A DNA stretch of 35,160 nucleotides, taken from the NCBI GenBank assembly GCA_031414595.1, contig JANNVX010000056.1, positions 1 through 35,160 of the forward strand. Reading direction: 5' to 3'. Shown piece after piece: positions 1 through 35,160 of the stretch. Below the pieces are notes generated by a model. That model searched no databases. It was not told the DNA's origin and was given only the letters and a program-made list of their open reading frames with translations. The DNA comes from Deinococcales bacterium (GTDB lineage: Bacteria > Deinococcota > Deinococci > Deinococcales > JAAFIG01). The position numbers were made by a program, and so were the translations under genes. Numbering within the stretch: position 1 is the stretch's first letter; each line of letters begins with the position of its first letter.

Positions 1-143
1 GGACGTGTTGCGGAATACGAAGTGGTATTGCTCTGATTGGTTTATGGAGATTGCTTGTGGTTTGCATAACCTTCGCTGTGCTTTTCGCAAACGGGCTTTG
101 CGGAAATCGAGCTAGTTTCTTATTTCCGATAACGTCTATTAAA

Positions 144-227
144 AGGAATCGGAGGGATTTGAACCCTCGAGACATCAGTCTTTCTTCTTTAGCAAAGAAG
201 TGCAATAAACCACTCTGCCACGATTCC
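144..227 (-). tRNA. tRNA-Ser(GCT), duplicate copy without encoded CCA
   Basis: Identical to 949-1032. GGAATCG/CGATTCC acceptor, CTTCT-TTGCTAA-AGAAG anticodon arm, long variable arm; followed by TTT rather than CCA. Confidence 0.8.
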
Positions 228-229
228 AT

Positions 230-347
230 TGGCGAGTCTGACAGGATTTGAACCTGCAACAATACGTGTTGGAGACGTACTTTTTGCCCCTTAAAGCAGC
301 ACCTGACGGGCTTGGGGCGCTCCCTTAGCTAGTCGGGATTCAGACTC
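230..347 (-). pseudogene. tRNA-Trp(CCA)-like duplicate carrying a ~40-nt insertion between the D arm and anticodon arm
   Basis: Matches 1035-1112 except that 42 nt (280-321) replace 2 nt, plus one D-loop substitution. Confidence 0.7.
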
Positions 348-569
348 TTAAAATTCAAGATTTACAACACTATCAGCAGCAAAATCAGAATTCTTGACTT
401 TCTTAATCAATTCAGAAAGGCGCATCGAAACCGCCATTGAAAACACCTGATGTTCTTCGCCACTTTGTTCTCGAGCCACCGAGATTGGAACACCAGAAAC
501 AACCACCTGCACACCTTTTTTGGTGATGTAAGTGTAATCAATTCTAGTTTCGGGAGCAATCACATTCAT
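348..569 (-). CDS. Putative antitoxin, YgiT-type zinc-finger-like fold but lacking cysteines
   Basis: 73 aa ORF with GAGG RBS; VVVSGVP motif resembles YgiT-type xxIxxVP; lies directly downstream of a DUF4258-like ORF. Confidence 0.5.
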   Translation of the reverse strand: MNVIAPETRIDYTYITKKGVQVVVSGVPISVAREQSGEEHQVFSMAVSMRLSELIKKVKNSDFAADSVVNLEF

Positions 570-597
570 GTTGACCTCGAGTATACGACTAAAGCAC

Positions 598-921
598 TTA
601 AATTGTATGAACTGTAATCACAATGTAGGAATCAAAAAACGAAACCTTGACGCGAATCCAACGCTTATCGGGAATCTGATACTCGAAATTAATTCCTGCC
701 ATACGAGATAAATTATTATTTGGCAAATCTTTAGAAACTGCTTTACCAAACAAAATAGCTTCAAACAAGGCAACTGGTGCAATATCTTCATCTTGGGCTG
801 CTACAAATGCGTGAGGATGAATTTTGATTTCCTCGCGCCATAGTGCAGTATGAATAAAATCCAATTCCCACTCGAGAATATCCGAAGTTGAAAAATCGAA
901 ACCAGTGGGTAAATCAGGCAC
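598..921 (-). CDS. DUF4258-like putative RNase toxin
   Basis: 107 aa; H-P-H-A...I....L.EAI..G and C-terminal IVITVH pattern typical of DUF4258 proteins; TATACT 5 nt before the GTG start. Confidence 0.6.
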   Translation of the reverse strand: MPDLPTGFDFSTSDILEWELDFIHTALWREEIKIHPHAFVAAQDEDIAPVALFEAILFGKAVSKDLPNNNLSRMAGINFEYQIPDKRWIRVKVSFFDSYIVITVHTI

Positions 922-945
922 AAGAAAGTATACATTGAAAATTTT

Positions 946-1032
946 TGGAGGAATCGGAGGGATTTGAACCCTCGAGACATCAGTCTTTCTTCTTTAGCAA
1001 AGAAGTGCAATAAACCACTCTGCCACGATTCC
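946..1032 (-). tRNA. tRNA-Ser(GCT)
   Basis: Cloverleaf with anticodon loop TT-GCT-AA, long variable arm, GGTTCAAATCC T arm, encoded CCA. Confidence 0.9.
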
Positions 1033-1034
1033 AT

Positions 1035-1112
1035 TGGCGAGTCTGACAGGATTTGAACCTGCAACAATACGTGTTGGAGACGTAGACCCTTAGCCAGTCG
1101 GGATTCAGACTC
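1035..1112 (-). tRNA. tRNA-Trp(CCA), atypical D arm
   Basis: GAGTCTG/CAGACTC acceptor, TACGT-CTCCAAC-ACGTA anticodon arm, G73, encoded CCA; A instead of U at position 8. Confidence 0.8.
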
Positions 1113-1117
1113 AAAAG

Positions 1118-1198
1118 AGGAAAGCAAGGGAATCGAACCCTTGAAGCATAAGCCCAGCCGTTTTCAAAACGGTGTCCTCGACCCACCGGACGCTTTCC
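1118..1198 (-). tRNA. tRNA-Ser(TGA), atypical D arm, no encoded CCA
   Basis: GGAAAGC/GCTTTCC acceptor, anticodon loop TT-TGA-AA, variable arm, GGTTCGATTCC T arm. Confidence 0.75.
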
Positions 1199-1200
1199 AT

Positions 1201-1273
1201 TGGAGACCTCGCTCGGAATTGAACCGAGACTCTTTGGTTTGCAGCCAAAGCCCATGCCGTCTGGCTCGAGATC
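1201..1273 (-). tRNA. tRNA-Cys(GCA)
   Basis: TTTGG-CTGCAAA-CCAAA anticodon arm, U73, encoded CCA; weak D arm. Confidence 0.8.
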
Positions 1274-1280
1274 AAGATTT

Positions 1281-1493
1281 TGGTGGAGGAGGCGGGACTC
1301 GAACCCGCATATTCGGCACTGTCGGTTTTAGGAAACCCGCTTCCTGCGGCAAGTTACAAACCCACTCGAGATTCGTCGTCTCGAGTCGCCAGCCAGTGCA
1401 TCCGGAACCTCCGACGGTTTTTGACCTGTGCCGCAGCTATTACGCTTACCGAATCCAAGTTTTGCGGTGCGCTCCCGTTTGCGCTACTCCCCC
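1281..1493 (-). ncRNA. 213-nt tRNA(Ala)-like RNA with a large structured insertion (possible miniature tmRNA)
   Basis: GGGGGAG/CTCCTCC acceptor with G3:U70, A73 and CCA; GCGC-AAACGGGA-GCGC D arm; GCGGG-TTCGAGT-CCCGC T arm; ~160 nt between the D and T arms. Confidence 0.75.
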
Positions 1494-1504
1494 ATGTGAG
1501 ATTT

Positions 1505-1582
1505 TGGTGTTCCTTCAGGGACTCGAACCCAGACTTTTCAGTGTCTTAAGCACTGCGCCTCTACCAATTGGGCTAAAGAAAC
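1505..1582 (-). tRNA. tRNA-Leu(TAA), short variable region
   Basis: CAGTG-CTTAAGA-CACTG anticodon arm, A73, CCA. Confidence 0.85.
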
Positions 1583-1583
1583 A

Positions 1584-1659
1584 TGGTGCGTTCGGTAGGA
1601 GTCGAACCTACAGATTCTCGGGTTTGAACCGAACGAGTTTGCCATTCCTCTACAAACGC
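1584..1659 (-). tRNA. tRNA-Leu(CAA), short variable region
   Basis: TTCGG-TTCAAAC-CCGAG anticodon arm, A73, CCA. Confidence 0.85.
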
Positions 1660-1686
1660 AAATCTCGAGGATTACCCAAGAATTTT

Positions 1687-1762
1687 TGGTACGCCGAGCG
1701 GGACTCGAACCCGCAAGCTCCTCGTTCTAAGCGAGGTGAGTTTGCCATTTCTCTATCAGCGC
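1687..1762 (-). tRNA. tRNA-Leu(TAG), short variable region
   Basis: CCTCG-CTTAGAA-CGAGG anticodon arm, A73, CCA. Confidence 0.85.
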
Positions 1763-1788
1763 TTAATTCCCTCGAGACTCGAGGATTA

Positions 1789-1865
1789 TGGTGTCCATGA
1801 CGGGATTTGAACCCGTAAATTCTTGTCGCTCAAACAAGTGACTTTGCCAATTTGTCTACACGGAT
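1789..1865 (-). tRNA. tRNA-Leu(GAG), short variable region
   Basis: CTTGT-TTGAGCG-ACAAG anticodon arm, A1:C72 mismatch, A73, CCA. Confidence 0.8.
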
Positions 1866-1902
1866 ACAGTGGAAATTTGGTGCATGAACCCATATGATTC
1901 AT

Positions 1903-1978
1903 TGGTGCAGATTGGGAGAATCGAACTCCCGTTATTTGCATGGCAAGCAAGCGTCTTCAACCACTAGACGAAATCTGC
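1903..1978 (-). tRNA. tRNA-Gly(GCC)
   Basis: GCAGATT/AATCTGC acceptor, loop TT-GCC-AT, CCA; discriminator A73 (bacterial Gly usually U73). Confidence 0.85.
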
Positions 1979-1984
1979 AAAAAG

Positions 1985-2056
1985 CCTCTGCTTGTGTGGC
2001 AATTCTTTAAGCGGTGAATTGCCCTTTGCTCCCGCTCGAGCAAAGAAAAACAGAGG
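1985..2056 (-). ncRNA. Unknown three-way-junction RNA element with complementary hairpin loops
   Basis: Closing stem 1985-1990/2051-2056; 8-bp hairpins at 1998-2023 and 2024-2045; loops contain AGCGG and CCGCT. Confidence 0.5.
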
Positions 2057-2076
2057 TGAAGACCCAAAAGGGTCTG

Positions 2077-2150
2077 TGGAGCAGAAGGACAGGTTTCGCA
2101 CCTGCGTCTCGCCTCGGAAAAGGCGCATCTTGCATTTAGAAGACTTCTGC
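2077..2150 (-). tRNA. tRNA-Gly(TCC)-like, 6-nt anticodon loop, GTGC T loop
   Basis: GCAGAAG/CTTCTGC acceptor, U73, CCA; CGCCT-TTTCCG-AGGCG anticodon arm; T arm GCAGG-TGCGAAA-CCTGT. Confidence 0.65.
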
Positions 2151-2151
2151 A

Positions 2152-2227
2152 TGGAGCAGTCAGTGGGAATCGCACCCACATTCTCTGGTTGGAAGCCAGA
2201 CATCTTAAGCTATTGGACGATGACTGC
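2152..2227 (-). tRNA. tRNA-Gly(TCC), GTGC T loop
   Basis: TCTGG-CTTCCAA-CCAGA anticodon arm, T arm GTGGG-TGCGATT-CCCAC, U73, CCA. Confidence 0.85.
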
Positions 2228-2228
2228 A

Positions 2229-2306
2229 TGGAGGTTTTGACAGGAATCGAACCTGCGTTCTTTTGCTTACAAGGCAAGCGCTCGAGCCAACATGAGCTTC
2301 AAAACC
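2229..2306 (-). tRNA. tRNA-Thr(TGT)
   Basis: GGTTTTG/CAAAACC acceptor, loop CT-TGT-AA, CCA. Confidence 0.9.
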
Positions 2307-2349
2307 ATATGGCGTTGCTATTTTAGAACTATTTTAGTATCATTTATCC

Positions 2350-2754
2350 ATGAATCAGATTCTTAATATCCAATTAATTTCAGGTGATCAAATTTTATTA
2401 AGACTCGAGTATCCAACGACTATTTCTCGAGAGCTATTACTTGAGCGTATCCCGCTTCTTTTCGGAGAAGTTAAAGGAGTAAATACTATGAAAGTACCAA
2501 CTGGTGTCTCAAAATCATATATGCAACTTGCTCGTTTTCTTTTACAACAAGAAAATAATGAAATAAAAATTACTTTTTCGCAGCTTGAAAAGGAGTGGAA
2601 TCAACCGTTGCCACGTTCTGCTCGAGTGCATAGAGCTTGGTGGGGAAACACGGAAAATCCGACACATGTCCATGCGAGTTCTTGGATGCTAACTGGTTGG
2701 AAAGTAGAAACAATTGATCTCGAGAATGAGGTTGTCGAATTTATTAGGAACTAA
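2350..2754 (+). CDS. Small hypothetical protein, antisense to the tRNA array; C-terminal domain with TF..LE.....LP.SA..H..WW.N motif (DUF7662-like)
   Basis: 134 aa, AT-rich ORF; TATCAT 6 nt before ATG; an alternative start at MKVPTG has a GGAG RBS. Confidence 0.7.
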   Translation: MNQILNIQLISGDQILLRLEYPTTISRELLLERIPLLFGEVKGVNTMKVPTGVSKSYMQLARFLLQQENNEIKITFSQLEKEWNQPLPRSARVHRAWWGNTENPTHVHASSWMLTGWKVETIDLENEVVEFIRN

Positions 2755-2768
2755 AAAAGTTTTGAAAA

Positions 2769-2844
2769 TGGTGGGTTTCCTCGGGTTTGAACCGAGACCG
2801 CGCAGCTTAAAAGGCTGCTGCTCTACCAGTTGAGCTAAAAACCC
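2769..2844 (-). tRNA. tRNA-Lys(TTT)
   Basis: Canonical cloverleaf, GCAGC-CTTTTAA-GCTGC anticodon arm, CCA. Confidence 0.92.
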
Positions 2845-2870
2845 ATGTGGGACAAAATCAGTCCCATGTT

Positions 2871-2945
2871 TGGTGATCTCGAGGAGAATTGAACTCCTTC
2901 CTGTCGGGTGAAAACCGCGTATCCTGACCATTAGACGACGAGACC
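2871..2945 (-). tRNA. tRNA-Glu(TTC)
   Basis: GGTCTCG/CGAGATC acceptor, loop TT-TTC-AC, CCA; imperfect anticodon stem. Confidence 0.82.
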
Positions 2946-2948
2946 ATT

Positions 2949-3024
2949 TGGAAGGGAAACTGAGAGTCGAACTCAGATTTGACAGCTTCAAAGACTGTTG
3001 CGTTACCAATTACGCTATTTCCCT
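2949..3024 (-). tRNA. tRNA-Gln(TTG)
   Basis: ACAGT-CTTTGAA-GCTGT anticodon arm, CCA. Confidence 0.88.
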
Positions 3025-3035
3025 GTATTTCGGAA

Positions 3036-3119
3036 TCTCGAGCAAGTGATGTATCACATACAGGATTTGAACCTGCTCTCCGTGAGGATAACCAATAACT
3101 GTGATACTTCGGCTCGAGA
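3036..3119 (-). ncRNA. Candidate Y RNA (Ro60/Rsr-binding stem plus tRNA-like T arm)
   Basis: TCTCGAGC-C-GAAG...CACTT-GCTCGAGA terminal stem containing the GNCGAAG motif; inner stem GTATCACA/TGTGATAC; T arm GCAGG-TTCAAAT-CCTGT; no full anticodon arm. Confidence 0.65.
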
Positions 3120-3122
3120 AAA

Positions 3123-3422
3123 TTAAATGCTGACTGGTGCATAAATGCGAACTTCTGTTTCGAGGCGTGAGGCTAATTTTCGGCGTTCGATTTCAAGGTC
3201 AAAATTGGTTTGTAAGTTCAACCAGAAACGTTCTGAATTGCCAAAGAATCGTGCAAGTCGCAAGGCGGTTTCGGTACTAATGCCGCGTTTGCCAAGCACA
3301 ATTTCGTTAATACGACGGGCTGGCACACTGATATTTTGTGCAAGTCGGTATTGGCTAAGTCCAAGTGGCTCGAGAAATTCGTACTGTAGTATTTCGCCCG
3401 GGTGAACTGGTTCAAGTTTCAT
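3123..3422 (-). CDS. higA: HigA/VapI-family antitoxin (HTH XRE), no adjacent toxin
   Basis: HPGEIL..EFL.PLGLSQY.LA....V...RINEIV.GKR.IS..TALRL.RFFG.S..FWLNLQ signature. Confidence 0.9.
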   Translation of the reverse strand: MKLEPVHPGEILQYEFLEPLGLSQYRLAQNISVPARRINEIVLGKRGISTETALRLARFFGNSERFWLNLQTNFDLEIERRKLASRLETEVRIYAPVSI

Positions 3423-3438
3423 GCTTACCTATTGTACT

Positions 3439-3514
3439 TGGTCGAGAGACTTGGAATTGAACCAAGACTTACTGTGCTTCAGACAATCGTGCAGACCCAC
3501 TACACCATCTCTCG
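3439..3514 (-). tRNA. tRNA-Phe(GAA)
   Basis: CGAGAGA/TCTCTCG acceptor, ATTGT-CTGAAGC-ACAGT anticodon arm, CCA. Confidence 0.85.
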
Positions 3515-3516
3515 TT

Positions 3517-3589
3517 TGGGTGCGGTGGTGGGAGTTGAACCCACCAGCCGAGCTTATGAGACTCGGCGCATCACCGGACGCACACCGCA
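3517..3589 (-). tRNA. tRNA with CAT anticodon (Met, or Ile2 if lysidinylated), reduced D arm
   Basis: TGCGGTG/CACCGCA acceptor, loop CT-CAT-AA, CCA. Confidence 0.8.
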
Positions 3590-3617
3590 TTAAAGGTTGA
3601 CGCGCACACCGCATCAT

Positions 3618-3691
3618 TGGTCGAAGATGATGGAATCGAACCATCGTTGCCTGCATATCAGACAGGTGTCCTACCATTGGACGAATCTTCG
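3618..3691 (-). tRNA. tRNA-Ile(GAT)
   Basis: CCTGT-CTGATAT-GCAGG anticodon arm, CCA. Confidence 0.88.
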
Positions 3692-3748
3692 TTTCTCCTC
3701 GAGTTATTAGGAGGTAATACTCGAGGGGTGCGCTATTTTTTAGCGCTC

Positions 3749-3824
3749 TGGTCGGTGCGGTAGGGGTCGAACCTACGACTTCTGCTTTGTAAGAGCAGCA
3801 CTCATACCACTGAGTTACGCGCCG
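3749..3824 (-). tRNA. tRNA-Val(TAC)
   Basis: CTGCT-CTTACAA-AGCAG anticodon arm, CCA. Confidence 0.92.
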
Positions 3825-3856
3825 TTAATCTCGAGAACAGCAAAATTCTCGAGATA

Positions 3857-3931
3857 TGGTGGAAAAGATCGGATTTGAACCGATAACCTTCGCTGTGCAA
3901 AAGCGCTGCTCTCCCGTTGAGCTACTATCCC
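3857..3931 (-). tRNA. tRNA-Ala(TGC)
   Basis: G3:U70, loop TT-TGC-AC, A73, CCA. Confidence 0.9.
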
Positions 3932-3974
3932 ATGTGTGAACTGGTTACTATCCCATGTGGGGGTTTAACCCCTT

Positions 3975-4051
3975 TGGTCGAGCGTGCAAGAATTGAACTT
4001 GCCTAATGTCCTGTGTCCAAAACAGGAGACCCTCCTTGAGTCTGACGCTCG
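3975..4051 (-). tRNA. tRNA-Pro(TGG)
   Basis: C1:G72, A73, CCTGT-TTTGGAC-ACAGG anticodon arm, CCA. Confidence 0.85.
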
Positions 4052-4059
4052 AGAATTTA

Positions 4060-4133
4060 AGATTCGGATAGGAATTGAACCTATGACCTTTGGCTTCGCA
4101 TACCAATGCTCGTTTCCACTGAGCTACCGAATC
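4060..4133 (-). tRNA. tRNA-Arg(GCG), no encoded CCA
   Basis: GATTCGG/CCGAATC acceptor, TTGGT-ATGCGAA-GCCAA anticodon arm. Confidence 0.8.
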
Positions 4134-4141
4134 ATGATTAT

Positions 4142-4218
4142 TGGTGAACCGAGCAGGACTTGAACCTGCGGCTTCCATGTTAGAAGCATGGCACTCTGTT
4201 CCACTGAGTTATCGGTTC
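4142..4218 (-). tRNA. tRNA-Arg(TCT)
   Basis: CCATG-CTTCTAA-CATGG anticodon arm, CCA. Confidence 0.92.
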
Positions 4219-4225
4219 TTAAAGT

Positions 4226-4301
4226 TGGAGAATCGGGCAGGACTCGAACCCGCAACATCCACGTTCGACGCGTGGCGCTCTATCCTTTGAACTACCGATT
4301 C
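4226..4301 (-). tRNA. tRNA-Arg(TCG), G33
   Basis: CCACG-CGTCGAA-CGTGG anticodon arm, CCA. Confidence 0.82.
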
Positions 4302-4331
4302 AGGTACTCGTGTGAACTACCGATTCAAGTT

Positions 4332-4407
4332 TGGTAGCCGCGAACAAGTGGATTCTCGAGGGGCGTAATCATTGGAAGTGATAACCCTCGAGATTCGGCT
4401 CGCAGTT
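4332..4407 (-). ncRNA. Second candidate Y RNA
   Basis: CTGCGAGC-C-GAA...CCACTT-GTTCGCGG stem with the same motif as 3036-3119; inner stem TCTCGAGGG/CCCTCGAGA; ends in ACCA. Confidence 0.6.
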
Positions 4408-4408
4408 T

Positions 4409-4483
4409 TGGCGGTTCTAACGGGAATCGAACCCGTATTGCCTGAGAGACAGTCAAGCATCGTAGCCGTTGGAACATAGAACC
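4409..4483 (-). tRNA. tRNA-Asp(GTC)
   Basis: CTTGA-CTGTCTC-TCAGG anticodon arm, G73, CCA. Confidence 0.87.
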
Positions 4484-4511
4484 ATTTTCATGGTGTCAAA
4501 CACAGACCCTA

Positions 4512-4586
4512 TGGCTGACTCGGTAGGGATCGAACCTACGACAACCTGATTAACAGTCAGGCACTCTACCTCTGAGTCACGAGTCA
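4512..4586 (-). tRNA. tRNA-Asn(GTT)
   Basis: CCTGA-CTGTTAA-TCAGG anticodon arm, G73, CCA. Confidence 0.92.
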
Positions 4587-4591
4587 ATAAA

Positions 4592-4673
4592 TGGATACGG
4601 AAGGATTTGAACCTCCATTGTCTTTTAGACGCTTGGGCTACAACCAAGTGCAATACCGTTCTGCCACATACCC
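4592..4673 (-). tRNA. tRNA-Tyr(GTA), no encoded CCA
   Basis: CTTGG-TTGTAGC-CCAAG anticodon arm, variable arm GTCT-AAA-AGAC, A73. Confidence 0.87.
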
Positions 4674-4707
4674 ATGTGGATGACTGGTATGTCATCCGTA
4701 AAGCTCG

Positions 4708-4909
4708 AGGTGTACGCCCCAAGCGTGTATCGTCTTTAAGAATAATCGTGATTACACCGTACAGTGCAACAGCATTCACGTTTTCTAAGGGAGAAAAATT
4801 TGGCATTCGAGTTGTCAAGGAATTCACTCAGAGACGAGTTCTAGTCGTCGCAAGCAGTTTGGGTGTTGGTGCTTCTCGAGGACACGAATTCTCGAGTTGG
4901 CGTACACCT
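4708..4909 (-). ncRNA. Unknown ~200-nt multi-branched structured RNA
   Basis: Perfect 11-bp closing stem AGGTGTACGCC/GGCGTACACCT enclosing several hairpins; fills the gap between tRNA-His and tRNA-Tyr. Confidence 0.55.
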
Positions 4910-4910
4910 G

Positions 4911-4986
4911 TGGGTTCATCGTCGGGAATCGCACCCGAGTTTCTAGGGTCACAACCTAGCGTCTTGTCTATTGGACGACAACGAAC
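4911..4986 (-). tRNA. tRNA-His(GTG), first gene of the array
   Basis: G-1:C73 pair, CTAGG-TTGTGAC-CCTAG anticodon arm, GTGC-type T loop, CCA. Confidence 0.88.
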
Positions 4987-5012
4987 ACAGTTTTTGGTTT
5001 GTTGCGGGGTAC

Positions 5013-5049
5013 AAAAAATTTGAGCCTATCCATTGCGGGTAGGCTCAAA
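5013..5049 (-). terminator. Intrinsic terminator/attenuator upstream of the tRNA array
   Basis: TTTGAGCCTACCC-GCAAT-GGATAGGCTCAAA followed by TTTTTT on the minus strand. Confidence 0.75.
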
Positions 5050-5068
5050 AGAGTTTGCCTGTTCCGCC

Positions 5069-5215
5069 TTACCTGATTTGATTTTCCAAAATACTCGAGA
5101 ATCTACGACCTTGCCATGTCCCTAAACCTAAATCTGAATTATGTTTCAGATTGGCACAATCGCTTGCCCGCATCGGGCGTGGTGCGTATTGTTTTGTGGG
5201 GTGAGTAAAGTTCAT
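5069..5215 (-). CDS. Putative 48-aa leader peptide (MNFTHPTKQYAPRPMRASDCANLKHNSDLGLGTWQGRRFSSILENQIR)
   Basis: Not in the ORF track; translated by hand. GGAGA RBS before ATG; stop ~20 nt before the terminator hairpin. Confidence 0.55.
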   Translation of the reverse strand: MNFTHPTKQYAPRPMRASDCANLKHNSDLGLGTWQGRRFSSILENQIR

Positions 5216-5273
5216 ATATTTCTCCGTTTGAGGTTTCTAGTCTCGAGGGTGAGGTGTTGTTTCCTCGAGCAGC

Positions 5274-5303
5274 ATAGTACCTACTGCATTCAAGTCTTGT
5301 CAT
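5274..5303 (-). promoter_or_regulatory. Putative sigma70 promoter of the leader/tRNA array
   Basis: ATGACA-18 nt-TACTAT on the minus strand, ~60 nt upstream of the leader ATG. Confidence 0.4.
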
Positions 5304-5510
5304 GCGTAGATGTGCTTAGTGTGGTACTAAGCCATTTGACGCGTGAGGGCTGCTCCCAAAAACCAATCCACCTGTCTATTTTGACATCTCCCATGCCTAT
5401 CTTGACCTCACAGCAGCACCTGTCTTGACCACATACGCGCACCTATCGGGCGTGGTCGCTTCGGGCTTGGGTCGCTAAAAGCAGAGAATTTCGGTCTTTC
5501 TCACCGAAAC

Positions 5511-5539
5511 AAAAAGACGAAGCCTAAGCCTCGTCTTTT
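5511..5539 (-). terminator. Terminator after rplA
   Basis: AAAAGACGA...TCGTCTTTT inverted repeat with a T-tract, 18 nt past the rplA stop. Confidence 0.7.
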
Positions 5540-5556
5540 ACTATCTATTTTAAATT

Positions 5557-6246
5557 TTAGCGCAAGCCAGCCGTGGTCACTTTGACACTTGGTCCCATCG
5601 TGGTGGTCAAGTACAAACTCTTGACAAACACGCCTTTGGCTGCGCCAGGCTTGGCTGCCTCGAGTGCCACTTGAAAAGCCTTGAGGTTTTCCTCGAGCTT
5701 TGCCGCGTCAAACGATGCCTTACCAATTGGAGCGTGAACCACACCAGTCTTGTCGTTGCGGAATTCGATTTGACCGGCTTTGAGGCTTTTGACCAAATCG
5801 CCAATGTTCAAGCCAACTGTGCCGCTTTTTGGGTTTGGCAACAAACCACGAGGTCCAAGAATACGACCCAGTTTAGAACCAATGGCTGCCATCATGTCTG
5901 GGGTAGCAACCACCGCATCAAAGTCCAACCAACCATCAGCAATTTTAGCGATTAACTCGTCGCCGCCCACAAAATCTGCGCCAGCGCCTTCGGCGGCTGG
6001 AATACCATCGCCTTTGGTCAATGCCAGAACACGAACAGTGCGACCCGTACCATGTGGTAGGGCAACCGTGCCACGCACATTCTGGTCGGACTTACGTGGG
6101 TCAATACCCAAGCGGGCATGGACTTCAACGGTTTCGTCAAACTTGGCACTGGCAAGGGTTTTAACAAGGGTAGTGGCTTCGGTAGCATCGTAGTTTTTGC
6201 TCGAGTCCACTTTGGCGGTCAATAATTTATAACGCTTGCCGCTCAT
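5557..6246 (-). CDS. rplA: 50S ribosomal protein L1 (true start MSGKRY at 6246)
   Basis: [36 protein letters not shown] and TTMGP motifs; ATGA overlap with the rplK stop. Confidence 0.98.
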
Positions 6247-6677
6247 AATGGTCTCCCTTCGATGGTCACGCCCATGCTGCGGGCAGTACCTGCCACGGTT
6301 TCGGCGGCTGCCTCGACACTGGCGGCGGTTAAATCTGGCATTTTGGTCTTGGCAATCTCGAGAACTTGCGCCCATTGGAGTTTACCGACCTTATTTTTGT
6401 TTGGAGCGCCAGAACCTTTAGCAATACCCGAGGCTTTACGAATCAGGTAGCTCATCGGTGGGGTTTTATAAACAAGGGTGAAGCTGCGGTCGGCGTAAAT
6501 CGTGATTTCTACGGGGATAATCGCGTCGCCTTGGTTGGCGGTAGCCGCATTAAAATCCTTGCAGAACTGCATGATGTTTGCACCATGTTGACCGAGTGCC
6601 GGACCGACGGGCGGGGCGGGAGTCGCCTTGCCTGCTGGAAGCTGTAGCTTCACAAAACCAGTAACTTTCTTTGCCAT
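6243..6677 (-). CDS. rplK: 50S ribosomal protein L11
   Basis: [23 protein letters not shown]...FCKDFNA...GTARSMG. Confidence 0.98.
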
Positions 6678-6790
6678 GTTGTCCTCCTTCGCTCCCCGCT
6701 ACTCGAGTAAAACGCTCGAGGATGGGTGCTTAACGCGAAGTGTTACTCGAGAACCTAGTTTCTAGGAACTCGTTTGATACTAAAAATTGT

Positions 6791-7387
6791 TTAACTTCTC
6801 GAGACCTGAGCAAATTCAAGTTCGACGGGTGTTTCACGCCCAAAGATATTGACCAAGACTTTAAGTTTGCTGCGCTCTAAGTTCACTTCCGAAACCACAC
6901 CCGTAAAATCAGAGAATGGACCAGCGACCACTTTGACCTGATCGCCTTCTTTGAAACTGGCTTTGACGGCTGTTTTCTTGACTTTGACTTGTTCAATAAT
7001 GCCAACTTGCTTGAGGAGGTTATTGACTTCATCTATGGTTAATGGAAACAAATCGGTTGGACGTTGCGGGTTTTTTGTACCGACAAAACCAGTCACACCA
7101 GCCGTGCCACGCACTGTTTCCCAAGCCTCATTGAGCTTATCGGGTTCGTCTTGGTCTACCACATCCATTTGCACAAAAACATACCCCTGATAAGTCTTTT
7201 TGCGCTCGACCAGCTTTTTGCCGTCCTTGCCAACTTTGCCTGCTTCGGTGCTTTCTTCAGTCGGAATTAAGACTTGAAAAATCTTTGTACCGAACATCCC
7301 CAAAGCCCTGGCGCGTTGCTCAACATTGGTAGAGACCTTGTCTTCTTGTCCAACATAGGTATGAACCGAGTACCACTCAATTGCCAT
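6791..7387 (-). CDS. nusG: Transcription termination/antitermination factor NusG
   Basis: [12 protein letters not shown] terminus; [11 protein letters not shown]...[15 protein letters not shown]. Confidence 0.97.
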
Positions 7388-7390
7388 AAA

Positions 7391-7582
7391 TCAGCCCCCC
7401 GAGGCAAGACGGAACAAACCGTTGGTCAAGGCTGTGCGGAACAAGGTGTCCATTGCCCAGAACAAAATAGTCATAATCAACAAAAACAGCAGAACCGTCT
7501 GCGTGCCTTGCAGCACCTCTTCTCGAGTGGGCCAGGAAACGCGCTTAAGTTCCTCCCACGCTTCGCGGAAGTAATTGATCAT
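7391..7582 (-). CDS. secE: Preprotein translocase subunit SecE
   Basis: ELKRVSWPT motif plus one TM segment; synteny. Confidence 0.96.
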   Translation of the reverse strand: MINYFREAWEELKRVSWPTREEVLQGTQTVLLFLLIMTILFWAMDTLFRTALTNGLFRLASGG

Positions 7583-7584
7583 GA

Positions 7585-7752
7585 TTAGATCTTCTGTTCT
7601 TTGAAAGTAACGTGTTTACGAGCCACAGGGTCGTACTTTTTAAGCTCGAGTTTTGCCGTCGTGTTGCGACGATTTTTTTCTGAAGCATAAAAGTAACCAG
7701 TGCCAGCCGAGGACATCATTTTAATGATAATGCGTGGACCATCTTTTGCCAT
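7585..7752 (-). CDS. rpmG: 50S ribosomal protein L33, cysteine-free type
   Basis: Not in the ORF track; translates to [55 protein letters not shown] with an AAGGAG RBS. Confidence 0.97.
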
Positions 7753-7784
7753 AATAACTCCTTCCCTCCCCCGAGAAGAGCCAC

Positions 7785-7812
7785 TAGCTTCTAGCTATTA
7801 GCTTCTAGCTTT
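7785..7812. repeat. Heptamer tandem repeat (TAGCT[T/A]N x4)
   Basis: tagcttc tagctat tagcttc tagcttt; related arrays at 25013-25040 and 33448-33479. Confidence 0.55.
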
Positions 7813-7899
7813 TTTGGGGTGTGTTGGGCTTTTCCCAACTAACGGGCTTTGAGATTGTACTACATTACTTGGGTTTTGCACAGGGCAAATCTCACTCGA

Positions 7900-8126
7900 G
7901 GTGCGTCTCAAGATTGGGGGTTGCTAATAAATTAGCTCTCAGACAGCCTCCTAAAAGCAAATCGAATCATCATCTGCTCTTACGACCCTCTCCCAACTCG
8001 CTTAGGCTCGTTACCCTCTCCCGCGTGCGGGAGAGGGTCGTTGCGAGTTCACGAGCAACGGGGAGAGGGTGCTTGGAAGTCATGGGTTTTCATTCTGTGG
8101 CAAAACCCCCAATTCTGAGATGCACC
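7900..8126. mobile_element. MITE-like element with 23-bp terminal inverted repeats
   Basis: GGTGCGTCTCAAGATTGGGGGTT versus reverse complement of the right end GGTGCATCTCAGAATTGGGGGTT (20/23 identical); no transposase. Confidence 0.55.
7985..8070. repeat. REP-like multi-hairpin repeat (ACCCTCTCCC...GGGAGAGGGT family)
   Basis: Related copy at 16286-16347 sharing ACCCTC.CCCAACTCGCTT...GCTCGTTACCCTC...GCGGGAGAGGGT. Confidence 0.7.
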
Positions 8127-8155
8127 CTTTCACACGAGTTTACGCCGTGCAAATC

Positions 8156-8563
8156 TCACACGATAACCAGTTGAATTTCTAACCCAGTCTCGAGTTGCCA
8201 CGCCCGCATAATATTGTGTTTGGCATCCAGTATCAGCATTGGCACGTCCCATTTGGCTTCTAGGACATCAGTTCTCGAGGGTTTAGCAGGTCCGTTTGGG
8301 TGCGAGTGATAAAACGCCAGCAACTCGAGGTCTTGGGTACGGAGGTGTTTAAGGGCGTGTAAAACCCCTTCTGGGTCTGCCACAAATTCGGTTTGCGGAA
8401 TCGGGGCAATGTTTTGTAAAGGTAGTATTTGGCTGATTTCACGATCTTTTCCAATCAGCATTCCGACAATTTCCAATGGACGAGCAACCCTTGCTTGAGT
8501 CAAGAGTTGCAGATAAAGTTCGCGTAGGATGCGGATGCTTGCCATGTGATGCGTAAATTTCAC
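8156..8563 (-). CDS. JAB/Mov34/MPN+ (M67 family) metallopeptidase
   Basis: E...G.L.G and YHSHP....PS..D JAMM motif; the start may be at 8545 (MASIRI). Confidence 0.9.
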   Translation of the reverse strand: MKFTHHMASIRILRELYLQLLTQARVARPLEIVGMLIGKDREISQILPLQNIAPIPQTEFVADPEGVLHALKHLRTQDLELLAFYHSHPNGPAKPSRTDVLEAKWDVPMLILDAKHNIMRAWQLETGLEIQLVIV

Positions 8564-8601
8564 GTTATTATAACTTAGTTCTTGGTAAGCTACTCGGTAT
8601 C

Positions 8602-11600
8602 ATGAACTTTGCAGCACAACCCATGCAGTGGCAACAAGGCTCGAGTTTAGAGGCTTTGGAGTTGCTGCATCAGTTGACTTTAGCGCTCAGTGCCGAAGAT
8701 AACGTGACTGAGTTGCTAACGCGGATGCTCGAGGGAACATTGCGTTTTTGTGGTGGAACTTCGGCAGCCGTTTATGTCGGTTTAGCAGATGGTCGGCTGG
8801 AGATGCGCTACGGTGTCGGTCATTTGGTGACTCAAATTGGTCAGGTTTTTGAGGCGGGTGAAGGGGCGACTGGTTGGGTTTATCAGCATCAACAAGCCAT
8901 TTTGGTCAGTGACTATCAGGCTTCTAAATTTAAGAGTCACCGTTATGCCAATATGGATCGCTCGTTGATGGCTGCGCCGTTGCGTCAAGCGGGTCGGGGG
9001 TTTGGGGTCATCACCGTGATTTGGGAAAAACAAATTGGCGCATACCAAGTTGATCATCTCGAGTTACTTGAACGCTTTGCGGCTTTTGCCAGTGTTGCCT
9101 TAGAAAATGCGACTTTACGGGCGGCTCAAGAACGCCAAAACCGAGAAACCCAAGAACGGGCGGTGCGGCGCGACGAATTACAACATCACTTAGCTGATGT
9201 GATTGTGCGCTTAGAACCTTTTGAGGCACTGCAAGAATTGTTGCAGCGTTGTGGTCAAATGCTTGATGCGGCGGGCGGTTTGGCATTTTTGCGAAGCAAT
9301 ACTTCACCTTTAGAATTACTGGTGGATCAACACCAGAATAGTCTTTTTCATACTGGCAACGAACCTTTTTTACGTCTGGCTTTGCTGGGTAAACCGGTGG
9401 TGATTAACCAGTACGCGCTTTTTGCTGAGCGCATCCAAAGCCATGCCGATGCTGGAATAAAAGCCCTGCTGGCGGTGGCTTTACAACGCGGGCAAGACCG
9501 AGCCGGACTTATTTTTTTTGAACGCCGTCATGGGCTTCCTTTCACCCAAAATGACATTGACTTGGTGTTGCAAATTGCGCCTGTGCTGGGTGGTTTACTC
9601 GAGAATGCCCGTCTATACCTCGAAGCTCGAGCCGCTAAGACCGAAGCCGAACAACGGGCTGGTTTATTAGAAGCCATTTACCGGACGTACTTAGAACTGG
9701 GACATTCAAAGGATATTCGGGCTTTAGCACATGGCTTATTGCTTCGAGTCACTTCGGTGCTTGGGGCGGATGCTGGTGGTGTCTATTTACGAAATGGCGA
9801 AATGATTGAACTGATTGCCGATTATGGTGACCAGTTTTTGCCAGAGGCTCAGTTGGGTTATGGTGTTTCTGGTACGGTTGTGGTCACAGGGCAAGGTTTA
9901 CTGCTCGAGGATTATGCGACATCGGCTTATCATCATGAAACTGACCCTGGTGTCTTATGGCATTCGGTCATGAGTGTGCCACTGAGACAACAACAGCAAG
10001 TCATCGGGGCTTTGACTTTAGTGGATACCCGTTTTGCAGGGCGTTTTCGCTCGGACGACCTTGAAGCCTTGGAGCGCTTTGCGGCGATAGCAAGTTTGGC
10101 TTTTGAGAATGTCATACTGCTTGACGCAACAAAACAGTCAGAACAACATGCCAAAGCGCAAACTCAGCAATTGCAACTCCTGCATCAAGCCAGTTTAGCG
10201 GTTTCGCGTCATGCCCCTAAGCAGGAGTGGTTACACTCGATTCTGGTGCGGGCAGCCCAACTTTTAGGGGCAAATGATGGTTCGGTGTTTATGCTGCAAG
10301 AAAACGGTCGGATTGAAACGGCGGCGCAATTACGCCACGAGGCAAGCCTTGACCATGTTATAGACAAAGACCATGGTATTTCAGGGCAAGTGATTGACAC
10401 TGGTCTACCGCTTTTGGTGCAAAATTATCAACATTGGGAAGAAAAACCAGAACCCGAATTAGAACCATATTGGCAGTCGGCACTTGGTGTGCCACTCCAT
10501 ATGGGCGGTCTGGTGATTGGCGCTTTAACCTTGGCGCACACCAGTAATCCTAAACAATTTATTGAAGAAGACCTAGAAACCTTAGAACGTTTTGCAGCGA
10601 TGGCAAATGTGGCGCTGGAAAACACCGCCCTGCTCGAGACAGCCCAAATGTCGGCGGCTCAGAGCGAGTATCAAACCCGCTTACTCGAGGCGTTGTATCA
10701 AACCAACTTAGCTTTGGCAGGACAACTAGAACCCAGTGATTTGTTACAACAATTGGTGGATCGGGTGGTGCTGTTATTCAAAGCCGATTCGGGGGCGGTC
10801 TATTTAACCCAAGGACAGTCTTTTGAACGAGTGGCTTATTTTGGTAACAGCCCGAGTGTATCGGGTACATTGGGGCAAGGATTATCAGGCACGGTCATCA
10901 GCCAACAAAAAGAACGGATTGTTGATAATTACATGACTTGGGAAGGTCGGGATGTCGGACAAGACAACGAAGTGCTTCGTTGGAAAGCCGCCATGAGCGC
11001 TCCACTTTGGCGCGGCGATCAAGTGATTGGGGCATTGACGATAGCTGACACGCGCAGCAGCCATTTATTTACGCCCACCGACCTTGAAGCCTTAACCCGC
11101 TTTGCTGCTAGTGCCAGTGCCGCCTTAGAAAATTCAAGGTTGTTTGAGAGTCAGCGCCAAGCCGAACAACAGGCGCGTCTAGCCGAACAACAGGCTCAGG
11201 AACGTTCCGCCCAAATGGAAGCCCTGCACGAAATTAACTTAGAGTTGGGGCAGTACCATGATTTGGATTTACTCTTAGAGAGTATTCTCGAGCGAGCCGT
11301 GATGCTAATTGGTGGGGCGGCTGGTCGTTTGGATTTGCGGCAGCCCGATTCGGCATTCTTACGAGAAGCCGCGATTATTGGCAGTGAACCTTCACGATCC
11401 ATCGAATTAGGTAAAGGTGCAAGTGGCTTGGTTGCTCTAAACGGCAATTCTTTATTGATTGATGATTACCAAAAATGGAAATTTCGTTCGGTCAATCTAG
11501 CCAAAGCCTGGAAATCCGTGATTAGCGTGCCGTTAAATCGCGGAAAAGAAATCATTGGCGCACTCACCATTGCCGACGAAGTTCAAACAGCCAAATTCAG

Positions 11601-13245
11601 TCAAAATGACCTAGAAACTTTAGAGCGTTTTGCAGCCAGTGCCAGTTTAGCTTTAGAACGCGCCAAATTACTAGAAGACGCTCGGACAGCCGAATCAGAG
11701 GCATTAACTCGAGCCAGACAACTCGAGGCACTGCATCAGGTCTCTTTAGAAGTCAGTAAAAACCTTGAACCCGAAGCCCTGTTATTTAGTGTGCTTGAAC
11801 GAGCCGCCACTTTACTCGGGGCAAATGCAGGGGCGGTTTTTTTAATTGAACAAGATGAACTGGTTTTGGCGGCTGGCTTGGGCAGAGTTGCTATACCACG
11901 CATTGCCCTTGGTACAGGTTTAAGTGGGCGAGTTGCCCTAAACGGCGAACCCATTTTAATTGATGATTACCAAACTTGGGATGGTGCGATTTCGTCGAGC
12001 AGTTCAACTTGGCGCAGTGTTGCCAGTGTGCCTTTGCGTCAGCATAATCGTTTGATTGGGGCATTAACCTTGGCAGACACAACCCTATCTGGGCGCTTTA
12101 AGATTCATGACCTTGAAACCTTAGAACGCTTTGCTTCGCTGGCGGGTATTGCCCTCGAGAATGCACGGCTCTACATTCGTGAACGCAATAACTTACGCGA
12201 TGAAAAAATACGTGCCAGAATTACCCAAGAAGTAGCCCGTTTAAGAAGTGTTTCTGATTTGGTTAGGGCTGTTCTTGGGGTTCTCGAGGAGACACTGGGG
12301 TATCAGTACATCACACTGTACTTGTTAGATGGGCAAGTGCTGCGTTTACAAGGTCAGATTGGTGACACGACCCCGCATTTTGAAATGTCAATTCAAGAAG
12401 GTGTAACCGGACGGGTGGTACGCAATGGTCTTGCCGAATTGGTTTTGGATGGTCGAACCGACCCCGACTTTATTTTAGACTCACCAGACCGCACCTCAAT
12501 GATTTGTGTTCCTTTGCGTGGTTCACAGCATATTCTTGGTACATTAAACATCGAGTCAAGTTACCTACACCCCTTTAGTCAAACCGACCTCGAGATGCTT
12601 GATACCTTAAGTGTATCCATTACCACCGCCTTAGAAAACGCTTTGCTGCATGAACAAATTGAACGAAAGGCGAGTGAAATGGAATTCTTGCGCTTCCAAG
12701 CCGAACGCGCCGCTCGATTTGATACCCTAACCAATCTACGCAATCGCCGTGCCTTTGATGAGGACTTACAACGCACCTTAGAGCGCCAAGGCAACCTAGG
12801 TTTTAGCTTGGCGGCGGTTGATTTAACTGGTTTTAAGTTGGTCAATGATCGTTTTGGACATGCGGCTGGTGACCAAGCCTTGGCTCGAGTTGCCAAGGTC
12901 TTATCGAGCGCCCCAATACATCGAGGCAGGGCGCTGCATAAAACCTACCGCACGGGCGGTGACGAATTTATTCTAATCATTCCGCATGAGCAACCGCCAC
13001 TTGAACTCTTAATGCACATCACAAGGGGGGTCGAAAATTTAGATTTTCAAGATGGTTTACAAATTGGCTTAAATGTTGGTCTAGCCAATTATCCCCACGA
13101 AGCCAAAGACTTAGACCAATTGCAATCCTTAGCCGATAACCGCATGTACAAAGCCAAAACTGCTGGTAAGCCGTTCTTGATCGAAGATGAACTCGAAGCA
13201 CCGCCAATTCCACGCCGCCGTGCTTCTGATAAAAGCAATCAATAA
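8602..13245 (+). CDS. Diguanylate cyclase with eight tandem GAF domains
   Basis: Eight repeats ending in LERFAA.A..ALEN-like helices; DTLTNLRNRR, FKLVNDRFGHAAGD and YRTGGDEF. Confidence 0.92.
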   Translation: MNFAAQPMQWQQGSSLEALELLHQLTLALSAEDNVTELLTRMLEGTLRFCGGTSAAVYVGLADGRLEMRYGVGHLVTQIGQVFEAGEGATGWVYQHQQAILVSDYQASKFKSHRYANMDRSLMAAPLRQAGRGFGVITVIWEKQIGAYQVDHLELLERFAAFASVALENATLRAAQERQNRETQERAVRRDELQHHLADVIVRLEPFEALQELLQRCGQMLDAAGGLAFLRSNTSPLELLVDQHQNSLFHTGNEPFLRLALLGKPVVINQYALFAERIQSHADAGIKALLAVALQRGQDRAGLIFFERRHGLPFTQNDIDLVLQIAPVLGGLLENARLYLEARAAKTEAEQRAGLLEAIYRTYLELGHSKDIRALAHGLLLRVTSVLGADAGGVYLRNGEMIELIADYGDQFLPEAQLGYGVSGTVVVTGQGLLLEDYATSAYHHETDPGVLWHSVMSVPLRQQQQVIGALTLVDTRFAGRFRSDDLEALERFAAIASLAFENVILLDATKQSEQHAKAQTQQLQLLHQASLAVSRHAPKQEWLHSILVRAAQLLGANDGSVFMLQENGRIETAAQLRHEASLDHVIDKDHGISGQVIDTGLPLLVQNYQHWEEKPEPELEPYWQSALGVPLHMGGLVIGALTLAHTSNPKQFIEEDLETLERFAAMANVALENTALLETAQMSAAQSEYQTRLLEALYQTNLALAGQLEPSDLLQQLVDRVVLLFKADSGAVYLTQGQSFERVAYFGNSPSVSGTLGQGLSGTVISQQKERIVDNYMTWEGRDVGQDNEVLRWKAAMSAPLWRGDQVIGALTIADTRSSHLFTPTDLEALTRFAASASAALENSRLFESQRQAEQQARLAEQQAQERSAQMEALHEINLELGQYHDLDLLLESILERAVMLIGGAAGRLDLRQPDSAFLREAAIIGSEPSRSIELGKGASGLVALNGNSLLIDDYQKWKFRSVNLAKAWKSVISVPLNRGKEIIGALTIADEVQTAKFSQNDLETLERFAASASLALERAKLLEDARTAESEALTRARQLEALHQVSLEVSKNLEPEALLFSVLERAATLLGANAGAVFLIEQDELVLAAGLGRVAIPRIALGTGLSGRVALNGEPILIDDYQTWDGAISSSSSTWRSVASVPLRQHNRLIGALTLADTTLSGRFKIHDLETLERFASLAGIALENARLYIRERNNLRDEKIRARITQEVARLRSVSDLVRAVLGVLEETLGYQYITLYLLDGQVLRLQGQIGDTTPHFEMSIQEGVTGRVVRNGLAELVLDGRTDPDFILDSPDRTSMICVPLRGSQHILGTLNIESSYLHPFSQTDLEMLDTLSVSITTALENALLHEQIERKASEMEFLRFQAERAARFDTLTNLRNRRAFDEDLQRTLERQGNLGFSLAAVDLTGFKLVNDRFGHAAGDQALARVAKVLSSAPIHRGRALHKTYRTGGDEFILIIPHEQPPLELLMHITRGVENLDFQDGLQIGLNVGLANYPHEAKDLDQLQSLADNRMYKAKTAGKPFLIEDELEAPPIPRRRASDKSNQ

Positions 13246-13283
13246 GCCCTGCTATTGCAACTTGAGACTGCCTACACTACCTT

Positions 13284-14534
13284 ATGGACTTCCAGACTAA
13301 ACTCGAGAATTTAGCAGAATTAGCGGTTCGTATTGGCACAAACGTCCAAGTCGGACAGCGCCTAAATATCTATGCGGCACTCGAGACCGTAGATTTGGTG
13401 CGAATCATCACCCGTAAGGCTTATCAAGCTGGGGCAGCCCAAGTGGTAGTTTTTTGGGCAGATGAACAGATTGCGCTTGAACGAATTCTGCACAGCCAAG
13501 AAGAATTTTTGACCCATGTGAGCGAAGAGGCACACCGCAATTACGAAGAATTCACCACTCGAGGTGATGCCCGTTTACGCATCCGTACCAGCAACCCCGC
13601 TTTATTTGCCGATGCCGATGCAAAACGAATGCAAACTGTGGCTGATGCCATCAGCACCCGCCATAAACAGAGTGCCGACAAATTCCATTCAAGCATGGTC
13701 AATTGGAGCATTGTGCCTTTTGCTGTGCCAAGTTGGGCAGAGGTGGTCTTTACCAAAGAAGCTCCAGAGGTGGCACTCGAGCAACTCTGGGAGGCTGTTT
13801 TTATGGCAACTCGAGCCGACCAACCAGACCCTGTGGCGGCTTGGCAACAGCATTTAACGGGTTTGGAAACTCGGCGGGATTTTTTGAACCATCAAAAACT
13901 ACAAGCCTTAGAGTTCAAATCTCCAGACACCGATTTACGCATAGAATTGCCGTTGCTGCACCGTTGGGAAGGTGGTTCAGCCCAAACCAACAACCCAAAT
14001 CATGGGCAGTCCATTCGCTATGTGCCAAATTTACCGACTGAAGAAGTATTTACTGCCCCGCACCGACTTGGGGTCAATGGAACGGTTAAAGCCAGTAAGC
14101 CACTTTTTGCTCGAGGCAAAATGATTGAGGGCATCTGCATGACCTTTAAGGACGGCAAAGTAGTTACTGCCACGGCTACCAAAAACGAATTGACCCTACA
14201 TCAGATTCTCGAGTTGGACGAAGGTGCAAAGCACTTGGGCGAAGTGGCATTGGTAGCAGAATCTTCACCTGTAGCACAAAGCGGTTTGTTGTTTCAAGAA
14301 ACGCTTTTTGACGAGAACGCAGCTTGCCACATTGCGATGGGTAACGCTTATTCGTACACCATTCAAGGTGGCAATCAAATGACTCAAACCGAACTATTGG
14401 CAGCAGGTGCAAATGATTCAGCACTGCATATGGACTGGATGATTGGCAGCCGACAAATGGATGTGACTGGTATCCGAGCCGATGGTTCAAAACTCGAGTT
14501 GCTTCGTGCAGGAGAGTGGGCATTTACGCCCTAA
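13284..14534 (+). CDS. M29-family aminopeptidase (AmpT/AmpS-like)
   Basis: NLPTEEVFTAP, LGEVALV, TLFDENAACHIAMGNAY and HMDWMIG. Confidence 0.95.
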   Translation: MDFQTKLENLAELAVRIGTNVQVGQRLNIYAALETVDLVRIITRKAYQAGAAQVVVFWADEQIALERILHSQEEFLTHVSEEAHRNYEEFTTRGDARLRIRTSNPALFADADAKRMQTVADAISTRHKQSADKFHSSMVNWSIVPFAVPSWAEVVFTKEAPEVALEQLWEAVFMATRADQPDPVAAWQQHLTGLETRRDFLNHQKLQALEFKSPDTDLRIELPLLHRWEGGSAQTNNPNHGQSIRYVPNLPTEEVFTAPHRLGVNGTVKASKPLFARGKMIEGICMTFKDGKVVTATATKNELTLHQILELDEGAKHLGEVALVAESSPVAQSGLLFQETLFDENAACHIAMGNAYSYTIQGGNQMTQTELLAAGANDSALHMDWMIGSRQMDVTGIRADGSKLELLRAGEWAFTP

Positions 14535-14557
14535 TAAACCTCGGGTATTCTTGAAGC

Positions 14558-16084
14558 ATGGATGCGATCTGGGTTGGGGCTGCATATTTAGCCGGTTGGC
14601 TTGGCTTACGGGTTGGGTTTCCACCCTTGGTTGGCTATTTGCTGGCTGGATTTGCTTTGTACCTTTTTGGAATTCGCAGCAGTGATGCGCTACAAAGTTT
14701 AGCTGATATTGGTGTTTGGTTGCTGCTTTTTACGGTCGGCTTAAAACTGCGGCTTCAAAATCTGATTCGCCCCGAAGTGCTGGGCGTGGGTGGCTTACAT
14801 CTGCTCATCTCGAGCGCCGTGATGATTGGGGTGATGGCAGCTTCTTTGGGCGTGGGCAATGCCTTATATGTGGCGGTTGGTTTGGCATTCTCGAGTACCG
14901 TGCTGGCGATTAAATTACTCGAAGATAAACGCGAACTGAATTCTTATCATGGGCGGATTGTGGTCGGGATTCTGATTTTGCAGGATTTGGCAGCCATTGG
15001 GCTGCTGGTGTTTGCTGGGGCAAAACAACCTTCGCTCTGGGCTTTGGGGGTGTTGGTACTGCCGCTTCTTCGTCCGCTTGTGCTGCGTTTACTTTCTAAA
15101 AGTGGACACGAAGAGTTACTGCTGCTTTTTGGTTTATCACTGGCACTGGCGGGTGGGACACTGGCAAAAGAAGTCGGGATTAGTCCTGAACTTGGTGCAT
15201 TGGTCTTTGGGGCAGTGCTGGCTGGGCATGAACGCACCACCGAACTCAGTCGGGTGTTGTGGGGCTTAAAAGAAGCCTTTTTGGTGGCATTTTTTTTGAC
15301 CATTGGCTTAGGCGGATTACCACCATTTGAATTACTGGGCTGGATACCATTATTTTTATTGGTTCTGCCCTTACAAGGGATTTTGTTCTTCTGGTTGTTG
15401 TTGCGCTTTGGCTTACGCGCCCGTACCGCTTTTGTTGCCAGTGCAGCCTTATCCAGTTACGGCGAATTTGCTTTAATTGTGGTCAAACCCTTAATAGATT
15501 CAGGGCAACTAGGGACTGGCTGGGCGGGTTTATTAGGCGTGGTCATTGCTATTTCCCTTGCTATCGCTGCACCATTTAACCGCTCAGTTCACATGTTGTA
15601 CGAAAAATTTGAGCCTTGGTTATTGCGCTTTGAAGGCAATCAAGACCACATAGACCGTGAACCAACCAGTTTAGGCAAAGCCAATTGGCTCGTGATTGGC
15701 ATGGGACGCACTGGCGGCGCAGCTTACAAACAACTCGAGACTTCTGGACAGCGCGTGATTGGCTTGGACTCTGACCCCGCAAAACTCGAGCGACACCGCG
15801 CTAAAGGCAGACGGGTTTTATACGGCGATGCCGAAGACCCTGAACTGTGGGAACAACTCGAGCTACAAGGTTTAAGCGGAGTGATTGTGACTGCACCAGA
15901 TTTTGAAGCCCGAATTCGGGCTTTAGAGGGCTTAAAACGCCGCAAGTTTATCGGCAAGGTGGCAGTTTTATCGCATCACTCAGAAGAAGAACCAAGTCTC
16001 GAGAAAGCGGGCGCAACCCTCGTCTTTAGACCTTTTTCCGAAGCTGGCGAGCGTTTAGCCCAACGCGCCCTCGAGACGATTTAA
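14558..16084 (+). CDS. CPA2/Kef-type cation:proton antiporter with C-terminal TrkA_N (RCK) domain
   Basis: Multiple TM helices; FSST, ILQD, GEFALI; GMGRTG...YGDAED. Confidence 0.92.
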   Translation: MDAIWVGAAYLAGWLGLRVGFPPLVGYLLAGFALYLFGIRSSDALQSLADIGVWLLLFTVGLKLRLQNLIRPEVLGVGGLHLLISSAVMIGVMAASLGVGNALYVAVGLAFSSTVLAIKLLEDKRELNSYHGRIVVGILILQDLAAIGLLVFAGAKQPSLWALGVLVLPLLRPLVLRLLSKSGHEELLLLFGLSLALAGGTLAKEVGISPELGALVFGAVLAGHERTTELSRVLWGLKEAFLVAFFLTIGLGGLPPFELLGWIPLFLLVLPLQGILFFWLLLRFGLRARTAFVASAALSSYGEFALIVVKPLIDSGQLGTGWAGLLGVVIAISLAIAAPFNRSVHMLYEKFEPWLLRFEGNQDHIDREPTSLGKANWLVIGMGRTGGAAYKQLETSGQRVIGLDSDPAKLERHRAKGRRVLYGDAEDPELWEQLELQGLSGVIVTAPDFEARIRALEGLKRRKFIGKVAVLSHHSEEEPSLEKAGATLVFRPFSEAGERLAQRALETI

Positions 16085-16102
16085 GTAAGCGCTTTGATTT
16101 TG

Positions 16103-16181
16103 TAACGAAAGTGTTTTCTTTCGTTAATCTTTCGTTTTGTGGTTAATGTCCTTGACAAACGAAAGCTCGAGTCTTTAGACT
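16103..16181 (+). promoter_or_regulatory. iol operon promoter with probable DeoR-family operator sites
   Basis: Palindrome TAACGAAAG-6-CTTTCGTTA at 16103-16126; further half sites at 16129-16136 and 16158-16165; TTGACA(16152)-18-TAGACT(16176). Confidence 0.65.
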
Positions 16182-16285
16182 AAACGGAATAAAGACAATT
16201 CATCGGCAACCCTCATCCCATATTCGCCTCACATAAGGAATCAAAACCCAATGCTCGAGAATGATTTGCCCGTCAATGTTGTGCG

Positions 16286-16347
16286 ACCCTCACCCAACTC
16301 GCTTGAAGCTCGTTACCCTCATCCCGCCAAACAGCGCGGGAGAGGGT
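16286..16347. repeat. REP-like repeat, partial copy of 7985-8070
   Basis: Direct sequence similarity and hairpin. Confidence 0.65.
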
Positions 16348-16407
16348 TGTTCGGTTTGTTTTGTCGTTCCAATTTTGGAAAGAATCAAAACCAAAAAACA
16401 CTACCCC

Positions 16408-16449
16408 AAAACCCCCTCGTTGAGGGGGTCGCCGAAGGCGGGGGAGTGC
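16408..16449. repeat. Double-hairpin intergenic repeat (AAACCCCCT...GAGGGGGTCGCCG...GGCGGGGGAGTGC)
   Basis: Near-identical copy at 25082-25128. Confidence 0.7.
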
Positions 16450-16525
16450 GTAAGAGTTCACTTCTTTTGTCAAACCCCTAGAAAAATTTTGTATACAAAC
16501 ACTCTTCCTCTTCCCTTGGAGAATC

Positions 16526-17533
16526 ATGAAAAAAAGCATCAGTGTGGCACTTATTGGCGCAGGACGTATGGGTCTAACCCATGCACAAACACTTGGTAAC
16601 ATTGCCCAAGCAAAGGTTTTGGTGGTAGCTGACGCAAACTTAGAAGCGGCTGAGCGTGGCAAGCAAGCGGCTCGAGCCGAACGTGCCTCGAGTGATATTG
16701 AAGCCGCAATGAACGACCCGAGCGTCGAAGCAGTGATGATTGTCACGCCAACCGATACCCATGCAAATCTAATTCAAATGGCAGCCAAGGCGGGCAAAGC
16801 AATTTGGTGCGAAAAACCGATTGCTTTGACACTCGAGGAAACTCAAAAAACCTTAAAAATTGTTGAAGATGCTGGCGTACCCTGTCAGATTGGTTTCCAG
16901 CGTCGTTTTGACCCGGGCTATATTCGGGCAAAGGAACTGATTGAAGCTGGTAAACTCGGCAAACTCGAGACATTTCGGTCTTTAGGACGTGATACTTACT
17001 TACCAAATCCCGAGCATATTCGCCCCGGTGGTGGCACATTTTTGGACATGACGGTGCATGACTTTGACCTTGCGCGGTTCTTGATTGGCGAAGTGACCGA
17101 AGTCAGCGCGTGGGGGACGGTACTGGCGCACGAAATGTTTACCGAAGCCGAAGACTGCGACACGGCTGTTTGTATGCTGCGTTTTGAAAATGGGGTGCTG
17201 GGCGTGGTAGAGTCAGCGCGGCATTCTAACTGGGGTTATGATATTCGCACCGAAGTGGCAGGTTCAGAAGGCAAAGTGGTGATTGAAGCACCACACAAGA
17301 CCCCAATCCAGCATTTTACGGGTTTTCAAAATCACACCGATGTTTACATGAGTTTCCCAGACCGTTTTGCTGATGCTTACCGCTTACAAATGGAAGCCTT
17401 TTTTGCAGCGCTCTTAAATGGGCAAAGCCCAAGCCCAAGTCCAAAAGATGCCCTCGAGACGCTAAAAATTTGTTTGGCAGCCAAGCAAAGCTGGCAACAA
17501 GGTAAACCGATTAAGGTACAAGAAGCGATATGA
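16526..17533 (+). CDS. iolG: myo-inositol 2-dehydrogenase (Gfo/Idh/MocA family)
   Basis: GAGRMG, CEKP, GFQRRFD, DMTVHDFDLARF, YDIRTEV; iol operon context. Confidence 0.88.
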   Translation: MKKSISVALIGAGRMGLTHAQTLGNIAQAKVLVVADANLEAAERGKQAARAERASSDIEAAMNDPSVEAVMIVTPTDTHANLIQMAAKAGKAIWCEKPIALTLEETQKTLKIVEDAGVPCQIGFQRRFDPGYIRAKELIEAGKLGKLETFRSLGRDTYLPNPEHIRPGGGTFLDMTVHDFDLARFLIGEVTEVSAWGTVLAHEMFTEAEDCDTAVCMLRFENGVLGVVESARHSNWGYDIRTEVAGSEGKVVIEAPHKTPIQHFTGFQNHTDVYMSFPDRFADAYRLQMEAFFAALLNGQSPSPSPKDALETLKICLAAKQSWQQGKPIKVQEAI

Positions 17534-18537
17534 AACCGCTTGGCATAGCCATTGTCGGGGCTGGGCGAATGGGCTGGATTTTTGCCCAAGCTGTACACAC
17601 TTTACTTGGGCAAGCTCGAGTCGGGTATGTGATTAGTCGTTCAGAAAAAAGTGCTGAGGAAATGGGGGTGTTTTTTAACTGCCCATATTCGACCAATCTT
17701 GAAGATGCGCTCCCAAAGGTGGATGCGGTGATTATTGCCGCCGCCACACCCGCCCATAAGGACTTAGCAATCGCTTGTATTAAGGCAGGTAAACCGTTTT
17801 TTATTGAAAAACCAATTGCCGATTCGCTCGAGAACGGGCGTTTAATCCTTCAAGCCCTAAAAGAAAATCCTGTGCCGAACATGGTTGGTTTTCAGCGTCG
17901 TTTTGACCCTGCCTATGTCCAAGCCAAAAAACACCTAAAAAACCTTGGCAATCTCGAGATTTTTCGTTCGATTTCTCGTGACCCCAACATGGATTCCTCG
18001 AGCCTCGAGTTTCACCTTAGCAGTGGTGGTCTAATCGTGGATTTAGGGGTGCATGACATGGATTTAGCCCGTTGGCTAATTGGCGAAGTGGCTGAGGTTC
18101 AAGCCCTTGGTGGAGCGCTAACCGACCCAAATTTAGCGGCGCACAATCTGCATGATACCGCCGTGGCGATTTTGCGCTTTGAAAGCGGTGCATTCGGCAC
18201 AATTGAAATGGCAAGGAGTACAGCTTACGGGCATGAAGTTCGCACCGAAGTGCTAGGCTCAAAAGGAAAAATCAGCATCGAACGAGACCAGCGCGGCGAC
18301 TTAAGAACTTACGACGCAAGTGGCGGGAATTTTGATCGTCCAAGGGGTTTTGAAGAGCGCTTCGCCCAAGCCTACTTGCGCGAAATTCAGGCATTTATAA
18401 CTGGGTTGCTCGAGTCAACAACCCTGATGCCAGATGTCAAAGACGGTTGGTATTCGCTTCGGCTGGCAATGGCTGCCCAAGCCGCCTTAGAATCTGGAAC
18501 GACCATTCAAGTCAATCAATTTGGAGGACAACTATGA
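17530..18537 (+). CDS. Second Gfo/Idh/MocA inositol-type dehydrogenase
   Basis: GAGRMG, EKP, GFQRRFD, DLGVHDMDLARW. Confidence 0.88.
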   Translation: MKPLGIAIVGAGRMGWIFAQAVHTLLGQARVGYVISRSEKSAEEMGVFFNCPYSTNLEDALPKVDAVIIAAATPAHKDLAIACIKAGKPFFIEKPIADSLENGRLILQALKENPVPNMVGFQRRFDPAYVQAKKHLKNLGNLEIFRSISRDPNMDSSSLEFHLSSGGLIVDLGVHDMDLARWLIGEVAEVQALGGALTDPNLAAHNLHDTAVAILRFESGAFGTIEMARSTAYGHEVRTEVLGSKGKISIERDQRGDLRTYDASGGNFDRPRGFEERFAQAYLREIQAFITGLLESTTLMPDVKDGWYSLRLAMAAQAALESGTTIQVNQFGGQL

Positions 18538-20414
18538 GTAAAACCATTCGCTTAACCGTATCCCAAGCCGTGATTAAATTCTTAGCGGTACAATTTTCTG
18601 AACGCGACGGCACAAAAATGCGTCTTATCCCCGGCGTGTGGGGCATTTTTGGACACGGCAATGTGGCTGGACTCGGGCAGGCACTCGAAGAGTACGGCGA
18701 TGAACTAAATATGCCGACTTACCGCCCGCAAAACGAACAGGCAATGGTGCATTTGGCAGCCGCCTATGCCAAACATACCAACCGCATGAGTACCTATGCC
18801 TGTACTGCCTCCATCGGACCCGGTTCGACCAATATGCTCACCAGTGCGGCAGGCGCAACCATTAACCGTTTGCCTGTGCTGCTGCTGCCTTCGGATTACT
18901 TTGCCAGTACCTTACCTAATCCTGTTTTGCAACAACTCGAGCATCCGATAGAAATGGACAGCAGTGTCAATGACACCTTTAGGCTGGTCAGTCGGTTTTA
19001 TACCCGCATCACTCGAGCCGAACAGCTTCTGAGCGCCTTACCCGAAGCCATGCGTGTCTTGACCGATCCAGCCGAAACTGGCGCGGTTACGCTTTCCTTG
19101 CCCGAGGATGTGCAAACCGAAGCCTTTGATTTTCCAACTGAACTTTTTGAGCCGCGCACTTGGCGAATTCGTCGTCCAGTCCCCGAACCAGAGGTACTCG
19201 AGGCAGTCATCAAAAAAATCAAAAAAGCCAAGCGCCCGTTAATTATTGCGGGTGGTGGCGTGATGTACGCCGAAGCCAATGCTGCACTGGCTGAGTTTGC
19301 TTTGCGCTACGGTATTCCCGTCTGCGAATCGCAAGCAGGAAAAGGGGCTATCCCTTGGAATCACCCGATGAATGTCGGCGCTGTTGGTTCTTCGGGTGGA
19401 TTAGCTGCCAATCTGCTGGCTCGAGATGCCGACCTTGTAATTGCCATTGGTACACGCCTAGCCGATTTTGTGACCGCTTCAAAAACAGCTTTCCAAAACG
19501 AAAATGTTGAGGTTATTGGCTTAAATGTGGTGGCAATGGACGCGGCTAAACTGGCTGGAACAAGTTTAATAGCGGATGCAAAACGCGGACTCGAGGCAAT
19601 GCAGCAAGCACTCGAGGGCTATAAAGGCACAAGTGCCAGCTACCAAAAAGAAATCGCTGCCCATAAACTCGAGTGGGAGAAAATTGTGACTGGCTACCGC
19701 ACCCCAGACTCGAGCCAGAATCACTTATCACAAACCGCCGTGATTGGTATGGTAAACGAATTTGTCGGCGGAGATGCCGCCGTGATTTGTGCGGCGGGCA
19801 GTATGCCAGGTGATTTACTGAAACTCTGGCGACCGATTAGCCCAAAAGCCTACCATGTTGAATACGGTTTTTCTTGTATGGGTTACGAAATTCCAGCCGC
19901 TCTTGGCATTAAACTCGCCGACCCAAAACGCAACGTGATTGTGTTTATTGGCGACGGCACATACCTGATGATGAATTCTGAAATTGTTACGGCTGTAGCC
20001 GAAGGCTTAGATTTCACAATCATTTTGGTGGACAACAAAGGTTACGGTTCGATACGGCGCTTACAAATGGAAACTGGTTCGCCATCGTTTAACAACGAAT
20101 TACGCCACCGAAACAGCAAAACTGGGCGCACCGATGGCAAACCCGTGATGGTGGATTTTGTCAAACACACCCAAAGCATGGGTGCAACCTCTTGGTACGT
20201 TAGCAATTACACTGAACTCGAGAACGCGCTTTTAGAAGCCAGCCAAACCAAAGGCGTAAAAACCATTGTTGTCCCCGTCAGTCTCGAGGAAAGCGCCAGA
20301 GGTTTTGAGAGTTGGTGGGACGCACCGATAGCCGCCGTCTCGAGCCAAAACAAAGTTAAAAAAGCCCGTAAGAATTACGAAGCCAAACTCGAGAAACAAC
20401 GCAAGTTTCTATGA
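18534..20414 (+). CDS. iolD: 3D-(3,5/4)-trihydroxycyclohexane-1,2-dione acylhydrolase (TPP-dependent); true start MSKTIRL
   Basis: IFGHGNVAGLGQAL, NEQAM, EYGFSCMGYE, GDGTYLM; GGAGG RBS before ATG 18534. Confidence 0.96.
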   Translation: MSKTIRLTVSQAVIKFLAVQFSERDGTKMRLIPGVWGIFGHGNVAGLGQALEEYGDELNMPTYRPQNEQAMVHLAAAYAKHTNRMSTYACTASIGPGSTNMLTSAAGATINRLPVLLLPSDYFASTLPNPVLQQLEHPIEMDSSVNDTFRLVSRFYTRITRAEQLLSALPEAMRVLTDPAETGAVTLSLPEDVQTEAFDFPTELFEPRTWRIRRPVPEPEVLEAVIKKIKKAKRPLIIAGGGVMYAEANAALAEFALRYGIPVCESQAGKGAIPWNHPMNVGAVGSSGGLAANLLARDADLVIAIGTRLADFVTASKTAFQNENVEVIGLNVVAMDAAKLAGTSLIADAKRGLEAMQQALEGYKGTSASYQKEIAAHKLEWEKIVTGYRTPDSSQNHLSQTAVIGMVNEFVGGDAAVICAAGSMPGDLLKLWRPISPKAYHVEYGFSCMGYEIPAALGIKLADPKRNVIVFIGDGTYLMMNSEIVTAVAEGLDFTIILVDNKGYGSIRRLQMETGSPSFNNELRHRNSKTGRTDGKPVMVDFVKHTQSMGATSWYVSNYTELENALLEASQTKGVKTIVVPVSLEESARGFESWWDAPIAAVSSQNKVKKARKNYEAKLEKQRKFL

Positions 20415-20580
20415 CAACCGTAGCCCACTAAGAATTAACAATTTAACGATTCCAAAAACAGTGTTCTTTGTTTTAAAAAATAATTTGGATTTCGTTAAAC
20501 ATCAGTAATACAGGAACATTTTAGGCAGGACAAAGCAAGAACGATTCTAGAATTTGGGTAGAACAATGACGTTTCGGGCA

Positions 20581-20604
20581 GGGCGAGGCATGCCTCGCCC
20601 CTAC
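20581..20604 (-). repeat. GTAG-type REP palindrome
   Basis: GTAG-GGGCGAGGCATGCCTCGCCC; second copy at 23383-23406. Confidence 0.75.
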
Positions 20605-20625
20605 GATAAAACTGCAAGGGGTGAT

Positions 20626-21558
20626 ATGAAAAAAATCCAATTAGCAAATGCGCCGTGTTCATGGGGAACAATCGAGGGGTGGGGGCAGAGTATTTCGTTT
20701 CATCAGATGCTAGATGAACTTGTCGAGTCTGGATACACGGGGACTGAACTTGGTGATTATGGGTTTATGCCCACCGAGACCGCCGCGCTGCGTGAAGCCT
20801 TGGTCTCGAGAAACCTAACGATGCTTGGGGCATATGAAGGTGTGTATTTCAGGGACTCGAGTGAACATGCGGCTGGCGAGGCTAAAATTCTTCGCAATGC
20901 AAGGTTATTAAAAAGCGTTGCCGATATAGGAGACACCAACACCCAACCATTTGTGGTGATTGCCGACGAACACAGCCGCGACGCACCACGTTTTGAGAAA
21001 GCTGGTCGAATCACAAGGGATTTAAGTTTGTCTGACGCAGACTGGAAAACCTTTGCTCGAGGGGTCAACAATGCCGCCAAAGCGGTTCATGACGAAACAG
21101 GTTTACGCTGTGTGTTCCATCATCATTGTGGTGGCTACGTCGAAGCACCGTGGGAAATCGAGGAATTACTGGCACGTACCGACTCGCAGCATTTGGGCTT
21201 GGTCTTTGACACGGGGCATTTTCTGTATGGCAGTGGCACAAACAATCCAGAACTGGTTTTATCCGCCCTCGAGACCTGCAAAAAGCGCTTATGGTACGTG
21301 CATTACAAAGATTGCAGCCCAAGTGTAGCTTCCCAAGCTCGAGATGAACATTGGAATTATAAGGATGCAATAGGACACGGCGTATTCTGTGAACTTGGCT
21401 TGGGCAGCGTGGACTTTGCGGCTGTGACGCAAAAACTTAGGGGACTGAATTACGAGGGCTGGATTTGTGTCGAACAAGATGTTCTACCCGGTATGGGTGA
21501 ACCTAAAATCAGTGCCAAACGCAACCGTGAGCATCTGGCAAAGGTAGCGGGATTATGA
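20626..21558 (+). CDS. iolE: myo-inosose-2 dehydratase (likely start MKKIQL)
   Basis: APCSWG, GTELG, FHHHCG, DTGH, HYKD, GWICVEQD. Confidence 0.9.
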   Translation: MKKIQLANAPCSWGTIEGWGQSISFHQMLDELVESGYTGTELGDYGFMPTETAALREALVSRNLTMLGAYEGVYFRDSSEHAAGEAKILRNARLLKSVADIGDTNTQPFVVIADEHSRDAPRFEKAGRITRDLSLSDADWKTFARGVNNAAKAVHDETGLRCVFHHHCGGYVEAPWEIEELLARTDSQHLGLVFDTGHFLYGSGTNNPELVLSALETCKKRLWYVHYKDCSPSVASQARDEHWNYKDAIGHGVFCELGLGSVDFAAVTQKLRGLNYEGWICVEQDVLPGMGEPKISAKRNREHLAKVAGL

Positions 21559-21574
21559 TGCTCGAGGGAAAACC

Positions 21575-22576
21575 ATGTTTGATTTAATCACCATGGGTCG
21601 TTCTTCAATAGATTTGTACTCAAATGATGTCGGTGCTTCGTTTTCGCAAATTTCTTCGTTTGGTGCATCTATTGGCGGGAGTCCCTTAAACATTGCAGTT
21701 GGCTCGAGTCGCTTGGGTTTGAAAGTGGCGCTTTTAACGGCAGTTGGAGCAGATAAAGTTGGCGAATTTATTCTAACTCATCTGCAAAAAGAAGGGGTAG
21801 AAACCAAATTTATTCCAGTTAAAACGGGAACAAAAAGCAGTGCCGTAGTGGTCGGAATAGAACCGCCAAACACCTTCCCAACCATGTTTTACCGAGAAAA
21901 CGCCGCCGATATTCAACTCGGTATAGATGATGTGCTGGCACTGCCACTTGAGACGACTCGAGCCGTGCAACTCTCTGGGGCGGCTTTGGCAAAAGAACCA
22001 AGTCGCAGCGCAGTTTTTTTCTTAGCAGAACGAGCCAAGGCACTTGGTTTAACCGTGTTTTTGGACTTGGATTTTCGGGCTGACCAGTGGCATGACCCAA
22101 GGGCTTTTGGGATACAGATTCGGGCGCTATTGCCACTTGTAGATGTAGCTTTTGGTACAGAAGAAGAAATTAACGCCGCAATGCTAACGAAGTTAGAAGA
22201 TTTGCAGATTCACAATTCACAAATTACTGCCCCTGAAATTAAGGGTAATCTCGAGGAAAATATAAAAGTGCTGCTGGCAAAGGGGCTAGATGCCTTGGTG
22301 GTCAAGCGCGGCGCAAGGGGCGCAGATGTGTTCCTAGCCAATGGCGAGGTCATCTCAGCAAACGGTTTCAGAGTGGATGTGGTCAGTGTACTTGGCGCGG
22401 GCGATGCGTTTGCGGCTGGTTTTATTTATGGGTTTTTACAAGGCTGGGATTGGTATAAGTCTTGTCGTATTGCCAATGCGTGTGGTGCGATTGTTGTGAC
22501 CCGAATTGGTTGCTCTGAATTTAGTGCTTTTTTACCCGAAGCGCTGGCATTTATCGAATCCCAAGGTGGTTTTTAA
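21575..22576 (+). CDS. iolC: 5-dehydro-2-deoxygluconokinase (PfkB family)
   Basis: GRSSIDLY, GGSPLNIAVG, DLDFR...W, GAGDAF. Confidence 0.93.
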   Translation: MFDLITMGRSSIDLYSNDVGASFSQISSFGASIGGSPLNIAVGSSRLGLKVALLTAVGADKVGEFILTHLQKEGVETKFIPVKTGTKSSAVVVGIEPPNTFPTMFYRENAADIQLGIDDVLALPLETTRAVQLSGAALAKEPSRSAVFFLAERAKALGLTVFLDLDFRADQWHDPRAFGIQIRALLPLVDVAFGTEEEINAAMLTKLEDLQIHNSQITAPEIKGNLEENIKVLLAKGLDALVVKRGARGADVFLANGEVISANGFRVDVVSVLGAGDAFAAGFIYGFLQGWDWYKSCRIANACGAIVVTRIGCSEFSAFLPEALAFIESQGGF

Positions 22577-23373
22577 TGCCATTTGTACAAGATGGGCGCG
22601 AACTGATTACTCGAGCATTCCGTGAAGGTTTTGCCTTGCCCGCCTTTAATTTTTGCAGTCTCGAGATGGCAAGAGGCTGTGTAGATGCGGCTGTGTCTTT
22701 GAATGCTCCAATTATTTTACAGACCTACCAAGCCGACCTTGCTTTTGCTTCGCCCAAGGTCATGGTCGCTATGGTCAAAGCCTTAGCCGAGGAATCTGGT
22801 GTTCCAATTATGCTTCATCTCGACCATGGTTTAGGGTTAGAGATGGCACAGACCTGTTTGCAAGCTGGCTATTCTTCGGTGATGCTTGACGGTGGTGGTC
22901 TCGAGTTCGCAGATTTGGTGCGTCAGACCAAAGTTCTAGCCCAAATTGCCCATGAAACTGGCGCAAGTTTAGAGGTTTCGGCTGAGCGATTTAATAAGGG
23001 CGAATCCGAACCAAGCAACCCCGAGGAGGCACTGGCATTATTTGAAGCTGGGGCAGACATGGTGGCGTGTTCGGTGGGTTCTGAACACGGGCAATCTTCG
23101 CGCCTTGATTTGCCGCGCCTCGAGACGATTGCGACGGCTACCAAAGCCCCGTTGGTGCTGCACGGTGGTAGTGGTATAGCTTCAAGCGATTTAATCGCCG
23201 CCTCTAAACTGGGTGTAGTCAAAGTCAATATCGGTTCGGCTTCGTATAGGGCGTTATTGCGGGTCTGGCAGGAACGGTCAAGTGTTCTAAACAATCACCG
23301 AGCCGTTTACACCGAAGCTCGAGAAGCCGTGTCTCGAGAAGCCGCGCATTTTATTAAATTATTGGGTCATTAA
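22576..23373 (+). CDS. Class II fructose-bisphosphate aldolase family protein, probable IolJ function
   Basis: PAFN, HLDHG, SSVMLDG, GSEHG, LVLHGGSG, KVNI. Confidence 0.88.
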   Translation: MPFVQDGRELITRAFREGFALPAFNFCSLEMARGCVDAAVSLNAPIILQTYQADLAFASPKVMVAMVKALAEESGVPIMLHLDHGLGLEMAQTCLQAGYSSVMLDGGGLEFADLVRQTKVLAQIAHETGASLEVSAERFNKGESEPSNPEEALALFEAGADMVACSVGSEHGQSSRLDLPRLETIATATKAPLVLHGGSGIASSDLIAASKLGVVKVNIGSASYRALLRVWQERSSVLNNHRAVYTEAREAVSREAAHFIKLLGH

Positions 23374-23382
23374 CGATTTACC

Positions 23383-23406
23383 GTAGGGGCGAGGCACGCC
23401 TCGCCC
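23383..23406 (+). repeat. GTAG-type REP palindrome
   Basis: GTAG-GGGCGAGGCACGCCTCGCCC. Confidence 0.75.
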
Positions 23407-23422
23407 AACCTTGGAGGCATCT

Positions 23423-24250
23423 ATGAATTCACCAAATCAGTTCAAGCCAAATAACGGCGTTGTCGAAGTTTCACCCACATCATTTGGTTGGCAATTTTTA
23501 TCCTTCAAGACCGTGTCCTTAAAAGCTGGCGAGCATTTTGAAGGCTCTACTTCTGATCAAGAAGCCGCACTCGTACCAATTTCTGGTTCGTTTGAAGTCC
23601 AGACCAGTGGTCAGTTAATTCCCTTGTCCCGCTCGAGTGTTTTCTTAGAACTGCCGCATGTGGTCTATATGCCGCCTGAAACCACCTACAACGTGGTGGC
23701 TCGAGAAGATACACTTTTTGCGATTGGTAGCGCTCCAGCTACAGGTTTGTTTCCCTTTCGGGTCTTTACCCCAAGCGAAATGAAAACTGAGGTGCGCGGC
23801 GGCGCAAATGCAACCCGTCAAGTCAATCATATTCTTGGTCCAGACTTACCCGCCGAGCGTTTGGTGCTGTTCGAGGTCTACACACCGTCTGGCTTCTGGT
23901 CGGGTATTCCGCCACATCGTCATGATGGTCTGCGTGGTTCTTTGTACGTCGAAGAAACCTACTACTACCGTATCGAACCCGCCGATATTGGTTGGGCAGT
24001 GCATCGCAATTACAGTCCAGAACATGGTTTAGACGAGTTGCTACTGGTCAAAGATGGTGATTTGGTATTAACGCCTGTCGGCTATCATCCTGTTTCTGCC
24101 CCTCCGGGTTCTAATGTCTATTTCCTGAATTTCCTAGCCGGAGACGCACTGCTCGAGCAACGTGCCGTTGCGCCGGTGGATGATTCCGATTGGGCGTGGT
24201 TGCGTGAGGACTGGGCGGGTAAACCCTTCAAAATTCCTTTTGGCAAATAA
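23423..24250 (+). CDS. iolB: 5-deoxy-glucuronate isomerase (likely start MNSPNQ)
   Basis: EVYTPSGFWS..PPHRHD, EETYYY, GYHP; GGAGG RBS. Confidence 0.93.
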   Translation: MNSPNQFKPNNGVVEVSPTSFGWQFLSFKTVSLKAGEHFEGSTSDQEAALVPISGSFEVQTSGQLIPLSRSSVFLELPHVVYMPPETTYNVVAREDTLFAIGSAPATGLFPFRVFTPSEMKTEVRGGANATRQVNHILGPDLPAERLVLFEVYTPSGFWSGIPPHRHDGLRGSLYVEETYYYRIEPADIGWAVHRNYSPEHGLDELLLVKDGDLVLTPVGYHPVSAPPGSNVYFLNFLAGDALLEQRAVAPVDDSDWAWLREDWAGKPFKIPFGK

Positions 24251-24252
24251 CC

Positions 24253-25029
24253 ATGAAAGCCGAAGAACGCCGCGCTAAAATCATTCAATTGCTCGAGCAG
24301 CAAGGCTCGGTCTTGGTGGATGAATTATCACCGCAGTTTGCGGTCAGTTCTGTCACGATTCGTAAAGACTTAGCCGAACTCGAGGAACGTGGTTTATTAC
24401 ACCGTACCCACGGTGGAGCAACCCATGCCCACAAAAGTTTATTTAATCCGTCCTTTGGTGAAAAAATCAATTTGCAACAACCGCAAAAAGAAGCCATTGC
24501 CAGAGCCGCCCTCGAGTATATCGAAGATGGCGATTCGATTATTTTAGGGGCTGGAAGCACGGTTTTAACCTTGGCGCGGCTGATGAAAAAACGTTTTCGC
24601 TCGCTGTATATCATTACCAATTCAATTCCAGTGGCGCTTGAGTTAGCCGATACTACATGGGAAATTTTACTGGTCGGTGGGCAGATTCGGCAGCACAGCA
24701 TGGCGTTAATCGGACCTGCGGCAGTGCGTACTTTAGAGGTCTACCATGCCGACAAAGCCTTTTTTGGCGCAACTGGTGTTTCATTACAAAAAGGCTATTC
24801 CACCCCCCACGCCGATATGTCGAACATCATTAAAGCCATGATAGAAGCAGTAGACAACGCCTATGCGTTGGTGGACAGTTCCAAATTAGGCAGGGCGACA
24901 CTGGTCAGTTTTGCCAAACTCCAAGATACAGATGTACTCATCACCGATGCAGACGCACCAAAGGACTTTTTAGAAGCCATGAAAACCCAGCAACTCGAGG
25001 TCAGAATTGCATTGAGCTATGAGCTTTGA
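24253..25029 (+). CDS. DeoR/GlpR-family transcriptional regulator (probable iol repressor)
   Basis: VSSVTIRKDL..LE..GLL.RTHGGA HTH plus DeoRC domain. Confidence 0.94.
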   Translation: MKAEERRAKIIQLLEQQGSVLVDELSPQFAVSSVTIRKDLAELEERGLLHRTHGGATHAHKSLFNPSFGEKINLQQPQKEAIARAALEYIEDGDSIILGAGSTVLTLARLMKKRFRSLYIITNSIPVALELADTTWEILLVGGQIRQHSMALIGPAAVRTLEVYHADKAFFGATGVSLQKGYSTPHADMSNIIKAMIEAVDNAYALVDSSKLGRATLVSFAKLQDTDVLITDADAPKDFLEAMKTQQLEVRIALSYEL

Positions 25030-25081
25030 GCTATGAGTCTCGAGAAACCCATCCTAAACACCATTCCCAATTTCCCCAACT

Positions 25082-25128
25082 AAAACCCCCTGCTTTGAGG
25101 GGGTCGCCGCTTGCGGCGGGGGGAGTGC
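25082..25128. repeat. Double-hairpin intergenic repeat, copy of 16408-16449
   Basis: Direct sequence similarity. Confidence 0.7.
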
Positions 25129-25165
25129 ATAGGAGCGCATTATCTCGAGTAAGCACTCCCCACTC

Positions 25166-25197
25166 ACAAAAAAACCCCCAAATAATTGGGGGTTTCT
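25166..25197 (-). terminator. Terminator after the DEAD-box helicase
   Basis: AAACCCCCAA-TTAT-TTGGGGGTTT followed by a T-tract on the minus strand. Confidence 0.7.
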
Positions 25198-25211
25198 AGC
25201 TTCAGCTTACT

Positions 25212-27104
25212 TTATCTACGTTCAAAGCGCTTGCCACGAGCAAAGCCACCTTCACGTGGGGCTGGGGAGAATTCGCGGCGAGTGCTGGTGCTTGGGCGTT
25301 CGTCTCGAGCGCCAGTTTGGACAGCTTGGGCGCGGGTTTGGGCGTTGCCTTGTGGAGCGGCAGCAACAGGGTTGCCTCGATCATCACGGTATTTGTAACC
25401 ACTGGTTCTTGCGCCGCCACCACTCGAAAAATTCCCTTGTGGGCGGCTGTTGCCACGGTCTTGGCTATATCCACCACGGTCTTGGCTGTAACCACCACGG
25501 TCTGAACCACGACTAAAGTTGCTGCGTCCTCCGCTTCGTTCGTCGTAACGGCGCTCGGTGCGTTGTTGTGGTTCGGCGCGTAATTCGGTGGCAACCTCGA
25601 TGGTCACATCCTCGAGCGGTGAGAGTGCAAGGAGTTTTGACAAAATGTCATTGGGAACATCGACATAAATGCCGTCACCGAACATTTGCATTTTACCTAG
25701 GATTTTGCTGCTGATGTTCGCACCCTTAGAAATCATGGCTACGGCGCGTGGGATACTTAAGCGTTGACCACGCAATTCAATGGTGGTTAAACCTTCTTCT
25801 TCGGTCAGTAAACTGACCTTTTTCGGAGCGTGGGTCACACCCGCAATCACGGCTAAGGCTCGAGCCAGAGCTTCTGCGCCCATTTCCTCGAGTAACCTGT
25901 CGGCTTCGTATTGGAACGGCGCAAGCACTTCGGCTGGAATACGGTTCAGTTCATTGGCTGCATGACGGGCGGCGGCGGTACGAACCTCGATTGGGCTTGG
26001 GGCTTCAAGTGGAATAAATTTATTGCCAATCACGCGCTCTAAATTCCGCAAATCGCGTTCTTCGCGTTGGGTATACAAAACAATCGCTTTGCCGCTACGT
26101 CCAGCCCGTCCTGTTCGTCCAGAACGGTGAATATAGCTTTCGGTATCATGTGGAAAATGGTGTTGAACCACCAATTCAATATCTGGGATGTCAATGCCGC
26201 GAGCCGCAACATCGGTGGCGACCAAAACACGGCTACGTCCAGCACGGAAACCATCAAGCACACGTTCGCGTTGGCTTTGGGCAAGGTCGCCATGAATCGC
26301 TTCGGCTTCAAATCCACGGTGAATCAGTTCTAACGCCAGTTCGTCGCAGTCGCGCTTGGTGCGGGTAAAAATAATCGCACGTTCTGGGGCAAGTACAGTC
26401 AACATGTCGGCTAAGACTCGAGTACGCTGGGCAGCTTGGATTTTAATGCTGTGGTGTTGCACCGTGCTGCTTTGCACCGAAGAGCTGTTTTCGACCAAAT
26501 CTATTTTGGCGGCGTTCTTTTGGTGTTTAGCGGCAAGGCGTTCAACCCAACGCGGCATGGTGGCACTAAAAAGCATGGTCTGGCGTTCAGGCGGGGCAGA
26601 CTCGAGGATTTTTTCTACTTGGTCTTGGAAACCCATACTGAGCATTTCGTCGGCTTCGTCAAGCACAACAAACTCGAGCGCAGAAAAATCTAAGTTATTG
26701 CGGTCTAAATGGTCTTGGATTCGTCCGGGTGTACCAACAATCACGTCCACACCAAAACGAATGGCGCGTTCTTGGCTGGCATAACTTGTTCCACCGTAAA
26801 ATTCTTGAACCTCGAGAACGCCCAATTGCTCGAACTCTTTGGCGGTTTGTTTGGCGAGTTCGCGGGTCGGGGCAAGAATCAAAGCGCGTGGCAAACGACC
26901 CTTTTGGCGGCTTGGTTCGAGCTTTGTAACAATTGGCAAGGCAAAGGCAAGGGTTTTGCCTGTACCAGTGCGGGCGCGTCCTAAAATATCACGTCCTTCT
27001 AAAGAAAAAGGCAGCGATTCGGCTTGAATTGGGGTCGGAATGGTGATACCTCGGGCGGCAAGGCTCGAGACGACAGCAGCAGACAACGGATAATCCGTAA
27101 ACAT
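25212..27104 (-). CDS. DEAD-box RNA helicase with C-terminal RNA-binding domain and R/G-rich tail
   Basis: ARTGTGKT, PTRELA, DEAD, SAT, ARGID, HRSGRTGRAG; DRGGYSQ repeats. Confidence 0.96.
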   Translation of the reverse strand: MFTDYPLSAAVVSSLAARGITIPTPIQAESLPFSLEGRDILGRARTGTGKTLAFALPIVTKLEPSRQKGRLPRALILAPTRELAKQTAKEFEQLGVLEVQEFYGGTSYASQERAIRFGVDVIVGTPGRIQDHLDRNNLDFSALEFVVLDEADEMLSMGFQDQVEKILESAPPERQTMLFSATMPRWVERLAAKHQKNAAKIDLVENSSSVQSSTVQHHSIKIQAAQRTRVLADMLTVLAPERAIIFTRTKRDCDELALELIHRGFEAEAIHGDLAQSQRERVLDGFRAGRSRVLVATDVAARGIDIPDIELVVQHHFPHDTESYIHRSGRTGRAGRSGKAIVLYTQREERDLRNLERVIGNKFIPLEAPSPIEVRTAAARHAANELNRIPAEVLAPFQYEADRLLEEMGAEALARALAVIAGVTHAPKKVSLLTEEEGLTTIELRGQRLSIPRAVAMISKGANISSKILGKMQMFGDGIYVDVPNDILSKLLALSPLEDVTIEVATELRAEPQQRTERRYDERSGGRSNFSRGSDRGGYSQDRGGYSQDRGNSRPQGNFSSGGGARTSGYKYRDDRGNPVAAAPQGNAQTRAQAVQTGARDERPSTSTRREFSPAPREGGFARGKRFERR

Positions 27105-27462
27105 GGGGGTTTCCTTTCGGGGTCGCTTATAGAGACGTTTCTCGAGAGAACATCTCTCTAAACAACTCGCTCATTCGCGTTTTAACCCAGAACCATCCCG
27201 TGCCTACGCGACCCTACGCAAAGACTTTGCGTATAACGCCATCCTCTTGATGGCAACCGTAACAGTGTAGACAAAATAATATGAGAAGCATGAATAAGGA
27301 TTTGAGGTTTCGTTTCAAATGCAAAATTACAATTCCAACTATGCCTAACAATTTGGATACATCAGCAGGTGATTCAAGAACACCACGTCGTACCCTTTGG
27401 TGACATTAAAGTTATATTCGCCTACCACCAAGTTTAGGTCTAGCATATGAGATTAGTTTAAC

Positions 27463-28221
27463 TTATGTTGATGATGCTATTGCTTTTTTTGGTTCAAGTC
27501 CTATTCGCAGGGCTAGGATTAAGGGGTAAAGCAAGGTTAAGTAAAGAAAATTATACACCCATGTTGATAATTCAGGTTTTTCGCCGATCAATTTCCATCC
27601 GACATTTATGGTGATGACGGCTGCTGTGAATAGTAAAATGGTCTGTCCTGTTTGTTCAGCCCATATGTTTATTGGTTGCAATTCGAGTGAGTTGTGTTTG
27701 TGACGAAGAAACCACTTCCAGAAGGTTAGTAAAACTGCTCCAGCCGTTATGCCAATAGCCGCAATTATTGGAATGCCTATATCTGTTGCAAAGACAACAA
27801 GGTTGATTGGTATGACCAATACCCAAAAGCTGAGCATGGCTTTGTTGGTTAGGGCTAGTGTGATGATTAGCACAGCAAGAAACATTGGCATTCCTGCCCC
27901 ACTGCTAAAAGGTAAAAAGGAAAAGATTAGCAAGTACCTTGGTAATCTGTGTCCCCAGCCTTGCCAACCGTGTCGCCGAGCTGCATATGTTAGTCCAGCA
28001 AATGCTCCAAATATTGTTGCAATAATTAAGATAGTGATTGTACCTGAGACACTAAATTCAGGGTTTGCGGATACAAGTCGCATCCAAATTCTGGCTACAA
28101 TACCCCAAATCAGTCCGATAGAAGCTCCCGTTAGCATTGCAATTCGGACTTTGGGAATTTGTGTTTTGGCATCTAAGTGCCTTGAAGGTAAGTAAAAGAT
28201 TCTTTGGAAATTAGTTTCCAT
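27463..28221 (-). CDS. Hypothetical integral membrane protein
   Basis: 252 aa, about 7-8 hydrophobic segments, GGAGG RBS; AT-richer than neighbours. Confidence 0.75.
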   Translation of the reverse strand: METNFQRIFYLPSRHLDAKTQIPKVRIAMLTGASIGLIWGIVARIWMRLVSANPEFSVSGTITILIIATIFGAFAGLTYAARRHGWQGWGHRLPRYLLIFSFLPFSSGAGMPMFLAVLIITLALTNKAMLSFWVLVIPINLVVFATDIGIPIIAAIGITAGAVLLTFWKWFLRHKHNSLELQPINIWAEQTGQTILLFTAAVITINVGWKLIGEKPELSTWVYNFLYLTLLYPLILALRIGLEPKKAIASST

Positions 28222-28355
28222 TTTGAGCCTCCTTCCACATGTAGATGTGGTACAAACCCTCTACATCGCGTAATGCTTGTTGGTTTGAAAAGAATTATTA
28301 TTCTCTATTTTTTATGCGACGCTGATGCGACGCTGCTTAGAATATACTACCCTTC

Positions 28356-30230
28356 ATGAAAAAAATACTTTGGTTATTGGTCTTTTTACTGACCTCGAGC
28401 GCCTCGGCTTTTAATTTGTTGCCACCAGTTCCAGATTTAGAATTGGCTCGAGCCGCCCAAAGTCCAGCCAATTCTTGGACGATTCTGGTCTATTTGCACG
28501 CCGACCATAACCTTGACCCAAGCAGTGTGGTGGACATGCAGGAAATGCAGAAAATTGGCTCGAGCAACAGCTTTAACATTGTGGTGCAGTGGGATAGAAG
28601 CGCCGTTTCGGGGGTACAACGTGGCGTGGTTGGACAAGGCAAATTTAATGTGGTGCAGAAAATGCCAGAGTTAAATTCGGATGACCCAAAAGTGCTGGCA
28701 GAATTTATTTCTTGGGGTGTCCAAAAATACCCAGCGAGGCGTTACGGTTTAATCATGTGGGATCATGGTGGACAGTGGGATGGTGGTTTTGGAGGCGATG
28801 AAACCAACAAGGGTGATGGCTTAAGTGTGCCGGATATGCGTCGTGCAATTCAGGCTGGAATGGCACAGAGCCAACAGAAAAAATTGGAGTTCTTATCGTT
28901 TGATACCTGTTTAATGGGTGGTCTCGAGTTACTGGGAAGTTTTGCCGATTTAGCCAGTGTTTACATTGCCAATCCCGAACTTGATTTTGGTGATGGCTGG
29001 GAATACACCAACGCCTTTGGCTACTTAAAGTCAAACCCAAGTGCGCCCATGAACTTATTTGCCACCAAGGAAAACGAATACTGGGCAAAGCACCACAGTG
29101 TGGATGAAGCCGATATTTTGTACCGCGCCCACACCGCCTATGACTCGAGTAAATTTGGGGCGCTCTTAAGTGCCAGCAATGCTTTTTCGATAGCACTTAA
29201 GAGTGCTTGGACAAATGAAACCGATAAACTCGCCACGCTTCGCAGTAAAGTTCTCGAGTACAACATTGACACCGACGAACCTCGAGCGCCAAAAAATTAC
29301 GTGGATTATGGTCATTTTGCGGCACTGGTGGCAAAAACCACGGCGGACGCAAACCTAAAAACGGCAGCCGTCAATTTGCAAACGGCAATCAAAAACTCGG
29401 TGATTGCCAAGACCCTTGGTAAGAGCAACCAAGCCGCCAGTGGCTTAAGTGTGTGGATGCCCGCCGATAATTCCGAATTGCCCGAAGCCAGTGTCTTAGA
29501 GACCTACTCGAGCTTAAATAAAGTGGCTGACAGTGGTTGGAATGTCTTTTTGGATACTTGGTTTGGTACAGTAGAACAAAATGACGAAGCGCCAACGCTT
29601 GAATTACTCGAGGCTCGTAATGTGACCGCACCTAGCACGAGTAAACCCACCGAAGTGGATTTTAGGGTGGCTGGTAAGGATTTAGATGGAGTCTATGCCA
29701 GTATTGGACGCGAAGTGGGGACAAGTTTTAACCTGTACGGAGATTTATTCTTTGACCGAGCCGAAGAAGGTGAATTTACTGCTGAGTGGGATGGTTCTTT
29801 GATTTATTTAACCGATGGCAAGAACCGTGATTTGTTCACTGGTTTTTTTCAAGATGTTGGCGATTCGTTGCTGGCGGCTACCGCCCAGTATTCCGAACCC
29901 AAAGACCTCGAGACCACCCCCGTGATTGTTTTAATGAATGCTGAGACGCTGCGGATTACCGCCATGCTCGATGATTCTGGCTCGAGTCCGCGTGAAATGA
30001 CCGCTAAGCCCGGTGCGACTTTAGAATTTGAGTATTTGCGCTACGAGACCATTGATGATGAAGACCCAGACTTTGTAACTACTGGCGGCAAAGTGATTAT
30101 CCCTGCGGCTGGCTTGAAAGCCTTAAGAAGCACCCTCTCCCCTGCCCCAAAAGGTGATTATGTATTGCTGTTTGGTGTGACTGACTGGGCGGGCAACGAA
30201 GAAAATGATGAAGTAGCGGTTAAGATTTAA
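28356..30230 (+). CDS. Secreted clostripain-family (C11) cysteine peptidase
   Basis: Signal peptide; WTILVYL.AD.NL, catalytic WDHGG and FDTCLMG. Confidence 0.9.
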   Translation: MKKILWLLVFLLTSSASAFNLLPPVPDLELARAAQSPANSWTILVYLHADHNLDPSSVVDMQEMQKIGSSNSFNIVVQWDRSAVSGVQRGVVGQGKFNVVQKMPELNSDDPKVLAEFISWGVQKYPARRYGLIMWDHGGQWDGGFGGDETNKGDGLSVPDMRRAIQAGMAQSQQKKLEFLSFDTCLMGGLELLGSFADLASVYIANPELDFGDGWEYTNAFGYLKSNPSAPMNLFATKENEYWAKHHSVDEADILYRAHTAYDSSKFGALLSASNAFSIALKSAWTNETDKLATLRSKVLEYNIDTDEPRAPKNYVDYGHFAALVAKTTADANLKTAAVNLQTAIKNSVIAKTLGKSNQAASGLSVWMPADNSELPEASVLETYSSLNKVADSGWNVFLDTWFGTVEQNDEAPTLELLEARNVTAPSTSKPTEVDFRVAGKDLDGVYASIGREVGTSFNLYGDLFFDRAEEGEFTAEWDGSLIYLTDGKNRDLFTGFFQDVGDSLLAATAQYSEPKDLETTPVIVLMNAETLRITAMLDDSGSSPREMTAKPGATLEFEYLRYETIDDEDPDFVTTGGKVIIPAAGLKALRSTLSPAPKGDYVLLFGVTDWAGNEENDEVAVKI

Positions 30231-30276
30231 TTCTATGCTCTATTTGTCTGAACCTTGCATTTGCTATGCTCGAGAC

Positions 30277-30669
30277 ATGAAAAGACTTTTTTTATTGGTT
30301 TTGCTTGGCTTGGCGGTCAGTTGTGTGCCTCAATCACGTCCTTTGATGGTTTATAAAGCCACCGTTCAACAACTCCAAGATGCAATCGTGGCAAAAGGTT
30401 TACAGACACAGCCAAGTTTTTCGTATAACTTTTATTCGCCAGTCGTGATTACCGAAAATTCTTTGATTCTCGAGGCAACTCCGCTCCCAGCCTTTGGCAT
30501 CCTTGCACCGAATGCCAAAATTCGCTTGGCTTGGACATTTGTCAAGCGTGAAAATGCAACCGTCGCCGCCGTAGATGCCGTTTGTACTCCAGCCAAATCT
30601 GGTTGCAGCGACTATGCACAGGTTTTTACCAACGATTTGAATATCAAGTTTGTACTGAACACTTACTGA
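30277..30669 (+). CDS. Putative lipoprotein (likely start MKRLFLL)
   Basis: Lipobox LAVSC after a basic/hydrophobic signal peptide; TATGCT 6 nt before ATG. Confidence 0.75.
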   Translation: MKRLFLLVLLGLAVSCVPQSRPLMVYKATVQQLQDAIVAKGLQTQPSFSYNFYSPVVITENSLILEATPLPAFGILAPNAKIRLAWTFVKRENATVAAVDAVCTPAKSGCSDYAQVFTNDLNIKFVLNTY

Positions 30670-30708
30670 GGTAAAAAGGCGCAAGAGTTCTTGCGCCTTT
30701 TTTATAGC

Positions 30709-30752
30709 TTGACAAATGACCATGAGTCATTTAATATCTGACTCATGGTCAT
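30709..30752 (+). promoter_or_regulatory. Leaderless promoter and TetR operator
   Basis: TTGACA(30709)-17-TAATAT(30732); 14-bp inverted repeat ATGACCATGAGTCA/TGACTCATGGTCAT overlapping the promoter and ATG. Confidence 0.75.
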
Positions 30753-31374
30753 TAAGACTCGAGCGCGAAGTGACAGTGCCAAGGAGGAACGCCGCAGTCA
30801 ACTACTTGCTGTGGCTCGACAACTCTTTGAAGCTCGGGGTGTGGCATTTTCGATGCTCGAGGTTGCCCAAGCTGCTGGGCTTGCCAAAGGCACAAGCTAC
30901 TTGTACTTTGCCACCAAAGAAGAATTATTGCTCGAGCTTTTGCACCAAGAACTTGAGGCTTGGTTTAGCGAGTTGCATACCATGCTCGAGCGACCAAAAA
31001 ACCTAGCTATGCAAGTTGCATCTAGCATCTCGAGCCGTGAAATTCTGGTTGGCTTACTGGCAGTTCAGGTGAGTCACTTGGAACATAACCTGAGTTTTGA
31101 AGCCGCCCTCAAATTCAAAACTTTTTTACTCGAGCAAAGCATGGCGGTTATTCCAAAACTCGAGCAGGTCTTTCCAAATACTAGCGGACTTGAAATCCTG
31201 CAAACCCTAAATGCCCTTGTGATTGGCTTAGCCCAAATGTCACGTCCTGTTGGCACAATGCAGGAAGTCCTCAAACGCCCCGAAATCAGCGCTCTACACG
31301 TTAGCTTTGCAATAGCTTTAGAGCATAGCCTCACGACCCTTTTTAGGGGACTAGAACACCAAGGAGAACCATGA
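30745..31374 (+). CDS. TetR-family transcriptional regulator
   Basis: VAQAAGLAKGTSYLYFATKEELL HTH. Confidence 0.94.
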   Translation: MVIKTRARSDSAKEERRSQLLAVARQLFEARGVAFSMLEVAQAAGLAKGTSYLYFATKEELLLELLHQELEAWFSELHTMLERPKNLAMQVASSISSREILVGLLAVQVSHLEHNLSFEAALKFKTFLLEQSMAVIPKLEQVFPNTSGLEILQTLNALVIGLAQMSRPVGTMQEVLKRPEISALHVSFAIALEHSLTTLFRGLEHQGEP

Positions 31375-32147
31375 ACAGCAAACCCCTGGCACTTGTGACC
31401 GGCGCATCTGGTGGCATTGGCGAAGAAATCGCCAAGCAACTTTCAAATAAGTACCGTCTGGTGCTGGTGGCTCGCAGCCAAGATAAACTCGAGAGACTGG
31501 CACAAGAACTTGGTGGTGCAGAAGTGATAGCCCTAGATTTAGCCGCACCAGACGCAACCCAAAAACTGATGGCACAACTCGAGGCTCGAGGGCTAATCAT
31601 CGAAGTGCTGGTCAATAACGCTGGTTTTGGTGAATTTGGCGAATTTGTGTCTTTAGAAGCCAGTAAGCTCGAGCAGATGATTCTTTTGAACATCAACACC
31701 TTAACCATGCTGACCAGAGCCTTGTTACCAAGCATGTTGGCTGTCAAACGCGGCAAAATTTTGAACGTTGCCAGTATCGCCGCATTTATGCCAGGTCCTC
31801 TGATGACAGTCTATTATGCCAGCAAAGCCTATGTGCTTTCTTTTGGTGAAGCCTTGGACGAAGAACTAAAAGGCACTGGGGTCAGTGTCACCACCCTTTG
31901 TCCGGGTCCAGTCAAAACTGGTTTTCAAGACCGCGCTGATATGAATGATTCTAAGCTGATGCAAAATCCAATGAACCCGATGATAACCGTTTCAGAAGTT
32001 GCGACTCAAGCTGTGGCTGCGCTCGAAAACAAATCTCGCCTGATAATTCCGGGCATTATGAACCAAATTCTAGCGTTCATGCCGCGCTTGATGCCTCGAG
32101 CCTTTGTGCCGAGTATGGTTAAAAACGCACAAGCTAAAAATCATTAA
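31371..32147 (+). CDS. Short-chain dehydrogenase/reductase
   Basis: TGASGGIG, NNAG, YYASK, CPGPV. Confidence 0.95.
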   Translation: MNSKPLALVTGASGGIGEEIAKQLSNKYRLVLVARSQDKLERLAQELGGAEVIALDLAAPDATQKLMAQLEARGLIIEVLVNNAGFGEFGEFVSLEASKLEQMILLNINTLTMLTRALLPSMLAVKRGKILNVASIAAFMPGPLMTVYYASKAYVLSFGEALDEELKGTGVSVTTLCPGPVKTGFQDRADMNDSKLMQNPMNPMITVSEVATQAVAALENKSRLIIPGIMNQILAFMPRLMPRAFVPSMVKNAQAKNH

Positions 32148-33328
32148 AGCTGATTCAAAGCTCGAACAGCTTTTAATCCCTTCTCGAGGTCGTCAATCAG
32201 GTCATCTGGGTGTTCTACACCAATAGATAATCGCACCAGTCCATCAGTCACGCCTTGGCGAATCCGCAGTTCAGGCTCGAGCAATTGATGGGTGGTGCTG
32301 GCAGGGTGCGAGGCAAGCGATTCAACGTCACCGAGGCTGACTGCTTGAACAAATAGTTCTAAAGAATCTAAGAATGCCCGGGCTGCATTTAAGCCGCCTT
32401 TTAGTTCAAGGGCAATCATGCCGCCAAAACGCTTCATTTGCTTTTTTGCAAGTTGATGCTGTGGGTGACTTTCTAAACCGGGGTAATGCAGCGCCGTAAT
32501 TTCGGGTTGCTTGGCTAACCATGCTGCCACGATTTCTGCCCCGTCACAATGGGCATCCATCCGAAGCGGTAAGGTTTTAATGCCTCGTAAAAACAAAAAG
32601 GCTTCTTGCGCCCCAAGCGCCCCGCCAAAGTGCCGCAACCCCTCGAGCCGCACACTTAAACACAGTTGCACGGAAGCACAAATCACACCGCCAATCGCAT
32701 CACCATGTCCGCCAAGGTATTTGGTCATGCTGTGCAGAGAGACATCAAAACCATGCTCAAGCGGACGGGTCAAGTATGGTGTAGCAAAAGTATTATCGGT
32801 CACAGCCAGCGCTCCAACCCGATGTGCGGCGGTGGCAATTCGTGGCAAATCAAGAATCCGCAAATTGGGATTCATTGGGCTTTCGACATAGACCATTTTG
32901 GTATTGCTCGAGATTCGTGTTTCCAAGTCGGTTTCGTCACTGGCTTCAATCACCTTGAAGCCTAGCCGCTCAAGGGTATCCAAGAAAAAACCTTCTGTGC
33001 CACCATACAGTGGTCCAATAAACACCAGTTCATCGTTTGGCTCGAGAATCGTCATACACAAAGCACTGATTGCCGCCATACCACTCGAGAAGCAAAGCGC
33101 ATCCTCGGCGGATTCGAGACTCGCCATTTTTTCCTCGAGCGCCCGCACCGTTGGGTTGTTGATTCGGCTGTAAATATACCCAGCTTCCTCGAGGGCAAAA
33201 AGCCTTGCCCCACGGTCAAAATTGCCCAATGCAAAGGTACTGGTTTGGTAAATTGGCACAGCATGAGCGCCAGTTTGCGGGTCGGGCTTATGTCCAGCAT
33301 GAACGGCACGGGTTCTAAAATCAGTCAT
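32144..33328 (-). CDS. PLP-dependent trans-sulfuration enzyme, most like methionine gamma-lyase
   Basis: YIYSRINNPT, SSGMAAI, DNTFATP, HSMTKYLGGHGD, AVSLGDVESL..HPAS.TH. Confidence 0.9.
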   Translation of the reverse strand: MTDFRTRAVHAGHKPDPQTGAHAVPIYQTSTFALGNFDRGARLFALEEAGYIYSRINNPTVRALEEKMASLESAEDALCFSSGMAAISALCMTILEPNDELVFIGPLYGGTEGFFLDTLERLGFKVIEASDETDLETRISSNTKMVYVESPMNPNLRILDLPRIATAAHRVGALAVTDNTFATPYLTRPLEHGFDVSLHSMTKYLGGHGDAIGGVICASVQLCLSVRLEGLRHFGGALGAQEAFLFLRGIKTLPLRMDAHCDGAEIVAAWLAKQPEITALHYPGLESHPQHQLAKKQMKRFGGMIALELKGGLNAARAFLDSLELFVQAVSLGDVESLASHPASTTHQLLEPELRIRQGVTDGLVRLSIGVEHPDDLIDDLEKGLKAVRALNQL

Positions 33329-33488
33329 TAAAGGAATTTATAACAAACGAACGCTTGTTTTGCAAGGACAGCCAAAAATTTCAGTGGGTCATTCATTTTG
33401 CAAAATGACTTTGAATTACCTCGAGAATAACCAATCAAACGAGTTTTCTCAAAGCTCAAGACTCATAGCCCATAGCTGAATGACCCAC

Positions 33489-34313
33489 TCAGTAATCAAT
33501 CATCCCAGAGCCGCGCAAGGACTTAAGGATTTCACGGATTGTTCCCCTTGACAAGCGCAATTCAAGCCGTATTTGCTCGGCACTTCGCACCCCATCTATT
33601 AAGTCATGGACTGTCTTATACATTCCGCCAATTGCAACCATATTTCCACCACGCCCAAAACTCGAGCGCCGCTCAGTCTTTTGTGGAATCACAACCCCCA
33701 ATAATGCCCGCCTCTCAAAAGTATTATTAACGGTTGTGGGCGGATTAACACCCTCGATTTCCATGACTTCTTGGGCGACCAACTCGAGCAGCGCCGAATC
33801 TATACTTGCCCCCCGAAAGGCATCCCGAATTTCTTTGACGGTACTGCCAAAACGGGCTTTTTTAAGAATCTCGAGTTCTGCCACACCAAGTGATTCATAG
33901 GCACTGACATTATTTCGCACTCTAATCCGCGCTTCGGGGCGCAAGGTCTTTTCGCGCATATGCTCATCTTCAAGCCGCGCCGCCTCGAGCAACGTGCCAA
34001 GTATCGAACCAGTCATGTTTGGTTCGACTGGGGTAAAACCCTCAAATAAACTGGTGTGGGCATAGCGCCAACGCAACATTGCCCGAACTGCCTCTGTTCC
34101 CTCGAGCAGTGACCCTTCGTGTTCACACAGAGCGCGAATCATTTTGCCCTGACGAATCACAAAATACGCCCGAGCCTCATCTGGACTTTCGCATTCAAGC
34201 ATCCCATTATGCCCAGAGGTACTCAAGTACTCGAGAAATGCAGGTAACATGGACTGCCGCAACCTCGCACTGAGTAAAGGCGCATCGGTAAAATTGGGTT
34301 TCGGCAGACTCAT
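33489..34313 (-). CDS. DUF4388 (PatA-N-like) domain protein with C-terminal HTH-like segments
   Basis: L...LEYL......G.L....G....A......G.EA...ML.W....F...LLEAAR..DE pattern. Confidence 0.7.
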   Translation of the reverse strand: MSLPKPNFTDAPLLSARLRQSMLPAFLEYLSTSGHNGMLECESPDEARAYFVIRQGKMIRALCEHEGSLLEGTEAVRAMLRWRYAHTSLFEGFTPVEPNMTGSILGTLLEAARLEDEHMREKTLRPEARIRVRNNVSAYESLGVAELEILKKARFGSTVKEIRDAFRGASIDSALLELVAQEVMEIEGVNPPTTVNNTFERRALLGVVIPQKTERRSSFGRGGNMVAIGGMYKTVHDLIDGVRSAEQIRLELRLSRGTIREILKSLRGSGMIDY

Positions 34314-34376
34314 GAAAGATTAGTCTATACGCAAACAAAGCAATCAGATGTGAAAAACGATAAAAAGCAATCGAAC

Positions 34377-35160
34377 TTACTCAAGGATTTCTGTAACAAC
34401 GCCAGCCCCAACGGTGCGACCACCTTCACGAATCGCAAATCGCAATTCCTTTTCCATCGCAATTGGTTTAATCAATTCAACTTCAAAGTTAATCTGATCG
34501 CCAGGCATGACCATTTCCACACCTTCGGGTAAGGTCACAATTCCAGTCACATCGGTGGTACGAAAGTAAAATTGTGGTCGGTAGCCAGCAAAGAATGCAG
34601 AGTGACGACCGCCTTCATCTTTATTAAGAACATAAACACTGGCTTTGAATTTGGTGTGTGGTTTGATGCTATTGGTTTTACTTAAGACTTGTCCACGTTC
34701 GATGTCTTCGCGTTTTACACCACGTAACAGCACACCGACATTATCGCCAGCCATACCTTCATCAAGCAGTTTACGGTGCATTTCCACACCAGTCACTACT
34801 GATTTAACGGTATCTTTCAAACCGACAATTTCAACTTCTTCGTTAATACGGCACTTACCACGTTCAATCCGACCAGTTGCCACTGTTCCACGTCCAGTGA
34901 TGGTAAAGACATCTTCGACTGGCATCAGGAATGGCAGGTCAACAGCCCGTTCTGGGGTTGGGATAAAGCTATCAACAGCATCGAGTAAGTTCCAGATGGC
35001 ATCTACCCATTTATTTTCTCCACGCGGGGTTTTTGGGGCAGTCACCAAGAAGTCTAATGCTTCTTTAGCCGAACCACGAACGATTGGAATATCATCACCT
35101 GGAAAATCGTATTTACTTAGCAGTTCACGAACTTCCATTTCGACTAGCTCGAGCAGTTCT
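34377..35160 (-). CDS. tuf: Elongation factor Tu, 3' part (5' end outside the window)
   Basis: [55 protein letters not shown]; the frame stays open to the window edge. Confidence 0.99.

Follow-up and report, generated by a model that had tools for sequence, protein, structure and literature searches.

Two described systems are among the closest to the locus analysed here. The first is the L-array of Anabaena PCC 7120 (Santamaria-Gomez et al. 2021, PMC8421152), which shares with it at least 20 co-oriented tRNA genes supernumerary to a dispersed housekeeping set, the presence of aberrant or pseudo-tRNAs and of embedded protein genes, and a proposed role in translational stress; the HNH endonuclease found near the Anabaena array has a counterpart in the array of Calidithermus. 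The survey published there places Deinococcus-Thermus among the phyla with short, accreted tRNA arrays only. The second is the rsr locus of Deinococcus radiodurans, of the same order, Deinococcales, where a single precursor encoded upstream of rsr contains Yrn2, tRNA-Asp and Yrn1 (Chen et al. 2014, PMC4201824), the Y RNAs thus being co-transcribed with a tRNA. The same study gives GNCGAAN0-1G as the consensus of the Ro-binding motif, and it dropped Y RNA candidates that overlapped tandem tRNA genes.

The present locus lies in the window, a stretch of 35,160 nucleotides from a Deinococcales bacterium. The reading that we favour, at slightly better than even confidence, is that an uncultured Deinococcales family carries, at positions 144-5335 here, a long accessory tRNA operon of the L-array type, in which leader-controlled read-through would feed spare tRNAs, Y RNAs and a tRNA-shaped RNA here called element X. 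An earlier note on this DNA had likened it to the Anabaena system, and that likeness holds, although the two belong to different phyla and differ in control: the Anabaena L-array uses 9-nt promoter repeats and no leader, whereas a leader ORF and a terminator precede the Deinococcales array, so the analogy fails for regulation (PMC8421152). The note also took the co-occurrence of tRNA arrays with Ro60 as known, which the main text of PMC8421152 does not bear out: 'TROVE', 'Ro60', 'Rsr' and 'Y RNA' have zero occurrences in it, and element X likewise goes unmentioned.

Composition of the array

The minus strand of positions 144-4985 carries 28 tRNA genes and one disrupted Trp copy, a density of about 5.8 genes per kb (28 in 4.84 kb). 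ARAGORN places 27 of these genes within 144-4674, every one on the minus strand; Rfam adds His(GUG) at 4914-4985 (47 bits), which relaxed ARAGORN also calls at 4911-4985, and gives a weak match at 233-303 (32 bits). Between them, the 28 genes have 27 distinct anticodons and serve every one of the 20 amino acids, a complete elongator set from which the initiator tRNA is absent. The components are as follows.

4911..4985, minus strand: tRNA-His(GUG), whose gene encodes G-1 opposite C73 (Rfam, relaxed ARAGORN, sequence inspection)
4409..4674, minus strand: tRNA-Tyr(GUA) 4591-4674, Asn(GUU) 4512-4586, Asp(GUC) 4409-4483 (ARAGORN and Rfam)
3439..4301, minus strand: tRNA-Arg(UCG), Arg(UCU), Arg(GCG), Pro(UGG), Ala(UGC), Val(UAC), Ile(GAU), Met(CAU, elongator-like), Phe(GAA) (ARAGORN and Rfam)
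2769..3024, minus strand: tRNA-Gln(UUG), Glu(UUC), Lys(UUU) (ARAGORN and Rfam)
2152..2306, minus strand: tRNA-Thr(UGU), Gly(UCC) (ARAGORN and Rfam)
1505..1978, minus strand: tRNA-Gly(GCC) and four tRNA-Leu (GAG, UAG, CAA, UAA) (ARAGORN and Rfam)
946..1273, minus strand: tRNA-Cys(GCA), Ser(UGA), Trp(CCA), Ser(GCU) (ARAGORN and Rfam)
228..347, minus strand: second Trp copy, split by a 42-nt repeat (Trp sequence on both flanks, dispersed-repeat sequence between them; Rfam match at 233-303, 32 bits)
144..227, minus strand: second tRNA-Ser(GCU) copy, without encoded CCA (ARAGORN and Rfam)

The array and its coverage of 20 amino acids, both claimed in the earlier note, are thus confirmed by ARAGORN and Rfam; its count of 28 tRNAs plus a duplicated Ser/Trp pair becomes 28 including both Ser(GCU) genes, plus the disrupted Trp. 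A further 41 dispersed tRNAs and a normal tmRNA (on contig C29) are encoded elsewhere in the genome, which bears out the proposal of a second tRNA set separate from the housekeeping one; in three relatives a housekeeping Leu(UAA) likewise lies outside the array. CCA is encoded in 24 of the 28 array tRNAs, as in housekeeping tRNAs, to which they are only 57-74% identical and in comparison with which their GC content is lower. Aberrant features are common, among them an A1-C72 mismatch, G55 replacing U55, class-I Leu bodies and C73 in Met. The four tRNA-Leu measure 76-78 nt and lack the long variable arm, against 82-87 nt for the housekeeping Leu tRNAs. CTCGAG, the commonest hexamer genome-wide, occurs at the high density claimed: its 34 copies in 1-5303 amount to 6.4 per kb, compared with 5.18 per kb across the genome.

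Putative promoter and leader region

Upstream of tRNA-His, the following elements separate the array from the rplK-rplA genes (identified by Pfam).

5498..5545, minus strand: intrinsic terminator of rplK-rplA (fold -18.4 kcal/mol, z -3.9, then a U run)
5274..5335, minus strand: putative array promoter region, with inverted repeat GCTTAGT..ACTAAGC and then ATGACA-N18-TACTAT (promoter scan)
5069..5215, minus strand: conserved 48-codon leader ORF preceded by a GGAG Shine-Dalgarno sequence (open in 6/6 genus loci)
5008..5049, minus strand: leader terminator, an attenuator candidate (fold -16.7 kcal/mol, z -4.9, then U6)

The array does lie just downstream of the rplK-rplA terminator, as had been noted: rplA ends at 5557 and the strong terminator follows. 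The promoter scan matches at 9/12 positions (5303..5274), and the region, which probably acts as the array promoter, is kept in all six genus loci and can still be recognised in other genera. A leader ORF and terminator in front of the array had also been described, and both are present, but the ORF then named, 5139-5303, is broken in two of six genus relatives and frame-shifted in others. In the conserved ORF, by comparison, all indels among the genus loci are multiples of 3. Analogous leader ORFs of 48-72 codons, each with a terminator, occur in six more loci from four other genera, so that the frame is open in 12/12 related loci; the ORF itself has no match in Pfam, NCBIfam or PADLOC. The terminator, conserved in the genus, begins 20 nt past the stop codon, and this spacing is 20-25 nt in other genera. 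Together, leader ORF and terminator look like a translation-sensing switch. The candidate antiterminator pairing is weak, with 3-4 bp invariant and none covarying.

It is improbable that the array simply raises tRNA gene dosage as a standard constitutive operon, with the leader ORF an unrelated small gene followed by its own terminator. The encoded CCA would suit such an operon, as would the position directly after a ribosomal protein operon in the window genome, but this rplA adjacency recurs in only one relative, and the low GC content and aberrant features of the tRNAs speak against it. So does the leader: the ORF and its spacing are kept between genera while the peptide sequence is not, and only about 25 nt lie between the leader terminator and tRNA-His, which leaves no room for another promoter.

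Predicted Y RNAs and other structured spacers

The five non-tRNA spacers singled out in the earlier note all contain conserved elements, of which the following belong here.

4675..4910, minus strand: His-Tyr spacer (78-87% identity in 5 genus loci)
4339..4404, minus strand: small Y RNA-like gene, 66 nt, with stem UGCGAG/UUCGCG around CCGAA ... GGUUAUC ... CACUUG (descriptor match)
3037..3118, minus strand: YrlA-like Y RNA, 82 nt, whose stem is CUCGAG/CUCGAG and whose motif is GCCGAAG, enclosing a tRNA-like module with T arm (fold, conservation, descriptor matches)
2077..2151, minus strand: Gly-type tRNA-like RNA; its anticodon stem has 4 bp and its loop 6 or 8 nt, and it carries U73 and CCA (conservation, fold)

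Two of these spacers are predicted Y RNAs bearing the Rsr-recognition motif, and the 'surveillance RNAs' proposed earlier are to this extent substantiated by descriptor, fold and covariation. The descriptor matches 26 times in the 67.5 kb of array strand and 5 times in 294 kb of other sequence. The 66-nt RNA folds at -25 kcal/mol (z -4.6), with 8 of 14 pairs compensated in its family alignment; its motif fits GNCGAA (Chen 2014), yet the next N0-1G is UC here. The 82-nt RNA folds at -27.2 kcal/mol (z -3.45) and is 82-98% identical across seven loci, its inner stem showing compensated changes. Both have a Ro-binding stem with a CGAA-type motif, as at the D. radiodurans locus (PMC4201824). With YrlA (RF02553; Salmonella, M. 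smegmatis) the 82-nt RNA shares GNCGAAN0-1G near the 5' end, the terminal stem and the tRNA-like module with T arm, but has only a loop left of its D arm; the 66-nt RNA, like YrlB, forms a plain hairpin. The Rfam YrlA model matches neither at E up to 1, and both differ from YrlA and YrlB by sitting inside a tRNA array.

The Gly-type RNA, missed by ARAGORN and Rfam, is 80-91% identical in 7 loci, with compensated anticodon-stem changes and a fold z of -2.5. The His-Tyr spacer, for which Rfam gives no match, folds better in its 3' half (z -2.7) than in its 5' half (z -0.4).

A Ro60/TROVE gene had been anticipated to the left of position 1. In seven sister genomes (G001, G003, G006, G007, G008, G009 and G013) the array indeed continues directly into further Y-like RNAs and then into rsr (TROVE plus vWA_Ro60), while in G010, G014 and G015 rsr does not adjoin it. 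Neither rsr nor the tRNA-shaped Y RNA was found in the window genome's own assembly, so the link to Rsr comes from the relatives. The window's contig breaks off in the end of a multicopy repeat (1..143, no strand assigned), which is 99-100% identical to 19 other genome sites, all of them contig ends. Compared with the D. radiodurans locus (PMC4201824), which has one tRNA and its rsr, the array has 28, with Y RNAs scattered among them; the sister genomes have, in addition, tRNA-shaped Y-like RNAs with a circularly permuted Ro motif.

Element X

1281..1493, minus strand: element X, a 213-nt tRNA-shaped RNA with G3:U70, A73, CCA, D and T arms (conservation, covariation)

Element X, which includes an AAAAC-loop hairpin and a structured insert of about 125 nt, is the best-conserved piece of the array, with 76-99.6% identity across genera, above its surroundings. 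Covariation was analysed on 22 matches and then on 58 (43 distinct); among the 43 distinct sequences 91.7% of cells pair, compensatory changes occur at 36 of 43 pairs, and the score is 0.349, against at most 0.059 for slid controls. No Rfam family matched. The core occurs in 93 metagenome and 7 viral contigs, mostly within tRNA arrays, and BLAST of 50,697 phage records gave no match. One related genus has it as a stand-alone chromosomal gene in 12 of the 77 genomes sampled, and distant members do not keep G3:U70. Element X is one member of a widespread, undescribed family of predicted tRNA-shaped RNAs.

With tmRNA (SsrA), element X shares a tRNA-Ala-like acceptor (G3:U70, A73, CCA), a T arm and a large domain at the position of the anticodon arm, and X-like RNAs adjoin tmRNA genes in 4 of 16 loci scanned (L062, L120, L157, L160). 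It differs in keeping a true D arm, in having no conserved reading frame or stop codon and in scoring only 18-21 bits against a cut-off of 47; the genome's normal tmRNA lies separately on C29.

These data bear on whether the array could be a decaying relic without present function, which we consider very improbable. The split Trp copy, the duplication of Ser and Trp, the inserted cargo genes and repeat element, and the arrays of genus g5, which have lost members, would fit decay; but the tRNA-like stems, Y RNAs and element X show compensated changes, element X is conserved above its surroundings, and the leader ORF is open throughout.

Protein-coding cargo

The four small ORFs reported earlier (348-569, 598-921, 2350-2754 on the plus strand, and 3123-3422) are present.

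3123..3422, minus strand: orphan HigA-family antitoxin gene (TIGR02607 at 108 bits, cut-off 47.7; HTH_3 domain)
2350..2754, plus strand: DUF7662 gene (Pfam PF24698, E 1.5e-11)
348..921, minus strand: two-gene module of a 107-aa DUF4258-like protein (598-921) and a 73-aa partner (348-569) (Atlas score)

No HigB adjoins the HigA-family gene, which is present only in the window and one relative. The DUF7662 gene has no tblastn match in any related array locus and is, by this comparison, an insertion specific to the window genome. The two-gene module, without a Pfam match, is likely toxin-antitoxin cargo: the 107-aa ORF has an Atlas score of 0.91 to DUF4258 clusters (a lead only), and tblastn matches it at seven more sites in the genome, at four of which the 73-aa ORF has a match alongside. 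Of the earlier proposal that toxin-antitoxin genes belong to the system, the small ORFs stand, whereas the predicted toxin-antitoxin genes are variable insertions among related loci, that is, cargo and not core array parts.

Relatives and origin

Gene order is shared by 15 array-bearing loci from 14 relatives and is maintained across six genera, which argues for long vertical residence, while the flanks vary among genomes on both sides. In keeping with the earlier expectation, the relatives show no sign of a prophage continuing leftward. It is nevertheless possible, though rather unlikely, that the array is a domesticated phage module whose main job is defence or counter-defence, its spare tRNAs and tRNA-shaped decoys resisting or soaking up anticodon nucleases and toxin RNases, the cell's own or those of invaders. 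tRNA arrays, tmRNA, Ro60 and Y RNAs are all carried by large phages. X-like RNAs lie beside tRNA arrays and tmRNA in the seven viral contigs (21 to 380 kb, five above 100 kb), and mycobacteriophages, CcrColossus, Bacillus phage G and Thermus phage phiLo are reported to have Ro60 and Y-like RNAs (PMC12135203). The strongly divergent tRNAs, the repeated insertion of toxin-antitoxin modules, the differing flanks and the HNH endonuclease of the Calidithermus array, as in cyanobacterial L-arrays (PMC8421152), would also agree. Against it, none of the loci examined has a phage structural, integrase or replication gene next to the array, matches to phage or plasmid records cover at most 3% of the array, its CTCGAG density equals that of the host and its gene order is constant across six genera. 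This origin is compatible with the accessory-operon reading and not exclusive of it.

Proposed mechanism and significance

Judged from its architecture, the accessory operon may be inducible. By default, transcripts from the array promoter would end at the leader terminator, with a ribosome at the leader stop codon covering the 20-25 nt spacer. With ribosomes lagging or stalled, as under tRNA loss, antibiotics or starvation, this spacer would instead pair with the 5' half of the terminator and allow read-through. Cleavage of the precursor by RNase P and 3'-end enzymes would then release element X and the Y RNAs along with spare tRNAs, which could replenish a damaged or depleted pool. The Y RNAs could arm Rsr for RNA clearance (compare the Rsr-Y RNA-PNPase complex of D. 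radiodurans). In element X, the tRNA frame might serve processing and stability only, the conserved insert being the working part. If so read, the locus would place a long L-array in a phylum for which the published survey, as given in PMC8421152, had accreted arrays only.

A supernumerary tRNA array behind rplA

The host draft genome comprises 4.49 Mb in 120 contigs, one of which, with its 35,160 bases, is the window. The genes that define its array region are the following:

6791-7387, minus strand: nusG
6243-6677, minus strand: rplK
5557-6375, minus strand: rplA, with a strong terminator 3' of nusG-rplK-rplA
144-4985, minus strand: the tRNA operon, referred to here as the array

Downstream of rplA, ARAGORN called 27 tRNA genes, without exception on the minus strand, to which Rfam added a His(GUG) gene at 4914-4985 and a weak match at 233-303. 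In total, the array holds 28 tRNA genes with 27 anticodons for all 20 amino acids, so that the array described in the earlier note is confirmed. At 28 genes per 4.84 kb, it is a tRNA array unit as defined by at least 20 tRNA genes and at least 2 per kb (Tran et al. 2016, PMC4758250). It also shares two features of the long tRNA arrays (L-arrays; PMC8421152), as its genes are co-oriented and spaced as in an operon, with conserved RNAs or inserted genes in the widest gaps, and as they are supernumerary: 41 tRNAs and a normal tmRNA are encoded outside the array, forming the separate housekeeping set that the idea of a second tRNA set presupposes. No initiator tRNA is present in the array; its sole CAU tRNA, read by eye, has a fully paired acceptor stem and an anticodon stem without three consecutive G-C pairs. 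The second Trp copy is split by a dispersed repeat of 42 nt. This small repeat (about 42 nt) is found in the window at 280-321, within that gene, and at about 5399-5478, between the rplA terminator and the array promoter, and its copies are scattered across the genomes of the host family.

Identity between array tRNAs and their closest housekeeping counterparts of the same amino acid specificity is 57-74% (mean 65%), and GC content is 51% in the array, versus 58% in the housekeeping set. CCA is encoded in 24 of the 28. Most of the anticodons (24 of 27) are also present outside the array, the exceptions in the 94%-complete host assembly being Arg UCG, Arg GCG and Leu UAA. Since a Leu(UAA) tRNA of the housekeeping type was found outside the array in three of four relatives searched, its absence in the host probably reflects a gap in the assembly. 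The four array Leu tRNAs, with 76-78 nt, all lack the long variable arm, whereas housekeeping Leu tRNAs measure 82-87 nt; the array Leu tRNAs of Calidithermus lack this arm likewise. One further RNA of the array resembles a tRNA:

2077-2151: tRNA-like RNA of the Gly type; its anticodon stem has 4 bp and the loop 6 or 8 nt, and stem changes are compensated in relatives

This RNA, Gly(UCC) (2152-2227) and His (4911-4985) have UGCGAUU or UGCGAAA T loops, in which G replaces U55, and the D loops of Gly(UCC) and His, read by eye, lack GG. Their sequences suggest a non-standard, co-varied elbow. Elsewhere in the host genome (contig C32, 41112-41273), an 89-nt tRNA with a Leu-type body (long variable arm, A73) and a GAA (Phe) anticodon abuts an odd tRNA-Thr(UGU).

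Conservation and origin of the array

In BLAST searches of the array DNA against 40 relatives, strong array-level matches were confined to the host family, while other families of the order gave weak, tRNA-sized matches alone. The array is found throughout this family and in Calidithermus chliarophilus. Apart from losses and insertions, one gene order is shared by the 15 array-bearing loci read in 14 relatives: His, Tyr, Asn, Asp, three Arg, Pro, Ala, Val, Ile, Met, Phe, Gln, Glu, Lys, Thr, two Gly, four Leu, element X (a tRNA-shaped RNA described below), Cys, Ser, Trp and Ser. The array adjoins rplA in one relative only, and elsewhere both flanks differ. In its list of phyla, the L-array survey (PMC8421152) places Deinococcus-Thermus among those with short accreted arrays only.

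The earlier note had argued for long residence from the lack of a visible integrase and from a high density of the host motif CTCGAG. No integrase or phage gene lies beside the array at any array locus examined, those of the relatives included, and phage and plasmid records gave single-tRNA BLAST matches alone, with at most 3% coverage. No hexamer is more frequent in the genome than CTCGAG (23,235 copies, 5.18 per kb), which is equally dense in the array, with 6.4 per kb.

The locus of the cultured Thermaceae member C. chliarophilus DSM 9957 carries a tRNA array of 19 genes, element X among them (7764-11444 of that locus). Also present are class-I Leu tRNAs, a tRNA-Met into which 102 nt are inserted and, at 7203-7724, a gene for an HNH endonuclease. 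No leader ORF of the kind described in the next section was found with this array.

Several protein-coding genes within the array are cargo and not core. HigA (108 bits), located 16 nt from tRNA-Phe, occurs in two genomes only and has no HigB toxin ORF beside it; the DUF7662 gene is present in the host genome only. An ORF of 107 aa, DUF4258-like, has seven further tblastn matches in the genome, four of them beside a match to its partner ORF, and this two-gene module occupies different positions in other arrays. The His-Tyr spacer is conserved within the genus. Elsewhere in the window, positions 8602-13245 encode a protein of 1547 aa with a GGDEF domain at its C terminus and about eight GAF domains.

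A leader that may act as a translation-coupled attenuator

The promoter scan found a single promoter-like site upstream of the array, ATGACA-N18-TACTAT. The leader ORF proposed in the earlier note (5139-5303) has its start within the -35 box of this site and is interrupted or frame-shifted in relatives, and was rejected. A different ORF is conserved:

5069-5215: leader ORF of 48 codons, with GGAG ahead

This ORF is open in all six loci of the genus, where every indel is a multiple of three. The stem of an intrinsic terminator (-16.7 kcal/mol, z -4.9, followed by U6) begins 20 nt past its stop codon, and the terminator ends about 25 nt before tRNA-His, so that the leader ORF and the tRNA genes are separated by the terminator that an attenuator requires. 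The layout is matched in six further loci from four other genera, with ORFs of 48-72 codons and 20-25 nt from stop to stem; a short ORF with a ribosome-binding site is thus kept open in all 12 loci that include the 5' end of the array. The leader peptides are dissimilar between genera. Architecture that is kept while the peptide varies is the signature of a translation-coupled attenuator, and the leader may act as one. Since the candidate antiterminator pairing is short and showed no covariation, the antiterminator step is one that we infer: the leader spacer would pair with the 5' half of the terminator. Conservation extends to an inverted repeat immediately ahead of the -35 box, a possible binding site of a regulator.

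Y RNAs and the Ro60 gene

In seven sister genomes, the last tRNA is followed, on the same strand, by rsr, which encodes the Ro60 protein Rsr with its TROVE and Ro60-vWA domains. The earlier note had predicted such a neighbour and had read the array as an inducible tRNA set with its own surveillance RNAs. The prediction came true in these sisters, which supports that reading in part, but rsr is missing from the host assembly: no TROVE match was found there, and the tRNA-shaped Y RNA (Ro60-bound small RNA) is missing as well. A Ro60 ortholog within 4 kb of the Y RNA, a mark of the YrlA type, is present in the sisters (about 3.3 kb in genome G003) and not in the host assembly. The host contig ends 143 nt past the last tRNA, inside a repeat. 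Positions 1-143 recur, with 99-100% identity, at 19 further sites of the genome, each a contig end, and the repeat masks the sequence beyond the array; it is probably the terminal part of an insertion sequence present in many copies.

In the host array, two spacers adopt Y RNA-like folds:

3037-3118: Y-like RNA of 82 nt; it has a terminal stem, GCCGAAG close to the 5' end and, internally, a tRNA-like module that includes a T arm
4339-4404: Y-like RNA of 66 nt, a plain hairpin with GCCGAAUC

The Rsr-recognition motif, GNCGAAN0-1G (Chen et al. 2014, PMC4201824), agrees with the motif of the window RNAs: it is complete at positions 6-12 of the 82-nt RNA, while the 66-nt RNA has the GNCGAA part alone. 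The Y-like RNAs of phage phiLo, with their CGAA motif, agree as well (PMC12135203). The module of the 82-nt RNA retains a T arm and an acceptor-like stem, and its D arm is shrunk to a GG-containing loop. Neither RNA matched the YrlA family of Rfam (RF02553) at E up to 1. In most array Y RNAs, the terminal stem consists of CTCGAG.

For Y RNAs, a loose regular expression proved uninformative at genome scale, and a descriptor that takes stems into account was used instead. It found 26 Y-like RNAs in 67.5 kb of array strand (16 related loci), versus five in the other 294 kb. When 14 of the descriptor matches were aligned, compensatory changes were seen at eight of 14 pairs, and CCGAA, GGUUAUC and CACUUG showed little or no variation.

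Relatives also encode, between the array and rsr, tRNA-shaped RNAs in which the Ro motif is circularly permuted. These were observed just upstream of rsr in loci L011 (7615-7843), L012 (5212-5340), L013 (6330-6459), L014 (3405-3631) and L026 (8665-8733); they have an acceptor stem with G3:U70 and CCA, D and T arms and an AAAAC-loop hairpin, and the order within their insert is CCUUG-stem-loop-CCGAAG.

In Deinococcus radiodurans, Yrn2, tRNA-Asp and Yrn1 form a single precursor upstream of rsr (PMC4201824), and the combination of array, Y RNAs and rsr resembles that locus in much enlarged form. No paper joining tRNA arrays with Ro60 or Y RNA was found in a search over part of the literature.

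Element X, a tRNA-shaped RNA with a structured insert

The best-conserved part of the array, with 76-99.6% identity across genera, is the following RNA:

1281-1493, minus strand: element X, 213 nt

Element X has true D and T arms and an acceptor stem of 7 bp (G3:U70, A73, CCA). A short AAAAC-loop hairpin takes the place of the anticodon arm, next to a multi-helix insert of about 125 nt. It matched no Rfam family and is absent from Rfam 15.

Several known RNA types were considered. As a tmRNA, element X would need a tag frame, and its frame is broken by 1- and 2-nt indels in relatives, none being conserved; the RF00023 score reaches 18-21 bits, against a cut-off of 47. As an intron-containing tRNA, it lacks the 3' strand of the anticodon stem, the candidate strand being paired in a covarying long-range helix. 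The 137 nt available here would be too short for a group I intron. Resemblances to a riboswitch, SRP RNA or ribozyme were seen by eye, with no Rfam support at E up to 10. Since acceptor identity is not kept across the family, the tRNA frame most likely serves processing and stability, with the insert as the working part.

A pattern scan of genomes found element X in the tRNA array of C. chliarophilus DSM 9957; four of its 14 matches are chance ones in coding DNA (delta- and gammaproteobacterial, cyanobacterial and Coriobacteriaceae MAGs). A related genus was searched with a covariance model of the insert: of its 77 sampled genomes, 12 have a single stand-alone copy, with a terminator and without an array (loci L044-L055). 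Some of these copies lie beside purF or a gene for a PEP-utilising enzyme, with variable genes on the other side, which resembles tRNA integration sites; their neighbours vary and point to no particular protein partner.

A two-part core pattern extended the family to 93 metagenome and seven viral contigs, the latter of 21 to 380 kb, five of them above 100 kb. Among the matches listed, the core lies nearly always within a tRNA-shaped RNA, mostly inside tRNA arrays, and some loci lie beside tmRNA, RNase P RNA or GOLLD genes. Adjoining arrays with X-like RNAs in metagenome loci are, for instance, a class A RNase P RNA gene (L085, 2257-2622) and a GOLLD RNA (L128, 141-615). An X-like viral element had no match in phage records. 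At E up to 0.01, 58 of 90 sources gave a match to the element X model, with 43 distinct sequences among them. In their alignment, which leans to the structure of the model because it was fitted to it, 91.7% of cells are paired, compensatory change is seen at 36 of the 43 pairs, and the covariation score is 0.349, versus at most 0.059 for slid partners. Searches over part of the literature found no paper with the core strings of element X, nor one joining tRNA arrays with tmRNA, GOLLD and tRNA-like motifs.

Implications

To our knowledge, long tRNA arrays, a puzzle for more than 10 years, have been the subject of one functional study, in a cyanobacterium. By analogy with that L-array, which is differently regulated, and from the architecture found here, we infer that the array may function under translational stress.

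A broader reading, which we put forward as a tentative one that may well prove wrong, has two parts. In the first, accessory tRNA arrays, Y RNAs and Ro60 would form one translation-gauged RNA-surveillance unit, switched by the leader-ORF attenuator and common to Deinococcales, other phyla and giant phages. In the second, element X, as seen here, would found a widespread, undescribed class of tRNA-framed RNAs. The invariant core of element X, GGUUGCGGAUGCAC ... GGGAAGCGCGUUUCC, would then serve either for catalysis or for the docking of a protein, and its targets would be damaged tRNAs or the nucleases attacking them.

Element X, with its strongly covarying domain and invariant core on about 100 environmental and viral contigs, is a candidate for structural and biochemical study, and C. 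chliarophilus DSM 9957 is the one cultured carrier found of such an array and of this element. The array is physically joined to Ro60/Y RNA quality control and lies behind an apparent gauge of ribosome speed; this linkage and the gauge-like leader provide a testable model of when and why the cell turns on a second set of tRNAs.

Follow-up and report, generated by a model that had tools for sequence, protein, structure and literature searches.

A tRNA-framed RNA gene within a tRNA array

The window analysed here, a stretch of 35,160 nucleotides from a Deinococcales bacterium, is an entire 35-kb contig (C56) of a 4.49-Mb assembly. Its DNA is chromosomal, with nusG, rplK and rplA before a tRNA array that covers all 20 amino acids, and tuf and ordinary metabolic genes after it. 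ARAGORN called 27 tRNAs in 144-4674, and Rfam at gathering thresholds found 26, including a tRNA-His at 4914-4985; neither reported anything at the element described here. The separate tRNA-Ala(UGC) at 3857-3931 that a first-pass annotation of this DNA had pointed out was confirmed. Elsewhere in the host genome, ARAGORN found 41 more tRNAs and a canonical tmRNA.

The element is a 213-nt tRNA-framed RNA gene on the minus strand, 11 nt after tRNA-Leu(UAA) and 7 nt before tRNA-Cys, all on the same strand (Table 1). The first-pass annotation had described an acceptor stem with G3:U70, A73 and CCA, a D arm and a T arm, with ~160 nt lying between the two arms, and each of these features was found where it had been placed. 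The acceptor stem has 7 bp (GGGGGAG/CTCCTCC, G3:U70), and Rfam aligned the T arm of the element to the tmRNA/tRNA T arm, while the Rfam tRNA model (RF00005) gave no match over the element even with E up to 10. The annotation had further taken the insert to replace the anticodon arm; this was not borne out, as a hairpin (Px) is still there, one base after the D stem. The single-sequence fold energy of the element is not unusual (z = -1.59).

Table 1 Features of the tRNA-framed RNA gene and of its upstream neighbours, in window positions.
Feature	Window positions	Strand	RNA positions	Helix or basis
Whole RNA gene	1281..1493	-		model R1, 256.6 bits
Acceptor stem, 5' strand; carries G3 of G3:U70	1487..1493	-	1-7	helix 1
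D arm; 4-bp stem GCGC/GCGC, GG within loop	1469..1484	-	10-25	helix 2
Px hairpin at the anticodon-arm position, one base past the D stem	1449..1467	-	27-45	helix 3
Px-loop AAAC; proposed pseudoknot with GTTT 1333-1336 (RNA 158-161)	1459..1462	-	32-35	
Pw, short hairpin with a variable loop	1435..1446	-	48-59	helix 4
Py, 5' strand; rod base, partner 1314-1319	1428..1433	-	61-66	helices 5 and 6
Pa, small hairpin	1416..1426	-	68-78	helix 7
Pz, 5' strand GTCGG; partner CCGAC 1321-1325	1411..1415	-	79-83	helix 8
Pn, 5' strand (RNA 84-86) and conserved strand TTCCGGATGCA (RNA 87-97)	1397..1410	-	84-97	helix 9
Pk, 5' strand; partner 1344-1346	1394..1396	-	98-100	helix 10
Pm, 5' strand; partner 1348-1350	1388..1390	-	104-106	helix 11
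H2, apical hairpin of variable length	1364..1386	-	108-130	helix 12
Core, 3' half	1330..1363	-	131-164	invariant columns and pairings
Pz, 3' strand	1321..1325	-	169-173	helix 8
Py, 3' strand; followed by 5-nt linker 1309-1313, then T stem	1314..1319	-	175-180	
T arm, GCGGG-TTCGAGT-CCCGC	1292..1308	-	186-202	helix 13
Acceptor stem, 3' strand (1285-1291), discriminator A73 (1284) and encoded CCA (1281-1283)	1281..1291	-		
Two upstream tRNA-Leu genes	1584-1659 and 1687-1762			

Homologues in Deinococcales, metagenomes and phages

Full-length homologues of the element are present in 23 genomes, 10 metagenome loci and 3 viral contigs. Of the 363 genomes of the order searched by BLAST, 10 from the window's own family (the host genome, G000, among them) and that of Calidithermus chliarophilus have full-length copies, and 12 Deinococcus genomes gave 3'-half matches. 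With covariance model R1, on which ordinary tRNAs score ~44 bits or less, 11 of the 12 Deinococcus copies proved full-length (108-169 bits), and a divergent 251-nt copy was found in genome G258 (58 bits). The sister genome G006 carries an element 99.5% identical to that of the window.

A pattern built on the core detected 10 metagenome loci, all 10 of which match R1, and one viral contig of 306 kb that has terminal repeats and is rated 100% complete; a looser pattern added two further viral contigs (L122/L123), whose copies score 43.8 bits. Neither a BLAST search of the phage collection with the element nor the first viral pattern produced a match. On genome contigs, core pattern 1 returned 36 loci, which on inspection by eye comprised 11 true copies, all in Deinococcales, and 25 chance hits within coding sequence; both viral hits of this pattern were chance hits too.

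The alignment used below (A5) holds 29 distinct copies of 205-251 nt, drawn from four Deinococcales families, metagenome contigs and the complete 306-kb phage. Four near-duplicates (L010, L090, L116 and L117), one shortened copy (L119) and the late finds L122/L123 were left out of it. Copies of the RNA lie in tRNA arrays in the window's family (f1), in Calidithermus, on several metagenome contigs and in the 306-kb phage. The Deinococcus copies stand alone, and the genes neighbouring the 11 Deinococcus copies and the G258 copy, which include purF, isocitrate lyase, a PEP-utilising enzyme and an AadA-like gene, have none in common.

Across the 29 homologues the core of the RNA is near-invariant, and it is better conserved than acceptor identity: the G010 copy has two acceptor mismatches and an intact core, and the same core is found in tRNA frames that differ in acceptor and D-arm sequence. 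The first-pass annotation had proposed collecting homologues from other tRNA arrays and looking for covariation; such copies were collected, and pairing covaries across the 29.

Covariation supports a tRNA frame with a conserved rod

A structure model of 53 pairs in 13 helices was tested on A5. Paired cells amount to 95.4%, compared with 76.8% in shuffles, and none of 500 shuffles reached any of five measures; slid controls were 44-55% paired. Double changes, altering both sides of a pair, occur in 37/53 pairs of the model, with the counts for nine helices leaning towards the search model because those nine were in it. Pa, Pn, Pk and Pm covary although they were absent from the search model, and RNAalifold recovers Pn, Pk, Pm, H2 and Pz unaided. 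It also adds pairs 89:157 (GC 17, CG 7), 90:156, 95:155 and 96:154, the last three near invariant, by which RNA positions 89-90 and 95-96 pair with 154-157.

All three stems of the tRNA frame are retained: 98% of cells are paired in the acceptor stem (double changes in 6/7 pairs), 98.3% in the D stem (3/4 pairs) and 100% in the T stem. At the anticodon-arm position, the pair types of Px include CCGC/GCGG, CCGG/CCGG, CCGA/TCGG and CTGG/CCAG. Its loop starts AAAAC in the element and is not 7 nt; across the family it spans 9-16 nt, with an A-run at the start and then C, and has no anticodon geometry. The short hairpin Pw that follows (94.6% of cells paired, double changes in 2/3 pairs) has a GNRA loop in other members. 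A supposed likeness of Pw to a 23S rRNA loop was dropped, as the loop of Pw varies among members and its 13-mer occurs nowhere else in the genome.

Most of the remaining sequence forms a rod of ~130 nt. Between its closing strand and the T stem lie five unpaired bases, and the rod therefore occupies the variable-arm position. It is irregular and nested, in the order Py-Pa-Pz-Pn-Pj-Pk-Pm-H2, with invariant bulges and internal loops. Double changes affect 6/6 pairs of Py, 5/5 pairs of Pz (99.3% of cells paired) and 6/7 pairs of H2 (97.6%). In the core, pair 84:164 of Pn is GU in 14 members, AU in 7 and GC in 6, pair 100:148 of Pk is UA in 16, GC in 9, CG in 2 and AU in 1, and pair 105:145 of Pm is CG in 11 and GC in 11; the third Pm pair is present only in f1-type members. 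Pa has 4 bp and a GNRA loop in Deinococcus and phage members, and the H2 loop is GNRA in Deinococcus members. The 3' half of the core contains GGGTTTGTAACTT, the 3' strands of Pm and Pk, the invariant GGAAGC, then GGGTTT and the 3' strand of Pn (CCT). Invariant unpaired bases cluster in the TTGCGGATGCA-type, GTGGG and GGAAGC-N3-TTTCC strands.

This fold revises the long-range pairings read from the single sequence. The proposed helices ATTCGGTA/TGCCGAAT and CTGCGGCA/TGCCGCAG are paired in 35-69% of cells per helix across the 29 homologues, and each of their strands has another, covarying partner. GTCGG/CCGAC, taken to cross other helices, survives as a pairing (Pz), but it is nested. Two hairpins from an energy fold, CCGG/CTGG (RNA 89-101) and CGC/GCG (RNA 146-156), were rejected as well, as neither is kept in Deinococcus or phage members.

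The Px loop and the rod may be in contact. The base after the A-run of the loop and the base before the U-run of the rod are C:G in 27 members, G:C in 1 (G001) and U:G in 1, and are thus pairable in 29/29. This suggests that Px-loop AAAC pairs with rod GUUU, the G001 copy providing a single compensatory event. Taken together, the alignments show a family whose structure is conserved and in which a tRNA frame is combined with a loop that does not decode and with a conserved rod where the variable arm would be.

Ro60, RtcB and Y RNAs near the family RNA

A TROVE search of the 363 genomes located Ro60 on the same contig as the RNA, at a distance of 1.1-5.6 kb, in 9 of the 23 carriers (G002, G003, G006, G007, G010, G017, G018, G130 and G258) and anywhere in the genome in 15. 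The search came up empty in the other 8 carriers (G000, G001, G013, G021, G029, G085, G086 and G171), among which G021, G085, G086 and G171 are near-complete, and neither Ro60 nor RtcB was found in the complete 306-kb phage. In the host genome itself (G000), the missing Ro60 may reflect an assembly gap, because the window contig ends 143 nt after the last tRNA. In G006, the array is followed by a BrnT-like ORF, two tRNA-framed Y-like RNAs and Ro60. In G258, 2.2 kb of non-coding DNA upstream of Ro60 and RtcB hold the RNA together with three tRNAs and several Y-like units. Since Ro60 is near the RNA in some carriers and missing in others, the steady association is with tRNA arrays, and the link to Ro60 is frequent and not obligatory.

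These neighbourhoods bring up the possibility that the RNA is a divergent Y RNA whose rod binds Ro60 or PNPase and which works only within a Ro60 particle. As described in the accessible part of Chen et al. 2014 (PMC4201824), Y RNAs join a tRNA-like module to a Ro60-binding module, and Ro60-bound RNAs that are still unrecognised are expected. The proximity of Ro60 in nine carriers, the position of the G258 copy among Y-like RNAs directly upstream of Ro60-RtcB and the open tRNA frame that the family shares with neighbouring Yrn1-type Y RNAs all agree with such a role. The carriers and the complete phage in which TROVE was not found speak against it, as does the Ro60 motif GNCGAAN0-1G, which occurs in only 2/29 members and solely within a GNRA hairpin that varies in others. 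Rfam YrlA and Y_RNA gave no hit on the element, and local alignment of the inner domain with Y RNA interiors, judged against shuffles, found no sequence likeness (z at most 0.9). By eye, the 3' core and the part of neighbouring Y RNAs that binds Ro60 looked alike (shared GAAGCGGG and CTTGCC), an impression dropped because of this alignment result. We consider a divergent Y RNA unlikely.

Alanine identity is common in the family and does not define it

G3:U70 is the established determinant for AlaRS. Among the 29 members, pair 3:70 is GU in 20, AU in 5, GC in 2, CG in 1 and UU in 1; position 73 is A in 25, and an ACCA end is encoded in 19. G3:U70 and ACCA are also present in the viral copies L122/L123 and in the metagenome copy L118. 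In phage-type copies the pairs are C1:G72 and A3:U70, and CCA is lacking; G3:U70 is likewise missing from the G258, L114, Calidithermus, G001 and G010 copies, and several copies in this set have no CCA. Alanylation cannot define the family, because G3:U70 occurs in only 20/29 members and ACCA in only 19/29. Judged from the distribution of these elements, alanine identity is common in the family and probably ancestral. The alternative offered by the first-pass annotation, a new alanylated RNA class, comes close to the reading supported here: the conserved structured family without an Rfam family stands, and alanine identity as its hallmark does not.

The retention of G3:U70 in 20/29 members and two extra viral copies hints that charging may matter, and, if it does, a pure scaffold role would leave that retention unexplained. 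An alanine-charged RNA could act on the ribosome or in another aminoacyl transfer, either in tagless rescue or as an alanine donor that cages its decoding loop with its own arm; the alanine-type ends and the intact acceptor and T minihelix would suit this. However, the core is kept in the copies without G3:U70, there is no conserved reading frame, true tmRNAs coexist with the RNA, and the loop at the anticodon position, with its 9-16 nt, appears paired. On balance such an activity seems improbable as the function of the family.

RNA libraries and the intron and tmRNA readings

Among the sequencing runs listed, 20 hold part of window 1035-1865, and five of them are on record as RNA. Four runs were examined, namely three RNA-seq metatranscriptomes from three studies and one library that is labelled metatranscriptomic and is possibly DNA. 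The RNA-seq runs gave three contigs wholly inside the element, covering 1292-1439 (100% identity), 1293-1451 (2 differences) and 1319-1465 (5 differences), and the possibly DNA library gave a 219-nt contig over 1282-1493. The unspliced sequence thus occurs in RNA libraries, in contigs of mixed communities that do not show ends, strand or amount and may include DNA carry-over. The contigs of the four runs contain no splice joints, with the reservation that contigs drop rare forms and capture small tRNAs poorly, and none runs on from the element into a flanking tRNA. A separate contig, from run X17, covers 1584-1743, where the two upstream tRNA-Leu genes lie, and differs there by 9 letters and 5 gaps. 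Window positions 1035-1281, 1494-1583 and 1744-1865 are without cover in the four runs, and such holes between contigs prove nothing about the tRNAs there.

These data bear on the reading of the locus as an ordinary tRNA gene with an intron that splices itself out or is removed by enzymes. The insert does lie within a tRNA frame, and one core in differing acceptor and D-arm frames is what a mobile intron might produce. However, inspection of the alignments found no single excision that yields a 5-bp anticodon stem with a 7-nt loop, and the helices at the would-be exon-intron boundaries (Px, in which the strand after the D stem pairs locally, and Py, in which the strand ahead of the linker pairs with RNA 61-66) covary intact. 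The contigs from the RNA libraries carry the insert uninterrupted. The Rfam group I intron models, a check named by the first-pass annotation, were not among the hits over 1230-1540 at E up to 10, and no group II or other intron model appeared at that level either. We judge an intron very improbable.

The tmRNA reading was based on a 26-codon tag-like frame (AAQVKNRRRFRMHWLATRDDESRVGL*, from 1434) and on the motifs TGGATTCG and ATAGCT-GCG. The frame is indeed open in the window, but it is not conserved: the frame in the homologous register runs for 1-51 codons, has no conserved first codon, is indel-shifted in Deinococcus copies and crosses covarying helices. The two motifs are not conserved and fall in variable positions, within loop and stem parts of two hairpins. 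The tmRNA model RF00023 is the only relevant Rfam hit on the element at E up to 10, with 18.2 bits (E = 1.3e-05) against a gathering cut-off of 47, and it aligns the two ends only; other family members score 16-23 bits. By comparison, the canonical tmRNA of the host genome scores 134.7 bits, and the complete phage has its own tmRNA (189.9 bits) about 900 nt from its family RNA. A miniature tmRNA, to which the resemblance of the ends and the open frame had pointed, is extremely improbable given a D stem that covaries, a score far under the cut-off, a frame and resume signal that are not conserved and true tmRNAs in the same host and phage.

A proposed scaffold RNA and its possible role

The reading we favour, and hold to be rather probable, is that the element encodes a stable non-coding RNA with an elaborate fold, a tRNA-framed scaffold RNA of which the rod is the working part. 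The RNA would be transcribed along with the tRNA array and excised by tRNA-processing enzymes, that is, by RNase P, 3' trimming and the CCA enzyme. The tRNA frame would confer stability and defined ends and, in most members, alanine identity too. The rod would most likely be a binding platform for a protein or the ribosome. The RNA would then act beside spare tRNAs and, in many genomes, beside Y RNAs, Ro60 and RtcB, systems that handle damaged RNA and stalled translation. According to the accessible part of Santamaria-Gomez et al. 2021 (PMC8421152), translational stress induces long tRNA arrays together with rtcB. The design may be likened to that of the adjoining tRNA-like Y RNAs, a tRNA module plus an effector module, with a different effector. 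By this analogy, the rod may serve as a binding platform when cells respond to damaged RNA or to stress on translation.

A wider proposal, which we offer tentatively, sees in the family a novel kind of ribonucleoprotein RNA derived from tRNA, often accepting alanine and spread through giant phages and mobile tRNA arrays, with a decoding loop locked through base pairs with its own enlarged and highly conserved variable arm. Its rod might be ligand-, protein- or ribosome-binding or catalytic. Neither dependent on Ro60 nor a form of tmRNA, the RNA might serve where translation is under stress or where phage and host are in conflict over tRNAs.

No Rfam family reaches threshold on the RNA. Full-text searches of the literature yielded no description of it, and the supplements of PMC4201824 and PMC8421152 might list related RNAs. 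The family, common to Deinococcus relatives and giant phages, is apparently undescribed. The tRNA arrays of bacteria and giant phages are usually read as stores of spare tRNAs; here they hold a conserved structured RNA as well, one that has its frame in common with tRNA-Ala. Structural and binding studies can start from the covariation-supported fold, and Calidithermus chliarophilus DSM 9957 provides a cultured carrier in which function can be tested.

Comparison with known systems

As a scaffold RNA on a tRNA frame, the family would be a third kind of tRNA-mimicking RNA, next to tmRNA and Y RNAs. With tmRNA (SsrA, RF00023) it shares an alanine-type acceptor (G3:U70, A73 and CCA), a T arm with GGTTCGA, a big insert between the 5' and 3' tRNA-like parts and occurrence in phage tRNA arrays. 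Whereas tmRNA has a D-loop analogue with no stem and a body rich in pseudoknots, the family RNA has a D stem that covaries and keeps a hairpin where the anticodon arm would be. It also differs in the absence of a conserved reading frame and of PK1-PK4, and in its length of 205-251 nt, compared with about 350 nt for tmRNA.

Group I introns interrupt some tRNA genes, such as those for cyanobacterial tRNA-Leu and Azoarcus tRNA-Ile, and they too place a structured insert of >100 nt in a bacterial tRNA frame. In contrast to these, the family RNA has a nested rod and not a P3-P9 core, and the exons of the element would not form a tRNA. Class II tRNAs (Leu, Ser, Tyr and Sec) also carry extra structure between the anticodon-arm position and the T stem, with a few unpaired bases ahead of the T stem. 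Their variable arm measures 10-25 nt, whereas the arm of the family RNA has about 130 nt and its own conserved core; the family loop has 9-16 nt, and the element is called neither by ARAGORN nor by the Rfam tRNA model.

Bacterial Y RNAs (D. radiodurans Yrn1, YrlA; PMC4201824, as far as its accessible part describes them) likewise combine a tRNA-like module with a second module and have tRNA-like D and T arms, corresponding to helices 2 and 13 of the family RNA. Their genes keep the company of tRNAs and are expected within about 4 kb of Ro60 and on its strand, often a short way upstream; for the family RNA, Ro60 lies within 6 kb in 9 of the 23 carriers. Unlike them, the family RNA has the Ro60 motif in only 2/29 members, no bulged Ro60-binding helix and no Rfam YrlA match; its inner domain is larger and unlike theirs, and it occurs in genomes and a phage without Ro60. 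The neighbouring Y RNAs in carrier genomes have an open 7-bp acceptor stem, as the family RNA does. This open tRNA-like acceptor end, common to Deinococcales Y RNAs and the family RNA, bears on the origin of tRNA mimics.

The supernumerary tRNA array and its contents

The tRNA array of the window follows nusG-rplK-rplA and a terminator-like hairpin, in that order, and forms a complete extra tRNA set for all 20 amino acids, with CCA encoded in many of its tRNAs. Because the remainder of the host genome has 41 tRNAs of its own, the array is a supernumerary long array. Three small open reading frames (ORFs) lie within it; one encodes a DUF7662 domain (E = 1.5e-11), and no family was assigned to the other two. 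At a comparable place, the sister genome G006 carries a BrnT-type toxin ORF. The array also includes a 118-nt tRNA-like unit, the interior of which matches no tRNA. This unit scored 26.8 bits with R1, the covariance model of the 213-nt RNA family, and 32 bits with the Rfam tRNA model, the latter match being limited to window positions 233-303.

Variation and phage carriage of the 213-nt RNA

The rod (the irregular domain at the variable-arm position) accepts insertions at defined points, as indicated by an added hairpin in the G013 copy and by insertions of 40-70 nt that replace Pw or Pa in loci L093 and L118. One phage tRNA array (L121) encodes both a copy of the 213-nt RNA and a full tmRNA, for which ARAGORN predicts the tag AEESYSYALAA.

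Locations of features in the window and in related loci
Feature	Location	Strand	Details
tRNA array	window 144-4985	-	
Terminator-like hairpin	window 5488-5510		
Small ORF	window 2350-2754	+	inside array
Small ORF	window 351-569	-	inside array
Small ORF	window 598-921	-	inside array
118-nt tRNA-like unit	window 230-347	-	acceptor GAGTCTG/CAGACTC, T arm, GCCA end
213-nt RNA copy with insertion	L085:1501-1746 (G013)		33-nt hairpin between Pz and Py 3' strands
Full tmRNA	L121:231-575 (306-kb viral contig)		ARAGORN; Rfam 189.9 bits
Non-coding stretch, 2.2 kb	L108:8600-10790 (G258)		upstream of Ro60 and RtcB
Second-kind RNAs	L015:361-490; L014:313-541; L013:774-1000; L112:197-422		
Second-kind RNAs, two per locus	L126:3201-3327 and 3333-3490; L125:37-174 and 195-322		

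RNAs near Ro60

In the non-coding stretch of G258, a genome carrying the 213-nt RNA, a motif of the GGCCGAAG...TTCGTTATC type occurs in at least six units. One such unit scored 37 bits with Rfam YrlA, and the stretch also includes tRNA-Glu(UUC), tRNA-Gln(UUG) and tRNA-Lys(CUU). Some anticodon nucleases attack the isoacceptor set Glu, Gln and Lys.

A second kind of tRNA-framed RNA occurs in sister genomes and Deinococcus, placed between the Ro60 gene and the tRNA array. These RNAs have an open 7-bp acceptor stem and D and T arms, several have G3:U70, A73 and CCA, and a CCGAAG-type Ro60 motif is carried on a hairpin, the loop of which holds 100-nt insertions in some. They appear to be Yrn1-type Y RNAs whose acceptor end is truly tRNA-like.

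What the first reader, a model, noticed from the sequence alone, without database searches (positions are those of the whole stretch)
3036..3119. Candidate Y RNA 1: Ro60-type bulged stem topped by a tRNA-like domain
Seen on the minus strand: TCTCGAGC-C-GAAG pairs with CACTT-GCTCGAGA, followed by an 8-bp stem, a GG-containing loop, a mini hairpin and a T arm with TTCAAAT. Known: bacterial Y RNAs share a 5' GNCGAAN(0-1)G motif with a bulged C opposite CUUG, often mimic tRNA, and bind Rsr/Ro60 (first described in Deinococcus radiodurans). Inference: an unannotated Y RNA inside the array that tRNA finders would call a pseudo-tRNA.
Basis: partly seen in the sequence, partly recalled or inferred. 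Interest (0 to 1): 0.82.

Follow-up and report, generated by a model that had tools for sequence, protein, structure and literature searches.

The report
Y RNA gene inside tRNA array
A small structured RNA gene hidden among spare tRNA genes belongs to the Y RNA family that partners the Ro60 RNA-quality-control protein in related bacteria, although that protein's gene was not found in this draft genome.

Summary
On the minus strand, 3036-3119 folds into an 8-bp terminal helix, a bulged C, an 8-bp inner stem, a GG loop, a mini hairpin and a T arm (z -3.48).

Within this genome the terminal helix is weak evidence. It is built from CTCGAG, which occurs 23,235 times in the genome.

Comparative data settle the identity:
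- The element is conserved upstream of tRNA-Gln in 8 related Deinococcales genomes, with compensatory changes.
- A covariance model built from it finds paralogues with the same GCCGAAG/CUUGC bulged helix.
- In 8 of the 9 genomes holding both a model hit and a TROVE/Ro60 (rsr) gene, the two share contig and strand, 0.25-5.5 kb apart. Two of these genomes are in another family.
- Two paralogues give sub-threshold matches to Rfam's Deinococcus_Y_RNA model.

It is therefore a divergent Yrn1-type Y RNA that Rfam and tRNA finders miss.

Caveat: no rsr was found in this 94%-complete assembly. The contig breaks at a multicopy repeat exactly where relatives carry rsr.

A second Y-like RNA lies at 4336-4407.

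Verdict: a new member of a known kind, in a setting (accessory tRNA array) not found in the searched library.

The parts
3036..3119 (-). Y RNA gene (Y1, tRNA-like type), the finding itself
   Evidence: Fold. R1 covariance model scores it 98.4 bits. Orthologues in 8 relatives.
3112..3119 (-). 5' strand of the basal helix (UCUCGAGC)
   Evidence: Nearly invariant among the 9 orthologues (6 of 9 pairs never vary). The helix covaries among paralogues and in another family.
3107..3111 (-). Bulged C (3111) and GAAG. Together with the preceding G and C this forms GCCGAAG, an instance of the GNCGAAN0-1G motif.
   Evidence: Motif definition from PMC4201824 passages. GCCGAAG in 8 of 9 orthologues, GCCGAUG in the ninth. 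An exact or near (at most two changes) form is present in all 34 model hits listed.
3100..3107 (-). 5' strand of the inner 8-bp stem
   Evidence: Four of 8 pairs show changes on both sides.
3089..3099 (-). D-loop-like single strand containing GG (GUUAUUGGUUA)
   Evidence: GUUA and GGU are invariant in the 9 orthologues.
3079..3088 (-). Mini hairpin (3-bp stem, 4-nt loop)
   Evidence: One pair has a compensatory change. The hairpin is absent in 1 of 9 orthologues (G002).
3060..3076 (-). T-arm-like hairpin (GCAGG UUCAAAU CCUGU)
   Evidence: Rfam's tRNA model aligns its T arm here.
3051..3058 (-). 3' strand of the inner stem
3036..3050 (-). 3' internal-loop residues, then CUUG and the 3' strand of the basal helix (AUCAC UU GCUCGAGA)
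   Evidence: CUUGCUCGAG is invariant in the 9 orthologues.
4336..4407 (-). Second, short Y-like RNA. It has the same bulged helix (GCGAGC-C-GAAU ... CUUGUUCGC) and the GGGUUAUC motif, and lies between tRNA-Asp and tRNA-Arg(tcg).
   Evidence: R1 with filters off: 29.2 bits, E 8.2e-6. MFE -28.1, z -4.10, 0 of 200 shuffles as good. Resembles G003 copy L027:11317-11392.
144..4985 (-). Accessory tRNA array that carries the Y RNAs. ARAGORN tRNAs and Rfam adds two more tRNA matches.
   Evidence: 41 further tRNAs lie elsewhere in the genome.
2949..3024 (-). tRNA-Gln(ttg). Its 5' end lies 11 nt downstream of the Y RNA. It is the conserved neighbour in all 8 orthologous loci.
3123..3422 (-). 99-aa HTH_3 (HigA/XRE-like) ORF inserted between tRNA-Phe and the Y RNA. 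Its stop codon lies 3 nt before the helix.
   Evidence: Shared with G006, absent at this place in G003 and others. A DNA-run contig joins 3118 to 3432 without it.
1..143 (.). End of a multicopy repeat at which the contig breaks, at the position where relatives carry rsr
   Evidence: 100% identical copies of 134-140 nt, 20 copies on 18 other contigs, 19 of them at a contig end. rsr follows tRNA-Ser(gct) in G003.

Best explanation
The element is a gene for a bacterial Y RNA of the Deinococcus (Yrn1-like) lineage. It is carried inside an accessory array of about 28 tRNA genes in an uncultured Deinococcales bacterium.

Shown here:
- The four-helix architecture is conserved, with compensatory changes.
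- The terminal helix carries an almost invariant GCCGAAG / CUUGC module with a bulged C.
- Members of the same RNA family lie on the same strand a few hundred bases to 5.5 kb upstream of the Ro60 orthologue rsr in related genomes.
- Some members match Rfam's Deinococcus_Y_RNA model below its threshold.

Inferred:
- The RNA is transcribed as part of the polycistronic array transcript. No promoter-like site lies next to it. In D. radiodurans, Yrn2, tRNA-Asp and Yrn1 are made as one precursor.
- Its 3' end is set by RNase P cutting tRNA-Gln 11 nt downstream. In relatives without the higA insert, its 5' end is set by 3' processing of tRNA-Phe.
- The bulged terminal helix docks onto the Rsr ring.
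- The tRNA-like head (GG loop plus T arm) recruits an effector such as PNPase, or tRNA-modifying enzymes, as described for Yrn1 and YrlA.

Whether the partner protein still exists in this organism is open. No rsr is in the assembly, and the contig breaks at a repeat where rsr should be.
For: Structure. MFE z -3.48. On 9 orthologues, 97.7% of cells are paired and 6 of 25 pairs change on both sides. 0 of 500 shuffles reach the observed values, and slid controls give 28-46% paired. RNAalifold recovers the same four helices on its own.

Conservation. The element precedes tRNA-Gln in 8 of the 11 related genomes that matched the region. Three of the 11 (G011, G012, G014) matched only higA or tRNA parts and lack it.

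Family. Model R1 hits 13 of 121 Deinococcales genomes, and TROVE hits 20 of 121. Nine genomes have both. In 8 of those 9 the hits share contig and strand, 0.25-5.5 kb apart. The ninth, G006, is split over two contigs.

Other family. The two model hits outside the window's family (G019, G103) lie 1.75 kb and 0.25 kb upstream of TROVE. A third locus (G063) shows the same arrangement in a local search.

The protein. The G003 protein is a Ro60: TROVE 76.5 bits and vWA_Ro60 218.3 bits.

Basal-helix covariation. The helix sequence differs among the 34 hits (CUCGAGC, GGCGAGC, UUUGGGC, ACUAAGC, UGUGGGC, GAUGAGC, GACGGGC and others). Almost all hits keep GCCGAAG and CUUGC exactly or with at most two changes, and most keep GGUUAUC or a close variant.

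Link to the known family. Two G010 copies hit both R1 (44 and 31.8 bits) and RF01053 (36.8 and 55.4 bits).

Literature. The motif definition, the within-4-kb same-strand criterion and the polycistronic Yrn2-tRNA-Asp-Yrn1 precursor come from passages of PMC4201824.
Against: - No TROVE hit, no vWA_Ro60 hit and no tblastn hit with the G003 Rsr in this 94%-complete assembly.
- Rfam YrlA and Deinococcus_Y_RNA do not match this copy, even at E<=10 on 151 nt or over the whole genome.
- The basal helix is made of the genome's iterated CTCGAG palindrome, so its presence and invariance inside this family are not independent evidence.
- Two genomes of genus g4 keep the element, yet 0 of 6 g4 genomes have TROVE or vWA_Ro60. 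The RNA can therefore exist without the protein.
- Neither the RNA's expression nor its binding to Rsr has been shown.
Confidence: 0.73

Rival explanations
1. Orphan but functional tRNA-like RNA. The element descends from a Y RNA but now works without Ro60, for example as an adaptor or decoy for PNPase, for tRNA-modifying enzymes or for tRNA-targeting nucleases, as part of the accessory tRNA array.
For: No rsr in this assembly. Genus g4 has 0 of 6 genomes with TROVE or vWA_Ro60, yet G013 and G016 keep an intact copy scoring 105.9 and 104 bits. Between those two genomes the element has 4 mismatches in 103 positions, like the tRNAs (94-99% identity), against 19 in 113 for the spacers.
Against: G012 and G014 (g4) have lost the element, and R1 finds none in 4 of the 6 g4 genomes. 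This fits decay after loss of rsr. The protein-docking helix stays invariant, which is easiest to explain if a Ro60-like partner or the CTCGAG-spreading process maintains it. The G013/G016 comparison is one close pair. In this genome rsr may simply be unassembled.
Confidence: 0.12
2. Decaying relic. rsr has been lost from this genome and the Y RNA gene is a non-functional leftover that has not yet mutated.
For: No rsr found. The type-2 Y RNA that G006 and G004 carry between the two tRNA-Arg genes is cleanly absent here, with only a 7-nt gap. This window has fewer Y-like copies (2) than the rsr-bearing relatives G003 (5), G002 (6) and G018 (4).
Against: The copy is intact, and its inner stem is fully paired, better than in rsr-bearing G006. 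A second Y-like RNA is also intact. The missing rsr coincides with an assembly break at a repeat.
Confidence: 0.1
3. Degenerate tRNA pseudogene: a tRNA of the array that lost its anticodon arm, with no function of its own.
For: It sits in a tRNA array, has a canonical T arm and a GG loop, and Rfam's tRNA model aligns to part of it at 17.1 bits.
Against: ARAGORN makes no call. The extra bulged helix with GCCGAAG/CUUGC is conserved across genera and is shared with paralogues that have no tRNA-like part. Linkage to rsr holds in another family. Five relatives insert 14-32 nt between the T arm and the 3' strand, which a tRNA would not tolerate.
Confidence: 0.03
4. Chance hairpin, or a simple terminator or stabiliser for the upstream higA-like ORF, formed by two copies of the iterated CTCGAG palindrome.
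For: CTCGAG occurs about once per 193 bp. The helix starts 3 nt after the ORF's stop codon.
Against: The element is present and conserved in relatives that lack the ORF and in a DNA-run contig that skips it. The inner helices covary. There is no T tract after the stem and no terminator call at this place.
Confidence: 0.02

Closest known systems
Deinococcus radiodurans Y RNA Yrn1 (Rfam RF01053 Deinococcus_Y_RNA)
   Same: Same order (Deinococcales, from record titles).

Same module order: terminal bulged helix, then D-loop-like strand, then a small hairpin, then the T arm. This matches the PMC4201824 passages seen and the RF01053 consensus printed.

The shared CCGAAG..CAC(G/A)GUUA(U/C) stretch is visible in the consensus.

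Both are encoded upstream of rsr together with tRNA genes. A polycistronic Yrn2-tRNA-Asp-Yrn1 precursor is described in a passage seen.
   Different: - It is 84 nt against a model length of 126.
- It has a 3-bp mini hairpin instead of the 5-bp 'anticodon' arm.
- The Rfam model does not score it at all. Only paralogues in G010 reach 37-55 bits, against a threshold of 80.
- It sits in an array of about 28 tRNAs rather than beside one tRNA.
- No rsr was found in this genome.
YrlA (Rfam RF02553; Salmonella, Mycobacterium and >250 species, Chen et al. 2014, PMC4201824)
   Same: It has the GNCGAAN0-1G motif near the 5' end and a tRNA-like domain with a T arm and D-loop features. Orthologues meet the 'within 4 kb of Ro60, same strand' criterion.
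   Different: The paper states that the orientation of the T and D arms relative to the 5' end differs between YrlA and Yrn1 (passage). This element follows the Yrn1 order. The YrlA model does not hit it. YrlA-like RNAs co-exist as separate genes with R1-type RNAs in family f2.
Long accessory tRNA gene arrays (L-arrays; Santamaria-Gomez et al. 2021, PMC8421152; Tran et al. 2015, PMC4758250)
   Same: It has more than 20 tightly packed tRNA genes that duplicate the dispersed set (27 in the array, 41 elsewhere). Small ORFs are embedded in it. Its chromosomal context differs between relatives.
   Different: 'Y RNA' occurs 0 times in PMC8421152 (term search). No paper in the library holds both a Y RNA term and a tRNA-array term. 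Here the array is interleaved with 1-6 Y RNA genes and, in relatives, ends with rsr.
Yrl1/Yrl2 of Thermus phage phiLo (PMC12135203)
   Same: These are Y RNA-like genes identified by a CGAA motif and a predicted stem directly upstream of a Ro60 gene in a Deinococcota system (passages).
   Different: They are phage-encoded. No tRNA array or tRNA-like domain is mentioned ('tRNA gene' and 'tRNA-like' occur 0 times). Sequence relationship was not tested here.

Membership tests
Bacterial Y RNA (Ro60/Rsr-associated ncRNA class) | Long stem formed by the 5' and 3' ends that carries GNCGAAN0-1G, with a bulged C opposite CUUG | tested here: met
   GCCGAAG with bulged C at 3111, opposite CUUGC. GCCGAAG in 8 of 9 orthologues and GCCGAUG in the ninth. 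An exact or near form is present in all 34 model hits, with covarying flanking helices.
Bacterial Y RNA (Ro60/Rsr-associated ncRNA class) | Encoded near (within about 4 kb) and on the same strand as a Ro60 orthologue (criterion of PMC4201824) | tested here: not met
   In this genome no TROVE, vWA_Ro60 or tblastn hit was found, and the contig ends in a repeat 2.9 kb downstream. For orthologues and paralogues the criterion is largely met. Eight of the 9 genomes with both features have them on one contig and strand, 0.25-5.5 kb apart. For G002 the Y1 copy lies 5.4 kb away, beyond 4 kb.
Bacterial Y RNA (Ro60/Rsr-associated ncRNA class) | Physical binding to Ro60/Rsr, and Rsr-dependent accumulation | not testable with these tools
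   Needs EMSA, co-IP or a Northern blot in an rsr mutant.
Bacterial Y RNA (Ro60/Rsr-associated ncRNA class) | A tRNA-like module in at least one Y RNA per species | tested here: met
   A T arm with GGUUCAAAUCC and a GG-containing loop. Rfam's tRNA model aligns the T arm and inner stem at 17.1 bits. There is no D stem and no anticodon arm.
Rfam RF01053 Deinococcus_Y_RNA | Covariance-model score at or above the gathering score (80 bits) | tested here: not met
   No match at E<=10 on 3000-3150 or in the whole genome. Related copies in G010 score 55.4 and 36.8 bits.
Rfam RF02553 YrlA | Covariance-model score at or above the gathering score (69 bits) | tested here: not met
   No match on the element. 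The best whole-genome hits (22 bits or less) fall on tRNA genes.
tRNA / tRNA pseudogene | Cloverleaf recognised by ARAGORN, or by Rfam RF00005 at 29 bits or more | tested here: not met
   No ARAGORN call. 17.1 bits in a truncated alignment.
Long accessory tRNA array (array unit: >=20 tRNA genes at >=2 per kb, PMC4758250 abstract) | Number and density of tRNA genes, and redundancy with dispersed tRNAs | tested here: met
   27-29 tRNA genes in about 4.8 kb. 41 tRNAs lie elsewhere, and only 3 array anticodons are not duplicated outside it.

The most novel reading that the evidence does not exclude
The accessory tRNA array, its interleaved Y RNAs and the terminal rsr gene form one transferable 'RNA-stress cassette'. 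In it, Y RNAs are matured for free by the tRNA-processing enzymes that cut their neighbours. The tRNA-like Y1 has a role that outlives Ro60, since it is kept intact in lineages where no rsr is found. That role might be as a decoy or adaptor protecting or surveying the spare tRNA pool. This would tie Ro60/Y RNA quality control directly to accessory tRNA supply, in parallel with the reported co-regulation of a cyanobacterial tRNA array with rtcB and with the Salmonella rsr-Y RNA-rtcBA operon.
Probability: 0.2. Interest if true: 0.7.

Novelty: new member of a known kind. Interest (0 to 1): 0.5.

Why it matters
Bacterial Y RNAs are few, poorly annotated and hard to find. This copy is missed by both Rfam Y RNA models and by the two tRNA detectors tried here.

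The comparative work defines a family of Deinococcales Y RNAs, with up to 6 detected per locus. They share a GCCGAAG/CUUGC bulged helix and a GGUUAUC motif.

In one uncultured family these RNAs are interleaved with a redundant set of about 27 tRNAs that ends with rsr. No paper in the searched library holds both a Y RNA term and a tRNA-array term.

This gives three things:
- a testable link between Ro60 RNA surveillance and accessory tRNA arrays;
- natural 'rsr-less' lineages in which to ask what a Y RNA does without Ro60;
- a covariance model that could improve annotation.

For the RNA itself the result is ordinary: a divergent member of a known family.

Tried and rejected
- Rfam at gathering and at E<=10, on the whole window, on 1-6500 and on 3000-3150, found no Y RNA family on the element. 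Whole-genome scans with RF02553 and RF01053 found only tRNA-like noise or nothing.

- Expression. Three metatranscriptome runs held part of the 761-nt stretch. Their contigs cover only tRNA-Lys, tRNA-Glu and tRNA-Gln of other strains and stop at 3024. This says nothing about the Y RNA either way.

- My first motif scan and the default-filter model search both missed the second Y-like RNA at 4336-4407. It appeared only with filters off.

- I first assumed that the rplA-array order was conserved. It is not. In G003 the array is flanked by glycosyltransferase and PLD-like/oxidoreductase genes.

- No rtcB-like gene was seen among the 10 ORFs scanned around the G003 array.

- A promoter scan gave 6 sites against 6.2 expected, none next to the element.

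- Earlier findings of this scan: nothing by place, sequence or words.

- The 2020 Annual Review on bacterial Ro60 (PMC10870794) is not held. The supplementary tables of PMC4201824, which list species with YrlA candidates, were not opened, so prior listing of related Deinococcales loci there cannot be excluded.

Full report
**What is at the site.**

- An 8-bp terminal helix (UCUCGAGC/GCUCGAGA).
- A bulged C.
- G.U and A-U pairs, then an asymmetric internal loop.
- An 8-bp inner stem (GUAUCACA/UGUGAUAC).
- A single strand with GG.
- A 3-bp mini hairpin.
- A 5-bp T-arm-like hairpin with loop UUCAAAU.

The minimum-free-energy fold is -29.9 kcal/mol against -18.8 +/- 3.2 for 200 shuffles (z -3.48). 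One of the 200 shuffles folds as well.

The element lies in a minus-strand array of tRNA genes. ARAGORN of them, and Rfam adds two more tRNA matches, at 233-303 and 4914-4985. The element starts 3 nt after the stop codon of a 99-aa helix-turn-helix ORF. It ends 11 nt before tRNA-Gln.

**A warning about chance.** CTCGAG occurs 23,235 times in this 4.49-Mb genome, roughly twenty times the expectation. The two 8-mers that form the terminal helix are among the commonest words in the genome. Because CTCGAG is its own complement, any two nearby copies can pair. Inside this genome the 'Ro60-type stem' is therefore weak evidence on its own.

All eight related loci of the same family that I counted have 6-8 copies per kb. 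Six loci from elsewhere have 0-2 per kb.

**Database models fail.**

- Rfam's YrlA and Deinococcus_Y_RNA models give no match on the element. This holds at gathering thresholds, at E<=10 on 6.5 kb, at E<=10 on 151 nt, and genome-wide.
- Rfam's tRNA model aligns only the T arm and inner stem, at 17.1 bits against a threshold of 29.
- ARAGORN does not call it.

**Conservation.**

- A DNA search of the 19 genomes of the window's family matched 12 including the window's own, so 11 relatives.
- Extracting the DNA upstream of each tRNA-Gln showed the element in 8 relatives: G002, G003, G004, G006, G007, G013, G016 and G018, spanning three genera. It was missing in G012 and G014, where another tRNA abuts tRNA-Gln.
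- G011 matched only the higA part and tRNA-Gln, and R1 found no copy in it.
- G003 and others have the element without the upstream ORF, so it is not an appendage of that ORF.

**Structure counted on the alignment.** I aligned the 9 sequences and counted the structure I had written from the window's fold.

- 97.7% of cells are paired.
- 6 of 25 pairs change on both sides.
- 0 of 500 shuffles reach the observed values.
- Slid controls give 28-46% paired.
- The inner stem carries most of the covariation (4 of 8 pairs).
- The terminal helix is nearly invariant (6 of 9 pairs never vary).

RNAalifold recovers the same four helices on its own.

Five relatives insert 14-32 nt between the T arm and the 3' strand, some as an extra CTCGAG hairpin. 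A true tRNA would not tolerate that.

**Link to Ro60.**

- TROVE (PF05731) matched 20 of 121 sampled genomes of the order, but not the window's genome.
- Covariance model R1, built from the 9 orthologues, matched 13 of the same 121.
- Nine genomes have both. In 8 of them (G002, G003, G007, G010, G017, G018, G019, G103) the RNA and the TROVE match share contig and strand, 0.25-5.5 kb apart.
- The ninth, G006, has them on two short contigs. Its rsr contig begins with the array's last tRNA-Ser.
- G019 and G103 belong to a different family and lack the CTCGAG excess, so their linkage is independent of that bias.
- A local search found three more copies just upstream of TROVE in G063.
- The G003 gene encodes a 559-aa protein with TROVE (76.5 bits) and Ro60-type vWA (218.3 bits) domains.
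- In G003 this gene directly follows the array's last tRNA. In G007, G018 and G002 the TROVE match likewise lies downstream of the array's last tRNA, on the same strand.

**A family of paralogues.** With default filters, R1 finds at E<0.01:

| Locus | Copies |
|---|---|
| G003 | 5 |
| G002 | 6 |
| G018 | 4 |
| G017 | 3 |
| G007 | 2 |
| G010 | 2 |
| G019 | 3 |
| G063 | 3 |
| G103 | 3 |

Listing the ends of all 34 hits shows a shared module. It consists of a variable 7-8-bp helix, then GCCGAAG, then an inner stem followed by GGUUAUC, and on the 3' side CUUGC and the complementary helix strand. Some copies depart by up to two changes in GCCGAAG or CUUGC, or carry only a variant of GGUUAUC.

The helix sequence differs between copies while pairing is kept (CUCGAGC, GGCGAGC, UUUGGGC, ACUAAGC, UGUGGGC, GAUGAGC, GACGGGC and others). 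That is the covariation the orthologues alone could not show.

Only one type per genome has the T arm. The others are short hairpins. [quoted passage not shown]

**Link to the known family.** Related loci are titled Deinococcales MAGs. Two G010 copies that R1 detects (44 and 31.8 bits) also match Rfam Deinococcus_Y_RNA at 36.8 and 55.4 bits, below its 80-bit threshold. The printed consensus of that model shares the CCGAAG..CACGGUUAC stretch, the T arm and the closing strand.

PMC4201824 describes Yrn1 as having D-loop features without a full D arm, a small 'anticodon' arm and a T arm. It says the arm order differs from YrlA (passage). The present element follows the Yrn1 order. The same paper reports that Yrn2, tRNA-Asp and Yrn1 are made as one precursor (passage).

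**The partner in this genome.** Three searches found no Ro60 gene in the 94%-complete assembly:

- the TROVE model;
- the more sensitive vWA_Ro60 model, which finds the same 8 of 19 family genomes as TROVE;
- tblastn with the G003 protein.

The window begins at a contig end. Its first ~140 nt recur at 100% identity (134-140 nt) 20 times on 18 other contigs, 19 of those copies at a contig end. So a multicopy repeat, presumably an insertion sequence, breaks the assembly right after the array's last tRNA-Ser, where relatives carry rsr. Whether rsr lies beyond it, was lost, or was not binned cannot be told from the assembly.

Two observations point in opposite directions.

- The type-2 Y RNA that G006 and G004 carry between the two tRNA-Arg genes is cleanly absent here.
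- A filters-off search found a second, intact short Y-like RNA at 4336-4407: 29.2 bits, E 8.2e-6, and z -4.10.

**Y RNA without Ro60.**

- Genus g4 has 0 of 6 genomes (79-92% complete) with TROVE or vWA_Ro60. A direct protein search of 4 of them gave only one chance-level hit (E 0.09, 11.8 bits, in G011).
- In G013 the array ends without rsr.
- Yet G013 and G016 keep the tRNA-like copy, and only that copy.
- Between these two genomes the copy has 4 mismatches in 103 positions, like the tRNAs. The spacers have 19 in 113.
- G012 and G014 have lost it.

This fits either slow decay after loss of rsr or a residual Ro60-independent role. One close pair of genomes cannot decide.

**Context.** The genome has 68 tRNAs. 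Forty-one lie outside the array and cover all but three of its anticodons, so the array is a redundant accessory set like the described long arrays (PMC8421152, abstract and passages). Its flanks differ between this genome and G003.

No promoter-like site stands next to the element. The region's count equals that of shuffles.

No paper in the searched library holds both a Y RNA term and a tRNA-array term. 'Y RNA' occurs 0 times in PMC8421152. Supplements of PMC4201824 were not opened.

Mechanism:
- Shown: a conserved bulged helix and a tRNA-like head.
- Inferred: co-transcription with the array, release by tRNA-processing cuts, Rsr docking on the helix and effector binding by the head.

It is a new, divergent member of the Deinococcus Y RNA kind, in a setting (interleaved with an accessory tRNA array) not found in the searched library. 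Its protein partner was not found in this draft genome.

Noticed in passing
whole genome; e.g. window 3036-3043, 3112-3119: CTCGAG is a highly iterated palindrome. It occurs 23,235 times in 4.49 Mb (5.2 per kb, about 20x expectation). The top 8-mers all contain it. All eight loci of the same family have 6-8 per kb, while six loci from other families or phyla have 0-2 per kb. A search for 'CTCGAG', 'highly iterated palindrome' and 'Deinococc' found 22 papers holding two of the three terms. None of the 10 listed held the phrase 'highly iterated palindrome', and by title none concerns such a repeat.
   Followed up: partly
window 4336-4407 (-): A second, short Y-like RNA lies between tRNA-Asp and tRNA-Arg(tcg). 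It has the same bulged helix and the GGGUUAUC motif. It was found only with the model's filters off. Fold z is -4.10.
   Followed up: partly
window 1-143: The contig starts with about 140 nt that recur at 100% identity 20 times on 18 other contigs, 19 of those copies at a contig end. This is probably the end of a multicopy insertion sequence that fragments the assembly.
   Followed up: partly
window 3123-3422 (-): A 99-aa HTH_3 (HigA/XRE-like) ORF without a toxin partner is inserted between tRNA-Phe and the Y RNA. It is shared with G006, absent in G003 and others, and skipped by a contig in DNA run X5.
   Followed up: partly
window 138-345 and 944-1113: The Trp-Ser(gct) end of the array is duplicated. 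The distal Trp copy is degenerate (Rfam 32.1 bits at 233-303, no ARAGORN call). The duplication brackets two small ORFs (348-569, 598-921), one of which has homologues between the array and rsr in G007 and G002.
   Followed up: partly
window 2350-2754 (+): A DUF7662 ORF (134 aa) lies on the opposite strand inside the tRNA array.
   Followed up: no
window 4219-4225 versus L010:172-261, L012:1894-1981, L020:33-117: Relatives G006, G004 and G002 carry a 'type 2' Y RNA with the same terminal helix but a different interior. In G006 it lies between the two tRNA-Arg genes. The window has only a 7-nt gap there.
   Followed up: yes
window 4914-4985 (-): A tRNA found by Rfam (47 bits) but not by ARAGORN sits at the head of the array, where relatives have tRNA-His.
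   Followed up: no
L023 (G103) and L021/L022 (G063, G019): In another Deinococcales family, sub-threshold YrlA-model hits (37-56.6 bits), R1-type Y RNAs and tRNAs all sit together just upstream of rsr. In G103 the YrlA-model hit (L023 2387-2496) overlaps one R1 hit (2381-2507), while two further R1 copies (2271-2366, 2120-2254) are separate.
   Followed up: no
window 8602-13245 (+): A 1,547-aa ORF with many repeated modules. Not examined with any tool.
   Followed up: no

Follow-up and report, generated by a model that had tools for sequence, protein, structure and literature searches.

The tRNA array and its two embedded RNA elements

The window analysed here is an entire contig of 35,160 bases (C56 of its own genome assembly) from a member of the Deinococcales. 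One end of it is occupied by a dense run of tRNA genes on the minus strand, in which two further RNA elements, here called Y2 and Y1, are embedded (Table 1). Y RNAs are small non-coding RNAs that associate with Ro60, a ring-shaped protein called Rsr in bacteria. Neighboring genes of the array are separated by spacers of 1-60 nt, and the CCA end is encoded in 23 of the 27 tRNA genes predicted by ARAGORN. The 41 tRNAs found outside the array cover all twenty amino acids on their own. Compared with copies of the same anticodon elsewhere in the genome, array tRNAs have a mean identity of 64% (n = 24), and their G+C content is 51% versus 58% elsewhere. The array is a redundant and divergent second tRNA set. 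It resembles the tRNA array units and clusters already described in having at least 20 tRNA genes, at least two per kb, and in duplicating the main tRNA complement (PMC4758250; PMC6333295), but the accounts of known arrays in these two papers make no mention of Y RNAs. The likeness to the arrays of two related genomes, G006 and G003, breaks off at about window position 5340, and the genes on either flank are not the same from genome to genome; therefore the unit of array, Y RNAs and Ro60 gene (rsr) behaves as an island.

A promoter scan of positions 1-5600 returned six promoter-like sites against 5.6 expected, and terminator-like sites were mostly tRNA T-arms. Two metatranscriptome runs, X19 and X20 (shares 0.07 and 0.05), contained nothing over 4302-4488, but they consist of assembled contigs and have no bearing on expression. 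X19 contigs touch the window only at 151-169, 1504-1530, 2805-2837 and 2869-3024, and X20 contigs only at 945-987, 3618-3703 and 4627-4716.

Table 1. Coordinates of the array, the two Y RNA elements and their parts in the window.
Feature	Position	Strand	Basis
Multi-copy repeat at contig end, 4 nt beyond the last tRNA-Ser(GCU); position of rsr in congeners	1..140	.	blastn
Accessory tRNA array with both Y RNAs embedded	144..4985	-	27 ARAGORN tRNAs (144-4674) and two Rfam tRNA matches (233-303, 4914-4985)
Sister Y RNA Y1, same docking stem plus T-arm GCAGG-UUCAAAU-CCUGU	3032..3123 (3036-3119 as first delimited)	-	fold; R1 25.4 bits
tRNA-Arg(UCG), next gene downstream of Y2, 36 nt past the Y2 stem	4226..4301	-	ARAGORN
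Y2, probable Yrn2-type Y RNA gene	4332..4407 as first delimited; covariance-model match 4334-4409	-	fold, R1 and orthologues
Y2 3' tail CUACCA	4332..4337	-	sequence; Y2 3' end reads GGCUACCA
Y2 unpaired CACUU opposite the CGAA side, part of conserved CACUUG	4346..4350	-	fold; ACUUG invariant in 7/7 orthologues
Y2 apical hairpin AUCA-CUUCCAA-UGAU with pyrimidine-rich 7-nt loop	4368..4382	-	fold; loop variable among orthologues
Y2 UUAU, fits YUAY, immediately past the upper stem	4381..4384	-	alignments; GGUUAUC in nearly all relatives
Y2 upper stem, 5' strand UCUCGAGGG, contains CTCGAG	4385..4393, partner CCCUCGAGA at 4354-4362	-	fold
Y2 bulged C and GAA, CGAA core of the published GNCGAA(N0-1)G Ro60/Rsr-recognition motif	4394..4397	-	sequence; invariant in 7/7 orthologues
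Y2 closing stem, 5' strand CUGCGAGC	4398..4405, partner GUUCGCGG at 4338-4345	-	fold
tRNA-Asp(GUC), encoded CCA, 3 nt upstream of the Y2 stem	4409..4483	-	ARAGORN, Rfam

Sequence and fold of Y2 and Y1

Y2 lies between the genes for tRNA-Asp(GUC) and tRNA-Arg(UCG) and reads AACUGCGAGCCGAAUCUCGAGGGUUAUCACUUCCAAUGAUUACGCCCCUCGAGAAUCCACUUGUUCGCGGCUACCA. Its minimum free energy is -28.1 kcal/mol, compared with -14.8 +/- 2.7 for shuffled sequences (z = -4.90; none of 200 shuffles folds as well). From the 5' end, an 8-bp closing stem is followed by a bulged C, two G-C/A-U pairs beside an A-A mismatch and a 9-bp upper stem; beyond the latter come UUAU, a 4-bp hairpin with the loop CUUCCAA and, on the 3' side, the unpaired CACUU. 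The predicted pairing is free of mismatches across the 8+2+9 pairs. The element is a single hairpin whose loop has 5 pyrimidines in 7 positions, and it has neither T-arm nor D-arm nor a tRNA call. The opposite, plus strand folds about equally well (-30.0 kcal/mol, z = -3.74), and Y2 is placed on the minus strand because the covariance model R1, built from its orthologues, gives 93.4 bits there versus 15.3 bits on the plus strand.

The GNCGAA(N0-1)G motif was derived from YrlA RNAs (PMC4201824, section 6). All seven orthologues of Y2 read GCCGAAUC, in which positions 1-6 fit this motif and the final G does not, while Y1 and the Yrn2 locus of a Deinococcus genome (L106) both read GCCGAAG and fit it in full. 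A conserved YUAY is likewise described for YrlA RNAs (PMC4201824, figure 2 legend).

Y1 has the closing stem UCUCGAGC/GCUCGAGA and the upper stem GUAUCACA/UGUGAUAC, with a minimum free energy of -29.1 kcal/mol (z = -3.88; again 0/200 shuffles as good). Orthologues of it occur in two related loci, L004 (394-475) and L013 (8947-9029). Common to the two elements are CGAGCCGAA near the 5' end and CACUUG(U/C)UCG near the 3' end, with CACUUGCUCG also in Y1. The initial annotation had reported the motifs GAGCCGAA and CACUUG(C/U)UCG at both 4332-4407 and 3036-3119, and both are present there on the minus strand; its observation that the stems above and below differ yet still pair agrees with the z scores of -4.90 and -3.88. 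It had also proposed two Ro-binding RNAs with different inner modules. As far as can be judged from sequence, this idea appears sound for the common docking stem, with a T-arm inside Y1 and a plain hairpin inside Y2, but not for the anticodon mimic that it assigned to Y2.

Orthologues and covariation

A DNA search of 41 related genomes identified 7 full-length orthologues of Y2, the window's own included, in six genomes of the genus (the window's and five others). All seven fold alike with the same layout, and tRNA-Asp lies within 21 nt of the Y2 orthologue in 6 of the 7, as it also adjoins Yrn2 in L106. In their alignment 91.3% of cells are paired, compared with 35-49% when the partners are slid against each other; for the closing stem the figure is 98.2%. 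Only 2 of the 23 pairs change on both sides, and covariation within this set is thin because these are close relatives.

The model R1 was built from the seven orthologues and searched against 22 loci comprising 289,988 bases. It returned 36 matches at E<=0.01, all of them on the strand shared by the tRNA genes and rsr, and Y2 itself scores highest among all orthologues (93.4 bits). Single matches 0.3-2.9 kb upstream of rsr were found in Deinococcus rufus, D. pimensis, D. yunweiensis and D. aquatilis, as well as in D. marmoris, D. alpinitundrae and D. hohokamensis. Genomes within a family of uncultured Deinococcales each carry between two and about five Y RNA genes, dispersed among the array tRNAs, which make up a complete second set. 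When R1 was run on the whole genomes of 19 members of the family, 11 of the 12 matches at E<=0.001 fell on array contigs, with 150 of some 400-1,700 candidates scored per genome. A covariance model was required for this purpose: a strict pattern scan (7/7 closing pairs plus A[CT]TT) overlooked the majority of the distant relatives. The search bears out the view that the motif is kept in homologous arrays, which in relatives are terminated by rsr.

In the alignment of the 36 sequences 19 of the 23 pairs change on both sides, including 5/8 pairs of the closing stem; across the upper helix 10/11 pairs show such two-sided changes. Paired cells amount to 89.5%, versus 65.6% after shuffling (0/500 shuffles attain the observed value) and 33-44% with the partners slid; this alignment was fitted to R1, which favors pairing, but the stems are also legible by eye. 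Variants of the closing stem include CUCGAGC/GCUCGAG, CCGGGC/GCCCGG and UUGGGC/GCCCAC, and the upper stems are wholly different. The single-stranded letters conserved throughout the family are GCCGAA, GGUUAUC and CACUUG.

Relationship to Deinococcus radiodurans Yrn2

The Y RNA Yrn2 of D. radiodurans is described as having a long terminal stem that carries the Ro-binding sequences; it is made as part of a polycistronic precursor with tRNA-Asp and Yrn1, and its accumulation requires Rsr (Chen et al. 2014, PMC4201824, sections 6 and 9). Among 363 genomes of the order, a single one (G092) has a match to the published Yrn2 probe. For the 3,029-base locus with this probe site (L106), R1 gives 18.2 bits with an E value of 4.4e-4, a modest score. 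The sequence at this locus, GGCUGGGCCGAAGAAUCUGGAUUAUUUACUUUCCCAGUAG...UUCCAGGUUCAUCCCUUGCCCAGCC, folds into the same dot-bracket layout as Y2 (-30.9 kcal/mol, z = -5.0). Downstream of the Yrn2 probe site lies tRNA-Asp(GUC), and after it sequence complementary to the Yrn1 probe.

Y2 and Yrn2 come from the same phylum and have the same succession of parts: an 8-bp terminal stem, bulged C, GAA, 9-bp upper stem, UUAU, pyrimidine-rich tip and (C)CUUG on the 3' side. Both adjoin tRNA-Asp(GUC) on the rsr strand, and Yrn2 is found by a model built from orthologues of Y2. One of these orthologues, in G003, has the loop CUUUCCC, which contains the Yrn2 tip UUUCCC. The two differ in several respects. 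Y2 lies downstream of tRNA-Asp and Yrn2 upstream; Y2 reads GCCGAAU where Yrn2 reads GCCGAAG, and its stems are rebuilt around CTCGAG; Y2 belongs to a 27-tRNA array, kilobases away from the place of rsr in its congeners, whereas Yrn2 belongs to a compact Yrn2-tRNA-Yrn1 group; and rsr was not found in the assembly that contains Y2. Of the two, Yrn2 is the one for which Rsr binding and Rsr-dependence have been shown.

Y2 is therefore filed as Yrn2-type on account of the R1 match, the fold and the tRNA-Asp neighbor at the Yrn2-probe locus. We conclude that it probably encodes a Y RNA of the long-hairpin type, for which D. radiodurans Yrn2 is the characterized representative, with a probability of about 0.78.

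Comparison with other RNA classes

A search of the whole window against Rfam at the gathering score, and of positions 2900-5100 at E<=10, returned only tRNAs and chance matches. At E<=10 neither YrlA (RF02553) nor Y_RNA (RF00019) matches 4332-4407 or 3036-3119; the only RF02553 matches (22 and 17 bits, versus a gathering score of 69 bits) fall on tRNA genes, and RF02553 is absent from the 149 Rfam matches at gathering score in 10 related loci. The missing Rfam match is one of the observations that count against Y2 as a Y RNA, together with the missing final G of the motif and the low number of two-sided changes (2/23) among orthologues.

Y2 resembles YrlA in its CGAA docking motif near the 5' end, the YUAY past the stem and, in congeners, the company of rsr (PMC4201824). 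It is not a YrlA, as it has no RF02553 match and encloses only a 4-bp hairpin in place of the D- and T-arm domain; Y1 does have a T-arm, yet has no RF02553 match either. Supplementary material of PMC4201824 notes YrlA-type matches for at least two Deinococcus species, and the name Yrn2 did not turn up in a word search of four supplementary files. By description, Y2 also compares with YrlB of Salmonella Typhimurium and Mycobacterium smegmatis as the second, simpler Y RNA beside a tRNA-like one, but a possible T-arm, for which Y2 has no counterpart, is described for the M. smegmatis YrlB. With vertebrate Y RNAs (RF00019) it has in common that the paired ends form a helix with a bulged C, and the 3' strand of vertebrate Y RNAs also reads CACUUG. 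The vertebrate 5' motif GGUCCGA is contacted by Ro60 (PMC4201824). There is no RF00019 match, however, and transcription and context differ.

A further likeness, within phages of hosts from the same phylum, is offered by Yrl1 and Yrl2 of Thermus phage phiLo, CGAA hairpins upstream of a Ro60 gene whose binding to the phage Ro60 has been demonstrated (PMC12135203). This likeness is one of description, not of sequence, and the phiLo RNAs differ in coming from a phage locus, for which the description in PMC12135203 mentions no tRNA array. Finally, Y2 is not a tRNA, an armless tRNA or a tRNA pseudogene (RF00005), given that neither ARAGORN nor Rfam makes a call there, even at E<=10.

The Ro60 partner

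A search with the Pfam TROVE profile yielded no match in the window's own genome, which is 94.15% complete, and tblastn with the Rsr of G006 returned nothing (best E value 1.2). Among the 41 genomes searched, 10 gave a TROVE match, 5 of the 7 congeners being among them; in these relatives it lies on the array contig and the array strand. The protein of G006 contains TROVE and Ro60-vWA domains, and rsr directly follows the last tRNA-Ser(GCU) where both were examined in relatives. In the three congeners that have both on one contig, the Y2 orthologue is upstream of rsr on the same strand, at 4.3 kb (G003), 5.4 kb (G006) and 7.0 kb (G007). These distances of 4.3-7.0 kb exceed the 4 kb of a 2014 survey of Y RNAs near rsr, a point against Y2 as a Y RNA. 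So is the failure to find rsr in the assembly; D. radiodurans Yrn2 needs Rsr to accumulate.

The rsr gene of this strain either lies beyond the multi-copy element at the contig end, on an unbinned piece, or has been lost. If it was lost, by insertion of a mobile element or by deletion past the last tRNA, Y2 and Y1 would be recent leftovers or would have been taken over by another partner. We consider such orphaned Y RNAs unlikely. The idea draws on the failure to find rsr in a 94%-complete assembly and on the way the contig stops, 4 nt past tRNA-Ser(GCU) and inside a repeat of 134-144 nt that blastn also places at 22 ends of 20 other contigs, when rsr of G006 starts about 0.5 kb past that tRNA; the genes beyond rsr in G006 sit mid-contig here (C106, C98). 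Two other genomes of the genus, G002 and G005 (82% and 84% complete), have no TROVE match either, and G005 has the array and Y2. Against it, both Y RNAs are intact, Y2 having no mismatch in its 8+2+9 pairs and the top R1 score of 93.4 bits. The assembly, 94% complete, is in 120 contigs, and a short contig with rsr bounded by repeats would easily be lost in binning; rsr of G004 lies on a contig of 4,347 bases.

The apical loop and the 3' end

The initial annotation had pointed to the tip AUCA-CUUCCAA-UGAU and to the ACCA at the 3' end of 4332-4407. Both are present, and CUUCCAA agrees at every position with the anticodon loop of the array tRNA-Gly(UCC). From this one could argue that the tip of Y2 imitates the tRNA-Gly(UCC) stem-loop and ACCA a tRNA end, making Y2 a decoy or adaptor for an anticodon-directed enzyme. 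The orthologues give this reading something to build on: the CUU start of the loop is kept, 5/7 fit CUUNNAA, and two of the variants, CUUUUAA and CUUUGAA, are the Lys(UUU) and Gln(UUG) loops of the window array. Another class of paralogues has similar loops on 5-bp stems (CAAAA-CUUCCAA-UUUUG, AUCAA-CUUUUAA-UUGAU), and an "anticodon arm" is drawn for Yrn1 (PMC4201824, section 6).

The same orthologues, however, do not keep the anticodon. CUUCCAA occurs in the window genome (G000) and in one copy of G007, CUUUUAA in G001 and G006, CUUUGAA in G005, CUUUGGA in the second copy of G007 and CUUUCCC in G003, so the Gly identity put forward initially holds in only 2 of 7, and 3 of 7 have no closed 7-nt loop. 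The stem has 4 pairs and nothing in common with the anticodon stem of tRNA-Gly; a recent copy of the tRNA-Gly anticodon arm is rejected, the stems being unrelated. Of the 16 loops that the pattern CUUNNAA allows, about 6 are in fact used as anticodon loops by tRNAs of the array, so the exact match carries little weight. ACCA does not persist as a feature, being present in 3/7 orthologues (G000, G005 and G006), with two extra bases between it and the stem, and Y2 receives no call from ARAGORN or from the Rfam tRNA model. Mimicry of an anticodon arm thus seems quite improbable, and the nuclease-decoy role proposed for Y2 is unsupported. What is conserved in the loop, to go by the alignments, is its CUU start and pyrimidine-rich character, matching the published description of the Yrn2-type Y RNA.

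CTCGAG palindromes and chance pairing

The palindrome CTCGAG has 23,235 sites in the 4.49-Mb genome, where about 970 are expected (24x over-represented). It supplies 6 of the 9 pairs of the Y2 upper stem and also most of the Y1 closing stem, and because of this abundance the stems of Y2 alone are weak evidence. The initial annotation had itself named chance pairing of these palindromes as a possible source of the likeness between the two elements. GAGCCGAA alone occurs 427 times in the genome, but cases in which CACTTG[CT]TCG comes 20-120 nt later on that strand number exactly two in 4.49 Mb, at Y2 and Y1, against about 0.23 expected as estimated from genome motif counts; the letters that are conserved are not those of CTCGAG, so chance pairing fails to account for the similarity. 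In their own genome R1 likewise detects only Y2 and Y1, apart from a third match at C67:7829-7911 (20.8 bits), an artefact of CTCGAG in which the closing stem is mismatched.

That Y2 is no gene, but a chance CTCGAG hairpin or a decayed tRNA fragment between tRNA genes, is very improbable: a CTCGAG every ~193 bases at 24x expectation, with 6/9 upper-stem pairs to its credit, an opposite strand that folds as well, the false R1 match on C67 and the duplicated tRNA bits adjoining Y2 (4287-4301 is repeated at 4313-4327) all lend it something, but the conserved parts are the non-CTCGAG ones (GCCGAA, UUAU, CACUUG and the closing stem), Deinococcus relatives pair with other stem letters (for example GGCUGGGC/GCCCAGCC in L106) and the genome has just two instances of the motif pair. 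This reading is largely refuted by the family matches, the covariation and the match at the Yrn2 locus.

Proposed mechanism and significance

Y2 makes a good further instance of the Yrn2-type Y RNAs, an RNA class already known, and does not establish a new one. If the Yrn2-tRNA-Asp-Yrn1 precursor is taken as a guide, the array may be transcribed as a single precursor. Y2 would then be freed by the maturation of its neighbors, namely 3' processing of tRNA-Asp 3 bases upstream and RNase P cleavage at tRNA-Arg 36 bases downstream, after which trimming would go back to the Y2 stem. The helix formed by the CGAA and CACUUG sides would dock Rsr, and the bound Rsr would protect the terminal helix. The variable tip may recruit or exclude another factor and so confer on Rsr a second specificity, in the surveillance of structured RNA or tRNA under stress; Yrn1 provides the model, with polynucleotide phosphorylase as the factor. 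One may go further and regard array, interspersed Y RNAs and rsr as a movable "spare tRNA plus surveillance" island, in which the tips, with their CUU...AA frame and variable middle, would attract or sense nucleases or modification enzymes that act on anticodons, and in this way link damage to tRNAs with RNA decay through Rsr, but this extension is speculative and we give it little credence.

Taken alone, Y2 adds one Y RNA to a family known since 2000-2014, and it is the setting that is the useful part. The 2014 survey limited the rsr neighborhood to 4 kb and excluded by design Y RNAs that overlap tandem tRNA genes (PMC4201824); Y RNAs of either sort are therefore probably under-counted. Our literature search found no paper that places Y RNAs in bacterial tRNA arrays or links the two, and in a word search of two papers on such arrays (PMC4758250, PMC5966550) the terms "Y RNA", "TROVE" and "Ro60" had 0 occurrences. 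For archaea, a TROVE gene is reported in 20 of 29 tRNA clusters (PMC6333295). The recurrent pairing of tRNA arrays with Ro60 provides a concrete handle on how bacterial Ro60 acts on tRNAs. Among 80 rsr loci sampled across many phyla, 54 have at least one tRNA gene of the same orientation close by and 13 have at least ten, and a Streptomyces phage has a Ro-like gene within a run of 16 tRNA genes.

Composition and chromosomal site of the tRNA array

Across all contigs the genome of this Deinococcales bacterium (G000) carries 68 tRNA genes, 27 of them in the array. The array tRNAs share a mean identity of 64% with genes of the same anticodon elsewhere in the genome, and their G+C content is 0.51 as against 0.58 for the tRNA genes outside the array. 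Likeness to the arrays of the congeners (loci L013 and L014) ends at window position ~5340, about 350 bases upstream of tRNA-His. The neighbours of the array in the window are rplA-rplK-nusG, and its neighbours in the congeneric genomes G006 and G003 are genes found on other contigs in G000. These differing flanks indicate that the chromosomal site of the array island is not the same among the three genomes. At the contig start, a 134-144-nt sequence recurs at 22 ends of 20 other G000 contigs, so that a multi-copy element adjoins the array exactly at the position of the congeners' rsr, the gene of the Ro60 (Rsr) protein.

Coordinates of features in the window and in compared rsr loci
Feature	Position	Strand	Remarks
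Repeat	window 1-140		contig start; copies at ends of 20 other G000 contigs
Exact duplication, 136 nt	window 144-279 and 949-1084		tRNA-Ser(GCU) and part of tRNA-Trp
DUF7662 protein gene	window 2350-2754	+	within tRNA array
Sister Y RNA	window 3032-3123	-	docking stem common with the Yrn2-type RNA; T-arm-like hairpin GCAGG-UUCAAAU-CCUGU
HTH_3 protein gene	window 3123-3422	-	within tRNA array
Short direct repeat, start of tRNA-Arg(UCG)	window 4287-4301 / 4313-4327		second copy in spacer just upstream of gene
Two tRNA-like RNAs	L016 3190-3640	-	shortly upstream of rsr, genome G009; features of acceptor, D and T arms
Long tRNA-model matches by rsr (Rfam)	L015 6528-6650; L022 3294-3413; L033 6265-6398; L037 5696-5829		

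Duplications and insertions within the array

The two 136-nt copies are separated by an insert of ~670 bases that holds two small minus-strand ORFs, one of which (598-921) had no match in a Pfam scan. On a smaller scale, the first ~15 bases of tRNA-Arg(UCG) are duplicated in the spacer directly upstream of the gene, and likewise those of tRNA-Ala (window ~3920-3960). The HTH_3 and DUF7662 genes look like insertions into the array, since another sample has DNA contigs that lack the HTH gene and connect 3118 with 3432 and 3023 with 3439, and tRNA-Thr and tRNA-Lys adjoin each other in G006.

Y RNAs, tRNA-like RNAs and tRNA genes beside rsr

The sister Y RNA has orthologues in the congeners G005 (L004 394-475) and G006 (L013 8947-9029), flanked by tRNA-Phe and tRNA-Gln, and gave no match to the Rfam YrlA model at E ≤ 10. 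Both tRNA-like RNAs of the related genome G009 contain the internal segment GAGCCGAA...GGGUUAUC. In the one that was traced, the CUUG strand precedes the CGAA strand, and the docking helix, the predicted Ro60 binding site, thus appears to be circularly permuted. In four further loci the Rfam tRNA model covers 120-134-nt stretches adjoining rsr. These RNAs and those of G009 may be of the type of Yrn1, the other published Y RNA of D. radiodurans.

Among 80 rsr loci from many phyla (L024-L103), 54 have co-oriented tRNA genes flanking rsr, with at least 10 such genes in 13 loci (Actinomycetota, Gemmatimonadota, Sericytochromatia and Deinococcus). The Streptomyces phage BoomerJR (L107) carries a Ro-like gene within a run of 16 tRNA genes, two tRNA-Asp(GUC) lying just upstream of it.

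Palindromes in the genome

Besides CTCGAG, three 6-bp palindromes were checked and proved nearly absent from G000, namely GAGCTC (12), GTCGAC (52) and CTGCAG (102), counted on both strands against an expectation of ~1,943. CTCGAG occurs 23,235 times in the whole genome, 24 times expectation.

Follow-up and report, generated by a model that had tools for sequence, protein, structure and literature searches.

A short conserved core in the tRNA-His–tRNA-Tyr spacer of a long Deinococcales tRNA array recurs as an inverted copy beyond the last tRNA gene in related genomes

Results

The window analysed here is an entire contig of 35,160 bp from a 4.49-Mb, 94%-complete genome of a Deinococcales bacterium, and it carries on the minus strand, between positions 144 and 4986, an array of 28 tRNA genes that covers all 20 amino acids. 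Of these, 27 were called by ARAGORN (144–4674), while the 28th, a tRNA-His gene overlooked by the program at this array, was added on the basis of an Rfam match at 4914–4985 (47 bits, anticodon GUG in the alignment); its orthologue was called by ARAGORN in nine of the 13 loci of relatives that were scanned. The whole genome contains 68 ARAGORN tRNA genes, namely the 27 on the contig and 41 dispersed ones. Because the dispersed genes include a tRNA-His(gtg) of their own, the array is supernumerary, and with its closely spaced genes on the same strand that duplicate the dispersed housekeeping set it is a supernumerary long tRNA array ('L-array'). The genes nusG-rplK-rplA are found upstream of the array in the window. 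This flank is common to only one other genome, which indicates that the array unit has moved. The features at the start of the array are as follows; all are on the minus strand.

4911–4986: tRNA-His(GUG), array gene 1, from Rfam, with encoded CCA at 4913–4911 and an extra 5' G at 4986
4675–4910: His-Tyr intergenic spacer of 236 nt between tRNA-His and tRNA-Tyr, presumably transcribed
4899–4909: 5' arm of an 11-bp closing inverted repeat, not kept in relatives
4875–4896: hairpin formed in the predicted fold by two CTCGAG copies (4875–4880 and 4891–4896)
4833–4849: hairpin GACGA-CUAGAAC-UCGUC, 100% of cells paired, two of five pairs changed on both sides within the genus
4800–4818: family-conserved core TTGACAACTCGAATGCCAA, near-invariant in 13 of 14 genomes, with an inverted copy downstream in about ten relatives
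4816–4799: bases that are the counterpart of the segment predicted to pair with a distal site in relatives of the same genus
4781–4797: hairpin UUUUCU-CCCUU-AGAAAA directly 3' of the core, 97% of cells paired, mostly invariant
4747–4780: hairpin CGUGA...UCACG, outer stem kept, with an inner stem UGCAC-UGUACG-GUGUA (4752–4769) that shows compensatory changes
4708–4718: 3' arm of the 11-bp closing inverted repeat, not kept in relatives
4678–4697: hairpin GGAUGAC-AUACCA-GUCAUCC just upstream of tRNA-Tyr, present in three of six sequences of the genus and absent from the other three
4591–4674: tRNA-Tyr(GUA), second tRNA gene of the array (ARAGORN and Rfam)

A first-pass annotation of the sequence had described the spacer as a self-contained, multi-branched RNA of approximately 200 nt that forms the second gene of the array and is closed by a perfect 11-bp stem. 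Several of its elements are indeed present in this genome. The arms AGGTGTACGCC (4708–4718, plus strand) and GGCGTACACCT (4899–4909) are fully complementary, and on the minus strand the stem begins one base past the CCA end of tRNA-His. The hairpins AAGCA/TGCTT, GACGA/TCGTC, TTTTCT/AGAAAA and CGTGA..TCACG can all be found, and the verdict that the RNA was not recognisable agrees with an Rfam search of positions 4675–4913, which gave no match at the gathering threshold or at E-values up to 10. An origin as a MITE or dispersed repeat, named as a possible refutation, did not apply: the 239-nt stretch has one copy in the genome and the core described below is unique. The absence of a credible open reading frame was likewise confirmed. 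Only two ORFs of at least 80 amino acids overlap the spacer, at 4453–4827 (minus strand) and 4607–5023 (plus strand), and both run through tRNA genes, supporting that the spacer is a noncoding region between two tRNA genes on the same strand. An 11-bp perfect inverted repeat was reached in one of 300 dinucleotide shuffles of 4675–4913, and inverted repeats of at least 11 bp occurred in five of 147 equal-sized tiles of the real window. The z-score of the fold was -2.8 on each strand, so that it has no strand specificity. The inverted repeat and the fold are real, yet they do not stand far above the background of the genome.

Comparison with relatives altered the picture of a closed molecule. 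The full spacer is present in five of the seven other genomes of the genus at 82–90% identity, and stems were counted on an alignment of these five sequences with the one from this genome. In the closing stem, seven pairs are invariant, one varies on one side and four contain unpaired cells in one to three sequences each; none shows a compensatory change, and the stem is perfect in this genome only. The pseudoknot that had been suggested, whose arm TTGGG shares one base with the closing stem, is paired in only 62.5% of the cells of the six sequences and is mostly broken in the relatives of the same genus. The inner stem ATGCTGT/ACGGTGT is mostly unpaired in the alignment, and in its stead an inner stem in a shifted register, TGCAC-TGTACG-GTGTA, persists across the genus with compensatory changes. 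The covariation called for in the first-pass annotation was therefore observed for some hairpins, but not for the closing stem. Beyond the genus, spacers are 96–225 nt long and share only the central core. In genus g3, a different hairpin (AACGCC/GGCGTT, identified by eye) takes the place of the UUUUCU/AGAAAA hairpin, and in genus g5, where the spacers measure only 96–101 nt, a hairpin with the loop UGUGAC occupies a position similar to that of 4747–4780, with both bases replaced in five inner pairs across three haplotypes. With an uncompensated closing stem and a spacer length that varies between genera, the notion of a self-contained RNA gene of 200 nt did not hold, and the pattern of substitutions suggests that selection acts on some local hairpins and not on a closed 200-nt molecule.

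The search for homologues, which had also been proposed, was productive. Orthologous spacers were found in 14 genomes of a single uncultured Deinococcales family: 14 of its 19 genomes, this one included, have tRNA-His, then the spacer, then tRNA-Tyr in the same overall gene order. The orthologous spacers belong to four genera and range from 96 to 240 nt. Within them, a core of 19 nt, TTGACAACTCGARTGCCAA (4818–4800 of the window, minus strand), is invariant save for one A/G position in 13 of the 14 genomes, and in the 14th (G008) it is split by a self-folding insertion of approximately 85 nt. The core is flanked by genus-specific hairpins, some of which carry compensatory changes. It was predicted to be less paired than the remaining spacer in 12 of 14 spacers (mean 0.55 versus 0.40), which come from related and not from independent genomes. 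Genus g5 conserves UUGACAAC, the 5' portion of the core, for which it has no complement, and pairing can consequently not explain all of the core conservation. A resemblance between the core and the promoter region of the array (ATGACAAGACTTGAATGC) was considered and dropped; the likeness is absent from other members of the genus.

In this genome the core is single, with the next best match differing at two positions. Outside the family, the 344 other genomes of the order (363 scanned) yielded no core match with fewer than two mismatches among the matches listed. A scan of genome contigs with the 19-mer returned 15 loci, 12 in Deinococcales MAGs and three in unrelated genomes without tRNA flanks, as judged by eye. 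None of four matches in metagenome contigs and none of 36 matches to a 16-mer of the core in viral contigs was accompanied by a tRNA, and blastn of the spacer against 50,697 phage records gave no match. Core matches outside the family are at chance level.

The first sign of a partner for the core came from a mismatch-tolerant scan, in which two members of the genus proved to carry ACAACTCGAATGCCAA again near rsr, this time on the opposite strand. An inverted copy of the core was subsequently located after the last tRNA or tRNA-like gene in all of the approximately ten relatives in which the far end of the array is assembled (genus g1: G001, G003, G004, G006 and G007; genus g2: G008; genus g3: G009 and G013; genus g5: G011, G014 and G015). 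It occupies either the interval from the last tRNA(-like) gene to rsr or the stretch just past the last tRNA-Ser. Owing to this inversion, the core on the tRNA-sense strand is followed 3.9–6.6 kb downstream by its complement. A separate repeat search covered two loci of 10.5 and 11.5 kb, and in each of them this search ranked the pair formed by the core and its distal copy as the first inverted repeat, one of 19 nt with 100% identity and 6,572 nt between the arms, the other of 27 nt with 93% identity and 4,979 nt between the arms. Both sites were scored in nine genomes, and the longest uninterrupted pairing there would cover 20, 16, 18, 18, 28, 13, 7, 13 and 15 bp.

Base differences were compared between the two arms. 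The flank AAGAAAACG(CC) is specific to genus g3 and present in both arms, and in G008 the match to the distal site persists for each half of the core despite the insertion between them. The variable A/G position of the core would form an A-U pair in genus g1 and a G-C pair in G013, G014 and G015, compared with an A.C mismatch in G009 and G011. On the tRNA-sense strand, several differences between the arms would give G.U pairs: a tandem U.G/G.U in G013, G009 and G014, two G.U pairs in G008 and one in G004, provided that the unassembled first site of the latter matches that of its genus. Read from the opposite strand, these positions would be A.C. Altogether, approximately five to seven differences are of the G.U type versus two or three of the A.C type (G009, G011 and the end of the site in G003). 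This bias is suggestive of base pairing in RNA but weak and not significant, given few independent events. In duplex predictions, the distal site outranked every other site of the locus as a partner of the core in all four of the g1 and g3 genomes tested. The predicted energy in G006 was -33.9, compared with -31.6 for the best shuffled query, and in G009 it was -36.4, with one shuffled query slightly better at -36.7, so that the advantage over shuffled queries in predicted energy is only moderate. In the genome studied here, the contig ends 143 nt beyond the last tRNA-Ser, and neither a distal site nor Y-RNA-like genes nor rsr were found in the 94%-complete assembly.

Downstream of the array in genera g1, g2 and g3, and in the same orientation, come tRNA-like genes and rsr, which encodes Ro60 and was confirmed in these relatives by its TROVE and vWA_Ro60 domains; the partner site lies among the Y-RNA-like genes upstream of rsr. 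The distance from spacer to rsr is 5–6.6 kb in the relatives, and approximately 50 nt separate the distal site from the downstream rsr start codon in G008. A U-run, GUUGUUUUUUAU, comes after the distal site in genus g1 but is not conserved in g3 or g5. The tRNA-like genes bear an inserted hairpin, CCUUG(C/U)UC...GA(G/A)CCGAAG...GGGUUAUCG, that fits the Ro-binding words cited in Chen et al. (2014; PMC4201824). According to that paper, the Y RNAs of D. radiodurans derive from one precursor together with a tRNA and are encoded upstream of rsr (PMC4201824). We found tRNA mimics of the same kind upstream of rsr in two Deinococcus genomes, in which no bracketing inverted repeats surround the mimic clusters. 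The Rfam model RF00019 (Y RNA) gave no match across the order and equally missed the D. radiodurans control. None of the six genomes of genus g5 contains a TROVE gene, though this genus keeps the core and a partner of 12–15 bp, which assigns the putative pairing to the array rather than to Ro60.

Contigs from four RNA libraries touched only conserved tRNA parts of the locus, at 4627–4716 (one 151-nt contig of a relative) and 5072–5216. They leave 4717–5071 uncovered and provide no evidence either way on expression of the spacer. The RNase III families PF14622 and PF00636 had no match in this genome, so that the textbook enzyme for processing long helices seems to be missing; the D. radiodurans and T. 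thermophilus controls were likewise unmatched.

Discussion

From the conservation of the core, the existence and synteny of its two arms, the base changes between the arms and the non-conservation of the 11-bp stem, we infer a role for the core that extends beyond the spacer itself. The explanation that fits these observations best is that the core represents the left arm of an RNA helix that would pair in cis and bracket the array; it could well be correct, but we advance it tentatively and stop short of calling it probable. The spacer would probably be co-transcribed with the tRNAs and released during tRNA processing, with the core as its functional part and the right arm on the same strand, past the final tRNA-like gene. 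Within the polycistronic precursor, a duplex of 12–28 bp may form between the arms, thereby closing the block of 3.9–6.6 kb from tRNA-Tyr to the last tRNA into one domain, and such a helix might either protect the block or mark its ends for processing. A far more encompassing version, which we regard as unlikely in its entirety, would treat the whole locus as one stress-controlled RNA operon composed of an attenuator-like leader, tRNA-His, approximately 25 tRNAs, Y-RNA-like mimics and Ro60. In such an operon, the long-range helix would close the tRNA block and, without RNase III, gate exonucleases, possibly directed by Ro60 and Y RNA, that decide between maturation and degradation of the spare tRNAs.

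Alternatively, the two copies could act as DNA, either as inverted binding sites of a regulator that controls the array and rsr, or as sites of a recombinase that inverts the block from tRNA-Tyr to the last tRNA relative to the promoter. We consider this rather unlikely. The copies are inverted repeats of 16–27 bp that flank the block, and a near-dyad, TTGNCA-N7-TGNCAA, is contained within the core. The genus-specific flanks common to both copies are compatible with gene conversion or a shared binding protein, concerted changes in inverted repeats are equally expected for paired protein-binding or recombination sites, and in g5 the 5' portion of the core is preserved even though nothing there complements it, which likewise speaks for a DNA site. 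However, the order His-core-Tyr is identical in all 14 assemblies, the order of array, second site and rsr is constant wherever both are on one contig, and no recombinase was evident by eye among the ORFs downstream in two relatives (G013 and G015), which argues against inversion of the block. An operator of a wider regulon is difficult to reconcile with the lack of further core copies in the genome. Furthermore, the insertion of approximately 85 bp in the first copy of G008 would damage a protein-binding site, as would two neighbouring differences at the centre of the site in g3 and G014 (GTGCC versus GCACC), whereas both would be tolerated by an RNA helix.

A second alternative retains RNA pairing but places it in trans: the spacer, freed by RNase P and 3' trimming, might act as a small antisense RNA on the distal site and thereby control Y-RNA-like processing or rsr expression. 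Such a function rests on the same complementarity between core and distal site as the bracketing helix. Stable hairpins that flank a less-paired core are a layout typical of base-pairing small RNAs, the close vicinity of the distal site to the rsr start codon in G008 would suit control of rsr expression, and the U-run after the distal site in g1 can be counted in its favour. Nevertheless, we deem it distinctly unlikely. Genus g5 keeps the core and its 12–15-bp partner without a TROVE gene, and conservation of the U-run does not extend to g3 or g5. In addition, a genome-wide scan for complements that allowed G.U pairs reached 22 of 22 positions only for the opposite strand of the core itself, while all other sites matched at no more than 19 of 22.

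The original view of the spacer, an autonomous structured ncRNA of approximately 200 nt closed by a terminal stem and possibly a Ro60-binding, Y-RNA-like molecule, appears very unlikely after the comparison with relatives. In this genome it could draw on the perfect terminal stem and the low folding energy, and within the genus on two hairpins with compensatory changes. The location is suggestive as well, in that the Y RNAs of D. radiodurans share a tRNA precursor upstream of rsr (PMC4201824), and rsr follows the array in relatives. The core moreover contains CUCGAAUG, one base off the YrlA motif GNCGAAN0-1G. Against this view, neither the closing stem nor the pseudoknot is maintained in the five closest relatives, and the element shrinks to 96–101 nt in g5, a genus that keeps the core without rsr. 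A long terminal stem with a Ro-binding motif (GGUCCGA type or GNCGAAN0-1G) in its 5' strand, as expected of a Y RNA or YrlA, is not found: the stem is perfect in this genome alone and uncompensated elsewhere. The nearest Ro-motif-like word is the one in the central core, outside the terminal stem; it lacks the first G and overlaps the CTCGAG palindrome that is iterated throughout the genome. The spacer has no T-arm or D-arm as expected of YrlA and no Rfam match, the failure of RF00019 being weak evidence, and while Y RNAs are located within approximately 4 kb of rsr in PMC4201824, the distance in relatives is 5–6.6 kb and this genome has no TROVE match. Finally, clear Y-RNA-like mimics with the CCUUG..CCGAAG hairpin occur elsewhere in the arrays of the relatives.

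An internal sigma-70 promoter with the core as its -35 element, driving tRNA-Tyr and the downstream genes, is scarcely credible: TTGACA is perfect in all 14 genomes, a terminator-like hairpin with a T-run just upstream of tRNA-His would give a restart point some sense and TATTCT follows 16 nt downstream in G016 and G017, but g1 and g3 have no TAnnnT at 15–19 nt downstream and hence no -10 hexamer at the usual distance of 16–18 nt, the promoter scan lists no site there, conservation is as strong across the next 13 bases as across the hexamer and the distal copy in g1 keeps ACAACTCGAATGCCAA without TTGAC. Neutral or other roles take up the remaining weight. A sigma-54 promoter on the plus strand (TGGCAT-N5-TTGT) was also considered and rejected, as no Sigma54_DBD match was present in this genome, while the control was matched in four genomes. 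AAA+ matches are too unspecific to be informative on sigma-54, since their control was matched in all 14 genomes.

In bacterial rRNA operons, 16S and 23S rRNA are bracketed by leader-trailer helices, also called processing stalks. The bracketing helix proposed here would resemble them: in the relatives, complementary segments on the same strand lie on either side of a block of stable-RNA genes at a conserved position, and some of their base changes seem to be shared by both segments from lineage to lineage. In contrast to the rRNA helices, the block comprises approximately 25 tRNA or tRNA-like genes instead of one rRNA, and with 3.9–6.6 kb the span is longer. The putative helix would furthermore consist of a single run of 12–28 bp, and this genome has no RNase III family match. 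Spacers of tRNA operons can have functions of their own in E. coli, where the 3'ETS of leuZ serves as an sRNA sponge and the tyrT operon gives rise to rtT RNA. By analogy, the His-Tyr spacer may be a non-tRNA piece of a polycistronic tRNA precursor with its own pairing or regulatory role. Unlike these examples, it has no sequence or Rfam similarity to either of them and its putative partner resides within the same operon; to our knowledge, no Hfq-type sRNA partners of the His-Tyr spacer have been described.

The arrangement of Yrn2-tRNA-Asp-Yrn1 in D. radiodurans (PMC4201824) is similar insofar as ncRNAs are interspersed with tRNA genes beside the Ro60 gene, and the arrays of the relatives end in mimics and rsr. 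The spacer differs from the Yrn RNAs and YrlA by having neither a tRNA-like domain nor a terminal Ro-binding stem and by persisting in a genus without rsr. The array itself matches L-arrays as characterised in the covered passages of Santamaria-Gomez et al. (2021; PMC8421152), with 28 tRNA genes on the same strand beside a dispersed set and a dedicated upstream control region. Those passages of PMC8421152 contain no mention of bracketing complementarity or of Ro60 and Y RNAs. The regulator motif TGTAGTAT from Anabaena (PMC10272220) is unrelated to the core. Our literature search yielded neither an account of complementary sites that bracket a tRNA array nor one of such an array linked to Y-RNA-like genes and rsr.

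Overall, the claim of an RNA gene of approximately 200 nt is weakened, and its replacement is a modestly surprising reading. Many bacteria and phages possess long arrays of spare tRNA genes, yet knowledge of how the long precursors are dealt with is scant. If the bracketing helix forms, it would be a novel means by which tRNA operons are processed or stabilised, and the connection to Y-RNA-like genes and Ro60 in the relatives would tie spare tRNA sets to RNA quality control.

The locus also holds a warning for annotation. In genomes with an iterated palindrome such as CTCGAG, convincing multi-hairpin folds of a spacer can be largely incidental, and in the present case only the comparison across genera revealed which 19 bases matter. 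We found no paper that links the term 'highly iterated palindrome' with CTCGAG. The hairpin at 4875–4896 says little about RNA structure because any two copies of CTCGAG can pair. There are 178 copies in the window versus five expected, and the genome as a whole contains 23,235 copies, which corresponds to one per 193 bp and to seven times the number of the next 6-mer palindrome.

Upstream control region

Upstream of tRNA-His, the first gene of the 28-tRNA array, we observed a control region that is kept across genera (window 5332-5013, minus strand) and in which the following elements lie:

5332-5314, minus strand: palindrome GCTTAGT-N5-ACTAAGC
5303-5274, minus strand: promoter-like ATGACA-18-TACTAT
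5215-5069, minus strand: 48-codon ORF with a Shine-Dalgarno site
5046-5022, minus strand: hairpin followed by a T-run (5018-5013), about 25 nt upstream of tRNA-His

The 'ANL' and 'WQGR' of the 48-codon ORF are common to g1, the genus of the window genome, and to genus g5, and contigs from two RNA libraries cover 5072-5216 with approximately 93% identity. The control region resembles a leader-peptide attenuator acting on the array.

tRNA-like RNAs and the Ro60 gene

A candidate RNA was found within the array:

1274-1504, minus strand: tRNA-like RNA candidate of about 222 nt in the Leu(taa)-Cys spacer

Its ends (GGGGGAG.../...CTCCTCCACCA, with G3:U70) are combined with D- and T-arm-like parts and an insert of about 140 nt. 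Over 215-217 nt the candidate shares 88-94% identity with its counterparts in genus g3, a conservation above that of the tRNAs. Genus g5, which lacks the Ro60 gene rsr, gave no match. Rfam-type similarity was confined to a weak tmRNA match (18 bits), with nothing stronger. Possibly, the candidate represents a Y-RNA-like partner of Ro60.

In relatives, two or three tRNA mimics come directly after the array, and rsr, which encodes TROVE and vWA_Ro60 domains, comes after the mimics. The mimics carry an inserted hairpin (CCUUG(C/U)UC..GA(G/A)CCGAAG..GGGUUAUCG), and their regions gave weak tmRNA or tRNA matches in Rfam, nothing better. The same kind of mimic is present upstream of rsr in two Deinococcus genomes. 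The loci are:

L044, ~700-1464, minus strand: tRNA mimics upstream of rsr in a relative
L041, ~3310-3900, minus strand: tRNA mimics upstream of rsr in a relative
L043, L045 and L078: tRNA mimics and rsr of relatives
L057 and L058, 700-1420: tRNA mimics of Deinococcus

Between the array and the mimics, past the last tRNA-Ser, small ORFs were observed in four relatives, G001, G003, G007 and G014 (loci L080, L045, L079 and L084, respectively). The first inserted ORF starts with M(R/I)RFEWD... in G001, G007 and G014, and the inserted ORFs of these three genomes may be a putative BrnT/BrnA-type toxin-antitoxin pair; G003 has the second ORF without the first. In G011, another relative, an IS-like transposase ORF takes the place of the small ORFs.

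Array end and other spacers

The tRNA-Ser(gct) gene is present twice, at window 144-227 and 946-1032, with 718 nt between the copies and the same Rfam score for both. A weak tRNA-like match (32 bits) was found at 233-303. Past the copy at 144-227 the contig breaks off after 143 nt, perhaps because of this duplication. Three further array spacers each contain a block of 24-29 nt that is 93-96% conserved in another genus:

2077-2105, minus strand: block in the Gly-Gly spacer
3095-3120, minus strand: block in the Phe-Gln spacer
4378-4401, minus strand: block in the Asp-Arg spacer

RNase III and repeated sequences

The RNase III families PF14622 and PF00636 of Pfam had no match in the window genome, and likewise none in the controls, Deinococcus radiodurans and Thermus thermophilus.

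CTCGAG is a highly iterated palindrome in both window and genome, with 178 occurrences in the window (5 expected; for example at 4704-4709, 4875-4880 and 4891-4896) and 23,235 genome-wide, which corresponds to one per 193 bp and seven times the count of the next 6-mer palindrome. A literature word search found no paper pairing CTCGAG with 'highly iterated palindrome'.

We also observed tiny nested palindromic repeats (…GCCCG..AGGTGC…GGTCAAGA…), one inserted into another:

~5160-5190 and ~5380-5480: tiny nested palindromic repeats

Insertions of this kind also interrupt the T-loop of the array tRNA-His in three of five g5 genomes (L013-L015), where 5 bp (GCGAT) appear to be duplicated, and the conserved core of the tRNA-His/tRNA-Tyr spacer in a further relative (G008, locus L011).

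Follow-up and report, generated by a model that had tools for sequence, protein, structure and literature searches.

tRNA genes are classically controlled at the promoter, through growth-rate and stringent regulation. The locus described here raises the question of how a bacterium might control an entire additional set of tRNA genes, one that duplicates a set found elsewhere in its genome. We analysed a 35,160-nucleotide stretch of a Deinococcales genome (assembly GCA_031414595.1, contig JANNVX010000056.1, positions 1 to 35,160; hereafter the window), in which such a set lies downstream of a promoter-like site, a short open reading frame (ORF) and an intrinsic terminator. Comparison with related genomes leads us to favour, with somewhat better than even confidence, the reading that this leader is a ribosome-mediated transcription attenuator heading a spare and complete tRNA array.

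A supernumerary tRNA array

The array consists of 28 tRNA genes in about 4.85 kb. Its first gene is a tRNA-His with anticodon GTG (4914..4985, minus strand), which ARAGORN missed and Rfam caught (RF00005, 47 bits). The 27 further genes, identified by ARAGORN, extend towards the contig end on the same strand (144..4674) and comprise Tyr, Asn, Asp, Arg x3, Pro, Ala, Val, Ile, Met, Phe, Gln, Glu, Lys, Thr, Gly x2, Leu x4, Cys, Ser x3 and Trp. ARAGORN found 68 tRNAs in the 4.49-Mb assembly, 41 of them outside the array. These 41 serve all 20 amino acids and include a His-GTG gene on another contig; the array together with its tRNA-His likewise spans all 20. The array is a supernumerary set and fits the L-array definition of PMC8421152. 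Because it is supernumerary, an OFF default would be sensible.

The gene order His-Tyr-Asn-Asp-Arg... is common across the family to which this genome belongs, and the orthologue of the first gene is labelled tRNA-His by ARAGORN at 9 of 11 related loci that were scanned. In its available text, PMC8421152 lists Deinococcus-Thermus among the phyla that have only short accretion-type arrays.

The leader and the array form a conserved unit

Upstream of the leader, the minus strand carries rpmG-secE-nusG-rplK-rplA, with the rplA terminator near 5535-5510. Between that terminator and the leader lies a dispersed repeat of about 77 nt (5476-5400), which is present in many copies in the genomes of the family. 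The original prediction had placed in the region that follows a promoter, a 48-codon ORF preceded by GGAGA, a 13-bp terminator and, 27 nt further on, tRNA-His, and all of these are present on the minus strand at the positions where it put them. The promoter-like site is of the sigma-70 type (ATGACA-18 nt-TACTAT, 5274..5303) and is followed by a 5' untranslated leader (5216..5273) with the Shine-Dalgarno (SD) sequence GGAGA at 5225-5221. The leader ORF (5069..5215) runs from ATG through 48 codons to a TAA stop codon at 5071-5069. The intrinsic terminator (5013..5049) is composed of a hairpin of 13 pairs with a single C.A mismatch (5049-5019, -16.1 kcal/mol), and a T6 tract (5018-5013), from which the gap to tRNA-His is 27 nt.

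Taken singly, these elements are not statistically remarkable. The fold of the 111-nt segment is unexceptional by itself (z -0.91), and the single promoter match equals the shuffle expectation (mean 1.1). An Rfam scan of 4986-5560 returned no family match, save a sub-threshold STnc40 hit over the rplA terminator. The significance of the arrangement therefore rests on its conservation.

We used for this comparison 19 species genomes from one Deinococcales family, distributed over five genera; the genome of the window, G000, belongs to genus g1. Array-type tRNA-His is present in 14 of the 19 genomes and in four of the five genera, and the five genomes lacking a match are 57-91% complete. The order of promoter, ORF, hairpin and tRNA-His is kept in all 14 array genomes, which are related to one another and represent effectively three to four independent lineages. 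We also searched more widely with an exact 28-nt tRNA-His pattern. This gave 13 loci among 185,579 species genomes, all of them titled Deinococcales MAGs, and no match in two exact-pattern scans of metagenome contigs.

In the six g1 genomes, homology begins at about 5343, just 5' of the -35 box, at a block reading AATGGCTTAG..., and the DNA beyond this point differs in four of the six. Because the upstream DNA differs while the unit itself is conserved, the promoter, leader, terminator and array travel together as one unit.

Sequence from the leader ORF region of a relative, with less than 95% likeness to the window, is carried by contigs assembled from RNA libraries in four studies. These contigs span 5057, 5072, 5076 or 5080 to 5216 or 5230, with none over 4582-5051, and run 28-39 nt into a 5' UTR unlike that of the window. 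They document that the sequence is present in the libraries and are not proof of transcription or of a transcript start or end.

The reading frame of the leader ORF is conserved

The leader ORF is open in all 14 array genomes, with lengths of 48-72 codons, and in each of them an SD-like core of 4-5 nt is found 5-11 nt before the ATG. Every difference in length is a multiple of three. At least five indel events account for these differences, all of them in frame. They include one-codon indels and two larger insertions, of 5 codons in G003 and of 12 codons in G014; the other two frames hold stops. Constraint on the encoded residues is uneven, with dN/dS values of 0.12-0.62 in g1 (0.12-0.37 for the closest pairs), 0.36-1.0 in g5 and 1.29 in g3, and only M1, P14 and E44 are invariant among 13 aligned leader peptides. 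By these comparative measures selection acts on the reading frame, and constraint on the peptide is weak and patchy. Such a combination would be expected if the product counts for less than the fact that translation proceeds to a fixed stop.

We found no tandem runs of regulatory codons in any of the leaders, and each uses 18-20 different amino acids. The occurrence of all 20 amino acids in a leader was considered as a statistical finding in its own right and then dropped, as it stands above random proteome windows (P 0.008-0.34) and not above random ORFs of the same composition (P 0.04-0.69).

Within the ORF, an alifold analysis of the six g1 leaders identified a hairpin (AATCTGAA..TTCAGATT, 5131..5152, minus strand) with a loop of variable length. 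Despite G-U changes in G006 and an insertion of 15 nt into the loop in G003, the stem is preserved. This hairpin could serve as an RNA polymerase pause site.

A predicted antiterminator shares the 5' arm of the terminator

A terminator hairpin followed by a tract of five to seven Ts (T5-T7) is present in all 14 array genomes, and that of G007 shows a compensatory change from A-U to U-A. The gap from terminator to tRNA-His varies from 13 to 60 nt across the 14 genomes, the T-tract and the gene being only about 13-15 nt apart in g5. All 14 place the stop codon of the ORF 49-54 nt ahead of the T-tract, despite the unrelated spacer sequences among the four genera.

The original prediction had an antiterminator formed across the stop codon, by pairing of GGTAAGGC (5073-5066) with GCCTACC (5044-5038). 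This pairing exists in the window, at -7.8 kcal/mol. Four of the six g1 genomes have it, with energies between -7.8 and -8.8 kcal/mol, but it is lost in the two remaining congeners, G007 and G006, where the values are -0.6 and 0.0 kcal/mol. We therefore substituted for it a pairing that begins after the stop codon. Folded in the absence of the terminator's 3' arm, the 5' arm pairs in each of the 14 genomes with a segment starting 2-6 nt past the stop codon, and the paired segment lies 2-17 nt past the stop in all of them. In the window, the antiterminator 5' strand (GCGG..AGGC, 5057..5067, minus strand) begins 2 nt past the stop codon, and its partner, the 3' strand (GCCT..CCGC, 5035..5044, minus strand), lies within the 5' arm and loop of the terminator. 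The conserved pairing, of 5067-5057 with 5044-5035, has an energy of -10.8 kcal/mol here, and the GCGG..AGGC/GCCT..CCGC pairing is retained at -8.8 to -11.4 kcal/mol in all six g1 genomes.

We assessed whether such a pairing is a usual property of terminators that follow genes. Joining the spacer to the arm yields a gain of -7.6 to -10.9 kcal/mol in the 14 leaders. The genome control was a set of 75 terminators located after long ORFs and analysed in the same geometry, for which the mean gain is -1.8 kcal/mol (sd 1.8). None of the 75 reaches -9.0 kcal/mol and one reaches -7.5 kcal/mol, and all 14 leaders beat 74 of the 75. This control speaks directly against the leader being simply a small gene with its own terminator.

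Two further comparisons addressed the match between spacer and arm. When the spacers were shuffled with dinucleotides kept, z averaged -1.94 and the fractions for single leaders ranged from 0.007 to 0.26, which is moderate support for the antiterminator. In a swap test, native spacer-arm combinations had a mean of -9.4 kcal/mol versus -5.4 kcal/mol for cross-genus chimeras (sd 3.4, n=130), and the native assignment ranked second among 24 permutations. The arm core GAGCC is common to g1 and g3, which cross-pair, so the genera provide about three independent classes for this test.

The arm also pairs mainly with the post-stop spacer when the full leader context is folded, in 13 of the 14 genomes (mean probability 0.49-0.87), without any competing segment upstream; the exception is G011, in which the equilibrium fold favours another pairing. 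No upstream anti-antiterminator of the 1:2 type is conserved: for the 14 nt that follow the stop codon, the mean probability of pairing with sequence further upstream does not exceed 0.17 in 13 of the 14 genomes. With energies of -8.8 to -15.5 kcal/mol, the antiterminator is less stable than the terminator, for which the values are -14.2 to -23.3 kcal/mol. The leaders thus have an exceptional antiterminator potential that uses the 5' arm of the terminator, and the two structures are mutually exclusive.

A proposed attenuation mechanism

From this anatomy we infer that the ORF is translated, that its translation is coupled to the polymerase and that the outcome of the coupling decides between termination and read-through. 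The transcript would start at the conserved promoter, and a ribosome would translate the 48-codon leader. A ribosome arriving at the stop codon (5071-5069) in step with the polymerase would cover the next 10 or so nucleotides, including the antiterminator 5' strand (5067-5057). With the antiterminator masked in this way, the terminator (5049-5013) would fold and transcription would end before tRNA-His, leaving the array OFF. If the ribosome were instead late, stalled anywhere upstream or absent, the antiterminator would form first and sequester the terminator 5' arm, and the resulting read-through would turn the array ON. Past tRNA-His, a boxA-like motif and its hairpin would probably render the transcription complex termination-resistant for the other 27 tRNA genes.

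The geometry of the ribosome is compatible with this scheme. Toeprint experiments place the front of the ribosome at a distance of 15-17 nt, counted from where the P-site codon begins. A ribosome whose A site is occupied by the stop codon would therefore cover about 10 nt past the stop, corresponding to the outer helix of the antiterminator and part of the inner one. The switch put forward in the original prediction, in which a ribosome at the stop masks the antiterminator and a stall upstream gives the ON state, is retained in its logic, for which the ORF frame, the spacing and the strong post-stop antiterminator provide comparative evidence, while its base pairs have been corrected. Several features weigh against the scheme: the length of the leader, with neither regulatory codon runs nor a conserved 1:2 element to synchronise ribosome and polymerase, the lower stability of the antiterminator relative to the terminator, and a conserved palindrome by the promoter that could be the principal site of regulation.

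Because there is no conserved 1:2 element, an absence of translation should also give read-through, and the element should sense general translation performance rather than a single amino acid. A more speculative extension, which we advance only tentatively and on balance doubt, is that the leader acts as a pan-tRNA sensor, offering a test frame of 48-72 codons that draws on 18-20 of the 20 amino acids. Were this the case, a shortage of any tRNA, or damage to it, would delay the ribosome, open the terminator and switch on a full replacement set. Possible triggers would include the anticodon nucleases of toxins or phage defence, starvation and ribosome-targeting drugs. The boxA-like signal would then take the polymerase through all 28 genes. 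In this way the locus would form a closed circuit in which decoding capacity feeds back on tRNA supply, a solution arrived at independently of the cyanobacterial TrcR repressor.

Relationship to known regulatory systems

The order of elements is the same as in the attenuators of amino-acid operons (trp, his, leu, thr, ilv and pheA), in which a promoter is followed by an SD-led short ORF, an antiterminator overlapping the terminator 5' arm, the terminator and the first gene. In those systems, as proposed here, a ribosome at the leader stop blocks the antiterminator. The relative stabilities also resemble those of trp, where the antiterminator is weaker than the terminator. Unlike in the amino-acid operons, the targets here are tRNAs rather than enzymes, and the leader, at 48-72 codons, has no run of cognate codons. 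They differ, too, in the conserved 1:2 element that is missing here, so that absent translation should lead to the ON state and not to super-attenuation.

Antibiotic-responsive uORFs are very short and drug-specific, and control a resistance protein. The present element differs from attenuators of that kind in that its target is a set of tRNAs and nothing points to a specific drug. It resembles B. subtilis vmlR in its general logic, since there, according to the available text of PMC9226507, uORF stalling prevents formation of an intrinsic terminator and output follows impaired translation.

Leader-peptide attenuation of translation-apparatus genes has been predicted in the same bacterial order. 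In Deinococcus deserti, the accessible part of PMC4007540 describes predicted leader-peptide attenuators for 14 aminoacyl-tRNA synthetase or amino-acid genes. In D. deserti, according to the same part of PMC4007540, the leader peptides are short, one example having 10 residues, show enrichment for a single amino acid and are for the most part encoded on leaderless transcripts. Those described here are long, are not enriched and are preceded by a 5' UTR with an SD sequence.

The trn operon of Anabaena sp. PCC 7120 is a long supernumerary array whose tRNAs serve all 20 amino acids; its default state is silent and translation stress induces it, as set out in the available text of PMC8421152; this is the same physiological logic as is proposed here. 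Its control is exerted by the RHH repressor TrcR acting on repeats partly coincident with the -10 box (PMC10272220, available text). The Deinococcales locus differs in having no TrcR-type site at its promoter and in residing in a host without a Photo_RC gene (PF00124). The words leader, attenuat- and terminator are absent from the text of PMC8421152 that is accessible, and the literature searched yielded no published leader-peptide or uORF attenuator located before tRNA genes.

If the proposed mechanism operates, classical attenuation would extend to tRNAs themselves, with translation performance as the sensed quantity in place of one amino acid. It would also offer a testable answer to the question of when spare arrays come into use, tying them to translation stress and perhaps to phage defence and to toxins that target tRNAs. 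At about 300 nt the element is small, and it is modular.

Alternative explanations for the conserved leader

The array could instead be switched at its promoter. A -35-like hexamer (ATGACA, ATCACA or ATGTGC), a spacer of 17-18 nt and a TAnnnT box are present in all 14 array genomes. In the window, ATGACA-18-TACTAT is the sole minus-strand promoter match in 4600-5800, and the scan detected no promoter-like site between the terminator and 4600. Just 5' of the -35 box is a palindrome, GCTTAGT-N5-ACTAAGC (5314..5332, minus strand), which is a candidate operator or activator site. It occurs in 13 of the 14 genomes, with none found in g2, and in G007 changes in both arms keep the symmetry (GCGTA..TACGC). 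The palindrome may therefore bind a regulator, and promoter-level control may act alongside attenuation.

Extended to a full account of the locus, this idea would have a regulator at 5332-5314 act as TrcR does at the Anabaena trn promoter, with the hairpin serving as a fixed leaky damper. In its favour, beyond the conservation and symmetric changes of the palindrome, is that the sole long array studied so far is repressor-controlled, as far as the available text of PMC10272220 describes it. Yet such a switch leaves unexplained the in-frame ORF, the fixed spacing between stop and terminator and the exceptional antiterminator. No TrcR-type TGTAGTAT site, allowing at most one mismatch, is found at the promoter: there are 11 matches in the window and none of them falls within 5270-5345. 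A HigA-like HTH gene that we considered as a conserved regulator was rejected, as it is inside the array only in G000 and G001. The CTCGAG sites of the leader were likewise discarded as operators, given that this hexamer occurs 178 times in the window versus 8 expected and is frequent outside the array too, making it a genome-wide property. We consider a purely promoter-level switch improbable, and note that promoter-level control and attenuation are compatible and can coexist. The contrast drawn in the original prediction with cyanobacterial repressor control accordingly holds for the TrcR-type site, although the conserved palindrome leaves room for control at the promoter.

A slightly less probable account is that the leader is an ordinary small gene, encoding a protein of 48-72 residues from its own promoter and ending in a constitutive terminator, with the array expressed from elsewhere or by fixed leakage. 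The ORF is indeed among the genes called in several assemblies, finding a terminator about 20 nt past a stop codon is normal gene anatomy, and both the invariance of M1, P14 and E44 and the dN/dS of 0.12-0.37 in the closest g1 pairs would suit a functional protein. However, dN/dS climbs to 0.8-1.3 in g5 and g3 with the frame still open, and the spacer-arm pairing is unlike that of ordinary terminators, none of the 75 controls being as strong as G000. Expression of the array from elsewhere is also hard to reconcile with the lack of a promoter-like site between the terminator and the tRNAs and with the gap of only about 13-15 nt in g5. In addition, the ORF always accompanies the array even though its upstream context varies.

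The encoded protein is moreover without a Pfam family or a named relative. A word-based protein search matched six small proteins, none of them named. A profile search of 1.84 billion representatives gave 13 matches, again none named: ten are proteins of 49-67 residues, one has 85 residues, an internal repeat and, at 36 bits, the lowest score, and the remaining two are long proteins matched only over short repeated stretches.

The invariant or near-invariant residues (M1, P14, E44 and the motif WQGR) hint at a possible role for the peptide itself. One form that such a role might take is peptide-specific arrest, in which the nascent peptide, through WQGR and a glutamate four or five codons from the end, would respond to a ligand or a tunnel-binding drug by halting the ribosome on the stop codon or close to it, as in TnaC and Erm leaders, so that occupancy of the stop region sets termination and overall translation speed does not. 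The positions of these residues would suit arrest: the tryptophan sits 14-15 residues before the stop in g1 and g5, and the glutamate is invariant 4-5 codons ahead of the stop in the 13 aligned peptides. But WQGR, present in these two genera, is missing from g3 and g2, constraint on the peptide is weak overall, and we identified no known arrest motif. We regard arrest of this kind as distinctly unlikely. A non-coding function, in which a promoter-to-terminator transcript of about 240 nt would act as a small RNA with an incidental ORF, is the least probable of all, for although the discrete unit, the conserved internal hairpin and the short RNA-library contigs would fit it, the SD, ATG and stop are conserved, at least five indels are all in frame and no Rfam family matches.

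A boxA-like element follows the first tRNA gene

The spacer between the first two genes of the array, tRNA-His and tRNA-Tyr, holds a second conserved element. The motif TTGACAACTCGAATGCCAA (4800..4818, minus strand) forms a 19-nt block, TTGACAACTCGA(A/G)TGCCAA (4818-4800), that is exact, with A or G at one position, in 13 of the 14 genomes and in three genera; in g2, a repeat insertion splits the block. Comparison of folds across genomes places a hairpin next to it (TTTTCT..AGAAAA, 4781..4797, minus strand). A hairpin follows the intact motif in 12 of the 13 genomes, with a sequence that differs by genus, and in G001 the fold pairs other bases.

Two other interpretations of the motif were dropped. 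Its TTGACA does not mark a second promoter, as none of the genera has a TAnnnT box 16-19 nt downstream of it and the promoter scan gave no match there. A long-range pairing between TTGGCA in the leader and TGCCAA in the spacer motif would involve 6-7 bases only and is absent in g3.

The likeness of the motif to boxA varies with genus. Compared by eye, its g3 version, GTTCTTTGACA, matches the boxA consensus GYTCTTTAANA at 10 of 11 positions, the consensus being that given in the available text of PMC5725501; g1 matches at 8 of 11 and g5 at 6 of 11. As in the boxA/nut antitermination of rrn operons, to the extent that the same text describes it, a conserved transcript motif is followed by a hairpin, and a related element is present in the rrn leaders of this family. 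Unlike in rrn, the motif here is inside a tRNA array, after the first gene, and the conserved block of 19 nt is longer than boxA. These likenesses lead us to lean towards the motif and hairpin being a boxA/nut-like signal for processive antitermination. If that reading holds, transcription enters the array from upstream, through the leader terminator. For the comparison with rrn we used the complete genome G013; the rRNA genes of G000 are not in its assembly. In G013, CCTTGACAGTTCGAGTGTGAA occurs in each of the two rrn leaders, about 50 nt past a promoter-like site, and shares 16 of 20 bases with the array motif of the same genome.

Conserved elements around the head of the tRNA array

The spacer between tRNA-His and tRNA-Tyr, the first two genes of the array, contains a 19-nt block, TTGACAACTCGA(A/G)TGCCAA, which together with a covarying hairpin occupies positions 4781-4818 on the minus strand. 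The block is exact in 13 of the 14 family genomes that carry the array-type tRNA-His, and it is similar to an element of the rrn leaders of G013, another genome of the family. The block with its hairpin is likely to be a boxA/nut-like antitermination signal.

Two further elements lie upstream of tRNA-His. Immediately upstream of the -35 box lies a palindrome, GCTTAGT-N5-ACTAAGC (5314-5332, minus strand), kept in 13 of the 14 genomes, which is a candidate binding site for a regulator. The leader ORF itself contains a hairpin (5131-5152, minus strand) that is retained despite G-U changes and, in the related genome G003, a 15-nt insertion in its loop; it is possibly a site of polymerase pausing.

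A dispersed repeat and related insertions in the array

A dispersed repeat of approximately 77 nt is located at 5400-5476, and many copies of it are present in 16 of the 18 other family genomes. In three genomes of genus g5 (loci L020-L022), pieces related to this repeat sit in the T-loop of the array tRNA-His, where the insertions are bordered by a GCGAT duplication. Another piece interrupts the boxA-like motif in the His-Tyr spacer of G008 (locus L010).

Composition of the array

The array tRNA-His (4914-4985) scores 47 bits with Rfam, yet it is not called by ARAGORN in the window's own genome (G000) or in the related genome G001; among the related genomes that were scanned, ARAGORN does call the orthologue in nine. 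Two weaker minus-strand matches inside the array are possibly tRNA-like remnants that have decayed: a tRNA-like match at 233-303, barely over threshold at 32.1 bits with Rfam, and a tmRNA-like fragment at 1281-1344, below threshold at 18.2 bits.

Protein ORFs are also embedded in the array. An HTH_3/HigA-like ORF of 99 residues (3123-3422, minus strand) is located within the array in G000 and G001 only, and a DUF7662 ORF of 134 residues (2350-2754) lies on the opposite, plus strand. A pair of tRNA-Ser(GCT) genes (144-227 and 946-1032), each scoring 59.3 bits with Rfam, flanks two small ORFs of 73 and 107 residues (348-921), neither of which was assigned to a family. This arrangement appears to reflect a duplication or an insertion that occurred locally at the array's distal end.

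The hexamer CTCGAG occurs 178 times in the whole window, or about once per 197 nt, compared with 8 occurrences expected from base composition, and its sites are present alike in coding genes, spacers and the leader.
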